Below are positions 1-64,000 of a DNA stretch of 64,000 nt, piece by piece. The stretch is from Paramoeba atlantica. Its lineage: Eukaryota > Protista > Discosea. Where the stretch lies: assembly GCA_977017575.1 (NCBI GenBank), contig CDRNVI010000020.1, forward strand, positions 372,001 through 436,000, written 5' to 3'. The notes beneath the pieces are model-generated. The model had not been told where the DNA came from. It saw only the letters and a program-made list of their open reading frames with translations, and did no database searches. The translations under genes and the position numbers were made by a program. Within the stretch, counting starts at the first letter, position 1. Each line of letters opens with the position of its first letter.

Positions 1-287
1 AAAATGATTTTTGAACTTTTTCTCAGTAATTTTGAACCTAAATACTGACCCCTTCCAAAAGTCCGAACTTAATAGTTGTCATTCGAATTTGAATGACAGG
101 TGTGAAAATCAAAAAACGACTGAAATTTATTCCTAAAAAAACTAATGATAAAAACTAACGGTAAAAAGCAATGAGTTTCTTGCTTTATTTCTCTCCTACC
201 TCGCCAGTATCTTAAATTGTTTACATCGTAATAGATGGCTTTAGCCAGCAACGCAATATTCGGTCGAGAGAAAAAATTCTATATACC

Positions 288-409
288 GTCCCCCCCTATT
301 TAGTGTTTGGTAGAATTGGGGAAAAACCAACACTAAGTAGGGGAGGGAAAAAAAATGGCGCAGTTTCGTCAATGTCTACGAAGCAGAAAAAACACTAAAT
401 AGGGGGACA
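288..409. mobile_element. Short MITE-like inverted-repeat element (GTCCCCCCCTATTTAGTGTT ... AACACTAAATAGGGGGAC)
   Basis: Inverted ends seen directly; same terminal motif as the element at 2409-3697. Confidence 0.5.
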
Positions 410-940
410 AGGTACTAAATAGTAAATAGAGGGTGATTAAATATTATTTAATACGTGTGTCATATTCTTGTCACATTCTTATCTACATGATTACATCAGT
501 TGAGCTCGGAATTTGTTTCCGTGCGCTCGACTTAAAGTTACCCGTCAAAGTTATCTTGTACGTGCACGGAGTGAGGCAACGAGACGAAACAACTTTCTTC
601 AGGTGTTGATGTCTCTGAAGCTTATTTTTAAGTTTCACACGCACTCCGAGGAAAGTCCCTCTGCTCGTTTACCGGTAGCAAGTACCGCTCGGAGTTCACG
701 CACTCCGATGCCTAGGCGGAGGTGATTTGTTTGCCTCTCCTGGGGAGAGCAAGTGTGCCCCATACGAGATATCTCGTTTGGACTGCTTATAGTAATGTAC
801 GCGTTACATACAAAAGAGGGCTTATATCAATAAGATACATGTTGGGGACTTTTGATGATAACTTTTAAAAAACGATATAAAAGTACATGTACATAAAGAG
901 GGGGTTCATCTATTATTAACAATCACCTATTACTAACAAT

Positions 941-1275
941 GGTATTGCGGTGGTTGTATAAATACCGCTCTACCCTCGATTTTTGACGAAAAAATAAGAG
1001 AAACACAGTAATATGATAGAAGAAAAAAATATAAAAGGGGGCTCCGGTGGTCCAAAATTGAAAAAAAGAATTGAAAAAATTGGGGGGTCCATGGGGGGGG
1101 TCTAGGGGGGGCATACCGCACGAAATGTTTTTTGAAAAAAATATTTTTCGAAAAAAAACCGCAGAAGCGGTAGCCGGGGTCTTGGCGCGCATTTTTCACT
1201 CCCCTACCCGGGGGTGACCCCCCCGCATATCCGCAGGACGGGTCCGCCAAGTTCGGATTTTTTCATAAAAAAAAT
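941..1275. repeat. Dispersed repeat family X (non-coding, probable DNA transposon end)
   Basis: Closely matches 44702-45050 (GCGGTGGTTGTATAA...GGTCCAAAATTGAAAA...CCGCAGGACGGGTCCGCCAAGTTCGGATTTTT) and partly 31773-31990. Confidence 0.7.
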
Positions 1276-1321
1276 ATTAAAGAAATTATATTATATTTTA
1301 TATTATACTTTTCAGTCCCTA

Positions 1322-2032
1322 ATGACGTTATCCGTAATGGCTTTTTCTGGTGACTCGAATATAATTGGCTTCCGTACGATGTTAGGTGCAGCCGACACTT
1401 CTACTTCCAGAGCGGGGAAGGTACGAGGGCAATATCTTCCTCCTGAGGTTGAACTTTCACGTTTCGTCCGCTTCGTTCAAAACCCTCATCCTACGTGGAA
1501 GGCAAACAAATCTATTAAGGAATGGGTCGGAGTGCAGACTACAGACGCAGGATTTGAAATACTTTGGGGTGGCTTCGAACTAAGGGGTCGGGTTGATTGG
1601 TCCCATCTTCCGCTCTCAACCGTCAAACTATATATTGGCAAAGGTATCCGTCGAGGAAAATTGCGAGACAATCGACTCCAGGACATGATTGATTTTTCTG
1701 TACTCCCGCATGAGTTAAAAGAGTTTTCTGTTGAGTCTGATCTTAGAGGGGATTTCTTTGGAGCACTGGATTTTACTCGGCTGCCCCCAAAACTGTACGG
1801 TCTCAACATAGAACACAATCGGTTTGATGGGATCATTGATCTTACGCAACTTCCTCCAAATATTGAGTACGCTTGGCTAGCATACAATTTCTTTTCTGGT
1901 AGAGTCAACTTTTCTATGCTTCCACGGAGCCTTAATGTCTTGAGCTTGAGTAGAAATACTCTATTCTACAGTAGTAGGCCTAAATGCGTTGAGATTTATA
2001 ACGATGTAAATCCCTATCATGCTAATTTTTAG
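1322..2032 (+). CDS. Leucine-rich repeat protein (KVRG-family LRR)
   Basis: RAGKVRG..LPPE N-terminal motif, W..K..W.GV cap, repeated LDFTRLPP/IDLTQLPP + LxxLxLxxNxFxG units; start codon uncertain. Confidence 0.8.
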   Translation: MTLSVMAFSGDSNIIGFRTMLGAADTSTSRAGKVRGQYLPPEVELSRFVRFVQNPHPTWKANKSIKEWVGVQTTDAGFEILWGGFELRGRVDWSHLPLSTVKLYIGKGIRRGKLRDNRLQDMIDFSVLPHELKEFSVESDLRGDFFGALDFTRLPPKLYGLNIEHNRFDGIIDLTQLPPNIEYAWLAYNFFSGRVNFSMLPRSLNVLSLSRNTLFYSSRPKCVEIYNDVNPYHANF

Positions 2033-2149
2033 TATGAGCATGAAAGCATGCGTATTTTATTCCAAATATTAATTTTGAAATAGTATAATTTATTATCCCA
2101 ATTCCAATTTTTTTATTATCCTAATTCCAAACTTTTTTCGGAGTCTCAA

Positions 2150-2347
2150 CTGAAATACAACCACCTGTGGCATACGCAAAAGCATAATTATCTCGAAGCA
2201 TATCTATTTGCCCCAGATATTGGGGCACGAGGAAGTCTCCAAGACTCGGCGAGTAAATTGGACATGCTCTTCTGCGAGGACACAGAGCTTGCGAAAGAGT
2301 GTCGCCAACACATGGTGACGAGGGCCTTTAGGAGGAGTTTTACTATA
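2150..2347 (+). mobile_element. Fragment of RLE non-LTR retrotransposon family B (endonuclease C-terminus)
   Basis: Nucleotide match to reverse complement of ~30370-30570 (encodes IGARGSLQDSASKLDMLFCE.T.LAKECRQH.VTRAFR.SFT). Confidence 0.8.
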
Positions 2348-4422
2348 CAGAGGGGGTCACGAAAACGGTGTGGGGTATAAAATTTGTGCCGTGCGAGCTT
2401 TTGACGTACTGTCCCCCCCTATTTACTATTGAGTGCTCAACCCCCCCTATTTAGTGTTGAATTTTGGGTTCTGTGCGTATAGGCGCCGCGAAGCGGCGCT
2501 TAATTCGTTTTTTCCAAACACTTTTTTTCTTATCTTTGCTTGTCATTTGTGATTGTTCACCTATTTCTACTGATTTACTTTAATCATTCATGGTGATATT
2601 TGCAATCAACAAAAAAGCAGGACTCGTAGCTCTATAAACGTTGGTCCCATTTTTGGTGAGCGGGTTGTATTCATTCTTCGCTTGTTTGGTTCTCCTTTAT
2701 ATGTACTTTGCTTGTCAGACCTAGCCTTTATAGCTGTATACCCCTTTGCAAGATGTCCACCCACAGGCCTTTATACTTAGTATACTAATGCCCCACAGAG
2801 TTTATAAAGCTGTATCCCCAACCCAGTGAAATAATACTAAACGGGGGTCCCGTTTATCAGTTATTGGCAAGGAAAAGGGGCCCTGATGGCTGACCGTATT
2901 CTAGATAGAACATTCACAAGAAGTGTTTGAAAACAGGGTACTGAAATAGGCCTGTTCGATCGCTGTACGGTGTGGTGCGTTGTATGCGTTCTTGAAATCG
3001 ATGGGAAGAATCGTGTTTCCCGCTTCATATTCTAAAATCAGCTCATGAACGATTGATTTACAGGCGCTCTTTTGTAAAATACCGCGTTGAAGCGGCTGGA
3101 AAAGAGATTTCAGTGCATCTCAAATCTCTTGCCGAATTTCGCCGTCCGAATTTCAATTCTGATTTCCTCTTTTTGCGGCATGCAAGATTTTATCTACTAT
3201 TGCTATTTAGCATGCCTGTGACCTGGTACCACACCGGGGGGGTATGGTATCGTGACCCATGGCCGATAGCATACCCTCCGCTGGTTCTTCAGGCAGACAA
3301 CATATGATATCGACTTCTTGTTCGAGGTGGTCCACGTAGATCATAACCCTACAGAGCATTATTTATCTGTTTTCTGTACTATTTATCGCGTTTTTTCATT
3401 TCTATGACTTTTTGTTGGTGATATTATTAACATCCACTACTAACTTATGCTGGTAATCACTTTTTTACAAATTTATCCCAACAACTTACCATACCTGTGA
3501 CCTGCTACCATATGTATGATCTCGTACCATACCGGGGGGTATAGTAAACCGGGCACTCCTTTACAATCGTGATTTTGAAAACAATACGGCGCGAAGCGGC
3601 GCGTTTTTTTTTTTTTTGAGGGGAGGAGACTTCTTACCCCCCCTATTTAGTGTTGGATTTTGCCGAATTTCACTCCACACTAAATAGGGGGGGACAGTAA
3701 TTCAACAGATCTCGAAATTTTAAGACTAGGTGCGTTATAATTACTTAGGCATACATGTTTAGGCATACATAAGGTTGGGTGATAATGGTGAGTCGGTAAA
3801 AAACAGTCTTTTTTTGCATATTTGGATTTGCTCACTATTTATTTATTGATCCCCCATTTTTCTCAAATAAGTCTGATTCGGGACGGGAAGCTTGTCAAAG
3901 TATTATTATACGATGCTTTTATATCAGATAATAGATAATCAAGCGCTTTTGGAATTGCAGCTTGCAGTTCCTTACGGTTTGTGGGGCGGAGAGTAAATTT
4001 TATGTGTGGTCCATCATGCTCCAAAAATTTGAATTAAATTTAAATCCGGCGACTTGGCAGGCCAATCCGGAATGCTAATACTCATATCTCTCCGATACGT
4101 CGAGCATGATTATGGCCCGGAGCGTTATCCATGATCACTGTAGCCGCTGGTTTCCGTTTTAACCAGTTATAGAAACCATTTTGTTTTTATTCATAGTTTG
4201 ATGCGCTAAAATGATACAAAATGATAAAAATCTGATTTTTGCAGAATTTTCCGGTAAAATTTGCAATAAATTTTTCTCATGACGTCATACCAGCTTCAGA
4301 GGGGGCAACAATGGTGCTAGTAGTCTTAAAAATTCGAGATCTTTTGAATGCCAAAGGAATTACGTCAAGAGCTCGCACGGTACAAATTTTATACCCCGCA
4401 CCGTTTTCGTGACCCCCCACTG
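2348..4422. mobile_element. Non-autonomous Tc1/mariner-type element with >=61-bp TIRs
   Basis: 2348-2408 (CAGAGGGGGTCACGAAAACGGTG...GACGTA) is the near-perfect reverse complement of 4361-4422. Preceded by TA, followed by CA. Splits a family-B retroelement. Confidence 0.8.
2409..3697. mobile_element. Nested TA-flanked TIR element (CTGTCCCCCCCTATTT ... AAATAGGGGGGGACAG)
   Basis: TA at 2407-2408 and 3698-3699, inverted termini, subterminal CCCCCTATTTAGTGTTG repeats, no ORF recognised. Confidence 0.8.
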
Positions 4423-4586
4423 CATACCAAGATCTGGACCGCACAACCTGAAACACTATGGATATTGTGTTTCGGATGGGTAAACATGAATAGCCAAACA
4501 TGTCGTATGCGCGTACGGGATCATACATGTATTTTGTGTGATCTCAGGCTATTTGACTTAATGTCTACAGTTTAACTGTATGAATC
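4423..4586 (+). mobile_element. 3' end of RLE retrotransposon family B (continuation of 2150-2347)
   Basis: Matches reverse complement of ~30207-30370 (GAATAGCCAAACA.GTCGTATGC..GTACGGGATCATA...GCTATTTGACTTAAT.TCTACAGT.TAACTGTATGAATCC). Confidence 0.75.
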
Positions 4587-4744
4587 CTTCTTCAAGAAGA
4601 CTAAAAAAGTTTTTTTTGCTTTTCATGTCGTTCATCCCAAAAAGAAGTATCAAAAAAAATGTATCTTTAGTATATTATCTGATCTATCGTGCAAATTATC
4701 TTTCTTGTAGAGTTGCTTATCACCACTACAAGTTCATCACTTTT

Positions 4745-7700
4745 ATGGGCTCTTCTGCGTCTCGCCCAGATCATTCCACTCCTGCAAATGTGGCCTTCGA
4801 CGAAACGCTTCACTGCAAACTTGATGCTCCTCCGCCCAAGATCCCTACGCTTCCGATCAACCCGCAATCCGAAATTAAAACTGGTATTGGCAAAGATCTC
4901 TCCCTATCTCGCGGCATCCCATTTGGGTCAGTCGGCGTAACCACCACGGCCGTGCGCAGACCCATGGAAATCTCTAGTGAGAGCGCCGCGCAATCCATCC
5001 CTTCGATCCCCTTGTCGCTTCTATCACGACAAGAGACCAAGAAAAAGAGACGTGCACAGGATCCTACCGAGCCTCGTGCATGGGAGGATGCGGCACAGAT
5101 CACCGACACGCTGACGTCTGCCACAAGACCTCCTCTCACGCCCGATTCCCCTACACCCCACCTCAACGCCCCACCCCCCACCGCACTGCCATCCCCGCCG
5201 CACCCGTCCTCCCCTTGTGACACTTTATATGCTCTCCTCGCCGCACTCGATGCGTTGGATCACGGAACACTCTCACAAATCGGGCCCTCTCGACGCCTTC
5301 CTCCTCTCTTTTCACCTCTCTCTCGTTCTTATGACACATCCCCTCAACAACATCCCGAAACTTCCCTCCCCTCAGAGGACACGACTCGTACATTCTCCCA
5401 TCCCCTACCATACCTACCCCCACACGACCCTACCCTACCCCTTCCTCATCCTTCCCTACCTCTTCATCATAACACTCACCACCATCATGATGATGATGAT
5501 AATCATTCTCATCACAACCCTCACAATGAGGGCCCTTCTCATCACAGCTCTCCTGATGAGGATACTCCTCATCACAGCTCCCCTAATGATCACAATTCCT
5601 CCCATCCTAGCTCTCACAACCATGATGGTCCCCATCACAGCCCTCACAACCCGAGGATGATGATAAATAATGATGAGGGTCATTCTCATCACACCCGTCA
5701 CAACCATAATGACACCCCCCATCCTTGCTCTCTTAAAGATGAGCATCACATAAATCATCATAGCGCTCACAACTCAATGAGGATGATGAATCATAGTAAT
5801 CATAATCCTAATGATTCTTCTCCTGACTCCCCCTCCTCTCTCCTCTCCCTCTCCCATACCCTACGACGGGATCTCACGGCTGCGTTACAACAGTGTAAAG
5901 GCAGTAGTGGTCGTAGTGGTAGTCACCCACCCCCACGAGCTCGGGACAAACTCAACACGCTGTTGTTGGGTCGTAGGTTCCGCGAGTTAGCGGGGGTAGC
6001 CGCAATGGTGGCAGGAGCAAGGGAGAGGGAGCAGGGAGTGCAGCAGGAGGGGCAGCAGAGGAAAGAGGGGAGGAAGGAACCAACGCCGATCCGTGGGGCT
6101 TCCGCAGATCGTGCGGCGTTACGGGACCCGAAGGTAGTGGAACGGAAAGTGCAGTGGGAGAGTGCCCGGGGGAGAGTGTCCTCGGGTCCGGGAGTTTCGT
6201 CGGTTTTGTTGCATGGGGAAGAGGAAGGAAACGGGGGGATAAAGGCGGGGGTAGTGGAAGATGGAGGTCGCGCCGTGTTGAATGGTGAAGAACACGCGGG
6301 GTATTTAAATGCGATGCGGCCCACGGAACGTGACTTACTGCAGCATTATCTCGCAGAGGGCAACATGGAGGAAACGTTAAAGTTGCTGGAGGCGATGACG
6401 CGGGATCGAGTGGTGTGTGGCGTGGAGCATTTAGCGGGGGATCCAGGTGAAGGGGTGGGAAAACCTTTCCGAACGCTCTCGAAGGGAAAGGCAGAGGACT
6501 TTTTGCCATCGGAGATGTTACCCATCGGGAGTCATGCCGTGAGTGCTTCCCGGGTGGATTATACCAGGGACAACACAGCAAAATGTGTGCCTACGCCACT
6601 GGAAAAGAGTCTGGCTCAAATCTCCCAAAGATTCCGTCGGCCATGTTTTGAGGATTTTGTGGATGCGCTTCCGAAAGATTTCTTGTCACTAGCCCCTTCC
6701 CGAGTTCTAAAAACCGCAACGCGGTTCGACGCTAGAGATCTCGATACAGACGACGACCAGGATGACGCAGAAAACAGGAGCTCTACTAATGCCAAGGAGG
6801 GCTCAGTTATTGACAAAAAGGCACAGATATCAAGGATAAAAGATACCAAGATAAATGATCCAACCTCTTCCTCCGCCGATGCCGCGCTGCAGAAAGCAAA
6901 CGAAGAGTATGGGCGTAAAAAGCAGGAAGATTACCGCATGTTTGCGACAAAGAAAGTGCGGGACGAACATGGAATGGTGCGAGCAGCAAGGGGTCCATTC
7001 CCACCTCCTTGTTTAGCGGACCACACACAGGACCCTTTGGCGGAGGGTCGTGCGCGTCGCAGTTTACGTGGGAAGCATACTCCGGAGGAGGATGAAGAGA
7101 CTGGGTCCAATGGCACTCTTACGGAGGAGGAAGAGCGACTTCAATCGGAAGACCATAAATCTGGACACTCCAGTGGGAGTATTGAGACGCAAACAACGGG
7201 CACCAGTGAAAAAACCGACACAAAAGGTGAAGCTGCCGCACAGCTGAACAAAGCAGCACCTCTCCCGGACGTTATTGAGCCAGACTGGCGATCTGTGATG
7301 GAAGCGCTTTCCAGTGAAACGCTGAGGAAAGTGCTTGAAGTACTTCGACCTCACCCGACAAAGGCACAGCAGCAACAACAAAAGAAATCCCCCAGTGCCA
7401 CAGTCGCACAGCTCATATTTCGCCTCGGGGTCGAAAAAGTAATACATGCGATGGAGAAGCAACGCCTGCTGGAGCCGTTGTTACGACCGAAAGGCACGAA
7501 ATCCTGTCTCGCGAGTCGTCTCGAAAGCGATTTTATCCCCACCATGGAGGAGTATCCGGAGATTCGCAAAGGAATTGCCCTCGCCTTGCTGCTCTCTCAA
7601 GATATTCACACCAACGCAAATACACAAGACTTGTACGAGCGTACAGTCGTCTCGGGACTCCGCGCCGGTCTCGGTTCCCTGCGCCCCCGTCTTCTTAAAA

Positions 7701-10700
7701 AGGTGGTTACAGAAATTGCCGCCTATTGCAAAAATAAATACGCAACAACGGACACGTCGTCTCAAAGCTCGACCAGGGCATTCGCTCCGCAGAACGGCGA
7801 GGACCCCAGCAACCTCTCAGTGGATAAACAAGTCGAGTTTGTGGTGTGGTCTGTGGTCCCTGGAGAACGTGTCCGGCACAAGAAGGAGCGTCTAGCCTCA
7901 CGCCGACGAAAACGAGGGGTCGGTTTTTTTCTCGAGCACGCTGCCAGTGTGTTTCACACCGGACGAGTGTGCTTTCGCCTCTCCCGCGTGAGCTCGTTGC
8001 GGAAGAACCCCTACCGGCACTACAGCCCGGATTTTCAGTACGGTGGGGTCCCATGGAGCCTGCTCGCGATGCAGCACAAGGATCACCTCGCGCTGTATCT
8101 CTGTCAGACAGGAAACGTCCACTGTAAGTTTATCCTTACGTTGCTGCACGTGAATGAAGGAGAGAGTATTCGCAACGAGGGATGTCAGAGGTTCCAGTCC
8201 AATTCCGCGGAGAATGACTGGGGATTTAACAATGTGGTGAGTTTGGAAAAGTTATTTGATCCTGTCGGGGGTTTTTGGGATTCGGAAACGGATTCTATTC
8301 TTGTGGACATCGCTCTAATGATTTTAGACGACCCTGTGCCTTCTCCCTCCTTAAATTCAACGGTTCATCCCGATCTCGCGCCTAAGCTAACGACTGCATC
8401 TCAGCAATCCGCCATTAATGTGGGACGCACGACTTTGGCTCCAAAAGAAGCACTTGACTACACGAGTCATGAGGATGTGTTTATCAAGGATGTTGTGTCA
8501 AAATCCGTTTTGGGAAGTCCCACACTAGATGCCAAATCAGGTCCGGAAAATGATCTGGTTACGAAGACAACAACAAATATAACCCGGCGTTCTGTGGATT
8601 TTTCGAAATCGAAATTTACGTCCAACTCGGTGTCCATTCGATTCACGGGAGAAGCGACGCCCTCTTTTACCAACGAGTCCTCCACAAGCGAACTTCTCCA
8701 AACGGCACAGGCCAATGCCTCTTTGCTTGAGCTAGTCGAAGAGGAACTTGCAGGAAAGGAGAAAGAATGGAAAAAGAAAACTACAAGGCATTTTAAAGCG
8801 TTGCGTAGCAAATTGTACCGAGACCAGGAAAAGGAACGTAAATCTTTTTCGAAGGATGAGGAAGAGGCGCGTCAAAAATTGTATGATGCGGAGAAGAAAT
8901 CTTTGGGCATTACAAAAGAAAATACCGTGAAATCTAAGAGGGCATCCAAAGCATCCACTTTTCAGCAATCAAGTCCTGAGCCTGCGACCAAACAAATTTT
9001 AGTGTCATTTAATGATTATGGGGACAAATCTTTGTCATGTGAAATCAAGGAAATTCAAGAAGCTACAAGCGCCGTCCGTGCTGAAACCGCAAAGCTTACC
9101 GAAGACTTGTCGCAACTTCTCTCAGAGAAAAGTACCACAGAGAGAAAAATTACAGATATCGTCTCTCAAGAGCGTCAAACCCGTCAAAAGCTAAAACTAA
9201 TGCGCTCAAAAGTAGCTCGTAAGCAGGCCATTTTGGATGATTATTCCGTTACATTACGCGACTTGGAAAATTCTATCTCACATGTGAGAGCTCAAAAAGA
9301 AAGTGCTACAGGGGAAACGAAAACCAAGGAATCTAAGCGTGCGGAACCCCAACTACTGAACGCATCAACCGGAAAAGCACTACACGATACAACAATCGAA
9401 AAGCAGGATGATTCATCTACATTATCTTACAGTCGTTCCAAATCTCCTCGCTCTCCTGTCCCATCCACCCCACCATCGTTGTCTCGTTCGTCAAACAAGT
9501 CCAAAAGAGGGATAAAAACTGGGGAAACTCGCGAATTGCGTCACTCAGAAACGTCGAAAAAGCCTTTGACCTCTCCAGGGGGTGACGAAAAAAACGGTTT
9601 GTCTCTCGAGGCAGAATCACTACTGCACAGTTCCGGCCTCCCTGACAACATTGCCAAAGACGACCCACCGCTCCGAGACGTCCTCCCTACCTCCACATTC
9701 CACTCTCCTCATGTCACTCCGCACACAACCTTGAGTCCTTCTGCTCTTCACAAAACTCCTCCCGGGGCTCTTCCTCCCCCCTTCCCTCCGGTAGCTCCTC
9801 CCCTGACAATACATCCTTCCCAAAGTTTACCCTTCCCCAGCTGTTCTTCTACCCACGAACCCCCGCCCTACGCTCCACCCCACATTTCCCCTCATCCCTC
9901 CACACGTTCCTCTCCACAACGACCCCCACTACCCCCTTCCCTCCCCTATCCCTCCCAAGCTTTGCCCTTCCCTGATCCTTCGTTACCTCACCCCTCCTCC
10001 TCCACCCTACCCTTCCTTCCCTTTCCACCCCCTACCCCCTATGGAGCAAGGAGCCATCTCCCTTACCAAGGGATTCCTTCCCCTCAAGGGGTTCTTTCTC
10101 AAAGAGCTTCTCCTCAAAGGGTTCCTTCTGAACGGGCTCCTCCTCAAGGGGTTCCTTCCGAACGGGTTCCTCCTCAAGCGGTTCCTTCTGAACGGGTTCC
10201 TTCTCAAGGGATTCCTTCTGAACGGGTTTATCCTCAAGGGATTCCTTCTGAACGGGTTCCTTCTCAAGGGATTCCTTCTGAACGGGTTTATCCTCAAGGG
10301 ATTCCTGCCTCAACAACAACAAATATGTATCGTATACCAAATGCAAATACAACGCCTTCCTTACCCCAACAACAACAACAGCAGCAGCAACCCATGGAGT
10401 TGCCACTGCCACCACCACCACCACCACAAACCGGTACCTTCCCCCCTCCCCCCCTCTACCCTCCTCATGAGAGTAGTAGCAGCAGTACCCTCCCTTCCCC
10501 CTTTCCCATGACCCCAGCCTTCCCGGGCCCCATGGGGCCTCACGGCCCTCCAGGGCATGGACCCCTTCCCCCTCTCCAACCACCCCCGGTGCCACCCAAC
10601 GCCTATACCCACGTTTTACCCACGAGGGGGGGTTGGGAGAAAGGGGAAAGTGGAAGGAAGGAACGAAAATGGGAAACGCTAATGAATCCCATGGCGCTAC

Positions 10701-11947
10701 CCCATCCCATGGGACCTCCCCCTACGACGACAACGGCAACGACGACAACGATGTCGTCAGTGGCTTTTCCTTTTCCTCTCCCCCACCCCCATGGGGCTAC
10801 CCTCCCTTTGGGTCATCGGAGGGAAATGCATGAAGCTTCTCCAATGTTTCATGAAAGCTCTCCGCATTTTTATGAAGGTTTAACTCTTCAAACACCCTTA
10901 ATCCCCTCGACACCGGGGGGGTCGAACCCGACAAGTCCTCAAGGAGTGAAGGATTATCCCGCGGCATGGGGAGAGAGCGGGTTCTCTTCTTCAGGGAGGC
11001 CGGCTCTCCCTGAACCACAGTTGAACCATGCAAAGGGGAAAAATAAGATAAGACAAAGGCTCTCGGGGGTCCATCTCTCGAAAGAGACCTTCCTGTCCTT
11101 TCCCATGACCCCTGAGGTCGGGTTGGGAAATGTATACAATCCCCTGGGGTCGTCCTATGCCCCTGTTGCCTCCTCTGTAGGGAAAAAAGAAAACCGTGCA
11201 GGACGGGTGGGGTCGTTACCTAAAATGAAAGGGGGTTTCATTCCCGAGGTAACGGGAACAGGGATGCCTTTTTTGGAAAAACAAAGTGTACATCCAGGTT
11301 GGGATTCTCACCCACTAGGTGAAGCAGAGCAAGGGGTAAATTTTGTACCCTATTCTACAGAGGCCTTGGGTTCGAATTCTTCTCATTTTACCCAAGGGAT
11401 GGGAAGACCCTTAAGGGATAGCTCTCAGATACGAGGAGGTTCTCTCCCAGGGGCGTTTGAGCACTTTCAGCGTCAGCCTCCCTCTGGAAATACATTTGAG
11501 GAAAACTTTATGTTAGGATACTCCTCTTCTCCTGGCTCTTATGTGGGATCGGGTGCGTCTCCAACCACTCTAGATCCCTTTTCCATTTCCTTTCCTACGG
11601 AAGAAAATAGTGAGCAGGATGAGCTATTAAATGCTGGGGAGGAATTGAATCCGTCTGAATATGTGGATGCCGCACGTGATGCCTCCAAGGTGCTTTCTGC
11701 GCTTAAAATGGCAACGCTTCAACAAGACCAAAACAACCAAAATGGGAAAGGAATAAGAGAGCTGGGAAAGGGTTCGGTCCAACCGGAGTCAGGTGCGTTT
11801 GAGCACTTCGAGCCTTCTCTCTCCCTGGGGGAGCTAGAGGAGAGTGGGTGGTCGCCGACGTTTTCGCAGCAAGGCAGAACAGCTGATCCCTCATTGGTGT
11901 CTATTTTGGAGAATTGGTCTCGTGCTCAGAATGAATCTACCGAATAA
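4745..11947 (+). CDS. Large MATH/TRAF-domain protein with coiled coil and low-complexity His/Pro-rich regions
   Basis: 2400-aa uninterrupted ORF. MATH-like segment at ~7960-8340 (YSPDFQYGGVPWSLL..LALYL..CKFILTLL..DWGFNNVVSLEKL..DSILVDI). ATG 4745 (MGSSAS) preferred because 4580 lies in a TE end. Confidence 0.75.
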   Translation: MGSSASRPDHSTPANVAFDETLHCKLDAPPPKIPTLPINPQSEIKTGIGKDLSLSRGIPFGSVGVTTTAVRRPMEISSESAAQSIPSIPLSLLSRQETKKKRRAQDPTEPRAWEDAAQITDTLTSATRPPLTPDSPTPHLNAPPPTALPSPPHPSSPCDTLYALLAALDALDHGTLSQIGPSRRLPPLFSPLSRSYDTSPQQHPETSLPSEDTTRTFSHPLPYLPPHDPTLPLPHPSLPLHHNTHHHHDDDDNHSHHNPHNEGPSHHSSPDEDTPHHSSPNDHNSSHPSSHNHDGPHHSPHNPRMMINNDEGHSHHTRHNHNDTPHPCSLKDEHHINHHSAHNSMRMMNHSNHNPNDSSPDSPSSLLSLSHTLRRDLTAALQQCKGSSGRSGSHPPPRARDKLNTLLLGRRFRELAGVAAMVAGAREREQGVQQEGQQRKEGRKEPTPIRGASADRAALRDPKVVERKVQWESARGRVSSGPGVSSVLLHGEEEGNGGIKAGVVEDGGRAVLNGEEHAGYLNAMRPTERDLLQHYLAEGNMEETLKLLEAMTRDRVVCGVEHLAGDPGEGVGKPFRTLSKGKAEDFLPSEMLPIGSHAVSASRVDYTRDNTAKCVPTPLEKSLAQISQRFRRPCFEDFVDALPKDFLSLAPSRVLKTATRFDARDLDTDDDQDDAENRSSTNAKEGSVIDKKAQISRIKDTKINDPTSSSADAALQKANEEYGRKKQEDYRMFATKKVRDEHGMVRAARGPFPPPCLADHTQDPLAEGRARRSLRGKHTPEEDEETGSNGTLTEEEERLQSEDHKSGHSSGSIETQTTGTSEKTDTKGEAAAQLNKAAPLPDVIEPDWRSVMEALSSETLRKVLEVLRPHPTKAQQQQQKKSPSATVAQLIFRLGVEKVIHAMEKQRLLEPLLRPKGTKSCLASRLESDFIPTMEEYPEIRKGIALALLLSQDIHTNANTQDLYERTVVSGLRAGLGSLRPRLLKKVVTEIAAYCKNKYATTDTSSQSSTRAFAPQNGEDPSNLSVDKQVEFVVWSVVPGERVRHKKERLASRRRKRGVGFFLEHAASVFHTGRVCFRLSRVSSLRKNPYRHYSPDFQYGGVPWSLLAMQHKDHLALYLCQTGNVHCKFILTLLHVNEGESIRNEGCQRFQSNSAENDWGFNNVVSLEKLFDPVGGFWDSETDSILVDIALMILDDPVPSPSLNSTVHPDLAPKLTTASQQSAINVGRTTLAPKEALDYTSHEDVFIKDVVSKSVLGSPTLDAKSGPENDLVTKTTTNITRRSVDFSKSKFTSNSVSIRFTGEATPSFTNESSTSELLQTAQANASLLELVEEELAGKEKEWKKKTTRHFKALRSKLYRDQEKERKSFSKDEEEARQKLYDAEKKSLGITKENTVKSKRASKASTFQQSSPEPATKQILVSFNDYGDKSLSCEIKEIQEATSAVRAETAKLTEDLSQLLSEKSTTERKITDIVSQERQTRQKLKLMRSKVARKQAILDDYSVTLRDLENSISHVRAQKESATGETKTKESKRAEPQLLNASTGKALHDTTIEKQDDSSTLSYSRSKSPRSPVPSTPPSLSRSSNKSKRGIKTGETRELRHSETSKKPLTSPGGDEKNGLSLEAESLLHSSGLPDNIAKDDPPLRDVLPTSTFHSPHVTPHTTLSPSALHKTPPGALPPPFPPVAPPLTIHPSQSLPFPSCSSTHEPPPYAPPHISPHPSTRSSPQRPPLPPSLPYPSQALPFPDPSLPHPSSSTLPFLPFPPPTPYGARSHLPYQGIPSPQGVLSQRASPQRVPSERAPPQGVPSERVPPQAVPSERVPSQGIPSERVYPQGIPSERVPSQGIPSERVYPQGIPASTTTNMYRIPNANTTPSLPQQQQQQQQPMELPLPPPPPPQTGTFPPPPLYPPHESSSSSTLPSPFPMTPAFPGPMGPHGPPGHGPLPPLQPPPVPPNAYTHVLPTRGGWEKGESGRKERKWETLMNPMALPHPMGPPPTTTTATTTTMSSVAFPFPLPHPHGATLPLGHRREMHEASPMFHESSPHFYEGLTLQTPLIPSTPGGSNPTSPQGVKDYPAAWGESGFSSSGRPALPEPQLNHAKGKNKIRQRLSGVHLSKETFLSFPMTPEVGLGNVYNPLGSSYAPVASSVGKKENRAGRVGSLPKMKGGFIPEVTGTGMPFLEKQSVHPGWDSHPLGEAEQGVNFVPYSTEALGSNSSHFTQGMGRPLRDSSQIRGGSLPGAFEHFQRQPPSGNTFEENFMLGYSSSPGSYVGSGASPTTLDPFSISFPTEENSEQDELLNAGEELNPSEYVDAARDASKVLSALKMATLQQDQNNQNGKGIRELGKGSVQPESGAFEHFEPSLSLGELEESGWSPTFSQQGRTADPSLVSILENWSRAQNESTE
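10060..10310 (+). repeat. Coding tandem repeat, 30-bp unit x ~8 (QG[IV]PSERV[YP][PS])
   Basis: CAAGGGATTCCTTCTGAACGGGTT... repeated in frame. Confidence 0.9.
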
Positions 11948-12421
11948 GGTCAAAATCCTTGAAAAAAGTGCTATTCTGTCGAAGTTACAATGAGTGCGAA
12001 CGGGCAGAGTACACCAGGATGTGAAAAACGGTGCATAGTCTCTATATTCTAAATTTTGTGTGCCAAATTGTTTGTTGTGTTTCTCGTACGAATACGCCAT
12101 CAAAGATCATTTATCTTTTTCTCTTTACAGACATGAAACAATGTCTTCAGTTCTGCTTAAAACGCGTGAAACCCCCGAAGATACCCCAAAAAAATGGGAG
12201 GAAATAATTTTTCTCTTCCCCTATTCCCCTTTTTTATCTCTTTATTTTTTATCTTTCAAAAAGATTACGCAAAATAAAACAAATTATTTCTTCTTGCTTA
12301 AAGCATTTCTCGTGTTACTCCTATTTCCTCGCCTACTGCCTATATTTTTTTAATTTTCTTCATTTTCCAAACTCTCTTTCTCTTTACTCCCCTTTCTCCT
12401 CCCACCTCTCCCCACGCCCCC

Positions 12422-13177
12422 ATGCTGCTTCGCTCCCCTCTCCATCTCGCCTCCACCCCCCGGATGCAGGACCCCCCGCGCTCCTCCCCCCTTAAATTTA
12501 TCCCCTACATGTTTCCCGGGCACTGGAACCTTAACCAGCGACACTGGATCAACCCACGCGACTGGAAACGCAACCCCTTCCGCCCGGTCTACCGCGAGAC
12601 CAATTTCCTCTCCTGCTGGCCCTCCGTGTTCTCCCGCTGGACCAAAGGAAAGCGAACGCTGCTCCACCTGCGCTACAGCCGCGAGGCGCTCGCGGAGATT
12701 CTGGACACCATCCCGGCTCATTTTCATGTGAGTGAGATTCGACGACCCCCGCAGCGGATTAAAGCCGAGAGCCACGGCATTGTGGACCGGTGGTGGACGA
12801 ACTACTGGACGCTTCACTCCATACGGTACCAGTGTTTGTTGGCCCATATGAAATGGAGACATGGCACCCCCTCGGGGATGCGCTCCAATTATGATGAGCC
12901 TTACTACTATGTAGACTACGAGGAGAGTAAGCTGTTGCGAGATCACCGCTCGAAGTGGATTAATATCCATCGAAGTTTTGCGGGGATGTCGAAGAAGATT
13001 CTGGATGCGGAGGCGGAGAATCGTTACGTGCACTACAAGCGGACCCAGGACCAGTTCTGGAGTAATCGCAGACTGTTGATTAACCGCGTGAAGGCGATGA
13101 TACGCACCGGGACGGCGATCTCTCCGTCGGATTTGCCCATCTCAACATATCGTATGGATGCGTTCGAAGCGGAATAG
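12422..13177 (+). CDS. Hypothetical basic, Trp/Arg-rich protein; probable mitochondrial (possibly mitoribosomal) protein
   Basis: 251-aa clean ORF behind a polypyrimidine tract, MLLRS.. presequence-like start, composition like kinetoplastid mitochondrial RNP subunits. Specific identity not recognised. Confidence 0.6.
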   Translation: MLLRSPLHLASTPRMQDPPRSSPLKFIPYMFPGHWNLNQRHWINPRDWKRNPFRPVYRETNFLSCWPSVFSRWTKGKRTLLHLRYSREALAEILDTIPAHFHVSEIRRPPQRIKAESHGIVDRWWTNYWTLHSIRYQCLLAHMKWRHGTPSGMRSNYDEPYYYVDYEESKLLRDHRSKWINIHRSFAGMSKKILDAEAENRYVHYKRTQDQFWSNRRLLINRVKAMIRTGTAISPSDLPISTYRMDAFEAE

Positions 13178-13368
13178 GGTCCTAAAAATAATTGTAGTTT
13201 GAATAATTGAATTATCCATTCAAACCAAAGAATGGATTTAAATCCAGTATACAATATCTTTTACCTTGGAAAACAATCAAGGCAACAGGAAAACTTTTTT
13301 CCTTCATTTTACGTTGTTCTTGTGATCATCTCTAGTACATTGTATCAATTTTTGCCCCCAACCTAGCC

Positions 13369-16300
13369 ATGGAAACCCCAGACCCTACATCTTCCCCTGT
13401 CGAATCTTCTTCCCCGACCCCCGACTCCTCTCTGCGGCTGCCTCCCCCTTTTTGCTTTCACAACCTTATTGATATCTCACCCTCCCTACTCGAGGCTCTC
13501 CCGCTTCCTTGCTTTGAATTTCCGGATCGTTTTCTCTTTTCGAGTTCCCCACGTGTACAAAGTTACGAAGACAGTGAAAGCCCAGAGGCGACTAAAGGCC
13601 GTGTCCTTCACCCCCCAAACTTACGTGAAATACTCGCCCCGGGGTTGTACGATACTTTTTTTGGATTACAGGAAGAACAACCATTTGAGAACGAGGAAAC
13701 AACAAGAGTCAAAGTTGAGTCATCTCTGCAACACGAAAAAAATGAATCTTCCTTTGCAAAAGATAATCTGCCGTACTCTGGAACAGACGCCAAACACGCA
13801 AACTTGAATGTTAATACAAGTACAGAGCCCGATGTGTTTCCTGAGACCGATACCCCACGAGTTACCAACTGGCTACCACGAGAGTGTGACGGGTCGCTTC
13901 CCTCCGAGCCCGACCTCTCGGATCGTATTCTCCAATCCTACAAGCAGTCCTGTATTACGCATCTGCAGCTGAACTCCGAGGCCCCGTTTCGAGAGGAGTC
14001 ACTGAACCCTGAAGGCGCTGCGTGGCTGAATGAGGACTCGCTGATCAGTCGGATGGCCCGGCAAGTCGTGCAGCTCGCAAACCCGGGAATCATAAATGAG
14101 AATAAAGAAAAGGAAAAGGCTTCGTCCGTTGTCGGCTCTGCGAAAACCCGTGAGCGTCTGGCATCCGCCCAGCCGGTTCCTCTTCAAATGAGGAGCCGAG
14201 AAACGGTCTCGCAGTTAGGAAACATTTCGGTACTGGCCGGGAAGGTTGACATGTCACTGCCCGAGGACGTTGCAAGCTCTTCTTCGGTGTCGTTATCGAA
14301 GAAAAAAGAAGGTGGGGCGTTTTTAAATATGGGAAGAGTGGACTCAAGTATGGAGGCGACGCAAAGTCCACCAGAGCTTAAAGAGGAAGAGATTGCGCAA
14401 ACAATTTCGACTGCAGAAAGAGAAAAACAATCCCAGGGGATTCGAAAATGTGATTTGACTTTAAAGGACGAAAAATTGGATCTGGTGACCGAATCTAGAG
14501 TATCGTTGGTTCAGAAAAATGTTTTACGTGGGGAGGGAGTAGGTTCACGTACGAGGGCAAAATGTGCCCAGAAAGAGGACACCGCGCGTGGCATGGTTTC
14601 GAAAACTGACGCGGTTTCGGAAACTATGCTTGCGGCTACGGATTCTTGTGTGTCTGACTTGAGTTTGCAAATTAGAGAGCAAAAGACAAAGGAAAAAATA
14701 AAGTCTGAACTGAGTGCGAAGAGACAGCGTCCGGCGCGGAAACCTGAGAAAATATTTGATCCAGTGAAGGAATTGTGCGAGACTGTGCCTGCTGTCGATT
14801 TTTTATGCAATGACTTGGGATCTTGGAGGACGTGGCTGGCTGTCTTCACCGACCTGTACAAGGACAAGTATCCTCTTCGCACCACACTTGAGTGTTTCCT
14901 TTATGTCTCAGAAAAAACTAGAGATCGAGTAAATGGTCTCACTTTCGAAAGATCGCATGAAGTATTATCTCTCTTTGCATGTCCCTCATCGAGAGAAAAT
15001 CAGGTCAATGTCTTAAATTTCTCAAAAAACGCCATCAAATCGATAAATGCATTCACACAATGCACAAATTTAGTAACGTTACACTCATCCTCAAAAAATG
15101 GGTTCGAAGAATGGATAGCACATCTGCTCAATGCTTTTCGTATCGGCGTCCTAAGTGCACTATGGACAGTACCCATGGAAACGTTTGATCGCAAAGCGCC
15201 TACTTTTGAAAACCCTCAAAAAGATTTAAAGGAGCTATCCAGCGACCAATATGTCTCTCTCCATGACTTTCATGCCTTATCCATGTCTTTGGAGCTATTG
15301 GATTCTGTGATGAACCTTCTTAGCAGCGTTGTACGAGGCTTCACAAAACTTGCACGTGAAGTGGCTTGCGACGTGTTTCCTGTTCAAACCACAAATCGCA
15401 GAAAGGCGAAAGAGCGGAACTGTCCTCCTGAGAAGAATGATGGTTCCCTCAAAAACTTTCTTGGTTGCTTGTCGGACGTCCTCTCTACCATTTTTCGTAA
15501 CTTTATTCGTGTCTTACGTTGGACACGCTGTCCGTTGCTCCAAGAAATTGAAAGGAGAGAGCAGTTGGCTAATTTTGCCCTTCAAACGTTATGTATACCG
15601 ATCAACAGCATCACGTCGCATGTGAGTCCAGCGGTAGCTTTGCTACATAGCTTATGTATACCACGCGTAATGATTTACAATAGCACGACTATGGCCTGTG
15701 AAGTATCTGCGCGATTGCAAGAGGGCACAACATCTGATCTTTGCGATTTTCTTCGCTATCAGGTTTTAAATAGTATGACTCGTGCTGTTGATCTCGACAA
15801 TTACTTGCATCTTCCAATCGAGGGCAAAAATATTACCATTTTTAGCTCACTGGTTCAACTGCTTCTCCTCTCACAGCCCTCTGACTCCACAGGGCTGCAC
15901 GAAACAATGGCAAGAATATCGCAATCGCTTTGTACTCACGTTCTCTCTTCCTTTGGTATACTTGAGGCGGTGAAACCCATCGACAATGCCGCAAATCCTG
16001 AGTTTAAGGAGAGAAAAACACGTAAGGCTAAACCTTCACGTCCAGCTCGATCCGAGCGTATTGTTCAAGAAGATCCCGCAGTACTCCAAAAATGGTTTGA
16101 TCACCTTTTAGAGGACGCCTTGTTTTGTGCCACTCTTCCCCAATATCCTCACGCTGCTCCCTTCGTCATGCATCTAACCAATTACATTTTGGCTCACTGC
16201 GTACGTCCACTCTTGCAAGAGGATCATCAAGAACGTGCAGCGAATTTTGTTCCTTTCGAAAACTTAACTTCTGCCCAGCGTGACAAAATTTTATATTGGG

Positions 16301-19300
16301 GGCTTCACACACTGACGCAAATTTTGCGTTGGTCAACGATACATTCCAAATATTTTGAAGAAAAGGCTATTCTACCCCCTCATGTTCCTTTTCACAAAAC
16401 GGTCGATCCCTCGGGGAATGGAATCGAAATCTCACAAAGCACGTCCAGTGCACTAACTCAAGTTCTTGATCGGCTCTACGACGACTGGTTTCGTACTCCT
16501 ACTAAACTTCTAGATCTGGTTGAAACGTCCACAAAATCGGTAAGAAAAAAGAAACATGGAAAAGTTATGAAAAATGGCCCGACTACCCCTCTCCTGGACC
16601 CAAACTCTACCAAGGACTACCCCGAAGAGACTCATCGCGCGAGATGTCTACTCTTCCGATCTCTACAATCCGAATTAATTGAGAATCCCGAAAATGCCAC
16701 AGCCATCCTCGCGGCTCTCTCCACCCTCACACACGAGTGGGAAACGAACGAACGCAAACGCGCCTCCGAAAGCGAAACAAAAAATGAAATATTGGACTTT
16801 GCGCAACACACCGCAGCGGCTGAGTTTTACCACAGTGTATTGCATCGTGAACTCCGCAACTCACTCGACCGCGGGGGATCGGCCTCCTGTATAGCGTTAC
16901 CTCCGGAGTTCTGGCTTTGTCTGCCTCATATCTCGATCGAAATCAAAAAGAGCTTCTCTCGAAGCTCTTCGTCTTTTCTACCTCCCCCTAGTCGTCTCGA
17001 TTCGCTACGAGGGATGGTGCTTTATTTAATTTTTACTACTAAAGCCCAAACGCAAAATGTTTTCTCCCATTCTTTTACTCAGCGTTTGGTCTATGCGCTC
17101 CTGAGTGCATTTCTCCATCCCAGGTGCGGGGCTTCACTTCGTAAAAAAGTGGTCGGGTTACTGAAAAGTTATTTCACGGTTGACTCCTCAGCGTTTCGTA
17201 CGCTTTGGCCTTCATTGCTCCGGGCACTGCGGGATGACAGTGCGATTGTTCGAGAAGCCGTGCTTCAATTGCTTCCGCTCTGTGTTCGCTTTTTTGCACA
17301 GCACACGGAGAAAATGTATGGCTCGCTTTTGAAGAGTGTGCTTGAGGCCGTCGGGGACTCGAGTGAGCTGGTGGCGAAACGAGCGCTCGGGGTGCTTCAG
17401 AATTTATTGGAAGAGGGAAAACGGAAGCAGGTGGCAGGGATGTACCGCATTCGATTTCATGTGCTCTGTGAGTTGTTGAAAAAGACTTCCTGGATGGAGG
17501 CCGATAAAGTGAAAATACATCGGAGTGTCGCGGAGACAATTTGGAGTGTTCTGTTTTCCGAAACCGACCCTAAGGCGCTTGGTGGAAAGGACAACGATTT
17601 GTCTGAAAGATCGGGTAGTAAGCATGAGGACAGATCAACACATTTACATGTCCGTTCCCGCGGCGCAGACGAAGCGTTAAAGACGACATGGGACCAAGCA
17701 CTGTCCTTGTTCATACACCTGGTCTGTGCAGATTCGCCTGATCCTCCCTTTGAACAGGTCGCAACCGAATCGAGTTTTCTTTTTCAAGCTCTCGCATGCA
17801 TTCTTGGTGAGGAGTCTGAGACCTCTCTGGTTTCAAACTACACTTCCGAAGACAAAGACACATCAACTAACAAACAGAATACACGTACTCAAGCCAAAAG
17901 TGCAACAGTCCGACAATCTCGAGAGCACCATGTACAGCAACTTGTGACTCGACTCCTAGCGCTTCTTCGCGATCTCCACAACCCTACCCCTACAATGACT
18001 TCCCACCCAAACCTCCTCCCGAGCACCTGCCCCAAAGGAAGTCTCATGGCCTCTCTCCATCTCCTGCTTACTCTGGTTCCGCACGCCCTTAAACCGGCTC
18101 ACTTCTCCTCGCTCTGCAGCTACCTTTCCTGTACAGAAAAAAACAGTGCAACTTCCCCACAAGCTTCTCGTCCAAGCACCGACGAGGTGGTGGTGTTTAT
18201 TCACACCTGTGGGGCTGTAAAAGCGGTGATTACTTCTCTTAAAGTGCGTCGTTTAGACTCCACAAAATCATCTCTGCAAAATCACGCCTCTCTTAACCGT
18301 TGGGAGAGTCTCTCTACTCTAGTCTACAACCCACTCTCTCGAGTACTCTCCCGACACGTTGGTGATTTTCCCCAACGTGTGTTAATCCAGTGTATTGACA
18401 CACTCTGTGGGTTACTGCCCTCGGAGACGCTCTACGCCTCGGTCGATTCCTCTACAATGGCAGAGAGGCTTGAAAAAGGGTACTTGCCTGCTCTACAGGC
18501 GGTGTATGGGATATACAATCAATACTACGTTCGGCTAAGTACGGTGTCTCAAAAATGGACGCAGGCGAGCGTACAGAGCACAAACCATAAAAGCACGGGG
18601 TCAAATTCTCTACCTGATGGCACGGATCACAACGTTGCGTTTGTCCTTCGGTTTTTATTCATTCTCTCTCAATTTCTGCGCCGGTTTCCTCCCTGTTTTT
18701 CGTCTCTTAAGCCGAGTCTCCTCTCAAGAGATTCGGACAACGCGTCTCTTTGTCGAGGAGCGGGGATTTACCACAATCTCTACACCCTGTTTCGTACGCT
18801 GATGTCACACGTCGAGGCAAACGAAAATAACGCTAAAGGAAAACTCCTGCCGGTGTTATTACGCGCCTTCGGGTCGTTGTGCATTGCACGACCCGTGGAC
18901 TACCTCCCCTTATGTGAAACCGTCTTACGGCAATCCCTCTCGCTGGAATCCACCCACGAAACCCTCTCCCCTGAGGAACGCACCGCACTCCAACGTCAAG
19001 CCCTATGGTTTATCCATGACTTTTTAATCGAGGAAGAAAAATGTATCGAAGCCGCGGTACGAAACGAAATTCGACGCGATCGTGAAAAACAACAACAAAA
19101 CCAAAACCAAAAAATAAACCAAACGAACAACCCACAAAAAATACCCTCTTCCCCACAAACCCCAAAAGAAACGCACAACCCTAAAACCCAAACCTCTCGA
19201 ACCGCCACAACCCCCTTCCTACCCCCCCTGAGCCCCAACCCCCCCGAATCCCCCCTCCCCCGCCGCTCCTCCCAACCCGACCGCTCCAGCGGCATGACCC

Positions 19301-20694
19301 TCTGGCTCATCCAGCGGTTCCATCCCGAGATCGTGGCCCTCTGCGTCTCCCCCCTCTCCCCCTCCCCTCTTCGGGCCTTAGCCCTTCGTCTCCTCCTCAC
19401 CGTGCTGCGCCAGTCCGTCGTCGCCCCGCACTGGTTCCTTCCCCCACTGCTGCTCGCCGGCAGCGAAAGCGCTGAGGCCGTGAGGGCCTGGCAGGGGCTC
19501 TGGGAGAACGATGCCGCGAGTGTGGTCTCCCAGGCCCCGGGGGTCGTGCTGGCCTCATATGGGTACTGGAGGCACAGCCAGGAGGGACAGGGGGGGGTCG
19601 ACGGCAGCGAAAGGGCAGAGGTTACGGGGTATTGCATGTATGAGGAGGGCAGCAGCGGGGAGAGGGTGGCGCCCAGGAGTCGACACGCGGCGCTGTATGG
19701 GGCGTTGCGGAAAGGACAGAGACGACGGGAGGGGTTTCTGCGGTCGGTGGTTCATGGCCTTGGGGGTGAAAAAATGCTCGGGGTTCTGTTTTCGGGTAAA
19801 GAGAGGAAGGAAATGGGGATGGAAGAGGTTTTGGAATTTGCACGCGCCCAGAGTGTGGTGACACAAACCCTTGCGTTTCTTCCGTACCGCGTGGAGGAGG
19901 AGGTGATGTTTGTGTTGGAGTGCTGCACCTCGGAGGTTACGCTGCTGGATCCGGAGGATCTTCAAGTGCAGCTTCAGGTACCGAAGAAGAGGAAGACAGG
20001 GAGGAAACCCGCGCTAAGAGGGAAACGTTCTCGCGGGAGCGTTTCGGATTCCGAACCTGACGGGGATGAGTTGCAACTTGCGATGGAACAGGTGCGTCAT
20101 TCCGTTACCGCATTACTTCTGTTGTCCATGAAAAGATTTCTTCGTAAGGAGTACAGGTTTACGGCGCACAAATTGAGTAAGTATGCCAACGGTCAAGGCA
20201 CGCCTCGAGTAGCGTTGTGTGTCCGAGATCCGGGAATTCCGCCAAGGTCTCCGGTTTCTGTATTCTTACAAGAAATGAAAGCCATTCAAGAAGTGATTCG
20301 AACGTCTATTACTAACACTTTTAGGGTGGGGAATCGGCTAGAGAAACGTATTGAATCTGGACTGACCAGTGATGGTTTGCTTCGCGAGCAAACAAGTATT
20401 TGTTTGGACGATATACGTCAGGCATTCGTTCCTCTTCTCCAATCAGCACTAGAAAAAGACATTACGATCGCTTTCTCGACATCGTACGTCTCTCCCGAAG
20501 CGAATTCAGAACATGAAGGGATGAGTCCGGAGCAAAGGAATCAACGTAATCACAGAAGTATACCAAACAGGAAACGGAGTGTCCAAAACAGAAGAATTGG
20601 GAACAATCAAAAAAAGGAAATCGAAAGCACTGATACTTCAAGTGCTAGTGAATCAATTTCTTTTTTGGATTCTGATTCTTCCGAGGATTGCTAA
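13369..20694 (+). CDS. SCC2: Cohesin loader Scc2/Nipped-B-like HEAT-repeat protein
   Basis: LRDDSAIVREAVLQLL and KRALGVL (cohesin-HEAT-like), SG...LIQRF..EI, FLPYRVEEEVMFVL and LLLLSMKRFLRKEYRFT..KL.KY (Nipped-B C-terminal-like); 2441 aa. Confidence 0.75.
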   Translation: METPDPTSSPVESSSPTPDSSLRLPPPFCFHNLIDISPSLLEALPLPCFEFPDRFLFSSSPRVQSYEDSESPEATKGRVLHPPNLREILAPGLYDTFFGLQEEQPFENEETTRVKVESSLQHEKNESSFAKDNLPYSGTDAKHANLNVNTSTEPDVFPETDTPRVTNWLPRECDGSLPSEPDLSDRILQSYKQSCITHLQLNSEAPFREESLNPEGAAWLNEDSLISRMARQVVQLANPGIINENKEKEKASSVVGSAKTRERLASAQPVPLQMRSRETVSQLGNISVLAGKVDMSLPEDVASSSSVSLSKKKEGGAFLNMGRVDSSMEATQSPPELKEEEIAQTISTAEREKQSQGIRKCDLTLKDEKLDLVTESRVSLVQKNVLRGEGVGSRTRAKCAQKEDTARGMVSKTDAVSETMLAATDSCVSDLSLQIREQKTKEKIKSELSAKRQRPARKPEKIFDPVKELCETVPAVDFLCNDLGSWRTWLAVFTDLYKDKYPLRTTLECFLYVSEKTRDRVNGLTFERSHEVLSLFACPSSRENQVNVLNFSKNAIKSINAFTQCTNLVTLHSSSKNGFEEWIAHLLNAFRIGVLSALWTVPMETFDRKAPTFENPQKDLKELSSDQYVSLHDFHALSMSLELLDSVMNLLSSVVRGFTKLAREVACDVFPVQTTNRRKAKERNCPPEKNDGSLKNFLGCLSDVLSTIFRNFIRVLRWTRCPLLQEIERREQLANFALQTLCIPINSITSHVSPAVALLHSLCIPRVMIYNSTTMACEVSARLQEGTTSDLCDFLRYQVLNSMTRAVDLDNYLHLPIEGKNITIFSSLVQLLLLSQPSDSTGLHETMARISQSLCTHVLSSFGILEAVKPIDNAANPEFKERKTRKAKPSRPARSERIVQEDPAVLQKWFDHLLEDALFCATLPQYPHAAPFVMHLTNYILAHCVRPLLQEDHQERAANFVPFENLTSAQRDKILYWGLHTLTQILRWSTIHSKYFEEKAILPPHVPFHKTVDPSGNGIEISQSTSSALTQVLDRLYDDWFRTPTKLLDLVETSTKSVRKKKHGKVMKNGPTTPLLDPNSTKDYPEETHRARCLLFRSLQSELIENPENATAILAALSTLTHEWETNERKRASESETKNEILDFAQHTAAAEFYHSVLHRELRNSLDRGGSASCIALPPEFWLCLPHISIEIKKSFSRSSSSFLPPPSRLDSLRGMVLYLIFTTKAQTQNVFSHSFTQRLVYALLSAFLHPRCGASLRKKVVGLLKSYFTVDSSAFRTLWPSLLRALRDDSAIVREAVLQLLPLCVRFFAQHTEKMYGSLLKSVLEAVGDSSELVAKRALGVLQNLLEEGKRKQVAGMYRIRFHVLCELLKKTSWMEADKVKIHRSVAETIWSVLFSETDPKALGGKDNDLSERSGSKHEDRSTHLHVRSRGADEALKTTWDQALSLFIHLVCADSPDPPFEQVATESSFLFQALACILGEESETSLVSNYTSEDKDTSTNKQNTRTQAKSATVRQSREHHVQQLVTRLLALLRDLHNPTPTMTSHPNLLPSTCPKGSLMASLHLLLTLVPHALKPAHFSSLCSYLSCTEKNSATSPQASRPSTDEVVVFIHTCGAVKAVITSLKVRRLDSTKSSLQNHASLNRWESLSTLVYNPLSRVLSRHVGDFPQRVLIQCIDTLCGLLPSETLYASVDSSTMAERLEKGYLPALQAVYGIYNQYYVRLSTVSQKWTQASVQSTNHKSTGSNSLPDGTDHNVAFVLRFLFILSQFLRRFPPCFSSLKPSLLSRDSDNASLCRGAGIYHNLYTLFRTLMSHVEANENNAKGKLLPVLLRAFGSLCIARPVDYLPLCETVLRQSLSLESTHETLSPEERTALQRQALWFIHDFLIEEEKCIEAAVRNEIRRDREKQQQNQNQKINQTNNPQKIPSSPQTPKETHNPKTQTSRTATTPFLPPLSPNPPESPLPRRSSQPDRSSGMTLWLIQRFHPEIVALCVSPLSPSPLRALALRLLLTVLRQSVVAPHWFLPPLLLAGSESAEAVRAWQGLWENDAASVVSQAPGVVLASYGYWRHSQEGQGGVDGSERAEVTGYCMYEEGSSGERVAPRSRHAALYGALRKGQRRREGFLRSVVHGLGGEKMLGVLFSGKERKEMGMEEVLEFARAQSVVTQTLAFLPYRVEEEVMFVLECCTSEVTLLDPEDLQVQLQVPKKRKTGRKPALRGKRSRGSVSDSEPDGDELQLAMEQVRHSVTALLLLSMKRFLRKEYRFTAHKLSKYANGQGTPRVALCVRDPGIPPRSPVSVFLQEMKAIQEVIRTSITNTFRVGNRLEKRIESGLTSDGLLREQTSICLDDIRQAFVPLLQSALEKDITIAFSTSYVSPEANSEHEGMSPEQRNQRNHRSIPNRKRSVQNRRIGNNQKKEIESTDTSSASESISFLDSDSSEDC

Positions 20695-20941
20695 TTCCTC
20701 CGGAGGCTGGATGATCCAAGAGTTTGGTATGTCAAGCCAACCACATGTACATGTATTACGGGAAGGAGGAGTATACCGAAAGTTCATTGGCTTCTTTAAC
20801 GCCTTCGTCAAATGTAGTCGGTGCTTTAGACTTGGCAGCAATAATATTGAAGTTGCTTGTTCTGCATTGAATGAAAAAAGAATGTCGTATAGTTTCTTAT
20901 TTTTACGTCTTCTTGCATATTCAACTAAACTTCAGTTTTGT

Positions 20942-21577
20942 ATGTCATCAGAAGCGAGCAACTTCAGTGCCGCTTCTCGGGCTGGAAAAGTCCGGGGTAA
21001 TGTTCCCCAAGAGTACGAACTTGCAAACCTTATTCAAAACGTGAAGAATCCGCATTACTCCTGGGACTCAACTATGCCACTTTGTCAGCGTAAAGGGCTG
21101 CGTTGCAATGATGATGGTCTGCTTGAAACGATTCGCTGGGAGTTTCTGGGGTTACGTGGGTCACTGAACTGGGAGTACTTACCCAGGTCTCTTACGCATT
21201 TCAGTGTTACTTACAGTAAACTCACCGGAGAATTGGAAATCGGTAACCTTCCGTCCCAGCTTGAGTCTCTCTTTGTGAATGATAATGAGCTCACTGGAAC
21301 CCCTGATTTAACAAGTCTTCCTCAGAATCTGGATGTCTTAGGACTTTCGAATAACTTGTTTCACGGGGTGTTGGACTTTAGTAAGATGCCTGACTCACTG
21401 CGTATACTTTGGCTGCAGAATAATGCTGAATTGGGGGGAACGTTGGAAGAAGGCGTGATTCCAAAGCGAACGACGTACAACGTGGGAGGAACAAAGATAG
21501 TGACTTGGAATAGGAAACGTATGAGGGAACTGTGGTCTACCGAAGCCATAGTCATAAAATACCTTTATTCCGATTAA
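20942..21577 (+). CDS. LRR protein (KVRG family)
   Basis: ASRAGKVRGNVPQEYEL N-terminus followed by LRR units. ATG 20942 preferred over ORF start 20579, which overlaps SCC2. Confidence 0.8.
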   Translation: MSSEASNFSAASRAGKVRGNVPQEYELANLIQNVKNPHYSWDSTMPLCQRKGLRCNDDGLLETIRWEFLGLRGSLNWEYLPRSLTHFSVTYSKLTGELEIGNLPSQLESLFVNDNELTGTPDLTSLPQNLDVLGLSNNLFHGVLDFSKMPDSLRILWLQNNAELGGTLEEGVIPKRTTYNVGGTKIVTWNRKRMRELWSTEAIVIKYLYSD

Positions 21578-21945
21578 TGTTGAAACGGCAAGGACCGCCG
21601 AATTGGTTAATGTGGTGCTTTATATCGTATAACTGCTTCTTTCGACAATCTATTATCTCTTTATACAGACCCGGCATAATCGGACATCACTATCGTTGAA
21701 TCAGCAGCACCTTCACATGAATTGAGGAAAAATCTCTCACCTTGAAGGCCAATGAAATCTCCAAGGTGAAGTCAGCAAGGTTTCACGAAGTTTTCAAAGC
21801 TCTTGTAAGTTGGAATATCTCTTTTTATGTTTTTCTTGTACTAAACGCAATATAATGCTGTATCGCTCTACTACTGTATAATAGTAATGTGTTGCTCATT
21901 ATTTTTCTCTTTAGATTCACTGATTTTTTCTAGGGAAGGGTGGAG

Positions 21946-22671
21946 ATGATTGTTTCGAACACAGCGGATGTCGATTCTGACTTTCGTCGTGGGAAGGTTT
22001 CATCCATGTTATTACCACAAATGGACATGTTGGAACGCTTTATCGCAAAGGCACATTTGACGCAAAGGCCCAAGTCGTGGAGAGCAACTAAGAAGAGTAT
22101 ATTTGGGCGTGTCAAGAGTGTGTCAGTTTGCACATGGCAAGGCGTGGCATGTGGTGAACATGGCGAAATTATGCGCGTTGATTTTTCCGGAGATTATTTA
22201 TCCTCCTATAAAAATATTGTTCGTCTTTCAGGATTTTTGCAGTAGGAATTCTTGCCCAGTACTGTAGTTTCTCTTGTATTAAATCAGAATAATTTAATCG
22301 GAGAAGTGGAGTTCGACAATCTACCACCTCCAATGCGTGACCTTGTTATTAATCATAACAGATTTTCTGGAACACCTCAATTTGGAAATTTACCTTGCGA
22401 AATGCGAGTGTTGTATCTTGCGGTCAATAAGTTCAGTGGCGGAGTGACGTTTGGAAATTTACCTTGCACTCTGGAAACCATCACGCTTTGTCATAATCCT
22501 GGTCTTTGTGGTGAGATCGATATCTTACAACTTCCAAAGGTCATTCGGTACTATGATTTCGAGGAAACGAATATTACTGTACGCAATGGTGATATTCGTA
22601 TGTATAGAGACGAGAGACTTGCCCTTTCCCCTAAGTACAAAGAGCTTTTAAGGCTAGGAGTTATGGTATAG
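21946..22671 (+). pseudogene. LRR pseudogene (in-frame TAG at 22243-22245)
   Basis: SGFLQ*EFLPSTV where paralogues have GSLQW.YLP; both halves are in the same frame. Confidence 0.75.
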
Positions 22672-22888
22672 TGCAGAAAGACTCGGTTTTGTAATTTGCT
22701 TGTCGCTTATTGACTAAATTTTAGCGAGGTTGAAAAACTACAACTTGAAGGTAACGAGGTTGAAAAACTACAACTTGTATACCTTGCTGTATTCTATCAC
22801 TCATATTTATCTCATCCTTGCCTCGTCCTTGCTTGTGTCACTCATCTTTGTACTGCAGATCTATTTCTTTTTTTCACAGCACAGGTAC

Positions 22889-23950
22889 ATGGCTCTTGAC
22901 CCTCAAGTCTTTTCAAAGGAATGCTCCCTGAAGCACGAAAGCAACCAATCACAAGGCATTGGAGCAACCAATCACAAGGAAGCGCTATCCAACAAAACCC
23001 ATGTAATGGATCTTCAAGAAGATTTGCAACAAATCCCACTTGGAGTCATTCCTCCGACCTCAGAACTTGTTTCTGAAATGGGTGTGAAGCAACCGCCATG
23101 GAAGTTTCTCATTCCAGTAGGCAAACACACGATTTGGTCGATTGGACGCCTCATGGTAGCCGCTGGGAAGAAGGTGGATATTTCTTACTGTGTTTGTAAC
23201 ATGCTGTGCGTGATTTGCGGTGAGTTACCTTTGAATGCAATGTGTTCTTTCCACAAAAGTATGTGCTGCACTGCGGTGTTTACGAAAGTACAGAAAAGCA
23301 AGACTCTAACTTTTTCCAGCGACTTGATCAACATGGTTGCGAGCTCCATTTTAACGATTGCCAGTGATCTGTGTGTGCGAACTGACAATGAATTTCTCGC
23401 TCGTCAACAAATTGTTGTGACATCCTTGATGAAGAAACAATACGGTCTTGACTCCCATCCGAAATATTTACACTTACAACCCCTTTCTCCGCTTCTGAAC
23501 GTGGTGTATAATAGAATTGGAGCAACATTGGTCAGATACGGTTCTTTGCCGCATGCCGATCCATTTTGGACTGGAGCGAACGGTTATCTGTCCTTCCTGT
23601 TTCGCTGGGCTCGAAATTGCGAACTACAAAACGTCTCCGTGGCTCTGACATTCTTGGATGGCAAAGTCACTGCTTTGGGTCCTACGCTGGAAAACGAAGT
23701 TTCTTCTGCTCAAGCGTGTGTTAAGTCTCTCCATGAAGCATATCCACATTCGTCTTACATTGGCTTACTTGCGGAACCCATTAGTGCGATGTTTTCCATC
23801 AACGAGCTAGTGGCCCTCCAGTACCTCGGACATTCATTACGACTTGCTACAGGATTTTTAAATGAAACTGATTTCAAGCGTCTTTGGCGTCTAAAGCCGG
23901 TTGTGAAACATGAAATCAAGGCCATCATTGCGAATTGCGGATTTAAGTAA
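22889..23950 (+). CDS. Hypothetical protein with Cys-rich segment
   Basis: Open frame of 354 codons after a pyrimidine tract/AG (TTTTTTTCACAG); CVCNMLCVIC...CSFH..MCC; no family recognised. Confidence 0.55.
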   Translation: MALDPQVFSKECSLKHESNQSQGIGATNHKEALSNKTHVMDLQEDLQQIPLGVIPPTSELVSEMGVKQPPWKFLIPVGKHTIWSIGRLMVAAGKKVDISYCVCNMLCVICGELPLNAMCSFHKSMCCTAVFTKVQKSKTLTFSSDLINMVASSILTIASDLCVRTDNEFLARQQIVVTSLMKKQYGLDSHPKYLHLQPLSPLLNVVYNRIGATLVRYGSLPHADPFWTGANGYLSFLFRWARNCELQNVSVALTFLDGKVTALGPTLENEVSSAQACVKSLHEAYPHSSYIGLLAEPISAMFSINELVALQYLGHSLRLATGFLNETDFKRLWRLKPVVKHEIKAIIANCGFK

Positions 23951-24747
23951 TATTATTTCAGAGCCTACAGACTGTTCTTCTATCCTGCTTGAGGCAGAAA
24001 CCTTGCTAAAATGAATTCCTGAAAAATGATTAAAAAAGTGTGTTTATGAATTGAATGTACCTATAGGCATTGTTCTTTATACAGTGGTCTTGCTAAACGA
24101 TATGTTGCATAAAGATTGGCGATGTTGTAATTGAAAAAACGTACCTTGCACATACCTGAGCTAAAGAAAACGAATGTTCGTGACGTGACAAACATTTTTA
24201 TTTATTTATCTGTTTGACGCAAGGAACTTTGACGTCATAAAATTTTACAAAGAGTATTCTGAATTATAAATAATTTATAAAGTGTTGAGTTGAAGATCAT
24301 GTAGTAAATATTGATTAGGCACCGCTATACCAACGAAAAGCATGAAACTACGCGGAAGAAAAGTGAAAAAAGTAAAATACTTTCTTTGTTTTTGTTGTTG
24401 TACTCTTGCTTCCCTATGGACTTTCATTTAGAAGTGGATATTTAAAAGGATACATACAAAATTCAAATTTTTCTTTCTGATGTGGTTTATCTCTTTGATT
24501 TTTTATGCTACTTCCATTAGATTACGAATGATAAATTATTAGTCCATTTTCTTTTATCGGTTCTATTACTCTTCTTTGACACAACAAACTTTCTGAGATA
24601 CCTTTCCCTGCATCCCTAAACTCGATAAGTACTGCCTCCATTATTTACTTATTTTCTTTCTTTTTTCTTTTATTCAATTCATTCCCCGTATATTTTACAT
24701 GCCCTTGTTCCTCCTTTCTACCCTTCCCTTCCCTCTCCTCTCCTACT

Positions 24748-25360
24748 GTGGACGATGTCCACGTTCGTCGCGGAAAGGTCAGTGCAGCGCTGCTTCCTCA
24801 GGACGAGCAAATGGAGCGTCTCGTACATCGCGTTGAGAACCCCCACTCGAGCTGGGTGCTCTTACGTTTCACATGGTGTGGGCGTGAGCCCGTCTCGGAG
24901 TGTACCTGGGAGGGGTTTCGATGTGACCCCCAGGGAAGGCTGCGCGCGGTTGTCCTGCGCGACTTTTACAGAGGATACTTGGAGTTCAGGGCGCTTCCCG
25001 CAACCACGCAAATGCTCTACCTCACAAAAACATTTCTCACAGGGGGCATTCCCTGGGACACGCTTCCCGTCTCCCTGGAGGAGGTGGTGCTGTGTGATAA
25101 TCTTTTTCAAGAAGAGGTCAAGCTCGCGAGCCTTCCCCCGGCGCTGGTGCGTCTTAACATCCCGGGAAACCAATTCACCGGTCCCACCGACTTGAGTCAA
25201 CTTCCCCCTGCACTGAGAATGTTGAATTTGTCCGAGAACCGCCTCTTCGGGATGATCACGTTGGATTCTCTGCCGCAGGGTTTGGTCCACCTCTATCTGC
25301 AGAGGAATCGTTTCTCGGGGGAGTTGAACTTTTCCAAGCTTCCTTTGCGGCTGGAGCACT
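24748..25360 (+). pseudogene. LRR gene truncated by SL/retrotransposon insertion
   Basis: RRGKVSAALLPQ N-terminus and several LRR units; the frame runs into SL-like sequence after ..KLPLRLEH. Confidence 0.75.
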
Positions 25361-25362
25361 GT

Positions 25363-25415
25363 ATAAAGATACAGTTTCTTTCACTGTATAAAGATACAGT
25401 TTCTGTACCTTGTTG
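25363..25415 (+). other. Tandem spliced-leader-like fragments (partial 25363-25379; 28-mer 25388-25415)
   Basis: ATAAAGATACAGTTTCTGTACCTTGTTG carries the kinetoplastid SL core ACAGTTTCTGTAC and ends TTG; 23-bp direct repeat with 25-bp period. Confidence 0.75.
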
Positions 25416-28400
25416 TTTTTTTTTCTAAACTGTATCTCCAACATGTCCGACAATCCCACTTCTCCGCGGAATGTTGACGATGCGCTGCCTGACCTCCCTC
25501 GAGCTTCCGGCGGCGTACAGACGCAAACCCTGCACTTCGTCCACAGCAGATCACGGCCCGTTAAGATACGACGCCTCACTGATCTGCATTGGACGTATTT
25601 CCCGGACATTAAGACCGCGAGCCAATGGTCCATAGTCAGACAAAGAATTCCATCCCGACAAGGTGCGGAAGTAGCTATCACGAAACTGCTGAGTAAGTGT
25701 GCATCAGCACACGATCTCGTAGCTGAACACACCACCTTTGAGGAGCTCGTGGAGCATAACGCGTGCGACTATATAAAGGTTACGAGGAATGAACACCCCT
25801 ACACCATCTCCCTGCACCCAAACTGGGTCTCGATGCACACCGACCCTGCCCTCAGCCTGCGAGACAAGTATTCCACCCCAAGCACGCTAAATAAGGCAGC
25901 CCTGAAGGCCATACAGGGAAGAGAAATATCGGGACTGAAGCACATAAAAATCGAGCTCATAAGAAACCAGGAAACACCAAGCACTGAAACCGCGGAATAC
26001 GAGAAGCCGCGCAGGATAGAAGAATCTCCTCATAAAATCGCTCCCCCACGAACGCCAAAGCCCCAGAAGGGTAAAACTGATCAACACAAGGGACCATGCA
26101 AGCACCGCTGCTTGAGCAAACTCTCCTGTGCTCACAAGTGCTGTAAAATCTATGGACCGCTGCCGAGTGAGGACGCTACATATTGCTCATCAGAAGGAGC
26201 ACTGCCACCTGAGATCGTCCCAGAAGGAACCGCAAATAACACCAACCCAGGAGATCCAAGTAAATATACGCCGGAAAGCACCTCTTCGGAACCTGCGACA
26301 CATACAAAATGCAACACACATGCGTCGAACGGTCACCGCAAACCTACCGTACATGATGAACCTTCCGCCCCGCATCCATGTCGTCATTCCTGCAAGAACA
26401 AAGCTACGTGCGGACATCTATGTTGTAAACGAGGCATTAAATCTTCGCATCTGGACTTTCCAATTTCCGCGACTTCCACAAATGAAAATCTACAAACGAA
26501 GCTATGCAACGCAATATCACGGGAGGGCGCTCACACAACTTTAGAACGCGGGTTAAACCCGGCAACACAACCTCCACCTGGTGTCCAAATGGTCCCACCT
26601 GCCGAGGGAACCCAAACAGAGGGGGCCGACGTCAACCAGAACTCCGTAACACCAAACCTCAACGACAACGATAGTGATTTCCTACGGAAAGCTGCTAAAT
26701 TGGCTGGTTGGGCCATGCGTAACGTTATAAACCTCTACCGCCTTCCCAATACTAGCATCAACGGACCAACAAACGGGAACCAACATACTGTGCAAATCAC
26801 GGATGCGACGTGCACTGACAACAAAGATAGCACTATGCACAACCCTGCGCCACTCCCTGACGCGACGCCTAGCAGTGCAGCGCATTACCCACAGAACACC
26901 GTACACATGGAACCATGTCGTCACCGATACTCGGCCAAGCTACGCTGTCTACATAAATGCTGTAAGATATATGGACCGCTTAGGTACAATGAGCCCCTCA
27001 TCCGACCTTCTCCTCTTCCTCCTCCTTCGCACACTACGGAACTTCGAGTTCCATCATGGGATGAAACCAGCGAAAGGGAGCGCCTCCATCTGCTTGAACA
27101 ACACAAAACCATAACAGGAGGAAAAATGTGCCTAAAGCTTAACGACGATCAATGGAAGGCGGTTGAAAACAAGGCATACGATGCATGCCGAAGGCTGCAA
27201 TATCCAATAGTAGACACCCCGGAAATCGCAGTGAAAAACGCAGAACTCCTGGGTGCCTCTCTGGCAGTGGCGGCATACGAAATTGCACAAGAGATTAACC
27301 CCACTAAAGGTTTCCTCACGCGATCGAAACGCGGACACGCCCGATTCAAGCACCGGACACTTTCGTCTGAAAATGCAGCCCACGAAATGACGAAACACAT
27401 ACGCAACCAAAAGAAATCACTACGCTACACACACGGAACGGAACGCCAAGAGCTCCGTCGCTGCATTAAGGAAAGTGAGAAGCTAGAGAAAACATACACA
27501 GAAGAGGCCAAAGCACATAGGAAACAGCTAGAAAGACAATGGGCCCATAGCAGATTCACGCGGAACCCGTGGACAGCAGCATCCGAGGCCTTGGACCGCC
27601 CCTCGACCTCCGCCACCGCCGAATATCCTGAATGCGATTTACCTACGATAGAAAAATATTTCACAGAAAGCACAGCACCTCCCGCCGAAGAGCATCGCCT
27701 GCCGCCGAACAACGTACTTGGTCCTCTACCCATCAACGAAATGGAATGGTCTCCACTGACCGCGCAAGATGTCGCAGACGCGCTCAGCAGCAAAAGAAGC
27801 GCAAGCGCGCCAGGGCGTGATACGATTACAAACGCACTTCTAAAACAATGCAAATACCTGTACCCCCGTATAGCGAACACGTTTAATGATCTTCTGCGCT
27901 ACGGCGTCTGCCCGCCATGCTGGTCCTCCGCCGTAGTTAAACTCATTCACAAAAGAGGCCAAAAACACATCCCGAAAAACTGGAGGCCTATCTCCCTGAC
28001 TAGCGCTCTAGGCAAACTTTTCAATAGCATGATCGGACACCAAATTTTGACGCATACCGTGTCCTCCGGCCTCCTAGATACAAGCGTTCAAAAAGGCTTT
28101 CTTCCGAAGATGAGTGGCACACTGGAACACACGCAAGCTCTCTCCGAAATACTACAATACTACCGCCGAAACAAAAGGCAATATTGTCTCACGCAGTTTG
28201 ATCTCAGCAATGCATTCGGCTCGGTCCCCCATAACATCATCTTCGAGGCACTGCGATGGGCAAACGTCTCGCCACAAATCGTGTCCTACGTTGAAAGCAT
28301 GTATTCACATGCGGAAATGCGTATTAAGTGTGTCGAAGGTTTGTCACGTGCTATACCGATACACAGAGGCGTACTACAAGGTGATACCCTGTCGCCCATA

Positions 28401-28867
28401 ATTTTCAACTTAGTGATGGAAACTGTACTACGATACCTCAAGCAATCGTGCCCCCGGTATGGCCTTGACTACCCAGATACTCCAAGGCATTTCCTGAAAG
28501 CCCACGTTGACGACCTGACGATACTGACTAGCAGCGATACCGACATGCAGCACGCGACCAACACACTCGAAACTGCACTGAGACGAATAGGACTCTCAAT
28601 CAACGTAGACAAGAGCCGTACACAGTGCATGTCCATGCGTGAAGGCAGTGAGCACCCGGGTTACATGACCAGGAAGCCGAGACTCAATATCGAAGGCAAA
28701 GCGATACCACATATATGTGACCGTGGAAGCACTTTTCTTGGAATGACCATAGCACCAGGAGCACAGCAAGCGAAAGAACTTTTCAAAAATCTGGATGTCA
28801 GACTAAGAACATGGCTTCGGAATGTCGACGAGAGTGCACACAGTCTCCCCGAAAAACTTTGGATCTA
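25416..28867 (+). mobile_element. RLE-type non-LTR retrotransposon family A, 5' part (3'-truncated)
   Basis: 27-nt UTR, then an ORF with RT domains; 28295-28867 is nearly identical to 39720-40292. Confidence 0.9.
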
Positions 28868-28868
28868 G
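25443..28868 (+). CDS. Retrotransposon ORF: three Cys/His motifs + reverse transcriptase (truncated before Zn knuckle/RLE)
   Basis: SAPGRD, WRPISL, QKGFLP.MSG.LEH, DLSNAFGSVPH, GVLQGDTLSP..F, HVDD (YVDD in second copy); stop created at the junction with the SL fragment. Confidence 0.9.
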   Translation: MSDNPTSPRNVDDALPDLPRASGGVQTQTLHFVHSRSRPVKIRRLTDLHWTYFPDIKTASQWSIVRQRIPSRQGAEVAITKLLSKCASAHDLVAEHTTFEELVEHNACDYIKVTRNEHPYTISLHPNWVSMHTDPALSLRDKYSTPSTLNKAALKAIQGREISGLKHIKIELIRNQETPSTETAEYEKPRRIEESPHKIAPPRTPKPQKGKTDQHKGPCKHRCLSKLSCAHKCCKIYGPLPSEDATYCSSEGALPPEIVPEGTANNTNPGDPSKYTPESTSSEPATHTKCNTHASNGHRKPTVHDEPSAPHPCRHSCKNKATCGHLCCKRGIKSSHLDFPISATSTNENLQTKLCNAISREGAHTTLERGLNPATQPPPGVQMVPPAEGTQTEGADVNQNSVTPNLNDNDSDFLRKAAKLAGWAMRNVINLYRLPNTSINGPTNGNQHTVQITDATCTDNKDSTMHNPAPLPDATPSSAAHYPQNTVHMEPCRHRYSAKLRCLHKCCKIYGPLRYNEPLIRPSPLPPPSHTTELRVPSWDETSERERLHLLEQHKTITGGKMCLKLNDDQWKAVENKAYDACRRLQYPIVDTPEIAVKNAELLGASLAVAAYEIAQEINPTKGFLTRSKRGHARFKHRTLSSENAAHEMTKHIRNQKKSLRYTHGTERQELRRCIKESEKLEKTYTEEAKAHRKQLERQWAHSRFTRNPWTAASEALDRPSTSATAEYPECDLPTIEKYFTESTAPPAEEHRLPPNNVLGPLPINEMEWSPLTAQDVADALSSKRSASAPGRDTITNALLKQCKYLYPRIANTFNDLLRYGVCPPCWSSAVVKLIHKRGQKHIPKNWRPISLTSALGKLFNSMIGHQILTHTVSSGLLDTSVQKGFLPKMSGTLEHTQALSEILQYYRRNKRQYCLTQFDLSNAFGSVPHNIIFEALRWANVSPQIVSYVESMYSHAEMRIKCVEGLSRAIPIHRGVLQGDTLSPIIFNLVMETVLRYLKQSCPRYGLDYPDTPRHFLKAHVDDLTILTSSDTDMQHATNTLETALRRIGLSINVDKSRTQCMSMREGSEHPGYMTRKPRLNIEGKAIPHICDRGSTFLGMTIAPGAQQAKELFKNLDVRLRTWLRNVDESAHSLPEKLWI

Positions 28869-28873
28869 ATTGG

Positions 28874-29160
28874 ATAAAGATACAGTTTCTGTACCTTGTT
28901 GTACATTTTCCCTTTAGTTCATCTTTTCTTTCCCCGGCAACGGGCATAATCTTACTGTTTTATATGCCCGTTGCCGGCCGGCACTAAGGCCGAAACTGTC
29001 CCTCTTTCTCGGCGAAGTAGGGGACGCGCTTCCACCCCATCACCCCTCCCCGGCTCACTCCTTGAGTGGGTTTTCTTCCCTCCCCGGCTTTCTTCCCTTC
29101 GCGCCCTTTTCTTCCCGGGGAGCCATGCGCCATGGTGGCCTCCCTTGAGGACCACTGGGC
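28874..29160 (+). ncRNA. SL-headed structured unit (SL RNA-like gene/retrocopy or SL-derived SINE), copy 1
   Basis: Identical SL 28-mer, then a body ~80% similar to the minus-strand copy at 44010-44300; perfect 15-bp hairpin at 28934-28977. No GT directly after the SL 3' end (TTG|TAC). Confidence 0.55.
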
Positions 29161-29195
29161 GTGGCTCTGCCTCGTCTTATCGCGAGGCAGCGGTC

Positions 29196-29347
29196 GGTTG
29201 CAGTGCGCCCCTCCGGCTGCGTAAAGAGATGGTGAGTTGCCTGGACCACCTCTTCCGACTGGGACCGAGTTGGTTGCAGTGCGCCCCTCCGGCTGCGTAA
29301 AGAGAGGGCGAGTTGCCTGGACCCCCTCTACCGACAGAGTCCGAGCT
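29196..29347. repeat. Two-copy tandem repeat, 76-bp period
   Basis: GGTTGCAGTGCGCCCCTCCGGCTGCGTAAAGAGA.GG.GAGTTGCCTGGACC... at 29196 and 29272. Confidence 0.9.
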
Positions 29348-29598
29348 AAACCCCCTTGGTGCGACATCCGTCAATACGGATTGTGCCGATGATATCGGCT
29401 GTCGCATCAAGGGCTGTATCTCTGCGCCAACGAGCGCATGAACATCAAAACCAACGCACCACTTTTTTTCCTAAAAAATAATTTTCTTGTCATTTCCAGT
29501 GCACCACTTTTTCTTAAAAACTGTATTCTCATTTCCAATGCACCATCAATTATTTAAAGAAGTATTATTTTATATTATCCTTCGGATCTATACTACAA

Positions 29599-29934
29599 AT
29601 GCGCCATTATTCAAGACTCAGTCATTACGATCGTAATCGTATTCAATCACTCTTTACATCTGGCGAGAGTCGGCGAATCATAGCTCGCATAATTGGCAAA
29701 AGTCACAGCACTGTTTGTCGCGAGTTGGCGCGTAATGCAAGAAGGGGTCAGCGCTATGAGGGGAAGAGGGCACAGCGCATTTCGAAAAGACGCCTCTCGT
29801 GTAAAAAGGTCAAGCCTCACAAGATACAAGGCCTTTTGGAAGAGGAAGTCAGCTCTCGACTTCAAAAGAAGCACAGCCCGGAACAGATTGCAAATACGAT
29901 CCGTAGCTGTCGTACCGCCTCGACTTCTACCATA
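29599..29934 (+). mobile_element. IS30-like transposase N-terminal (HTH) fragment
   Basis: Y..LS..DR..I..L...G.S.R.IA..IG+S.STV.REL.RN ... SPEQIA, the IS30 HTH pattern; cut at a TA by a Tc1-like end. Confidence 0.7.
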
Positions 29935-30205
29935 CAGGGGTGCAAATCAGATGCTGGGGGGGGGGTCTAAAATTAGCAATGTTTGCGCAATTTTGGAAAA
30001 TAATAGCGCATTCGAGAGCTCTCGCAGAGATCTATGTTTTGGCGCTATTATCACGTTAAAAGAAAACAAATTTGAAAAAGATATTTTTTTAAAGGTTTTT
30101 TACCCACCTAAAAGTTGCAGATTTTTCAATTTTTGCAGTTTTTTCCGTGTTTTTTTTTGTTTTTCAGCTCACTATTATGCCGCAAAAGCGATCCCTCTCT
30201 AAGGA
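29935..30205 (+). mobile_element. Left end of Tc1/IS630-like element (relative of 60724-62670)
   Basis: TA|CAGGGGTGC terminus, GGGGTCTAAAATT...GGAAAATAATAGCGCATT block, ATGCCGCAAAAGCG start like 60921. Confidence 0.6.
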
Positions 30206-30206
30206 G

Positions 30207-31772
30207 GAGGATTCATACAGTTATACTGTAGAGATTAAGTCAAATAGCTTGGGATCACATAACATATGATCCCGTACAAGCATACGACGTGTTTGGCTAT
30301 TCCTGTTTACTCATCCGAAATACAAACATCCATGGGGTTCCAGTTTGCGCGGTCCCGATTTTGGTATATAGTGAAACTCCCCCTAAATGCTCTCGTCACC
30401 AAGTGTTGGCGACACTCCTTGGCAAGCTTTGTTTCCTCGCAGAAGAGCATATCTAATTTACTCGCCGAGTCTTGGAGACTTCCGCGAGCCCCAATCTCTA
30501 GGGCGAATAGGTATGTTTCGGGATGATTTTCTTTTCGCGTATGCCACAGGTGGTGGTATTTCAGCATTTTCCGCTCGTGCGCGGCCTGCATATTCTCCTC
30601 CCATGGGCAAGTTAGTTCAATAATGAACTCTTTCCCGTCCCTTAGCTTTACCCACCCGTCCGGACGCAGCATACCGTCATTGTCGGCTAGCCACGTTGGA
30701 GGGCGTCGCATGCCAGGTAGGTCGAAATGAGAGAGAGCTGTATGGGGGGACTCGCTTACATGGTAAGCTAGGGCCCGTAAGATGAAGTCGTGTCTGAAAG
30801 TGTAACGCCCTTGATCTAGAGCAACTCAGCATCCCGCGAGAATGTGCCTTGGGGTTTGTACCTCTGTCTTGCATAGCGGGCATTTGATGTCTGTGTGGGT
30901 TGATATGCCCCAGCGGTGAATTGCGGCCCTGGTAGGTAGCGGGGCCTGTGTGAGGACAGAGGAGACAAATCGCGTCAGGTGCGTCGACCTGATGTTTTTC
31001 GAACCTGAAGTCTTTCGCCACGCTTTCCTCCGATGCATCGTTGAACCATCTGGCAGCGATAGGTGCTCTCCGTTATACCGCTTGTGTAAGATGCGCCTCA
31101 TGCTCGGTATTGATTTTACGGCGCATTTCGTTAGAGTCTCCTATTAGGTGGCACAGGTCGGCTGCCGGGCGCACATGCCCGCGTGAACGCTGCCTTTTCT
31201 CGTTCTCAATTTTAATTCGCAATGCGTGCTGCACCGCCGGATCCCGAGAAGCATTCATTTGATTTAGGTTTTGGGCTGTGCAGTGTAGCCACAATTTGGA
31301 CAGGCTCATGAGGGCCCAACCACGTTCAGAGTAAAGGAGCTCACTCGTTGAGGCTTTAGCGAGATTTAGCCACTTTCGGATGTGCCGGGTCGCTAGTTTC
31401 TGCTGTCGAAGCATATGAGTAAAAGAAAGTCCGGGGTTGATTGTTAGTACATAGCGCAAGCGAGCAATGATGACGTGATTGTATATCCAAAGCTTAGCGG
31501 ATGGGTCGTGAGCGCTCTCAGAGATTCTGCTCAACCAACCTGATAGTTTCGCCTTAACAGTTTGAAAGGTAATTTTGCCTTGTTGTGCGCCGGGTGCCAG
31601 TGTCATGCCCAAAAACATACTTCCTTTATCGCATATGTGAGGAATAGGCGTGCCTTTGGCCATAATCTGCGGGCGTCTGGTCATATATCCACTGCCTGTT
31701 GCCACGGACATGTGCTGAACTCTGCATTTCCCAATGTTCAGTGTCAGCCCCAATCTCGAAAGTGCTGTTGCT
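30207..31772 (-). mobile_element. RLE-type non-LTR retrotransposon family B, 5'-truncated and degenerate
   Basis: RT thumb (GLTLNIGKC..KLWIYN), CPLC..Q TPRHILAGC*, QGRYTFRHD, LRPDG..EFIIELTCPWEEN...HERK..KY; one frameshift and one in-frame TGA. Confidence 0.85.
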
Positions 31773-32310
31773 CCAGTGGTCCAAAATTGAAAAAAAAAAA
31801 TGAATAAAATGGGGGGTCCAGGGGGGGGCATACGTCAAGAAATTTTTTTTCGAATTTTTTGCTTTTCAAAATCGAGCGCAGGGAAGTGGTAGAGTAGGCC
31901 GCGGCGATAATTCCCCCCCCCCTGGTACGCGCAGGAGGGGTCCGACAAGGTCAAAATTTCCGAAAGTTTTGGGGTGACCAAAAAAAAGTAAAAATATTAT
32001 TTTTCCAAAATCTACTCCTAAAACGTATTTTAAGAGTTTGGGACCTCAGCTACCATTCTGCGACGTTTTTTTCGACAGATTCGCCTTCTACCCCTACTGG
32101 TAAGGCATCTAAAACGGTCCAAATTCGGGTTGAAATTTTGCAATTTTCGCCGAAAAATCCAGCTTTTTCACCCAAAAAAATAGATTATTCATGATCTTTT
32201 ACCAATTTTTCTTTTTTAGGTTCGCAGTGGTAGTTTTCAACGCGAAGCGCGCAGCATTAGTGACTTCTATGTTGAAAACAACCACCGCGTTTAACGAAGA
32301 GCCTAAAAAA
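31773..32310. repeat. Diverged copy of repeat family X ending in a partial palindromic MITE
   Basis: Similar to 44825-45300 and to 45490-45571. Confidence 0.55.
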
Positions 32311-33551
32311 TGAGTAGCTAATTGTGTCTATTTGTTTTCCTTGAATGTACGTGCCTTGCGGCGATTAAACCAGTACGCAGTAAACTAGTACATTTTTTCG
32401 TTTTGTTTTTTTGTCTATGTGACTCACTCTGTTGCTTCATTTTGGATTTCATTTCACTCCTGGTCATTTTTTCATAAGTTTCCGCACCTTTTTTCCCCTT
32501 TCTAGGACATTTTCCGATTCTTGTCCATCGTGCGTTGGGTGCATCGCCAATATTCTGGGAATTCACTTTCCTTCACACCTTGAAGCTCTGCACGATTCGA
32601 AACATTGAAAAACGAAAGCCCTTTTTCACGATTCTTCGCAATCAGGACTCACGCTTCTATAAGAACCGTGTAGTCCAAAGGAACTTCGCACAATACCCGG
32701 GAAACACCACTGATAGGCGGGAACACCATTGATAGATTTTCCAATAGCGACTTTCGTTTTGTCACCCATGACACACAGAGCGTCATTACTCCCTCTTCCA
32801 AACGATCCCTAATTTCTTTTGGAGGGTGGGAATTAAACTTCTCTAGCGAGACCTTAAGAGAAATCGTACATGGGCGCTTCAGCACACGTTTAATGCCGTG
32901 CACAACCCACTTACGCAGGCGTTCATACAGGTCTGATGTTGGATCCATGTATGGATCATCCGATTCATCAGGCGGAGGTAAGTCCATGGAAGGCAAAGAA
33001 ATACGGCAAAAAGAAGAATTTAGTTAGTAAAATGTCGAGTATTATTGATTGTTAGACGCTTTTCCAAGCACAATGTATTATTAACTTGTATTACATGCCG
33101 AAACCCTCGTTTAAGTCCAGCAGAATAACAATTCCAGTAACATGATTTCTGTATCTTCCCATTGAAGCAAAAAATATTAAGGAACTAAGGAGGAAAATTT
33201 TGACGAAAGATCCTAGGCATATCCACCCGGAGTCACCCCTCTTACTTACAACAACTCCCCTTTTTGCAATACAAAACTTCACACGTCAAGCCTTGGTGAG
33301 TAGGCTATCAAAATTCTTAGGATATTCGCACCGCAAAACCTTTCTAGGACGTTGCTCAACTTCCTGGATGTCTTGTTCACCTCTTTGAGGCTCAGCATCT
33401 CAAACGACTCACTCGTCTTGTGATATTGGCGAATAAGGCCATTTGAATTTTCCACCCCTCACGTAGTGACAGGTAACCAGGGGGGTACAGTAATTCATTA
33501 TGATTATTTCCGGGTCAGGAGTTTTTATTATTTGATTTTATCTCATTTTTG

Positions 33552-34223
33552 ATGTCTCGACTTGCTAAGGCGCGATCCTGTTTTCATCCCCCAGAAGTTC
33601 GTTTGGTTTCCTTCTTGCAAAATGTACACCACACCGAACAATCCTGGAATGCATTGACTCCATTGTCAAAGTGGGATAAAGTGCGGCCTGCACCTTGGGA
33701 TGTACCGCTCGTTCGACTCGACTGGGGGATGATGCACTTGAGAGGTAATCTCACGTGGCGTTTTCTCCCTGTTGAGGTGTACCGCATAGATGTTTCTAAC
33801 AACAAGCTTCAAGGAGAGGTGTCTTTAATAGAGGTGGGGAACCAACTCCTGGAAATAGAACTTCGACATAATGAGTTTACATCCGAACTTGATCTTACTT
33901 CGCTACCCTCCAACCTCAACTACCTTTCGGTCTCGGACAATTTTCTTAAAGGAACACTTGATCTGACTACCTTGCCAGGAAATTTGTCGAGACTTCTCCT
34001 AAACCAGAACTATTTCGTTGGTGTTGTTGATGTTTCTTTTCTTTCCGCCTTTATCCGGGTTGATTTGCGAGGAAATAAAGTTTTCATATTTCCTGAAGAT
34101 GCGTCGGAGTCTGCTTGGCCTTTTGTCGTGCATGATCATATGGAAGAAGCTAGTGAACCGCGACATTATCTTGGATTCGCTACGATAATTGGACTACTCA
34201 CTCTTTCATTTCTTTTTCAATAA
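33552..34223 (+). CDS. LRR protein with hydrophobic C-terminus (possible membrane anchor)
   Basis: LRR units; ends FATIIGLLTLSFLFQ. Confidence 0.75.
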   Translation: MSRLAKARSCFHPPEVRLVSFLQNVHHTEQSWNALTPLSKWDKVRPAPWDVPLVRLDWGMMHLRGNLTWRFLPVEVYRIDVSNNKLQGEVSLIEVGNQLLEIELRHNEFTSELDLTSLPSNLNYLSVSDNFLKGTLDLTTLPGNLSRLLLNQNYFVGVVDVSFLSAFIRVDLRGNKVFIFPEDASESAWPFVVHDHMEEASEPRHYLGFATIIGLLTLSFLFQ

Positions 34224-34519
34224 TTATTTTCGCAATTTTCGTTTTTCCAGAACACGTGCGAAACTTTTGGTCTTGACTTCGGACAAGGGTCCTAGGTTAC
34301 ACTTTTAGCAACATCTTATCAACAAAGGGCCGTTGTATATCATTCAGGACTTTTTAAGAAACAAACAAGCGGGCGTATGAGAGGTTACGCAAAGGGGGGG
34401 GGGGGATTAAAGGGGTAAACGTAGTGTTTTTCGTACACACAATTTTTCTTTTGCTTTCTAGTACAAATATTCCTGGTGCAAATACACCAAAACTTTATTT
34501 AGATGGGTGGATGCGGGTA

Positions 34520-34665
34520 CGGTCTCGCGTGGTCTCGTGTAATCTCACGTGACCTCGCGTGAGCTCACGTGATCTCGTTTTGACGTCGACCAACCATCCT
34601 CCCGAGCCAAATTCGCTCCCAAGAGATCCCCCGTGATCTCACTTTGGGCCTCACCCGTAGCCCCT
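34520..34665. repeat. GTGATCTC(A/G)C 10-bp-period repeat block; second copy at 41865-41940
   Basis: Both copies end ...TTGG.CCTCACCCG.AGCCCCTCA. Confidence 0.7.
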
Positions 34666-34771
34666 CAGATTTTTTTGCGATGGGTTTAGTACGGGATAGA
34701 ATTTAAATAACACATTGGACAATATTTAAATTGCACATCGGAGTTCACAGTTTTCTTATTTAATCTCGATC

Positions 34772-35356
34772 ATGTTTCTCATACCTTTACAGTACCGCGA
34801 CGCGCCGAAGGCCTCCCAAGCAAAAAAAGTTAGAGGTACTTCAATGCCACAAGAATATGAACTTATTCGATTTATCGCTTGCGTAAAATATCATCACAGC
34901 TCCTGGAAAGCAGAAAACTCGGCTAATAAGTGGGTAGGTGTGGAATGCGATGCGCAAGGCACGATTCGTGGTATTTCATGGGAAAATATGCATCTTTCGG
35001 GTACTCTTCAATGGGAATACATCCCCCAATCCCTGACTTATCTTTCGCTTTGCCGAAACATGTTGTCGGGTAGCGTAAATTGGAGCTATATTCCTCCCCA
35101 ATTAGAAGTCCTTCGTTTGACAAACAATGCTTTTGAAGGCTCTATTGAACTTCGAAGTCTTCCGCATACACTGCGCGAATTTTGGGTTCCAGACAACTTT
35201 TTTTCAGGAGACCTGTGCTTTGATTATATTCCCGACAATCTGCGGAGCATGTTTTTATCGAGAAACAGGGATTTGGGTGGCGTCATCGATATGCAAAAAT
35301 TGCCTAATACTTTGCGTCTTCGAGACTGGTTTGACACAAAAATAGTAGTGAAGTAA
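34772..35356 (+). CDS. LRR protein (KVRG family)
   Basis: KASQAKKVRGTSMPQEYELIRF N-terminus followed by LRR units. Confidence 0.8.
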   Translation: MFLIPLQYRDAPKASQAKKVRGTSMPQEYELIRFIACVKYHHSSWKAENSANKWVGVECDAQGTIRGISWENMHLSGTLQWEYIPQSLTYLSLCRNMLSGSVNWSYIPPQLEVLRLTNNAFEGSIELRSLPHTLREFWVPDNFFSGDLCFDYIPDNLRSMFLSRNRDLGGVIDMQKLPNTLRLRDWFDTKIVVK

Positions 35357-36055
35357 TTGTCAGAAGAGAAATAAAAGACAATCTAGATGTACAAAGTTTT
35401 ATTTCCCTTACGATTTTAACAATCTTTTAACTATCGTTAAAATGTTTAAAGAATGTTTTCAATGTAAGTTTCGGCTTCATGTACAGAAATTCTGTAGATG
35501 TATCAATGTTTTCTGTAACAGAAATGTAAAGATTTTTTCCGATATGTCCTTTTGAACTAAATTGGAAAAAATTGGAAAACGTGAAGTGTGCTAAAATTTT
35601 ATGCGTACTTTAGCTTGCAACATTTTGATGAGGGTTTGTACTGTTTTGATGAAAGTGTATCGTTTTTTAAAGCTGGAGTTTAGTGATTTATTGCGATGGT
35701 CGCACAACTGCCGCTCTACCCTCGATTACTGAAATAAACGATCAACTACGATTTTTCCCCTAGTTTACCTTCCCTTACTTTATCGTTCCCGCGATACGTG
35801 TGTTTGCGGGGACAGTACCGCACCCCCTCCTTTTAAGCGTACTCCGGCAGACCCCCAACCTCACCCCTGATGCTTTTCCCCCGAATCGATGTGTCGACGG
35901 TTCTTTAAGGGTTCCTTATGAAAAGGAGAGTAGTACAGGGGGCACGATGCTTCCGGGGCTTGTACGGCTGATAATTAGTAAGTCTCTATTTCCGCATTAT
36001 CTACAAACGTGTACTTTTTTTATTTCTTTTCTGTACTTCTACTTTAAAATCTGGC

Positions 36056-38929
36056 ATGGAAGATCCTTCTGATTCTCTCTATGATTTCGATCCGCCTTTA
36101 AGGCCCTCACGCACACATTCTCCCCATTATCGTACCAGCGCCACCCCATCCCTTCTGTCAGCTCCCTTTCCTCCTCCTGATTGGTCCTCTCCTTTGACGT
36201 ACGCTATACCTTCTTCATTTCAAACAAACGGTTCTCGTCCGACTTCTCATGTACTGAATCCCACCACACTCTTGTGGACTGTAGTTTTGGCCCTTCTTCT
36301 CACCTCTACTATTCTTCTCGCCTTGGTTTTTCTCTGGACCTTGTTGGGTCCCTATTGGGACACTATCTTGTGGGCCGTCGCCTTAAGCGTCGTTTTTCAC
36401 CCCTCCCACAAGCAAGGGGAAGTGCGCAGTCTACATTCGCAACTTCAAGCACGGCGTGTTTTGGACAACTCCTCTGTCTTTCCCTTCAGCACAGTTATAC
36501 GGAGCTGGAGGATAACGTTAGAATTAGTGCTGTCTGGAAGTGCAAAGGTGCTTGGAATCCGTGCTCTGCTTCATGCTTTTCTGGGTTCCACAATTACTGG
36601 AGCACTGGAACACCTGATTGGTCGGCACACGCTGGATACTCTCGGGGTACTCTCATACTGCGTTGTCCTAGGCTCCATTTTCGGGCGTTCTTTTTTGGCT
36701 TTACTCTTTCTTTTGTCATTATCGGGCCCATTGTGGATTTGGTGCTACATCCCTTCTTCACATCGTTCCCCTTTGGTGCGCCTGAGATCCTTTCTGCCGC
36801 AATTTCTCTTCTACGTTCAACGCAAGAAAACGTTCGGACATACTGTTCTCACCGCGAGTCCGGAGCAATATCGCGACTTTGCATTGACGCTGTCGTCTCT
36901 TGCGCGGCGTCTACGAGCGTTGCTTTGTATCATTCTGCTGGGTGCGACTTGCGTGTGCGTTCTCGACGGTGCGACGCGCGAAATTTTAAGTCTGCTTGAG
37001 AGCTTTCGTGCCCATGCCTCCACGCTGAATCAATTGGTCGAACCCCACGTCAGCTTTTACGGCTCTGCACTCCTTCCACACGCCAAGGACCAGCTCGAGA
37101 AGTGGATTCAGCAATACGACCTGGTACGCCACGCACGTCAATTGGAGGAGGCGCTTCAAACGTTTTGGCACAATGGCACCCAGCCGGCTTCGTCTCACAG
37201 CAACCTGAGTGCTACACTCTCAGCCCTTCCGTCTCTGCTGCAGCAAGGAAACGAAACTGCTGTGCTCCCGGTTGCATCCGCGTACAACACCACAGAGACC
37301 CACTCCTACCTCACGACAGTGTACCACACCCTTGTGTCACACCTGGCGCCCTACTGGGACGGGAACTTCGGCTTTTCATCCCCACAATTCTCTTCTTCGG
37401 GGTCGTGGATCAGCCAGGAGCGTCTCGCGGCGCTCTCCCAACTCTACCACAACCTCACACATGCCCTACCGGCGCGCCTCCCGGTGGACTCTATGCTGAG
37501 TGTGGCCCAGTCCGGGGGGGCTTCTCTTTTTACGGGGTTAGCCTCCAGTGCGGCACTGTGTGCGGGTCTGATCCTCGGATCATTCTCGATGGCCTACGAG
37601 GTGGTGTTGTTCTTTTTGCTATGGACTTTTTTACACCGTCAGCCCCACACTCTAGTGTACTACCTCGTGCTAAAGGGACATCGTATGCTACAGGGGGGGG
37701 GAGGAGGCAGTCGGTCGGTGGCTGCATCGGGTGAGGGGTACCGACGGGGTGGGGTGGTTCCGGAGAGCTATCCGTGTGAAGAACAAACGGAGGCACACCC
37801 CGACATCGCTATCTCACGCTCCCCCTCACCACGTCGCCCGGGTTTTTCAGCGGAGCATACCAAGAAACCCGCGGGCGCAAAAACGAAACACACCGTCCCC
37901 ATTTCACTGGGCCGAGGTGGCACCGCCCCCGGATACCTCCCACGGCACGCAATCCGTGCCTCCAGTATTCCCCTCCATCCACAACCCCCCACTCCACTAC
38001 CCTCCAAAACCACTCCCCCCAAAACCCAAAGCCTATTACGACCTCCTCCAGCTCCAACCCTCCCTCCCCCCAAAAACCGTACGACCCCCCAAAACCCACA
38101 ATCCAGTTTCTCCTCCCCATCCACCCTCAAGAACAGCTCCAATCACAACACCAATAACAACCTAAACAACAACCCGAATACCCATCCAAACAACAACCCG
38201 AATACCCATCCAAGTAACAACCCGAATACCCATCCAACCCACAACCCGACTACCCATCCAACCCCCAACCCCAACAACAAACCCCCCCCACCCCCCCGTC
38301 CCCGTCCCCACCCCCTCCACGACCCCCCCCTCCCCCCTCCCTCCCCCTCCACCACCTTCGCCACCACCTTCGACGCCGCCCTCACCTCCCGCCTCCAGTC
38401 CCTCACCCTCTCCCTCCTCCACCTCACCCTCTTCCACGGCGCCGTCACCTACCTCACCCTCGCCCTCCTCGCCTTCCCCTACCCCGCCCTCGCCGCAACC
38501 CTCGGAGCCGCCACAGGGCTCTTCCCCTACATCCCCAAGTACTCCGTCGCGGTGCTCCCCGCAGCGCTCCGGGCCTACTACCACTACTACCACTACCCCT
38601 ACCCCTACGACTACAACAGTAGTAGTGGTAGTCGTAGGGGTAGTAGTGGTAGTAGTGGTACTACCCCCGTGAGCGTGGCCGGGATGGTCGCGCTGGTGTG
38701 GGTGGTGGGGGTGGGGGCGCGGGGGGGGGAGGACACCCTGTTGCGGGTGCCAGGGTTGTCCTCCCCGTTGGTGGGTCTCGCGATGGTACTAGGGGTGACG
38801 ACGTTTGGGTTGAAAGGGGTGGTGGTCGGGCCGGGGATCGCGTTGGCGGTGCTGGTGGTGTGGGAGATGGTGGGGGGGAGGGAGGGGGAGGAGAGGGGAG
38901 GGGAAAGGGGGGGAGGGGGTAAGGAATGA
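36056..38929 (+). CDS. TMEM245/AI-2E-like multi-pass membrane protein
   Basis: PYWDTILWAVALSVVFHP early TM motif; C-terminal LG...FGLKGVVVGP TM block; Pro/Asn-rich insert. Confidence 0.65.
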   Translation: MEDPSDSLYDFDPPLRPSRTHSPHYRTSATPSLLSAPFPPPDWSSPLTYAIPSSFQTNGSRPTSHVLNPTTLLWTVVLALLLTSTILLALVFLWTLLGPYWDTILWAVALSVVFHPSHKQGEVRSLHSQLQARRVLDNSSVFPFSTVIRSWRITLELVLSGSAKVLGIRALLHAFLGSTITGALEHLIGRHTLDTLGVLSYCVVLGSIFGRSFLALLFLLSLSGPLWIWCYIPSSHRSPLVRLRSFLPQFLFYVQRKKTFGHTVLTASPEQYRDFALTLSSLARRLRALLCIILLGATCVCVLDGATREILSLLESFRAHASTLNQLVEPHVSFYGSALLPHAKDQLEKWIQQYDLVRHARQLEEALQTFWHNGTQPASSHSNLSATLSALPSLLQQGNETAVLPVASAYNTTETHSYLTTVYHTLVSHLAPYWDGNFGFSSPQFSSSGSWISQERLAALSQLYHNLTHALPARLPVDSMLSVAQSGGASLFTGLASSAALCAGLILGSFSMAYEVVLFFLLWTFLHRQPHTLVYYLVLKGHRMLQGGGGGSRSVAASGEGYRRGGVVPESYPCEEQTEAHPDIAISRSPSPRRPGFSAEHTKKPAGAKTKHTVPISLGRGGTAPGYLPRHAIRASSIPLHPQPPTPLPSKTTPPKTQSLLRPPPAPTLPPPKNRTTPQNPQSSFSSPSTLKNSSNHNTNNNLNNNPNTHPNNNPNTHPSNNPNTHPTHNPTTHPTPNPNNKPPPPPRPRPHPLHDPPLPPPSPSTTFATTFDAALTSRLQSLTLSLLHLTLFHGAVTYLTLALLAFPYPALAATLGAATGLFPYIPKYSVAVLPAALRAYYHYYHYPYPYDYNSSSGSRRGSSGSSGTTPVSVAGMVALVWVVGVGARGGEDTLLRVPGLSSPLVGLAMVLGVTTFGLKGVVVGPGIALAVLVVWEMVGGREGEERGGERGGGGKE

Positions 38930-39106
38930 AATCGGGTTGTAGAAGGGGCTAAAACGTGTACACAGAAACTCTTCGTAGGCGTCGGACCTCTTCTTTTTGG
39001 GGAAATTGTTTTGGTCAATTTTTCGACGTGGTTTTACCATGTTTTACCAAATTGAATTGTTGCACATTTTTTTTACTTTCTGTGTAAACGGTTCTCAGTA
39101 ACACCG

Positions 39107-41790
39107 ATGAGTACGAATATGATATCCTTAGTGTATTATCTGTGTTGCACAGCTGATGTGTCAAATGTCGATGCAACACGTAGACTTCCCAGTAGGGTGC
39201 GAGGAACGAATAACCACAAGAATATGAGCTCGCACGATTTGCCGCTGATATTGAGAACCCAGACCCATCGTGGAATACATCAACGCCAGCATGTGAGTGG
39301 AAAGGTGTGGATTGTGATGGACAACAAGTAACGAACATTATTTGGGAAACATTCGGCATATTTGGGAGTAATCGACTGAAAGGATCACTGCAATGGCGTT
39401 ACACATTACGCACGTTACACAAATTTAAAGCATCTTGCAACGATCTTACGGGAAAAGTACTGTTCGATATGTTGCCGGCTGAACTTGATGAGTTTGCCAT
39501 AAACTGTAACCAATTTTCAGGCTCTTTGGAATTCCACCATTTACCACAAAACATGGAGGAACTTATCCTGTGTAACAACTTTTTTCAGGGGAATATAGAT
39601 TTAACCTGCCTGGGGAATCATATTTTCCTCTTATTAATGTCGGACACCAATTTATCCGGTGAAATCGACCTCACCAGTCTACCGCGATCTATGATTAACA
39701 TAGATGAGAACATACATAGAAGCATGTATTCACATGCGGAAATGCGTATTAAGTGTGTCGAAGGTTTGTCACGTGCTATACCGATACACAGAGGCGTACT
39801 ACAAGGTGATACCCTGTCGCCCATAATTTTCAACTTAGTGATGGAAACTGTACTACGATACCTCAAGCAATCGTGCCCCCGGTATGGCCTTGACTACCCA
39901 GATACTCCAAGGCATTTCCTGAAAGCCTACGTTGACGACCTGACGATACTGACTAGCAGCGATACCGACATGCAGCACGCGACCAACACACTCGAAACTG
40001 CACTGAGACGAATAGGACTCTCAATCAACGTAGACAAGAGCCGTACACAGTGCATGTCCATGCGTGAAGGCAGTGAGCACCCGGGGTACATGACCAGGAA
40101 GCCGAGACTCAGTATCGAAGGCAAAGCGATACCACATATATGTGACCGTGGAAGCACTTTTCTTGGAATGACCATAGCACCAGGAGCACAGCAAGCGAAA
40201 GAACTTTTCAAAAAGCTGGATGTCAGACTAAGAACATGGCTTCGGAATGTCGACGAGAGTGCACACAGTCTCCCCGAAAAACTTTGGATCTACAACAGAG
40301 CGATCGTATCCCGTCTGCGCTACGCCCTCACCGTTCACCCGTGTGTCACTTTCAACTTTGTATTGCGATTGCAGAAAAGAATTACACGTCACCTTAAGAA
40401 ATGGATCAATGCAGCATCCACGACTTGCACCGAAATTCTTTATACTGAACGAGGGTGGAACCTTAAAAGTTTATCCAAGCTGTGGTCCGAATGCTCTATC
40501 CTAGCCTTAACACAGATGCACAAGTGGCGGGACCCATCGATACAGGCGGCACTACGAGCCCGAATCAAGCAAGAAGAAGAAAAACGATCCTCTGGTTATA
40601 TTCGTCCAAGCGCTGACGCCATTCAACACCTTCATGACGCGCGGAAGGCGCAACAGATAGCCCGTGATCACCATGAATCTTACGTCATAAATCAGCTTCA
40701 GAGACGGGCACCGACAGCAGCAAAATAGTGGAGCCTCCCCTCCGAGGCTGATCTCGCGAAAGAGTTCTCAGCGGCCCTGAACAACCTCAACAGTGAAAAA
40801 CTTTCTCGCTTCGCAGCTTCAGTACTAACGCTTTCACCCCTACCATCCAGAACCAATCTTCGGCTTTGGGGTCTCCGGCGTGCGAGTGTAACATGTCCCA
40901 TATGTAAACTCGAACCTCAAACAACAAGGCACGTGCTCTCGGGGTGCAAAGAGTCCCTTCAGCAAGGGAGATATACCCTCCGTCATGACATGTTACTTGA
41001 AGAGCTCGGAAAACACTTGCTGCGTTCGCCGTATACCAAGAGCGTACACCTAGATATCCCCGGATTTAGGAATGCCCCGGCATGGCTCGGCACCCGTGAG
41101 GACCTTCTTCGCCCCGACGGTTTGATTACACTTAAGGATGGAAGTGAGTTCATCATTGAGCTCACTGTGCCCTGGGAAGAGAACCAGTCTCAGGCGCACG
41201 AGGGCAAATCCCGTAAATATAATGCTCTCTTCCATGAACGACGCATTAATCACCCTAGGACGACCCTTGTTGTATTCGAAGTGGGAGCCCGCGGCTCGTT
41301 ACTCACATCTTGTCGAAACCTCAATCTCCTCTTTGACGAGGACACAAAGCTTGCGGAAAAATGTCGAGAAAGTCTAATGCAGACCGCCCTTCGAGGCAGT
41401 TTCATTATCTGGCAGAACCGCGAGTCTGCCGTTTGGACAGAAGGACGGGTATAACGTCTGTAAAAGATAGGTCTGGGCAGCGTCATATGCGCCCCCCAGG
41501 CCTATCCGCATATTCTCTGCCTTATAAAGGTATGATAAATTAAACTATCATACAACAAGTTTACAGGACCACTTAATTTACAACACTTACCTTTCGAACT
41601 TGATGCTCTCGACTGTTCTAATAATCAGTTTTCCGGATTGGTGCGATTTGATAACCTTCCACCACGATTGTCATGGTTTTGCCTTGACAATAACTCGGAG
41701 CTTTACGGTAATGTCAACGATTTCACTTTACCTGATAAACTGCAAGCCCTTAGCGTAGATGGTACGAAAATAATTCCGAAAGAGAAATGA
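39107..41790 (+). pseudogene. LRR pseudogene, frameshifted near 39210 and interrupted by retrotransposon A (39706-41544)
   Basis: SRVRG..PQEYELARF split by a frameshift. Removing the insert rejoins ..LPRSMINID|LSYNKFTG.. in frame to TGA 41788-41790. Confidence 0.8.
39706..41544 (+). mobile_element. RLE-type retrotransposon family A, 5'-truncated copy with intact 3' end
   Basis: YVDD, CPIC..TTRHVLSGC, QGRYTLRHD, LRPDG...IIELTVPWEEN...K..KY. Single in-frame TAG at 40726; 14 extra nt at the 5' junction; 3' UTR hairpin GATAGGTCTGGG/CCCAGGCCTATC; no poly(A) or TSD seen. Confidence 0.9.
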
Positions 41791-41959
41791 TTGAACTTTA
41801 TTTTCACTATGTACCCATCTGGATATGTTGTCAACAAATAGAGTTACACATGAGGGACTGTGGGTATGATCTCGCATGATCTCACGTGTTCTCATGTGAT
41901 CTCCCGTGATCTCGTCTTGGTCCTCACCCGCAGCCCCTCACATGTACATGTATCCGGAT

Positions 41960-42170
41960 TAAAATTCCTTTCAAAGTGCTCGAATGCGAGTCTAACCGCT
42001 CTGGTCTCGGCTTGATTCACCCCATACGCAAATTCTTCGTCCCATGTATCTCCAGCAATTGCTATTCTACCATAATCAATGTACAACACGCCCCCCAATC
42101 CTTTTGAGGTTGCGTCAGTGAACAGTGTGTGTCGATGCGGAACTATCCGGTCGAGTACGTGGCACACGCG
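41960..42170 (-). mobile_element. RNase H fragment of a DIRS/TATE/VIPER-type retroelement
   Basis: LFTDAT..GLGGVL...G.....G..W......N.AE.RAVRLA, the TDAS-type RNase H pattern. Confidence 0.55.
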
Positions 42171-42213
42171 GGCCCCGCCCAATCAAAGAGTCTCCTCATT
42201 TAGTGAGTATTAC

Positions 42214-42561
42214 TCGTGCCGACCTTGACATACATGTATGAACGAGATCATCTCGTATAGCCGGAAAGAGGCAGCGGCGCCATCCCACACGCTAAGGGTG
42301 GCGGAGGCCCATAAACGGCGCTCTCATGAAGAGATGGCGGCCGTCGGGGAGATGGACTTTTACCCCCTGGCCTTCACCGCCTACGGGGTACCTGTCCCAG
42401 ACACCTTGAGCTTTCTTAACAAGGTGGCCAGGGCCTACGCGTCCGACAGAAACGGATGTCTGTCGCACCTTCTGATGGCTACTGGGGTGGCCATTCAGAA
42501 GGGCAACTCCCAGATCGTTCAGGCGGCGGTACAGGAATGGTACCGCCGCGGGGTACGTTAG
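42214..42561 (+). mobile_element. CRE/SLACS-clade retrotransposon C-terminal (RLE) fragment
   Basis: RADLDI (frameshifted), AE..K..., FYPLAFTAYG....TLSFL.KVA, GVAIQKGNS, matching the CRE-type F.P..F...G / VA+QRGN motif. Confidence 0.6.
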
Positions 42562-42667
42562 TTGGGCGTTGGGGGGGGGATATAAGCTCCCCCCCAACGC
42601 CCTTAGTTGGGGGGGGGATATATCGAGGGTAGAGCGGTAGTTATACAACCACCGCACTTTTCTTTTT

Positions 42668-42766
42668 TAGGCTCTTCGTTAAACGCGGTGGTTGTTTTCA
42701 ACTTAGAAGTCACTCATGCTGCGCGCTTCGCGTTGAAAACTAACACCGCGTTTAACGAAGAGCCTA
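42668..42766. mobile_element. Palindromic ~100-bp MITE (TA|GGCTCTTCG...CGAAGAGCC|TA); other copies 45471-45571 and partial 32226-32309
   Basis: ~36-bp inverted arms around a ~29-bp spacer; opposite orientations at 42.7 and 45.5 kb. Confidence 0.8.
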
Positions 42767-43239
42767 AAAAAGAAATTCGGCCTGGAAAGCTAAAGAAAAC
42801 ACAAAGATTACGAACCATGCGCTCCACCCGGAAAAATGGTGTCGGATTTTTCCAGAAAAAAGGAAATCTATCGTGGTCGCAAGCGCGATGGGGTTTGCAC
42901 AAGGACAAACATGTCGAGATGCAAGAAAAATTAACGAACTCCTCCTTGGCGAACTGGGCGGGATGAAAGCCAGCGTGGACATGCGCCTGCTGCAGCAAAA
43001 GCGAATATACATCGTTTCAAAAACTTTCCCATAAAGCTTCTAATGGTAGATCGTCCCGACACGTATTCACTACAGCGTAGCATACAGCGTATGTTGACTA
43101 TGTGCAAGAAGAACACGGAAGCAAACATTGTGCCCTGCATGTTTGGAGATTAGATGATTGATTTTTAGCTAGAATAATAGAAAACCAGCGCCGTGAAGTG
43201 GTGCATTTCTTTTCTTTTTCCTTTTTTAAAAACAATTGT

Positions 43240-43341
43240 TTCGCGGATTTTTCAAAAAATCAGCCCCCCCTTTATACTTCCGAAAGTCAGGTTCCTCCCT
43301 TTATACTTCCAAAAGTACCGAAACCGGCGGAAGTATAAAGG
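43240..43341. mobile_element. MITE right end with CCCTTTATACTTCC subterminal repeats
   Basis: Two direct copies plus an inverted GGAAGTATAAAGGGGG...GACAG|TA terminus. Confidence 0.55.
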
Positions 43342-43819
43342 GGGGGGGGGGGGTGACAGTACTTCTATAGTAAACCACCGGATCCCCCCTTTATATTTTT
43401 TTCTTTAGTAAACCACATACCCGTTTAACATACCTATACCTTGGATAACATACCGGTGGGTATGTTATTCTGGCCCACGACACTTAACATACCCCCCCCC
43501 CTCGTCCCACGGCTTTTATTGTGCAACTGTACCAAAATCCAACCGTAATATCACTTACGTTTTTAACAAGATGTTTCCTGTATGCGTTTTTAAACGTATT
43601 TTGATAACATCTTAGCATTTAGTACTACGCGCGGTATATCTTTAGATACAGGTTCTAACAGTGAAAGTGATTTTCTTCTCTTTCCTATTTCATTACCAGT
43701 CTACTTAACATACCTATATTTGTTTATTCAAGCACTTAGATTGCAGAGATTTGTCTCACATTGTCCTTACCCGCATACGACGGGTGGATCACGTGAGGAT
43801 TTGCCCTCGCTGGAGGAGA

Positions 43820-43990
43820 ATGGGTGCAGAGAGCTGACGTCCCAGGTGCAGAGAGCTCGGTTGTCATGTGCAGGTGCAGAGAGCCGGATGCGTAATCCCC
43901 ATATTACAGTTTCGGGGGCAATCCGGGTGCAGAGAGCTGCGACAGAGCCGAGGTGCGGAGAGCTGGGCGACCGTCACGTGCGGAGAGCCG
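43820..43990. repeat. GTGC(A/G)GAGAGC motif x6, irregularly spaced
   Basis: Seen directly, immediately 3' (on the minus strand) of the SL-headed body. Confidence 0.8.
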
Positions 43991-44009
43991 TAAACGCGGG
44001 CAGCGAGGG

Positions 44010-44300
44010 ACGCGTCTAGTGGTCCTCAAGTGAGGCCACCGTGACGCCTAGCCCTCTCGGAGAGGTACGGGTCGGGAGGAAAGAATCCGAGAGGGAGAAG
44101 AATTCACTCCAGGGGAGTGAGTCGGGGAGGGGCGAAGGGATGAAGGCGCGTCCCCTTCTTCAGCGATAAAGGGGGACAGTTCCAGCCTTAGCGCCGACCG
44201 GCAACGGGCATGAAAATACAGCAAGAGTATGCCCATTGCGGGGGAAAGAAAGGATGAACTAAGGTTAAGTACCAACAAGGTACAGAAACTGTATGTTTAA
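44010..44300 (-). ncRNA. SL-headed structured unit (SL RNA-like gene), copy 2, with GT donor
   Basis: Minus strand reads TTAAACATACAGTTTCTGTACCTTGTTG|GTAC (26/28 match to the SL fragment, GT at 44272-44271), followed by the body homologous to 28902-29160. Confidence 0.6.
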
Positions 44301-44701
44301 CATACCTATACCTTGATAACATACCGGGGGGTATGTTAAATGGGTATGTGGTTTATACTGTATTACACTAGAAAATGAAAAACTGAAAAACGGGGCCGCT
44401 TCGCTTTCGAAGCTCGGGGCCCTTTCTTGCACTCGTCCTCTACGAAGGCCTCTACTGTTTTTATATTCTCGAAAAGAAACTCCATATTGCCGAGCTTGCC
44501 TGAACACCAACGAGTAACACCACCTTAGGAGTTATTATGCCACGCTTTGATCGAGCGATTTCCATTGCGTTCAAAAGCTAAGGTCCCCATTTGGAAAAAA
44601 TCCGATGTTTTGCATCAAAATCTGAAGCAGTCACTCCACTAAGTTCATCCTGAATTTTGGATGCGGGACCCATGGACCCGCAAAAGGTATGTATATTAAA
44701 A

Positions 44702-45300
44702 ATTGCGGTGGTTGTATAACTACCGCTCTACTCTCGATTATTGAAAAAAAAGTGAACAAAAACAGTGAAAATATAAAGAGGAAAACAGTAATATAATATA
44801 GGAAAAAAATATAAAAGGGGGCTCGGTGGTCCAAAATTGAAAAAAATGGGGGGTCCAGGGGGGGGGGTCATGGTCGAGCAATTTTTTTCGAAAAAATTAT
44901 TTTTCGAAAAAAAACCGCAGAATGGGTAGCCGGAGTCTTGGCGCGCATTTTCCACCCCCCTACCCGGGGGTGACCCCCCCCCCCGCGTATCCGCAGGACG
45001 GGTCCGCCAAGTTCGGATTTTTTCGGAAAAAAAAATTGAAAAAAAATTCAACTTGGCGAAAAAAATGGTAAAAAAAATATTTTTCCAAAATCGTTTCCCC
45101 TATTGTATTTTGAGAGTTTGGGACCTATACTAGCCTTCTACACCGTCGTTTTCGGCAGATACCCCTTCTTCTAGCCGTGGCACGCATCCCAAAATGGCCC
45201 ATTTTTGACCAAAAAAGTGCGAAAAAGTAATTTTCGGACCCAAAGGGATCTTTTTATGTCGAAAGAATGGTATGGTTGGAGTCGCATTCTCTACCCAATA
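44702..45300. repeat. Dispersed repeat family X
   Basis: Matches 941-1275 and 31773-32220; its start is also inverted at 42620-42660. Confidence 0.7.
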
Positions 45301-45652
45301 CGTTCAGTAGGCTTTCGTTCACGCCTACGAGTGCTTTCCCGCACGCAAATGTCGGATTTAGCCCTCTGAGAGCAAAAATACGCAAAAATCACCCCATTTT
45401 TGCCCGAAAATCGGCTAATTTTGGCTGTAATCTTTGTGTTTTCTTTAGCTTTCCAGGCCGAATTTCTTTTTTAGGCTCTTCGTTAAACGCGGTGGTAGTT
45501 TTCAACGCGAAGCTCGCAGCATGAGTGACTTCTAAGTTGAAAACAACCACCGCGTTTAACGAAGAGCCTAAATAGGTTAATAAAATACTTTTAACTACTT
45601 TTTTGAAAGTTTTAAACTTTCCGTAAACTCTGAATTTTTTCGTCTCCTTTAC

Positions 45653-47116
45653 ATGAAATCTCTCTTCCTTACCCCACGTCGTCTCTTTGCATCCTTTGCT
45701 GTTCTCCCCCTCACCCATACCGAGGCGGTTCAACGCTACCAAACCCCAAAAGCCCACTGTTCGAATTTCCGTGCCTTCACGGAGGCCATTGTACCATTAT
45801 TAGAACACCTCGAGGACCACCTCGGGCGTTGGCGCCAATCCCGCTGGATGTTTCGACTCTCCCCTAGCCTGATGAGCGAGCAGGAGGAGAGGGAACCGTG
45901 GCTAGAGCAGCTGGACATGCTACGTGAGTCGTGGGCCGCGCACACCGCTCGCAGAGAGAGATCATTGGATGATGTGAAGCTGCTGAATCAGAGCTTAGGA
46001 TTATTCCCGGCAAAAGGTCGAGAAGAATTTTCACAAATGGGGAGAGAAGAAATTCAGGAAAAACTCACAGAACTGCGGTGGAATGGGGAGGTGGATATGG
46101 CAAGACAAGTTAAAGCAGCATGGACCCGTTTAGAAGCATCCGGAGCAGATGATGCGTTTTTACTTGACCGACTGTGTTGTTTGTATGGTTTGATTCGCAT
46201 GAATTCGTTTAATGAGGCGTTCCGGAATGTGATTCGCCGTGAGGAGTCGAGTGGAGAGGTGATATGGGACCGAAGTAATCCATTTCGGTCAGCCGCAGAG
46301 TTTTTGTTGACGAATCTTCCGGAAATGGATATTTATTATGCTTTTCTGGGGTATGAACCTAAGTCGGGGGAAACTGGCGGGGGATATGCCCGAGCTCTGG
46401 CTCGGTATCTCCGGTTGAACCTCCGGTCGAAATATAACACCACGCTGAGGAAAGGAGTGGCGGATGGGGCAGGAAATGAGAGTGGAAATGGTTCAGAAGT
46501 TACTAATACCTCGGAAAGTCGGCCTTTCACGCTTTTCTCGGTGGACATCGATTCCCCAACGGACGGGATATTGTTCCAAAACGCGCGTGAAGTGTTGTAT
46601 GCAACTCCCAGCCCCTCGACGCGTTACAGTCCCTCCCTTACACGTTTTCTCCACATTGTACAAAAAGATACAGAAGCTGGGAGCGCTTCTTTACCAAACG
46701 GTAGCCCTGATTTCTCCGTCTCTTCCACTTCACCATTACCTCCACCTCCAAAATATCTTCCCGAAGCCTCTCGAGATCTTCAGTTTCTTGCCACACTGGT
46801 TCTTATCGCTTCCCCGAACCCCTATGAGCGCCAAGTGCAAATTCCCCAGCTCCGAGAGCGGGAGGGGATTGCGCGGCGAGTGTCTCATCTCATGGGGTGT
46901 TCCCCGGAGAATGTCCACCTTCGTGTGTTGTTCCTCCCCCCACGATATCTTGATAAGACCTCGTTGGATCAAATCCACGAGATGATCGGGGGTCGGATCT
47001 TCGCACCGGAGTTTCAACAGTTTCAGGGGCAGTACGATCGGGAGCTGGAGGACACGGATGTCGATTACCGTGAACAGCGGAGAGCGCTGCCCCAGGAGGA
47101 TTGGATCTGTTTATAA
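45653..47116 (+). CDS. Hypothetical protein, possible mitochondrial presequence
   Basis: 487-aa clean ORF; MKSLFLTPRRLFAS start; family not recognised. Confidence 0.65.
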   Translation: MKSLFLTPRRLFASFAVLPLTHTEAVQRYQTPKAHCSNFRAFTEAIVPLLEHLEDHLGRWRQSRWMFRLSPSLMSEQEEREPWLEQLDMLRESWAAHTARRERSLDDVKLLNQSLGLFPAKGREEFSQMGREEIQEKLTELRWNGEVDMARQVKAAWTRLEASGADDAFLLDRLCCLYGLIRMNSFNEAFRNVIRREESSGEVIWDRSNPFRSAAEFLLTNLPEMDIYYAFLGYEPKSGETGGGYARALARYLRLNLRSKYNTTLRKGVADGAGNESGNGSEVTNTSESRPFTLFSVDIDSPTDGILFQNAREVLYATPSPSTRYSPSLTRFLHIVQKDTEAGSASLPNGSPDFSVSSTSPLPPPPKYLPEASRDLQFLATLVLIASPNPYERQVQIPQLREREGIARRVSHLMGCSPENVHLRVLFLPPRYLDKTSLDQIHEMIGGRIFAPEFQQFQGQYDRELEDTDVDYREQRRALPQEDWICL

Positions 47117-47433
47117 AGAGCAATCAAGGGCAGGAGGTCGTGTCCAAGGGTACAGAAGATACGGCGTAGTGCAGTTCGGTCTTCCATACGATGTAAGCTG
47201 GTTGAAAATGGGAAGAACTATTGTTAACCGTCGTTAAGAAACTATTGTTAACACGAAACTATTGCAACTAAAGTAGTGAAACCGTTCACTTTGAGTTGTA
47301 AAGGTTGCGAGCTACTTTTCTTTCTGGAATACGGTTAAACTGAACCAATATTCGCAAATTTATGAATTTTCAAAATTTTACGTCCCTTTTTGCTTACACT
47401 TTAAACTTTTCTCCACTTAAACTTGATTACTTC

Positions 47434-48398
47434 TTACAAATGGAGGCATACGCAGTGCTCCTTCAAACTTCCGGTGCATACCTCTGCGTATGCTTGTATT
47501 CGATCCCCCCTCTTTTCCAACTTCCGGCCTAGAACATTGCCGTCCCGCTTTAGTCGCTTCTTAACCATGGAGTTAGCGCACTCCACAGTATTAGTGTGCA
47601 CACCATCATTCGTAACCCACTGTCTCTTGTGGTTTACACTTTCCCACTTATATTTGCCGCGGAGAGACAAATTATGGCGGGCAACATCGGTCCAAATTTT
47701 TGTACGATTCCCCGAAGCTAGAGTCTGGATGTTCGGAAGAAGACTCTGAGATGCTCGATTTGGAACAGATTCCATGAGAATTTCAGATAATGTGTTGTCC
47801 CTCGTCGTGACCGCTATCGTCTGAGCAATTTGATTATCATCTTGGTGAACACGTTTTGCTCGATGGCAGCCGCCCCTCTTTCGGACAGAAAAAAAAAGTT
47901 TCATCGTATTGCATTGTGGTCACCTTGGATCGCAGTCGAACTCGTCGGCGTACATGCGCTGTGGCCATGAGGGAATCCAGCCATTGACGCAATTTGATCA
48001 CCGTTTTTTCGCTTAACTCCGTTTCCGCCACTGAAGATGCATGGCGCCCACCCCTAGAGTACAAAACGATGTACAGGAGAGTCTGTTCAGCGCTTCGCTG
48101 GCTCTTGCTGGGCAACAGCGGCCCCATAGGTCCGTACCTCCCTTTACATTGCTTGGTGCAGACCCATTTATTCCCCACTAATGCCATGGTGTGCGGAGCT
48201 CGGTGATTTTTTTTGTACCAAATAACTTTCTGCGCCACTAGAGTGGTTTTTCATCCAGTCCAGACATTGATTCTCACTCCAGGAAGAAATTCTTCTGATC
48301 GTAAGTTTCGAACGGCACGAGAACCCACCGCACCCAGTGCACGTCATTAAAAGGTGAAAAGAGCAATAAACAAGTACTAATGAATTTAAAAAATACAA
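47434..48398 (-). mobile_element. Merlin/IS1595-family transposase, frameshifted
   Basis: QYDETFFS.RK.G, VPNR....L...I, IWTD, VNH...V..DGVHTNTVE..NS..K; N-terminal W.C...C; frameshifts near 48240 and in the A9 run at ~47890. Confidence 0.8.
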
Positions 48399-48525
48399 TG
48401 CTTATATAAAATTAATGTGCAGAACCATGATTCATAATAAGAGGGGTGGTCTGGGCTCGGTGCGAGCGGGTGCGTCCGGGTGCGGTAGGGTGCGGCACAA
48501 AGTACAGTGGTTTCAAGGTATCTCC

Positions 48526-48856
48526 CCCCCCCGCGGAATTTTGAGTTTTTTTATCTGTTTTTGCTCATTTTCGCAGCACTGGATAGATCTCGTTTCTCTG
48601 GTGAAGCGCTTTGCTGCCCTTTTTTTGTAGGGGCCCCCTGGGTCCAAAACACATGGTTTTGGGCTTCCTTCCAAGGTTCGTATTTATCAAAAATCTTGTT
48701 TTGGCTGTTTTTCGGGTCACCATATGAGCACTATGGGGTCTCTATGAAAAAAAGGTGCCAAAGCGCTTCACTAGGGGAACGAGATCTCTCGTTTGTAAAA
48801 ATGAGAAAAAGCTGACAAAAAACTCAAAATTCCGCGGGGGGGGGGGGGGGGGGGGG
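48526..48856. mobile_element. MITE with CCCCCCCCGCGGAATTTTGAGTTTTTT inverted ends
   Basis: 48526-48553 is the reverse complement of 48817-48845. Confidence 0.7.
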
Positions 48857-49616
48857 AATTCAATTGAAACCAAAGTAGAATACAGTGCCCCGAAAACTAT
48901 CACCCCTAGATATTCAGTACCTCAGGAGTTGAGCAATTTTATGATGGGATTGAACGAAGAACGTACAATACTTTTACGAATAATAGATGAGAATACTCTC
49001 CCCTCCATAAGGAATTATATGTATAAATTATAAGTTTTTTGAATTTATAATTCTTTTTTGACGATGATGATGCTGTCATAGGTAAAGACCCCACAAACGG
49101 GGTGTATCCTCCTCGGAGAGAGCCGAGGTAGCTCCAACCTATACGGCTCGCGCGCAGACCTAAAAAGGATTGCAGCGCAGAGCCGATGAAAGGTCTCTTA
49201 ATCCAGCTAACGCGCAGACTTAAAGTCCGCTGCGGGAAGCTGTATTAGCTAGGAGGGTTGGGTTCGCCACGCCCCGACACTGCCAAAAGCAGTGTTCCTT
49301 GACCCCTTGCCTTCTTGCCGGCATAGTTCGGGAGTGTCGAGAGCATGTGGTGGTATAGGCAACGGCAGAGGTGGCGGCAGAGGCGAAGGAGGGTGGGATT
49401 GTTGCGTGATAGGGGGGCTCGGCGTGCGCGGCGGCGGGGAACTGAAACTTGCTGTGTTGGTCCTACTGTCTCTGCATACCAGTCCACCCTTACTGTATCT
49501 TGTGTTCATTCGTTTCCAACGCTGGTGATATTTCGAGTATCTTCGCTTGAACTTCGTCATTTGTCATGGGTGTACTTCGGAGTGTCTCGGCTGGGGTAGT
49601 AATCTCCTTAACCCTC

Positions 49617-49937
49617 TCATGCTTCCCTTCCTTCACTCCCTACCCCACTCACCAATCCGCACGCATCCAGGCCCGTATTGTCCAGCACCTCCGCTCCCAC
49701 CCCGTTAACAGTATTAAATACGTTTGATTGCTGTACGAGGGTGGGAGACGTGGAGGTCAAACAAAATAAGGCCTGCTGAAAGACTATTATTTCGACTCGC
49801 TCAATTGTCTCAGAGTCTAGAGGTACAGATATTCGTACAGGTTTAAGCCTGGGCTTTAACACCACAACTCCGATACCACTTCGAATTTCATTCGTGCCCT
49901 CCATCGGCAATACAGAACCATCTGTATAAATTTGCAT
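49617..49937 (-). mobile_element. RNase H fragment, Ingi/L1Tc-like non-LTR retroelement
   Basis: IYTDGS....SG.G.......+.+P.....R.E...+.QAL RNase HI pattern. Confidence 0.5.
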
Positions 49938-51050
49938 GGTTTTAAACCCCCCCGCATCAAAAAGGCACCCACCCTTATTTTTCGCACGAGGGGGGCTAGG
50001 GGGGTTATCGCACCACTTTATCGTGCAAAATTTTGAGATCTGTACGTTCCCGTTGTCTTTACATACATCTCCTTAGTACGGATAGTACGTACTTCATACA
50101 TTTTGAAAAATATTTTATGCCAAAGTGGGACCTTGACTACGAATTTCAATTAAAGAAAAGCTCATCTTTTTCACTGGAAAACAATGTTGGGATCGCATTA
50201 CTTAAAATAATTTATTCTTCCGTTACTTATAGCATTTTCTTTTGAATTTTCATTCACTTTTCTCCAGCACCATGTCTAGGAAATCAGGCCGAGGTGAACA
50301 GGATGGAAGCGAGGTAACTCCCGAAAGAACTGTCTCTCGCACTCATCACGCAACGCCGCTTAGCGTTCTAATGCGAGAGGGGGCGGTTCCCCTTTTTGCT
50401 GTCGTACGTTGCTCGGCAAATTGTCATCACGACCATGATGCAATGCCCGTTGGCGGTATGGGGCATGAATGTCATTACAAATGCATGGCCCCTGGCTGCC
50501 ATTTTGAATCTCATTGCAAGACTCATAAAAAAAACTATAACTCGTAATCATTATCAACATCGTAAGCACTGCGATCTTCGAATTGATAAGGAGAAACTTG
50601 ACGCTGTTCAAATGGCTATGTCGTGTGAAGGGAAGCCGAACTTTACGCCACACGAATAGTACCCAGCATGCATGCTCTCATGAGCACTCATTCGCAGCAG
50701 TACGGTACTTAGTACGTACTAGTACGAAATACGGGGTCCGTACTACGTTTAGTACGAAGTACCGTACTGCGGAGATGTATGTCTTTAGGTCATTTCGAAA
50801 AATATATATAAGTTGAATGTATTTTTAAAACAAATTCGCTTTTCATGCTAAGAAATACGTATCGACTCCCCAGGGGTGGTCTTACAGAAAGTGGAAAACC
50901 GTTATGGCGCATGAGGCTTGGCCAAGTGGTTGCGATAAGGTAACTAGCCCTGCGGAATGCGGCAACGCCTGCGGAAACTGCTCATTGTGTTAATACACTC
51001 TTGCTTGCGTTCGGATTGTAATCTTTCGAACTCTATCTCAATGGCCGATA

Positions 51051-51239
51051 CTAATTCAGCCCGATTCTTGGGCTGTCCGAGAATACGAGTTTTTGGGCTG
51101 TCCGAGAATACGACCCTGTCTCAAGATAATCTGAGACAAGAAGCATACGGTGACTTGGTATCACCCGTGCGGGCGAGGAATAGGACCGGCCGCTGAGTAC
51201 ACCACGTGAGGTTCGGGAACGAATCCGTTGCTGGGGCAT
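51051..51239 (-). mobile_element. Tc1/IS630-like transposase N-terminal fragment
   Basis: MPQ.R..SRTSRGVLS.RSYSSPA.V..SHR.L...Y..TGSYS.TAQ, homologous to the ORF start at 60921. Confidence 0.65.
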
Positions 51240-51291
51240 ATAGTGCTAATATTGACTGAAAAACAGCTAAAAACTGAATAATTCTTTAACG

Positions 51292-51319
51292 ATAAAGATA
51301 TGGTTTCTGTACCTTGTTG
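51292..51319 (+). other. Spliced-leader-like 28-mer heading a short UTR and ATG 51357
   Basis: ATAAAGATATGGTTTCTGTACCTTGTTG, 26/28 match; preceded by TAACG. Confidence 0.65.
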
Positions 51320-51356
51320 ACTTATTTTGTCCTTTCCTTCTTTAATCTCTCCCCCC

Positions 51357-51839
51357 ATGGCAGAACTCCCCCTCAAGGGTCTATTGTTCTGTGCATACTG
51401 TGGCTCGGAGTTCGAACCACCCTCCCCCTCCCACCGGCTGTGCCCGACGTGTGCACACATACATGCGTTTTTTACATGTGTTTCGTACATTAAAACATTA
51501 AAAAAAGTATCATTCACCCCAAACTGTATTTTTCAGCAAAATGGGGCAACACCTCACACTGCGAAGGAAACAGAAGCGTACCTTGACGACAACAAAATGA
51601 AATTATTGAAAAATTGGCCGCCTAACTCCCCCGATCTCTCACCAATAGAAAACGTGTGGAGCATGGTACAAAGTCTTGTAGATGAATACAATCCGACAAA
51701 TAAAGAAGATCTCATAAAAAGCGTACGTAAAGCTTGGCGTAAATTGTCTCAAGGTTATATTTATGATTCGGTTTTGAGCTTCGATGCTCGCCTCAAAGCT
51801 TGTGTGGCGAGTAACGGAGAAAAGGTGACAAAATGGTAA
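51357..51839 (+). pseudogene. Chimeric ORF: CxxC-CxxC Zn ribbon fused to Tc1 DDE C-terminus
   Basis: CAYC...CPTC, then FQQNGATPH (second catalytic D replaced by N) and WPPNSPDLSPIENVW. Confidence 0.6.
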
Positions 51840-52229
51840 TCTCTCTCTAAAATATACATATTCGTTTCTTTTTGTCTCATTTCTTCACGCGCAAAGTCTT
51901 TATGTTGAGATCTGCAAAATGCAACAAAAATCAGCCCAAACGGACATTTGGCTGAAAAGTTAAGGGTGGGTGCCTTATTGGTGCGGAGGGGTTCATATGC
52001 TGGAAAAGGAACGTTTGACTCCTCTACGAATTACAACTCGGAAAAACTTTTATGCTTTTTCGCCCTTGCCAGGGCAGTTTTCCATTTAACAGAGCCACAT
52101 TTTTCATATTGAATAATAGGCTCGAGCTCGCTTCGTAGCTTCTCGGTTAGATGGTACTAATGCTCATGGTCAGTGGCATACACTAAGGCTTGTTCAAGAG
52201 TGAGCAGCGTGTGTAGACAAGTTGAGCAG

Positions 52230-52350
52230 CGAGCAGCCAAGTGACCAGCGTGTGTAGCCTCTCGAAGGCCTTCACAATGGAATTCGGGTTTTCGGAGGCC
52301 AAGTTAATATCGTCTACATACGTGTCTAGATTGGGGCGAATTTTCTGGAC
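52230..52350 (-). mobile_element. Possible decayed reverse transcriptase fragment
   Basis: Minus frame reads VQKIRPNLDTYVDDINLASENPNSIVKAFERL (YVDD motif); flanks contain stops. Confidence 0.3.
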
Positions 52351-53287
52351 TTTTCCTGTTGTCGATACTTTACCCCTTCATCCCTCACAGGCTCACTCTC
52401 CTGGGGTAAGTTTGCTTCCCCCTCGGCTTGTGACCTCGTGACAAAAGGAAAGCAACATGTCAAAAACACAAAAGAAGTTCAGACCATACGGACTCAAAAC
52501 GGACGCTCAGGTGTCGAAAAATTTGCCAAGTATTTTCGCCCATTGAAATAGCTTAGCTTTAGCGGGTGCGGCCGGGTGCGCCAAGGAATCGTGATTTTGG
52601 CGGTCCACCCCTCTAAAAGAAAGGAGCGATAAAACGTTCAGGTAAAAATTTTACCACATTGAAAAAAGTGCGAACATTGGTTCAGTTTCACCTGGAATAC
52701 AGCTTTCTCGGTAACAAGAACGGAGTGGATCATGTCTTGGGCAAGCTCATTTTTGTCTTGTGACTTTCTTCAGAAAGCAACTTGTTCAGAAAGTAACTTT
52801 TTCATCGGCCCGTAATCCGCAGTAGAGGAAATTCGCAATAGATAACGTTTCGTTTTTTGTGTTGATCGTGTTTGCATTGTTCTGATAAGCAGATCGAAAA
52901 AAAAGCATGCTTATTTAAAACTTCCGCTTCATAAGAAGGTGCTTTGCTTCGTGGCGAAGACCGTTTTCGACGTACCACAAGCCATAGGAAACTCATCATT
53001 ACGAAAATCTATTTGTGATTCACCAATCATGGAAACACGTTGTTTTTGTGTTCGTGGTGTATGTATTGGTCAAGACAATGAAAAAATGGAGATACAAAGA
53101 GCGAAATTCGTTTTTGGTTCGTTTAGCGAATCATAATCAGTGATTTCATAGTCAGAAAAAGTAACGATGCATATCTGTACACTTTTGCTTTCGCAGCAGG
53201 AGTGATTCTATATTGCACAAAAAAGTAAAGACCTTTAAACAACGTGACTACCGCAAAAGTATTTCAGCGATACAATTTTATTTCCCC

Positions 53288-54124
53288 ATGATTTTGAAAT
53301 TAACACGGATTACAGACGCGGTAGATCCTTTACAAGCTCGATATAACGCTGCTAGTAAAGTACGTGGGGCAATTCTCTCCCCAGAGATGCAATTTCTCCT
53401 TTTTGTTTCAAAATTAGTCGAGCTGCCTGAAGATTGGAAAGAAGGAACTCCTGTATGCACGTGGAATTGTGTGACCTGCAATGAAAAGGGGGAAATCACT
53501 GATATCTGGTTTCGCGATAAAGGACTTAAAGGAACTTTAGTATGGGAACACTGTCCGTCAACGGCTACCTACTTAGACGCAGCAGAAAATTATTTCTCTG
53601 GTGCTTTCCCTACCGCTCTTCTTCCTCCAGGGCTTGGAGAAGCTGTGATTCAAGACAACTCGTTTGAAGGTGAGTTTGCTACCGCCTCATTGCCTTCCAT
53701 TACAAAATCCCTTTATGCCTCGTCGAATAACTTTTTTGGTACGATTGACTTAACGATGCTTCCTTGCGCTTTACAAAGTCTGGCACTTTCGAGAAACAAG
53801 CTATCGGGAGATATAGATCTAGCACATCTTTCCCTTCCTATGGAAGGGCTCTATCTTTCTCAAAATATGCTTGAAGGTCATGTAAATTTGACGCAGCTCC
53901 CACCAAAAATAAAATATTTGTGGCTCAATGGTAATAAATTTAGTGGCGAAATTAATCTTTTAAGACTTCCCAAGCAACTATATTCTTTAGATCTGTCGGA
54001 TAATAGCTTTACAGGTCATATTCAGCTGGATACCTTGCCTGTAAAGTTGGGACGTTTAAAGTTATTTTCGAACAACTTTACAAAGATTACACCCACTACG
54101 CTTCCCGCTTTGATTAAGCTATAA
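53288..54124 (+). CDS. LRR protein (KVRG family)
   Basis: AASKVRGAILSPE N-terminus, ~8 LRR units. Confidence 0.85.
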   Translation: MILKLTRITDAVDPLQARYNAASKVRGAILSPEMQFLLFVSKLVELPEDWKEGTPVCTWNCVTCNEKGEITDIWFRDKGLKGTLVWEHCPSTATYLDAAENYFSGAFPTALLPPGLGEAVIQDNSFEGEFATASLPSITKSLYASSNNFFGTIDLTMLPCALQSLALSRNKLSGDIDLAHLSLPMEGLYLSQNMLEGHVNLTQLPPKIKYLWLNGNKFSGEINLLRLPKQLYSLDLSDNSFTGHIQLDTLPVKLGRLKLFSNNFTKITPTTLPALIKL

Positions 54125-54432
54125 TTTGTAAAGCTTAAAAGCTGCTACTTTGCAAGACAGCTATTGTTTGGCAAGTAATACACATACTAAGGATACAAGT
54201 AACCGATACTAAGGACTTTTTATTCGAGTAAGGAGCTGAGCGCTCGGAATTTAGAAAACAAAACTTGAAATTAGTTTACCTGAAAACACAGCTCAGCTGA
54301 ATAAAACCAAATTGATATGACTCAATCTATGGGCTATGTTAAGGTGTTACAACCACGAAATATACCACACCTTTTTCAATTCTTAAAAACGAAAAACAAT
54401 CAATTCCTTTTTATCATTCGCTTGATAGCAAA

Positions 54433-55386
54433 ATGATGGTTTTGGCTATCAAAATGGCGTACGTTGCCTTTTTCAAAGATGCCGTCGAGTCTCTGGAAGG
54501 TTCAACCAAAGAGCATCAGAATCACCTGTCGTCGCAGGTCGCGTCTCGGGGCCGATATCGGGCCTCAAAAGTCACCAATTTACCTCAAGAATTTGAGCTC
54601 GCCGAGTTTGTCCGAGACATCACATACCCCCACGCGGGATGGACTCGAGACACCCCGGCGTGTGAGTGGTTTGGTGCCGAGTGCAACGAGAGTGGCAGAG
54701 TTGAAAAAATCTCCTGGGTGGGGCAATATTTACGTGGGAGGCTACGTATGTCTTACCTACCACGTACCCTTGTGGAATGCACAATACAGGGGAACGGTCT
54801 GCGTGGTTCGGCAAGTCTGACGGACTTACCACGTCCGTTGGAGACACTCAGTCTTAGCCACAACTCGTTTAGTGGAAATCTCGATCTCACGCGTCTGCCG
54901 GAAAGTATGAAATTCTTGTATCTTCTTAACAATAAGTTTACCGGGGAGGTCTGCTTGACAAGTCTTCCGAAATTATTGGAACTTTTCGCCTTACAGTCGA
55001 ATTGTCTCACAGGCATGCCGGATTTAACTTCGCTTCCTGCGCAGCTTAGTTGCCTGAACCTGGGCTACAATGCGTTTTTTGGGAGCGTGTGTTTGGATCA
55101 GCTCCCGGGAATGCTTCGGTTTCTCGCTCTTCGAAACAATGAGTTCTCTGGAGAATTGTGTTTGAGTGGATTACCTAAGTCACTCAACGCGCTCTACCTG
55201 AATGACAATGAATTTCGTGGTACTCTTGACTTGGGACAAATTTCCTACGGCTTGGAAGATCTTAGATTGTCCGGAAATGCAAACCTTCGTGGAGTGATAA
55301 TTAAATCGAAGTTGCCAGATACGCTTAAGCTTTACAAGATTACTACTTCTGGAACAAAAATTACCGTGGACGATGCTTCAAAATAG
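54433..55386 (+). CDS. LRR protein (KVRG family)
   Basis: RASKVTNLPQEFEL N-terminus, ~9 LRR units. Confidence 0.85.
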   Translation: MMVLAIKMAYVAFFKDAVESLEGSTKEHQNHLSSQVASRGRYRASKVTNLPQEFELAEFVRDITYPHAGWTRDTPACEWFGAECNESGRVEKISWVGQYLRGRLRMSYLPRTLVECTIQGNGLRGSASLTDLPRPLETLSLSHNSFSGNLDLTRLPESMKFLYLLNNKFTGEVCLTSLPKLLELFALQSNCLTGMPDLTSLPAQLSCLNLGYNAFFGSVCLDQLPGMLRFLALRNNEFSGELCLSGLPKSLNALYLNDNEFRGTLDLGQISYGLEDLRLSGNANLRGVIIKSKLPDTLKLYKITTSGTKITVDDASK

Positions 55387-55638
55387 TTACATCTTTTTTT
55401 TGCGAATTACACTTTCAACACACAGTTCGTACATAAAAACGATCTCTTCCCTCTAACACGGCTTAGAACATCAGATCACAATCACTGAATTTGATCATAT
55501 TACCTGTAAACGTTCGATTACCAAACGTGATAGGAAGAATGCGTTCTAACGTTCATTTTTTTAACTTCTCTACAATACCACTTTTTCCTAGCCTCATTGA
55601 AATTTGCCTTCAATCCTATCGAACCAGTTACTACAGAG

Positions 55639-56253
55639 ATGAATGTTGGGGCAGAATTTTACTTCTTTGCTTTTTGTGTCGCATGGAGCGTAGAATCTAA
55701 AGACGATGCACCGAGGCGAGCAGCAAAGGTACGTGGCGCGTCTTTACCAGAGGAATATCGACTTTCTCGCATGCTTCAAAACGTTAAAAATCCCCTTCGT
55801 TCCTGGAGCGAGAGCAAACCCGCTTGTTCTTGGGAATGTGTACATTGTTCTGGGGAGGCTATTACAAGATTTGATTGTCAGGAAAAGAGGTTGAAGGGTG
55901 AAGTACGATGGGAAGAACTTCCGAACACTCTCACGTTTTTTAGTGTATTTAAGAATGAACTGGAGGGAACACTTTATCTTTCGAATTTACCGCTTGATTT
56001 GAATATATTAAACGGATCATACAACAAATTCGAAGGTGAAATTGACTTGTGCCATTTGCCGGAAAATATGCACGAGCTGCTGTTTTCGGAAAACTTGCTC
56101 AGTGGGTTTGTTAATTTTTCTCATCTCCCGCCTAATCTTATAACTTTAGCTCTACGTGACAATTCGGGTCTTTTTGGTGAAATGGTCTTGGATGAACTTC
56201 CCAAAAAGCTTTCCTATCGTCCTATAACCAATACTGGAATCAAAATTACATAG
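55639..56253 (+). CDS. LRR protein (KVRG family)
   Basis: RAAKVRGASLPEEYRL N-terminus followed by LRR units. Confidence 0.8.
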   Translation: MNVGAEFYFFAFCVAWSVESKDDAPRRAAKVRGASLPEEYRLSRMLQNVKNPLRSWSESKPACSWECVHCSGEAITRFDCQEKRLKGEVRWEELPNTLTFFSVFKNELEGTLYLSNLPLDLNILNGSYNKFEGEIDLCHLPENMHELLFSENLLSGFVNFSHLPPNLITLALRDNSGLFGEMVLDELPKKLSYRPITNTGIKIT

Positions 56254-56450
56254 CGTAGTAAATCAGAATTGAATAGGGTAGTTTATTTGTCTGATTTGAA
56301 TCAATTTAGAAAAATAAAGTCTAGCTGAACGGAATTGCAAGTTTAAGAATGTGAATATTTTTTCGCGCGAATTAGGTAAACTTTGTCGGAAAGAAGTAAA
56401 ATAAATAAATTCTGTCATTTTAAACGTTGTTAGCTTTCAGTTGTGCTAAT

Positions 56451-57314
56451 ATGAAAATTTACCTGTCTGACGTTCAAGAGCCTCCCACTAAACGTCTAAA
56501 GCAAGGCGATGGCTCTTTTCTCGAAAAGGAAAGTGTTGAGGGTACTCGCTCAAGTAAAATACGGTCGACACAGTTGCCACAAGTGTACAATCTTGCGCGT
56601 CTCATTCGTAATATCACCAATCCCCATGTCACATGGACCACATCGGTAGCTGCACGCAACTGGCAGGGTGTATCCTGTGATGACAAGGAGCAAAATGTGA
56701 TAAAGATAAATTGGAGGGCTCACCTTGGGGGGTCATTACAGGGCTCATTGCAGCTCAAGTATCTTCCCGAAACCGTACACACGTTTGATGTGGCTTACAA
56801 TAATTTGACGTCTTCCATACAATTAGACACGTTGCCCGAAACCCTTCTCTTACTTGACCTCTCACACAACCGTTTTACAGGTAGTCTCGACCTTTGTCAC
56901 TTACCTTCTCATCTCAAGCGAATCTATTTGGAAAAGAATAACTTCGAGAACACGGTTGATCTCACGGCTCTTCCCGGAGAATTGGAACGTCTAATACTGC
57001 GGGGTAATAATCTTTTGGGGGAGGTGGATCTCAGCCTTTTGCCGTCTACGTTGACGAATCTAAGCTTAGGGGAGAACGAATTTAGTGGGACGCCTGATTT
57101 TCGTCATCTACCTTCATCCTTGGAGAGTTTATTTTTAGACAACAATAATTTTAAGGGTTGTTTATATTTTAAATCTCTCCCAGTCGGCTTGACTTGGATC
57201 GATGTCTCTCACAACTCGTATCTGCGTGGAGAATTCGATAAGACATTCCTTCCCGGTGTGTACTTCGAACGAGCAGGAACAGATATTCGCGTAATTGAAC
57301 CTGAGGCAGTTTAA
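56451..57314 (+). CDS. LRR protein (KVRG family)
   Basis: RSSKIRSTQLPQ N-terminus followed by LRR units. Confidence 0.85.
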   Translation: MKIYLSDVQEPPTKRLKQGDGSFLEKESVEGTRSSKIRSTQLPQVYNLARLIRNITNPHVTWTTSVAARNWQGVSCDDKEQNVIKINWRAHLGGSLQGSLQLKYLPETVHTFDVAYNNLTSSIQLDTLPETLLLLDLSHNRFTGSLDLCHLPSHLKRIYLEKNNFENTVDLTALPGELERLILRGNNLLGEVDLSLLPSTLTNLSLGENEFSGTPDFRHLPSSLESLFLDNNNFKGCLYFKSLPVGLTWIDVSHNSYLRGEFDKTFLPGVYFERAGTDIRVIEPEAV

Positions 57315-57389
57315 CATGCTATTAAATACAGTCAACTCTTAGAAAGGGGCATCTCAAGAACCGCTACTATAAGTAAATAAGTTATTGAG

Positions 57390-58420
57390 GGAGATACTAC
57401 TCCCTCGCTACCGTAGGTTAATTCGTCGTGCCCGATTTCATGCCCGATTTGTGGCCCGATATCGTTTCAGGTGAGTTTTCGAAAAAAATGTTTACAAAGA
57501 CGTATGAATCGAATTGAGTGACAAGATCACTAGTTTTTCAACAATTCCGATGGGTACCCCCTGCCCCCCCCTCCCCACCAGGGTGATCATAGCAATTTTT
57601 GAAATACAAGATTGGTACCGCCGCGGTACAAGACTGGTACCGCCGCGGAGTTAGGGGCTAGGGTTCGTTGGGATAAATGAATACGATCATAACAATTGTT
57701 GAAATTTCGAAAAACAAAACCTGAAAATTTATGGGTGAAAGTGAAAAAATACTGTCCCCCCTTAAGCGCACCCGGTCAGACGCCCCCCGTTTAAGCGCAC
57801 ATAGAGTTGAGGAGGAGATCGCGGCGCCGCGAAGCGGTGCCAATTTTTTTTTATATGCTGATTCAGACCCCCCGTTTAAGCGCACTTTTGACGGAAAACG
57901 AGGTGCGCTTAAACGGGGGGGACAGTTGCATTTTTCCCAAATCAGCTCCTAGACCGATTTTTTAGAGTTTGGAGCCTGATATAAGTGTATACGCTTTGGT
58001 TTCATTCGATATTTCTCCACCCTGTTCCGGTAATACACCTACAAAGGCCAAACTTTACCTGGAAGTGTGTGACACGCAAGGCCTTAGAGGAAGGAGGAGG
58101 CGCATGGCAAAAAGGCAGAAGGCGGATCCTTGTCTTTTTGCCGCGGCGACGACGACTTCCTCGCGTGGGAAGCTGTAAGGGGTCATAGGGAGCATGTTTC
58201 GATGGCTATATACTCTGTCTCTCATTGATTTTTATAAATGGCAAGACAGAATTTTCGAAAAAAAATTATAAAAATTGTGAAATTTATAAATCCAATTTTG
58301 TTCTCACAAAGCTTTTAGGACATACTTAAAAATATTGATGGAGATACTACTCCCTCAGTACCGTAGGTTAATTCGTCGTGCCCGATTTGTGGCCTGATTT
58401 CGTGTCAGGTGAGTTTTGAA
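57390..58420. repeat. Two direct copies (57390-57485, 58341-58420) of a TA|CTCCCTC (Stowaway-like) element end
   Basis: GGAGATACTACTCCCTC..TACCGTAGGTTAATTCGTCGTGCCCGATTT...CAGGTGAGTTTT repeated. Confidence 0.65.
57752..57925. mobile_element. MITE with CTGTCCCCC termini and TTAAGCGCAC subterminal repeats
   Basis: TA|CTGTCCCCCCTTAAGCGCAC ... GTGCGCTTAAACGGGGGGGACAG. Confidence 0.75.
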
Positions 58421-59262
58421 ATACATTTTAAATATTTTCTTCTGTGTAATAAAGTATTCCTTTTATTGCCTCAAAAATAAATGTTTTTTTGTCTATAGAG
58501 CTTCATATCGGCGTTTGACGGCTCGGCCGTTCAACAGAGGTTTGTTGACTGATCGAGGGTCATGTAGCACGAACGTTTGGGGTTGGTTCGGAGGTAAGAC
58601 CAGGTGGCACCTGGGCCCAGCACTCCACATTCCGACTAAGACAGAGCGATAAGGGATTTCAGAAACCAAAGTCCCTGCAATTATTGTCAAGTCGCGTACC
58701 TATGTATGTCACCAGTATTTTCTCGTGACTACATCCCATACATCCTCGTGACCCCGATCCTATACATCCCATACATCCTCGTGACGCTCAAGACCTTAGA
58801 GGAAGGAGGAGGCGCAAGGACGAGTATCTCCGTCTTCCACTTTAGCCTGGGTTGTTTTGTTTAAATGCTCCTCCCCCTTCTACAAGTAGCCGTTATGTCA
58901 CATTTATCGCACACACGTCTTCGAAAGCGAGTTTAACTCGGTTTCCCGCTCTGTTGAAGACCTCTTTTACTCATGCGTGCATTGATTTTCTGTCCAGACA
59001 ACTTCGTATCACAGCCATCACAACCCTCCCAATCACCCTCACCCCGCTCACCCACCCTTACCCGTCCAACAACCCCCGCCCGCTCAGCTCCACTAACCAG
59101 CCAGCCTCCCGAGCCAATCCCTCTTACCGGGGGTCTCTTACTGGCGGGTCTCCGGTATCTTTGGAAATCATTCTCATTGATTTTTATAATTATAATTATA
59201 AATATAAATTTTCTTTTTTGTTATAATTTATATTTATAAAAATCAATGAGAGGAGGAGTAAC

Positions 59263-59453
59263 CCATGCTAAAGTGGACGAGAGAGACACTAAAGGCACCT
59301 TTGGAAAACCACCACAAAACTGGAACGGTATCTCCCGGTTTGTAGTACGGTATTCTGATGTGACAAAAGGATCTTTAACGGTAAATACCTTTCCAGTTTT
59401 GTGGTGGTTTTCCAAAGGTGCCTTTAGTGTCTCTCTCGTCCACTTTAGCATGG
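59263..59453. mobile_element. Perfect 63-bp inverted repeat with 65-bp spacer (MITE/foldback)
   Basis: 59263-59325 is the reverse complement of 59391-59453; an AT-rich palindrome abuts it at 59173-59250. Confidence 0.8.
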
Positions 59454-59600
59454 TTTATACTTTGAGTTTTATGAAGGTTTTTATCTCCTTCAATAAGTCA
59501 GGTTGGTTTACAGTCTCGAATCGATGAACCCATCTTATTGAATGGATTCCCTCGCGTCAATACCCTCTGGGCTTAATCAAGGCCTGTGACTCTCAAACTG

Positions 59601-60204
59601 ATGGAGGAAACGCGCCCGAAAAAGGTACGAGGCAATTCTGTTCCGATGGAATACGATCTCGAAAAATTCATAAAAAAATATCAAAACCCCAGATATTTCG
59701 TGGAATACGCACACGCCCGCTGCTGAGTGGAAAGGTATATCCTTTGAGAGAAAAGAAGAATCGTTTGATATAAACTGGGGATACCTTGATTTGCGCGGTT
59801 CTTTGTGTTGGGAACATCTGGCTACGCTCCCCGTGAATGGTATTTACGTCCCAGACAATAGGCTACCCGGACGCCTTCCGCTGGAAAATTTACCCTATAA
59901 ATGCATATGGTTCCGTGCTCATCACAACTCGCTTAGCGGTCCCGTAGAGCTCCGTTTTCTGCTTTGTGAGCTACAGGCGCTGTGGCTCGATTACAATCAA
60001 TTTAGCGGAGAGGTACACTTTGAGGCTCTCCCCGCAAACTTTTGAGAGTTAGGCTTGCGAGACAATGAGAATCTCTTTGGGGAGTTGGATCACAGTATAT
60101 TGGGTCGGAAGCATTCCAAATTGTCAGTTCACATCACAGATACAGGGATTAAAGAGAAATTCGTTTCGAAAGAAACTTTTGAGTTTTTTCGACATGAAAG
60201 TTGA
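59601..60204 (+). pseudogene. LRR pseudogene (frameshift in A-run ~59675, in-frame TGA 60043-60045)
   Basis: KKVRGNSVPMEYDL start; LRR units continue after the stop (ELGLRDNENLFGELD). Confidence 0.7.
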
Positions 60205-60723
60205 TGATCCCTGTGTTACTTCCAATGGATGTACTGCAGAAGTGCATGGTTTTATCTGCCACCGTCTGCCACTATCTGTTTGCATTACATTCAACAATAA
60301 ACTCCGCCCAACGAATCAGTCATCCCCCATTTTGTTTTACACGTGAGGGCCTATGGGGGTTTATGCACCACTTTGTCGTTCAGAATTTCGGGATCTGCAC
60401 GTTCCCGCTATTTCCAACTCATTTTAAAATGTTAAAAAAGTAAACAAAATGTAATACTGTACCCCCTAGTTATCTGTCGCTTTTCGGCACTTCGAATATT
60501 TTTTTTCGTCGACCACCCCCCCCCTAGTTATCTGTCGCCTTTCTAAACAAAATGAAACATTTATTAAATTAAAAGCGAAACTTCAATTGTTTTTCTGTTC
60601 TGCTTTTAGGCTAATGGTTTTGCGTGGAGTTCTACGGTCAAAATTGGAAAATAAGAGTCGGAGCTCGTTATCCCCTCGACCATCCCCTTCATCATTCCCT
60701 TCATTCAATTTAAAGATCCTCTA

Positions 60724-62670
60724 CAGGGGTGCGGGTCTAAAGGTGGGGGGGGTCTAAAATTCGTAAAAGTTGTCCAATTTTGGAAAATAATAGCGCATTG
60801 GATAGCTCTCACAGAGTTGTATGTTTTAGGCGCATTAAAATCCTGCAATTTTAACGCACATATTTTTTAATACCATATTTCGCTTTTTTCCCTTGCAGAA
60901 ATTACATTTTTTACTAGAAAATGCCCCAAAAGCGCGCTTGCTCGAGGACTTCCCGTGGAGTACTGAGCGATAGATCGTATTCTTCCCCCGCCCCCGTCAA
61001 AGAGAGCCACCGCATTCTTGGTGGCGGAATACGAGCGCACAGGATCATACTCCGCTACGGCACAGCACTTTGGTGTTCATGAGTACACTGTAAAACGTTG
61101 GGTTGAACGTTTTACCCTTACGGGTACCCACTCGCACCCTTATCTGTCATAAACGCGGCACCCTTATCTGTCATAATGCACCCTTATCTGTCATATAAGC
61201 CGCACCCTTATCTGTCATAAACCGATTAAAAAAAGTCGACCCCTTAAAAAATATTTCAAGGCCTAAAAAAGATTTCAACCCCTAAAAAAAAATCGACCCC
61301 TAAAAAAAAATTTCAACCCCTTCCAAAAATTTACAATTTTGCTACACAGTTAACGTAAAAAATAGGTAACCTCAATTGTGGTTCCGGTGAGGCCCCGGAG
61401 TTGCGAGAGGCCTCCATATCCCACAACTACCACCTTCCCCCCCTATTTAGCGGGTGTCGCGCGAGCGACCCCTGATAAATGGGGGGAAGGTGGTAGTTGT
61501 TTTGGGGAATATGAGAGGCTGAACGCACGGAGGGGTCGGCCGGGCCAATGAGTCACGTCAAAGTGTGACGCTGAGTTCGTGGGAAGCAATTTGCGAAGCC
61601 CTAGGTGATGATCAGTTGTATTGGACGACACCGAGACAAACCACAGAAATCCCAGATACGACAAGGTCTAGATATCATAAAGAGAGAAAAAACCGGAGCT
61701 GTGGACGCGAAAAAGAATGAAAGAGATATAACAATGCGATATGCGACCGATGAGTTGAATCGATGCGTGTGCTGACTCTACCTTCCACCGTCATTCACAG
61801 AAAATTAACAAAAAATGTATTATGGCAGATAAGGGTGCAGTATGACAGATAAGGGTGCATTATGACAGATAAGGGTGCATATGACAGATAAGGGTGCATT
61901 ATGACAGATAAGGGTGCATTATGACAGATAGGGGTGCATTATGACAGATAAGGGTGCACCTTAGTGTGACAGATAAGGGTGCGGCTTATATGACAGATAA
62001 GGGTGCAGTATGACAGATAGGGGTGCAGTATGACAGATAAGGGTGCAGTATGACAGATAAGGGTGCAGTATGACAGATAAGGGTGCAGTATGACAGATAA
62101 GGGTGCATTTATGACAGATAAGGGTGCGAGTTTCTATGACAGATAAGGGTGCGGGTGCCGTGACATGTTAACGGCATCCCGAGAGCGTGTTTCGACGGTG
62201 GTTACCCCTGCGTTCCTGGATGTGGCTCTTAAGCTTATCGACGAGGGGTATGACCTTGTTTACGGCGTAGATAGCTGGAGCGATCTTCTGGTCTGTGATG
62301 GACACAGACAAAAATCTTCTTCGACCCCGAAATCGACAGCAACTGGAAGCCGCTATTGAGGGGTCTTTCCTTAAATTGAAACAGACCCACTCTGCAACGG
62401 TTCAGAAAACGTTGAAGAGTTTCAGGAAGCGTTGTGAAATTGTTATTAGTCGGAACGGGGGGCACTGTGGTTACTAATTGTCTTTTGCAATGCAAATTAA
62501 AGAAATTATTGACACCACTAAAGTATTGCAATATGTGTTTTTGACCCTTACATGAAAGGGGGGTACCCCCCAAACCCCGGGAGCTACCTATCCTAAAGCA
62601 TATAACTCTGTGAGAGCTATCCAATGCGCTATTATTTTCCAAAATTGGACAACTTTTACGAATTTTAGAC
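60724..62670 (+). mobile_element. Tc1/IS630-like element with ~80-bp inverted repeats, internally deleted and interrupted
   Basis: TA|CAGGGGTG start; 60751-60830 inverted at 62591-62670; HTH N-terminus from 60921 (..HFGVHEYTVKRWVERF) and C-terminus ..SFRKRCEIVISRNGGHCGY* ending 62477. Confidence 0.75.
61134..62157. repeat. Inserted foldback-like element: 4 inverted + ~16 tandem copies of TATGACAGATAAGGGTGCA
   Basis: GCACCCTTATCTGTCATA x4 at 61134-61218; ~20-bp unit x ~16 at 61821-62157. Confidence 0.9.
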
Positions 62671-63450
62671 TTTCTTCCGAATTTCCTCAAGCGCTTGTGC
62701 AAATACGCGGCAGTCCCCATGTTGATATCGAATCGTATACACCCCTCAAAGGATAGCAGTCCCCCCCTTAATTTTCGTACAGGTGGAGTTGAGAGCTCAT
62801 CTTTTTTTAAGAATGTGCAGAATAAAAAAGTAGAGCGTTTCCCACTATTTTTAGCTCAGTTTAGTTCGCATAAAACCAAACGCCGGGTTGGGGTCAAAAA
62901 AAAATATTACATGGATTTTTGACAATTTTTTCTCCAAAAATTGACAATTTTTTCATGAAAGAAACTCTAAAGTGCATCGAAACCGTCAATTTAGTAACCT
63001 GTGTGATCCTTACACTATCTTACACACGTTTTCTACAGAATCTATATTTTCGTAATTTTTCACTTATTTTCACACAGTTTTTTTGTCATTTTTTAGTATT
63101 TTTGCCACTTTGCTGATGAACAGTAACTTATTGCACTCCATAACAATTTTTACACGCATATCATAAGTAATAGGTCCATAGTGAAGGTTCCGAGGCCGAG
63201 AGAAATGTTTTGTCATTGGTTAAAAGGATGAATATCGGGCATAAACTTATTTTTTTAGGAAATAGTATGGTGCTTCGTCAAAATGGCGATTTTCGACCAG
63301 TATTTTTAATCTCTTTTCTTTCTCTTGAGTTTTTTCACGCTGATTCCTTCGGCAAACATACGACAAATTTCGAGATCTATCGAATGCCGAAGGAATTAGG
63401 TTAAAAGCTTGCACGACGCAAAAACGAAGGGGGGGGGGGAGTGTTATCCT

Positions 63451-63882
63451 TTAAGGGGTGTATGCCACTAATGCCGCAGGGATGTTGTCGCCGACTGCCA
63501 AATTTCCTTCGGATTTCCACAGGACACCCATTTTCATGGAGTTCCGAATCCAATCCAGAAATGCTAACAGCAGATCGTTCTTCCTGTGTTCGTCTTGATG
63601 GTACCGGGGGGCATTCCTCTCGGACGCCCCTACCCCAAAGCAGCGGCAAAGATGAGCGTCAAATTCTAGGAAACTACGATCCCGCGCGCCCACCGGGCCC
63701 TTGATAAAAATACCGTTTGTTCTCAGCTCTAGGGGCTCGAATGTTCCCTTCTCCCTACCTTCCACCCGCTCCATAGCACTTGAATAGGAGTCGAAAGGTA
63801 ACTTCTCTAGGCAATGAACCGTTACGTTCGTCGGAGGAAGAGTGAGCTCGCCGAACTTTCCGTAGTCGAATATCATAGACAT
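63451..63882 (-). other. Unassigned ORF, faint resemblance to a degenerate P-loop/SF3 helicase segment
   Basis: GIFIKGPVGA.. followed by ..HQDE.. and FLDWIRN..K.EG; weak resemblance only. Confidence 0.2.
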
Positions 63883-64000
63883 CTTTTCTTTTGCACCTTC
63901 TTAACATGTGGTAAACTAACCAATAAACCACCAAATAAACCATTTCACTGAGCGGTAAACCATGTTGGTTCGCCGCTAAACGATGTATGATAATAACAAT

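Follow-up and report, generated by a model that had tools for sequence, protein, structure and literature searches.

The locus described here, in Paramoeba atlantica, was found to hold two unrelated mobile elements, A and B, which are stacked in a broken LRR gene and each begin with the same 28-nt piece of the spliced leader (SL), while between them lies the tip of a third mobile element, the DNA-type transposon D. The DNA studied was a stretch of 64,000 nt (GCA_977017575.1 CDRNVI010000020.1:372001-436000), referred to below as the window. We regard the locus as a probable stack of separate mobile-element events inside one LRR gene. Since the tip of D stands between A and B, the repeated 28-mers are ordinary element heads, and neither a target duplication nor part of a one-step concatemer, as an earlier sequence-only reading had proposed; that concatemer, if true, would have been a new retroelement use of the spliced leader.

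To define the true SL, tandem SL RNA genes from other parts of the genome were used, about 36 of which (on C97, C107, C74, C11, C3 and C24) have the structure AACTTTAACG + 28-mer + GTATGAGAAG. The SL is 38 nt long, and in the intact SL genes that were seen the exon reads through to GTATGAG. In the arrays on C74 two repeat units measure 7.3 kb against the ~2.6-2.7 kb of the usual unit, a difference for which an A-sized LINE at SL nt 10/11 may be a candidate. Comparison with these genes identifies both 28-mers of the locus, at 25388-25415 and 28874-28901, as SL nt 11-38; they are identical, as had been noticed earlier, and by chance no such pair is expected. The earlier attribution of the 28-mer to the 3' part of the organism's SL was therefore right; the numbering nt 12-39 had been given on the condition of a 39-nt leader. 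Each 28-mer is the typical head of its own family. In five other A heads examined the SL part started at nt 8-14 in every case, and in a census of 59 non-redundant B heads (out of about 130 copies) the start was nt 10-12 for 39 heads and fell within nt 8-14 for 51. The SL fragments of the genome thus have non-random 5' ends and are tied to particular retroelement families, as the earlier reading required: in R2-like LINEs of one clade, and in their SINE-like partner, the SL part starts nearly always at nt 10-12, and other families keep SL nt 1-3, many of them sitting directly behind a poly(A) run. No published description of this SL string or of SL-headed retrotransposons was found in the literature searched.

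The interrupted gene is represented by an ORF at 24748-25362 on the plus strand, the strand of A, B and D as well, which gave weak Pfam LRR hits and is cut after ...LPLRLEHC, the usual insertion point of A and B copies within the LRR unit. The block does interrupt an LRR gene, as had been supposed. The remaining part of this gene was sought after B and is absent; the next LRR ORFs (33549, 34772) have N-termini of their own.

At the 5' junction a 17-nt partial SL copy (25363-25379) stands before TT and a second CACTGT, and this copy had been taken as a third SL fragment in tandem with the other two. The fragment is present, but it belongs to a 25-bp unit made up of 6 nt of LRR flank (CACTGT), SL nt 11-27 and 2 nt, which occurs twice at 25357-25406 with a spacing of 25 and one mismatch. 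Since the upstream partial SL carries the 6 nt of the LRR flank, it reflects a local duplication and not a separate SL-capped RNA. Stutters of this kind, repeating flank and partial SL, were found at 6 of the 59 B heads, and similar junctions are present at L058, L073, L088, L099 and L046. The stutter at the head of A is of the type that would be made by polymerase switching between the RNA head and the target end. Relict SL copies at the 5' end of dinoflagellate retrogenes, which show reverse transcription of SL-bearing RNA (PMC5585692), are alike in that SL DNA stands at the 5' end of a retrocopied sequence; however, those relicts are 5'-truncated, lie downstream of a newer SL and are carried by cellular genes, whereas the extra fragment here is 3'-truncated, lies upstream together with target flank, and the carriers are retrotransposons.

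Behind its head (25388-25415) element A is represented by its first 3452 nt, at 25416-28867. Other copies continue past this point with CAACAGAGCG..., so the 3' truncation that had been suspected is real; the part beyond nt 3452 is absent from the rest of the 64-kb window. An anti-SL motif of 11 nt stands in the 5' UTR (25427-25437), and the ORF (25443-28865) encodes three Cys/His motifs and a reverse transcriptase (RT) domain (Pfam RVT_1, E=7e-31), while the thumb, CCHC and restriction-like endonuclease (RLE) parts are missing in this copy. Full copies encode 1528 aa, and seven near-full copies share 98-99% identity. Copies that are 5'-truncated, beginning at nt 1737 and nt 2880, reach one common 3' end, and together with the RVT_1 domain this feature marks A, as judged from its sequence, as an R2-like LINE of the RLE type. 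The named kin among its 66 homologues are R2-type, and its C-terminal region gave a weak match (E=0.004) to the R2 endonuclease domain (9nl3, 9dou); a CPICK...H...C motif with a PD...E-type segment stands at 40880-41454 of the window. A 5'-truncated copy with intact 3' end, at 39720-41553 on the plus strand, served for comparison: it ends with ...AAACTATCATA, and the LRR gene in which it sits, a different one, resumes directly behind it.

These flanks bear on the proposal that the 28-mers are a target-site duplication of the SL, made when A inserted into it. CRE1/CRE2, SLACS and CZAR are SL-gene-specific RLE LINEs of trypanosomatids with a site at nt 11/12. A resembles them in its domain order of RT, CCHC motif and restriction-like endonuclease, in its SL association in a kinetoplastid-type host, and in a head that begins 28 nt from the 3' end of the SL exon, which, counted from that end, coincides with the nt 11/12 site; the 28-mers are, moreover, identical. 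Yet the two 28-mers belong to different elements, the right one being the head of B, a family of about 130 dispersed copies. Upstream, A is flanked by an LRR gene and not by the SL promoter, its 3' end is missing here, and in A copies with an intact 3' end the remaining LRR gene, not SL, follows directly. Among the five other A heads the flank was an LRR gene in four and the RT of another element in one; with the present head included, LRR genes account for five of six, the other element's RT for one and the SL promoter for none. Unlike the trypanosomatid elements, A and B occupy LRR genes, microsatellites and other repeats instead of SL RNA genes, and their SL piece stands at the 5' end only, with no flanking duplication. 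No named CRE, SLACS or CZAR protein was found among the 66 homologues of A. The target-duplication proposal is thereby refuted, and we leave it next to no probability.

Element B is 577 bp long and occupies 28874-29450 in this copy, with its head at 28874-28901, behind which the G before GTAC is deleted here. Its copy number of about 130 was obtained from 171 sites with SL followed by GTA, less the approximately 36 SL genes. Being short, non-coding and dispersed in many copies with fixed ends, B has the sequence characters of a SINE-like non-autonomous retroelement. The flanks of its copies are mutually unrelated, and in L043, L031 and L055 LRR reading frames resume past its tail. A 14-bp hairpin in the body, with its arms at 28934-28948 and 28963-28977, is conserved and shows one compensatory pair; the body also contains a 76-nt tandem repeat at 29193-29344, and the tail reads ...GAACATCAAAA at this locus. 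An A-related LINE, the tail of which (TATGAACAAACAA) resembles the B tail CATGAACATCAAAA, is a candidate partner. Scanned against Rfam, the window gave no family at threshold; the body of B is thus not among the described RNAs. An origin from tRNA, 5S or 7SL RNA with an internal Pol III promoter was rejected on the same scan and on the head, which is SL nt 11-38. B was also considered as a variant SL RNA gene, as GTAC follows the exon; this was rejected as well, since only GTA is common to the intron GTATGAGAAG..., most B heads do not have SL nt 1-10, and the flanks are unrelated.

Between A and B, GATTG stands at 28868-28873 together with one extra G, and it had been regarded as a non-matching linker at the joint. 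It was recognized, however, that with GATTG (28868-28872) the left end of D begins, of which it makes up the first 5 nt: fifteen other D copies read GGCG-GATTG-TCAACA-CCAACGCACC, and the order in the window is A nt 3452, GATTG, G, B and CCAACGCACC. Untemplated filler was accordingly rejected as the origin of GATTGG, given that D resumes directly 3' of B. With only 5 nt of D on the left of B the match is short (about 1 in 1000 by chance), and it is strengthened by the B tail, TCAAAA, which agrees with the TCAACA of D at 5 of 6 nt, the two overlapping at 29445-29450. The D continuation (29445-29934) comprises the left TIR, subterminal repeats and part of a HTH_38 ORF fragment (29599-29970, E=3.5e-12). 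In other copies (on C9, C10, C58, C83 and C29) inverted ends of about 20 nt stand 1391 bp apart, the right end being ...GTTGACAATG; this fixed spacing and the transposase remnant identify D, by its sequence, as a predicted TIR DNA transposon. Because D continues directly after B, B is a separate insertion into the left end of D, with its own target site.

D sequence on both sides of B also speaks against the proposal favoured in the sequence-only reading, namely a single event of target-primed reverse transcription in which the RNA of B was copied to near its 5' end, untemplated bases were added, the enzyme jumped to an A RNA fragment ending at nt 3452 and copied this up to its head, and the copying then stuttered onto another SL-bearing RNA. 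R2-type reverse transcriptases jump between templates. A and B are co-oriented, with SL nt 11 as the stop point of either head; the junction stutters speak for frequent polymerase switching, and head-to-tail LINE-B tandems (L074, L089) as well as a B-B tandem (L101) are known in this genome. But the 5 nt taken as untemplated belong to D, and D resumes after B; the upstream partial SL, with its 6 nt of LRR flank, is a local duplication. Furthermore, since LRR sequence is absent after B, no single target site brackets A and B, and a 27-mer at the A/B joint occurs only once in the genome. LINE-1 template-switch chimeras of the U6-L1 type are alike in joining two RNA-derived pieces head to tail in the same orientation; they differ in having one common target duplication and no foreign DNA at the joint, where here 5 nt of D are found, continuing past B. 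Serial template jumping is consequently an unlikely origin of the locus.

Could the A/B joint have arisen only in the assembly, from collapsed SL-bearing repeats? The region is repetitive, and among the Logan contigs listed, which confirm the joint of LRR gene, stutter and SL, none spans 28867-28874. On the other hand, a second deposited contig (ENA ERZ24900291 ctg2639l, probably from the same underlying data) is 100% identical over 12.2 kb with all joints included, 6 specific non-repeat bases lie at the joint, which does not run through the shared 28-mer, and the A ORF ending at the A/D joint is already on record as a called gene. An artefact is therefore very improbable.

With separate insertions as the preferred reading, we propose the following order of events. 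A would have inserted at its usual point in the LRR unit, and its 5' joint would have gained the 25-bp stutter. The left end of D would then have been joined to A after nt 3452, either by insertion of D into A or by an adjacent deletion mediated by the D end, and this joining would have left the locus without the last ~1.3 kb of A and the remaining LRR gene. Finally, a target-primed reverse transcription of its own would have placed B 5 bp inside the left end of D. In a test for a simple nested insertion the rest of A was sought 3' of B, and it is absent from the window. The right end of D was not found in the window either, nor was D-like sequence at 31841-33540; beyond D, repeat searches detected nested repeats at 29931-31840, comprising a 273-bp repeat (29931-30203) and, at 30201-31840 on the minus strand, an A-like LINE represented by its 3' part. 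As neither the right end of D nor the rest of A is found in the window, insertion of D into A is not confirmed by a right joint. The D transposase may have made the A/D joint; alternatively, an ordinary deletion or end-joining event, independent of that enzyme, may have truncated A, with B and D still being independent insertions. The dense pile of nested repeats and the missing right end of D are in line with such a deletion, and since all other D copies carry the outer flank GGCG, the true terminus of D could be further out, the joint falling within a larger D-bearing unit as an ordinary deletion breakpoint. Against it, the joint is only 1 nt outside the outer edge of the D inverted repeat, which would be rare for a random break, and we give the ordinary deletion a small though appreciable probability.

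A has a single large ORF, R2-type kin and a common 3' end in its 5'-truncated copies, like R2 and non-site-specific R2-like elements, and it shares with them variable 5' joints with added or repeated bases. It differs in its target, which is one point of the LRR coding repeat and not rDNA, and in the host SL head of its copies and the anti-SL motifs in 5' UTRs. The RHS genes of Trypanosoma brucei, hot spots of ingi and RIME, are a comparable multigene family receiving repeated LINE and SINE-like insertions at one position; here, in contrast, the family is LRR, the LINE is of RLE and not of APE type, and the inserts have SL heads.

In itself the locus is ordinary, since the evidence points to three elements stacked by chance. 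Its lasting interest is the background, of which it is a clean illustration: a LINE clade and its SINE partner with SL heads, insertion at one point of the LRR coding repeat, and frequent 5' stutter. Together these features form a natural record of the way in which an R2-type enzyme completes reverse transcription on a capped, trans-spliced RNA. The SL-headed LINEs and SINE also pose the question by what route each new generation regains its head. In their DNA copies an AG acceptor is lacking ahead of the UTR, and the same joint can therefore not be remade from a daughter copy by trans-splicing. Some daughter copies nevertheless reach further into the SL than is typical, down to nt 3, and four LINE families have anti-SL motifs of 8-11 nt in their 5' UTRs, as does B in its body. 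When promoter-driven master copies were sought, with the full SL directly joined to an A or B body, the heads seen were all of the retro type and preceded by non-SL bases. It might be speculated that the heads derive from a dedicated capture step and are not leftovers of ordinary trans-splicing. In one tentative version, the element RNA would base-pair with an SL-bearing RNA and the RT would jump onto that RNA at the end of the first strand, usually stopping near nt 11. If this were true, SL capture would be part of the retrotransposition mechanism.

Two identical 28-mers (25388-25415 and 28874-28901; none expected by chance) and a partial third copy of 17 nt (25363-25379) were confirmed as the repeats on which the sequence-only reading had built a retro-concatemer bracketed by the spliced leader (SL) inside an LRR gene. 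In the tandem arrays of genuine SL RNA genes, present on contigs C97, C107, C74, C11, C3 and C24 of the same genome, AACTTTAACG is followed by the 28-mer and then by GTATGAGAAGC..., the classical kinetoplastid intron start; thus the SL is 38 nt long and the 28-mer, rightly assigned to the organism's SL, is its 3' part (nt 11-38). The SL string was not found in the literature search, and the 45.7-Mb genome has 877 occurrences of the repeat's 3' 20-mer. Two successive spacings in the C74 array (G000:C74:104157-121527) measure 7.29 and 7.31 kb, the neighbouring unit being ~2.7 kb and those of C97 and C107 ~2.6 kb; the excess of ~4.6-4.7 kb is about what a full A-type LINE measures and might reflect a LINE sitting in SL genes. 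The whole SL RNA was also seen as a retro-pseudogene (L045, G000:C6:27086-27127, minus strand), which runs from SL nt 3 through the normal intron as far as ...GGGGCTT and ends in a short A run. Each 5.09-kb unit of a tandem gene array (L001-L004, G000:C1:9752-25049) carries an SL copy (nt 2-38) flanked by two direct copies of one 34-nt 5' UTR segment.

The 3.45-kb stretch between the 28-mers, element A, holds an unbroken reading frame of 1141 codons with a reverse-transcriptase domain (RVT_1, E=7e-31), and its closest named relatives are R2-type elements. Seven copies match 25416-28867 at 98-99% identity; beyond nt 3452 all inspected copies go on with CAACAGAGCG..., then with the thumb, a CCHC motif and a segment of restriction-like endonuclease (RLE), and terminate in ...AAACTATCATA. 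Two database members of the 90% cluster of A (P0070, P0072) encode 1528 aa uninterrupted, and solved R2 proteins match the C-terminal piece weakly in their endonuclease region. The copy at 25416-28867 is truly truncated at its 3' end, as had been proposed, and its remainder is absent from the window. In a 5'-truncated A copy in the window, an in-frame TAG (40726-40728) separates the thumb from the CCHC/RLE part. The LRR reading frame upstream of A ends after ...LPLRLEHC. In five other A heads the SL starts at nt 8, 9, 11, 13 and 14, behind LRR genes in four and another element's RT in one; the head on contig C71 reads ATAAAG-ATAAAGATAC, which also gives nt 11 if the first ATAAAG is counted. 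Directly after the 3' end of normal A copies stands the rest of the LRR gene (e.g. 39720-41553 and the C71 copy), therefore the left 28-mer is the ordinary head of A.

The right 28-mer has a similar explanation. There are 171 sites genome-wide where GTA follows the SL; ~36 of these are SL genes, and the remaining sites are starts of a dispersed, SINE-like ~577-bp repeat, element B, here at 28874-29450 with the end ...GAACATCAAAA. The flanks of its copies have no relation to each other. The right 28-mer is therefore B's ordinary head, and a target duplication of the SL, which had been one explanation of the paired 28-mers, is refuted. Many B flanks are LRR genes, cut at one constant point of the repeat, with the frame continuing past the B tail. 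Of 59 non-redundant B heads, 39 have their SL start at nt 10-12 and 51 at nt 8-14, a few extending back to nt 3, whereas among 31 heads of other families, many right after a poly(A) run, 21 have it at nt 1-3. A 14-bp hairpin with one compensatory pair is conserved in B; GTA is all that B has in common with the SL intron, and the B tail is similar to the tail of an A-related LINE. A 76-nt tandem duplication within B (29193-29344, 89% identity) is found in most young copies and is thus a family feature rather than locus-specific. An older, diverged B copy lies at 44018-44300 (minus strand; head TTAAACATACAG...), and at 51292-51319 an SL-headed sequence (SL from ~nt 5, two mismatches) precedes a short UTR and ATG. 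At L054, L023 and L112 heads of B and an A-related LINE abut long (GT)n microsatellites, which suggests a second preferred target.

The third SL fragment proved to be half of a 25-bp tandem duplication, whose unit is CACTGT, the end of the LRR flank, plus SL nt 11-27 and 2 nt (two copies, one mismatch). Such a stutter of flank and partial SL was detected by an 8-mer test at 6/59 B heads, e.g. L058 and, with four partial SLs, L073; several further cases show, by eye, duplication of the flank only. The pattern is consistent with a polymerase that changes between RNA head and target end as the 5' joint forms. The proposed template jumps are supported to this limited extent only.

The joint between A and B was traced to a DNA transposon, family D, a 1391-bp element with terminal inverted repeats. 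The sequence following B is a D repeat with these inverted repeats and an HTH_38 transposase remnant. In fifteen other copies the left end of D reads GGCG-GATTG-TCAACA-CCAACGCACC, and in several the matching inverted end stands 1391 bp away. The order in the window is A (to nt 3452), GATTG, G, B ending in ...CATCAAAA, then CCAACGCACC; D's TCAACA alone was replaced at the B insertion, by B's own TCAAAA tail (match 5/6 nt). Since GATTG precedes B and CCAACGCACC follows it, D sequence flanks B on both sides, and B reads as a self-contained target-primed insertion into D's left end. The supposed untemplated linker consists of 5 nt of D and a single additional base, and a single target-primed reverse transcription event with serial template jumps is disfavoured. 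D's inverted repeat begins 1 nt inward of the A/D joint, which suggests that the joint was made by transposase, either by insertion of D into A or by an adjacent deletion caused by D's end. The window contains neither the right end of D nor the remainders of A and of the LRR gene. Further features of D are four subterminal GCACCA repeats beside the HTH_38 remnant (29445-30203; G000:C56:21168-24911) and a variant with a nested 273-bp repeat, common to the window, C54 and C56. Its outer flanks are GGCG at 15/15 other left ends and GGGT at all right ends, so D either targets one site or rides in a larger unit.

The 27-mer across the A/B joint occurs nowhere else in the genome. Over 12.2 kb that take in all joints, a second deposited assembly contig, probably derived from the same data, shows 100% identity. 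Logan contigs match 25319-25414 exactly, and none among those listed crosses 28867-28874.

Four R2-like LINE families have SL-complementary stretches in their 5' UTRs, and so has the B body. The longest, of 11 nt, are in A (25427-25437, pairing with SL nt 15-25) and in the A-related LINE of L109 (~6760, SL nt 7-17), both with shuffle p ~0.001; two further LINEs (L111 ~330; L112 ~4965) and the B body (~28992-28999) have 8 nt (p ~0.04-0.06). Among fourteen other SL-headed families the longest match was 4-7 nt in 13, the exception being L026 with 8 nt (p 0.04).

Concatemers were encountered elsewhere: a B head is joined directly to an intact A-like LINE 3' end at L074 and L089, and L101 is a head-to-tail B-B dimer. 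At L084 a clean antisense B is nested inside a LINE RT. This genome may therefore allow end-to-end jumping or more than one use of the same target site; the A/B locus is not an example of it, and we regard a stack of independent insertions as its likely origin.

CRE/SLACS/CZAR elements are defined by insertion into SL genes and duplication of the SL target. Element A resembles R2-type elements in how it works and shares its domain order with CRE/SLACS/CZAR but lacks that insertion and duplication. No report of SL-headed retrotransposons in kinetoplastids was found in the literature search, and SL copies on retro-sequences are known in dinoflagellate retrogenes (PMC5585692). New here are the resolution of this locus, the family-specific position of the SL head (nt ~11 versus nt 1-3), the class of junction stutters and the statistical check of anti-SL motifs in 5' UTRs. 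The interest of the locus lies in this background biology, not in the concatemer that had been proposed.

Follow-up and report, generated by a model that had tools for sequence, protein, structure and literature searches.

Two units of about 290 bp, one on the minus strand at 44010-44300 and one on the plus strand at 28874-29160 of the 64,000-nt stretch of DNA analysed here (hereafter the window), begin with the 3' part of a spliced leader (SL) exon and continue into similar bodies. They raise the question whether such SL-headed units are solitary, divergent SL RNA genes or copies of a mobile element, the two possibilities offered by a preceding sequence-only reading of the same DNA. As described below, both units are copies of a 575-615-bp, ORF-less retroposon family in a 45.7-Mb kinetoplastid-type genome. 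The family is real and multi-copy and consists of non-autonomous retroposons, not of variants of the SL RNA gene. We consider it highly probable that these units, which fall into the subfamilies A-old, A-young, B and C, are short non-coding non-LTR retroposons copied and inserted in trans by an R2/HERO-like RT+RLE LINE of the same genome.

Copy number, limits and subfamilies

The abundance of the family was assessed by DNA searches and exact-pattern counts over the whole assembly. The 291-nt query yielded 351 candidates with 40 scored matches at 83-100% identity. With a full B element 547 candidates were obtained and with a full C element 340, in either case with 40 near-full-length matches that are 93-100% identical to the query. 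At least 108 copies possess an intact head according to the exact-pattern counts, and about 60 family loci were read in sequence. The copy counts include duplicates, for example stretches of contig C63 that are 100% identical to the window. The identical region surrounds copy A (the minus-strand unit) and the 3' end of the LINE introduced below (G000:C63:20050-26194; L001, L045) and includes an identical duplicate of copy A; it is either a haplotig or the product of a segmental duplication of very recent date.

All-against-all comparison of 30 copies gave sharp limits, from -9 to -13 on one side to +566 to +570 on the other side of a TTTCTG core. The 5' end of the family, 9-13 nt before TTTCTG, corresponds to SL nt 11-13, and at the 3' end, 566-570 nt after TTTCTG, the copies close with a small hairpin followed by ATGATAAAACA or ATGAATAAACAA. 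A 5' module of ~290 bp with six hairpins is common to the subfamilies, between which the copies agree in it at 77-83% and its consensus sequences at 77-90%; the 3' halves differ. Within the subfamilies, copies are 91-100% alike in A-old, to which window copy A belongs, 98.5% alike on average in A-young, 99% in B and 89-99% in C. A conserved ORF was not found in the family copies, neither in place nor in strand, and the flanks of the copies are unrelated to one another. The family is therefore short, non-coding, dispersed and multi-copy, as SINEs are. Two metagenome scans, one using a 22-mer from the last hairpin and the other SL+GTAC, were blank, and a literature search for the leader string returned nothing.

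The two copies in the window

The unit on the minus strand (copy A) and that on the plus strand (copy B) align at 79.9% over 289 nt, in agreement with the sequence-only reading, which had described a shared SL head and a body about 80% alike at these two places. The 20-mer core of the SL occurs four times in the window, with 0 occurrences expected.

Copy A is an A-old element of about 580 bp (43720-44299, minus strand; extent from the comparison of 30 copies). Relative to the real exon (L031:852-889) its head represents SL nt 12-38 with one substitution (44273-44299), and it is followed by GTAC at 44269-44272. The six conserved hairpins of the shared 5' module are located between 44018 and 44242, with their arms at 44229-44242/44198-44211, 44193-44197/44182-44186, 44172-44177/44150-44155, 44114-44121/44104-44110, 44087-44095/44052-44060 and 44018-44040. 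The A-type 3' half harbours six scattered copies of a 12-nt motif, GCTCTCYGCACC (43823-43988), which has seven matches in the window against 0.31 expected and which repeats the start of the 3'-terminal motif. The latter (43719-43749) is composed of TCTCTG, a hairpin with one broken stem pair and TGAATAAACAA, all of these features being on the minus strand.

On both sides copy A is flanked by an identical 14-nt direct repeat, TATAGGTATGTTAA. In the search for TSDs a long direct repeat was seen at window copy A only, and it is to be read with caution since the surroundings are repetitive. Copy A sits in a repeat-rich stretch, and the older A copies, window copy A included, are situated outside LRR genes. 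Two inverted repeats of 146 nt (42666-42811 and 45427-45572, 99% complementary) enclose 2.6 kb with copy A, and related pieces of 85 nt are present at 32223 and 45488. These repeats resemble the termini of a DNA transposon or of a foldback element, into which copy A would have inserted.

Copy B belongs to the B subfamily, whose copies are 93-100% identical to it, and occupies 28874-29450 on the plus strand, with the head at 28874-28901, the 5' module extending through 29160, a 2 x 76-bp tandem at 29193-29344 and the terminal motif at 29419-29450. Directly 3' of it, at 29450-30250, short repeated GCACCACTTTTT units are followed by an IS30-like helix-turn-helix/transposase-like reading frame. 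Further upstream the window contains two giant paralogous ORFs of 2455 and 2441 amino acids (4580-11947 and 13369-20694), the first of which has a match to the MATH domain.

At the junction of head and body (marked by a slash) copy A reads TTG/GTAC and copy B TTG/TAC, so that the TTG/GT junction is indeed retained in A and missing in B. The difference is a private loss of 1 nt in copy B; other B copies read TTGGTAC. Two further features of the initial description had to be reworded. The proposed end of homology at a GGTGGCC...CCACT hairpin is correct between A and B, but only as a subfamily boundary, homology within a subfamily running over 575-615 bp. The different minisatellites said to follow each copy are really subfamily-specific 3' halves, of which that of B does contain the 2 x 76 bp tandem, whereas that of A has no tandem array (TRF) and holds the six scattered 12-nt motifs instead.

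RNA structure and probable constraint of the 5' module

Folding of the whole element gave a z score of -5.2. In the six hairpins of the 5' module 96.8% of the cells pair over 35 copies, compared with 37-50% when the partners are slid, by which the three conserved hairpins noticed at the outset are confirmed and three more are added. Double changes are found in three pairs, namely from C-G to A-U in C and from C-G to U-A and U-A to C-G in B/C. The covariation of the module is modest, comprising these three pairs and about two or three events, and the covariation term of RNAalifold is small. Between the subfamily consensus sequences the stems differ by 9-14% and the unpaired positions by 22-29% (p = 0.001-0.009), i.e. 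stems change 2-2.5 times less than unpaired positions. The slower change of the stems and the three double-changed pairs lend moderate support to the proposed RNA-level selection.

Rfam returned no match at gathering score in the whole window and none with E up to 10 for the element, ARAGORN predicted 0 genes in it, and neither a promoter nor a ribozyme was found (Rfam blank). An HDV-like fold was also sought by eye, and the first 7 nt have no complement at the expected position of the P1 strand; hence no ribozyme is claimed. In public runs, which were available as contigs only, run X5, guessed to be RNA, covers just the SL head. Runs X1 and X4 have a depth in the SL bin 15-100 times that of the body, a pattern that may be RNA-like.

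The presumed partner LINE, the shared tail and the insertion site

The window contains two copies of an RT retrotransposon. Copy 1 (25388-28867, plus strand; Pfam RVT_1, E = 7e-31) starts with SL nt 11-38 at 25388-25415, followed by an ORF at 25443-28868 with the RVT_1 domain, both on the plus strand. Its break point was derived from comparison with copy 2, of which the 3' part is present at 39720-41545 (plus strand), comprising the end of the RT, a CCHC/RLE-like region and the true 3' end. The 107 protein matches of the RT include R2 and fish pol-like proteins and none that is named SLACS or CZAR. The LINE of the window is an R2/HERO-like RT+RLE retrotransposon. Its copy 1 breaks off 3' at 28867, and beyond 6 unassigned nt copy B of the short element begins; the missing 3' part of 1.25 kb is absent elsewhere in the window. 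The junction 28867/28874 can be read either as a template-switch chimera or as nested insertions with loss.

The LINE ends with TCTCTG, a CCTT/AAGG hairpin and TATGATAAA (41514-41545, plus strand), a motif that is common to the short elements. In its general form this 3'-terminal signal, TCTCTG followed by a 5-bp hairpin and (C/T)ATGA, is shared by the LINE and all subfamilies. At pair 14/23 of the terminal hairpin the A elements have A-U, the LINE has C-G and B/C have G-C; at pair 15/22 the LINE has U-A and the short elements have C-G. Pairing in this hairpin amounts to 91.7%, compared with 17-50% with the partners slid. A 3' tail in common with a partner LINE, as expected of SINEs, is thus present and is backed by two compensatory pairs, although it covers only about 30 nt.

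LINE and short elements also agree in the place of insertion. The 5' flanks of both encode LPxxLxxL, and the 3' flanks of both start at the Leu codon of LxxNxFxG in sense orientation. The strict LRR motif is found at the 3' flank in 9 of 39 insertions, as opposed to 0.36% of random places. The non-autonomous elements are consequently found in the same register as their presumed autonomous partner. The lack of a conserved ORF, the shared compensated 3' hairpin and the shared LRR register together argue for the proposal that the units are SINE-like elements mobilised by RLE retrotransposons, and such mobilisation would take place in trans by the LINE protein.

Elements of this kind usually originate in R2 and ingi/L1Tc as internally deleted derivatives of an autonomous element (PMC3414825, PMC5814959). 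Applied to the present family, this origin, like that of R2 SIDEs, RIME or NARTc, would call for an autonomous LINE in which the 290-nt module serves as 5' UTR and the 3' halves of the subfamilies serve as 3' UTR, and the 28-nt head and the terminal motif are in fact colinear with the LINE ends. In SIDEs and RIME, however, both ends are colinear with the autonomous element over a substantial length, whereas here nothing beyond the 28-nt head and the ~30-nt tail corresponds. Neither the 5' UTR of the LINE, a T-run and then 25 nt before the ATG, nor the last 250 nt of the LINE has anything further in common with the short elements (local alignment z about 0-6, terminal motif only), whose body is not part of the LINE. 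Moreover, none of the 120 best matches is longer than about 615 bp. We therefore judge an origin by internal deletion to be improbable.

Origin of the SL-derived head

The family copies open with the last 26-28 nt of the SL exon followed by GTAC. Exact matches to SL nt 16-38 + GTAC number 108 genome-wide, those to nt 11-38 + GTAC 70 and those to nt 9-38 + GTAC 11, with about 4 expected by chance. Taking all SL heads of the genome together, 619 reach nt 11 and 432 reach nt 6. Outside the family, 549 SL-headed sites extend to nt 11, and about 421 of these continue as far as nt 6 (Fisher p = 2e-23 versus the family), and the head boundary at nt 11 is therefore specific to the family. As no head-less locus with an AG acceptor before GTAC and the body exists in the assembly, the family-specific boundary leads us to read the head as inherited element sequence, which would descend from an RNA that was once trans-spliced. 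The designation 'SL-derived' is hence appropriate for the 28-nt head and not for the 260-nt body, for which no source was detected.

The boundary is not entirely uniform. One C copy reaches nt 4, and the heads of the LINE range from nt 7 to nt 17, which indicates that some re-acquisition of the SL or template switching occurs as well. At L029:1488-1520, SL nt 27-38 are joined directly at ACAG/TTTCTG of the element's own head, and at L011 the SL is joined after CCTTAG of the body. Both loci fit trans-splicing of family transcripts at internal AGs prior to retro-copying.

The few copies with longer heads and the SL joined at element-internal AGs are also what might be expected if one or a few host genes encoded a structured trans-spliced RNA and the units were its processed retro-copies, the SL being added to the RNA each time and the cDNA usually stopping near nt 11. 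Against such a master gene, the assembly, as stated above, holds no head-less locus with an AG before GTAC and the body. In addition, the family is split into four subfamilies that differ in their 3' halves and have each had a recent burst of their own, and other SL-headed retro-copies have a far less sharp boundary at nt 11. Repeated derivation from host genes is consequently quite improbable, and inheritance of the head along with the element is preferred.

The head boundary coincides with the insertion point of SLACS/CZAR, which interrupt the 39-nt exon between nt 11 and 12 and leave 28 nt of it on the 3' side (PMC5814959). We record this as a coincidence and not as evidence of descent. It is conceivable, albeit unlikely, that the head is not merely a relic and that its position reflects the leader cut of the CRE clade. 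The ancestors of the LRR-homing LINE and of its riders could in this case have homed to SL genes, and the downstream half of that former target could have been kept as a functional 5' end. Together with the six-hairpin module this end might define the RNA 5' end or release it from LRR co-transcripts, acting as a promoter or as a self-cleaving device of a new type.

Relation to the SL RNA genes

Exact-pattern searches of the whole 45.7-Mb assembly located the real SL RNA gene on contigs C11, C3 and C24, where it lies in tandem units that each contain a 5S rRNA gene as well (Rfam, 99 bits). The real exon has a length of 38 nt (L031:852-889) and is preceded by at least 70 conserved nt; the intron starts with GTATGAG and ends in a long hairpin followed by a T-run. 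In some array units two SL genes are located 297 bp apart. A retro-copy of a whole unspliced SL RNA is present at L033:1480-1620 (G000:C6:25500-28500, minus strand), where the exon from nt 4 and the complete intron up to the terminal hairpin are followed by an A-run and a short tandem repeat. A further SL head in the window (51292-51839; nt 6-38 with two mismatches) is followed by a short UTR and an ORF whose tail matches Tc1/DDE_3 transposase; here another RNA was retro-copied together with an SL head.

Solitary divergent SL RNA genes supplying a variant leader could explain that the 3' end of the exon and the GT are kept in most copies, a GT donor directly following the exon sequence in 108 copies (TTG/GTAC; lost in window copy B), and that a 5-bp hairpin spans the junction as it does in real SL RNA. 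The remaining parts of an SL RNA gene are, however, missing or different. The family copies lack nt 1-10 and with them a complete exon including the capped 5' end. They possess neither the conserved 70-nt upstream region nor the tandem, here 5S-linked, arrangement. Instead of a short intron ending in a T-run, as in a whole RNA of about 100-140 nt, they are units of about 580 bp with subfamily homology over 575-615 bp and a LINE-type tail. The real intron has only GTA in common with the family body, and intron and conserved upstream region are unrelated to the body and flanks of the family. Finally, units are found inside LRR reading frames. This half of the initial proposal is therefore abandoned, its probability being negligible.

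Equally minimal is the probability that the family body is merely the spacer of a canonical SL array, a condition under which the initial reading was to be discarded: SL/5S units on C11 and C24 do hold stretches of 150 + 40 + 90 nt that are 83-88% identical to body and tail of the B type, but the matching piece runs opposite to the SL gene, starts only at body position 54 (5' truncation), has no head, includes the tail of the element and borders on a (GA)n run. It is therefore an old insertion that has spread with the array unit. Each SL/5S array unit (L031:1190-1700 on G000:C11; L034) holds such an old inverted, 5'-truncated B-like family copy beside a (GA)n run of about 150 nt. As sources of the body, the SL intron and the array spacer were accordingly both rejected.

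Comparison with known retroposons

In order to place the family, it was compared with retroposons of similar organisation. The R2 SIDEs (PMC3414825) are likewise non-coding riders of a site-specific LINE of the RLE type, which keep the 3' RNA signals bound by the LINE protein and insert at the target of the LINE, as the present family presumably does. Both ends of the SIDEs are colinear with R2, the ribozyme of R2 forms the 5' end and the rDNA is the target, whereas the family shares only the 28-nt head and about 30 nt of the tail with its LINE, has a foreign body of 260 nt and no detected ribozyme, and targets the LRR motif. RIME, NARTc and SIDER with Pr77 (PMC5814959, PMC4035085) are kinetoplastid non-autonomous retroposons as well and have a short conserved 5' signature and a 3' end in common with their LINE. 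They differ in belonging to the APE-type ingi/L1Tc clade and in their A-rich tails, and their 5' signature is a promoter/HDV-like ribozyme of 77-79 nt and not SL sequence.

SLACS, CZAR and CRE (PMC5814959, PMC12278014) resemble the family in being tied to the spliced leader and are themselves kinetoplastid LINEs of the RLE type. They reside inside SL RNA genes, between nt 11 and 12, and encode RT and RLE, whereas the family, which occupies LRR genes and other DNA, is non-coding; the sole coincidence is where the head boundary lies. Papers on Bodo saltans mention elements of the CRE clade and no such SL-headed family (PMC4728078, PMC2621209). In flatworms, retroelement loci with a partial leader at the 5' end of the genomic copies were read as integrated trans-spliced transcripts (PMC12582326). 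These are LTR and LINE copies noted in passing, without a non-autonomous family that combines a fixed head, a structured body and a LINE-mimicking tail.

With classical SINEs (PMC5786205) the family has in common the tripartite organisation into head, body and tail, the tail that mimics the partner LINE, the high copy number and the presence of subfamilies. The heads of classical SINEs, however, derive from Pol III RNAs (tRNA, 7SL, 5S) with an internal promoter, whereas that of the family represents 28 nt (SL nt 11-38) of an SL exon that is made by Pol II and whose start is missing here, and neither ARAGORN nor Rfam detects a Pol III-type gene. The family is hence a 'SINE' only in a loose sense. 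The combination of a fixed SL head with a foreign structured body, a hairpin tail that mimics a LINE and homing to an LRR codon is found in none of the systems considered here.

Proposed mobilisation and implications

In the mechanism that we propose, the LINE protein would recognise the shared 3'-terminal signal (TCTCTG, the 5-bp hairpin and ATGA), nick the LRR codon site immediately 5' of the Leu codon in LxxNxFxG and then reverse-transcribe the RNA of the short element. The 28-nt SL head would be a fossil of the founding trans-spliced RNA that is inherited and not added anew in each cycle. The structured 260-nt body, presumably under RNA-level constraint, would likely play a role in the definition of the 5' end, in stability or in the assembly of an RNP, although any function of the 5' module is inferred.

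For annotation it follows from the nature of the family that its copies must not be described as SL RNA genes, nor be counted as evidence of trans-splicing. In a trans-splicing organism, part of the cell's own mRNA leader can apparently become the 5' end that a mobile element passes on to its copies, and the SL-headed element probably rides a site-specific R2-like LINE into a family of protein-coding (LRR) genes. This bears on the origin of non-autonomous retroposons without Pol III heads and on RNA recognition by RLE LINEs, here via a very small compensated hairpin signal, as well as on the breakage and reshuffling of a large surface-type gene family.
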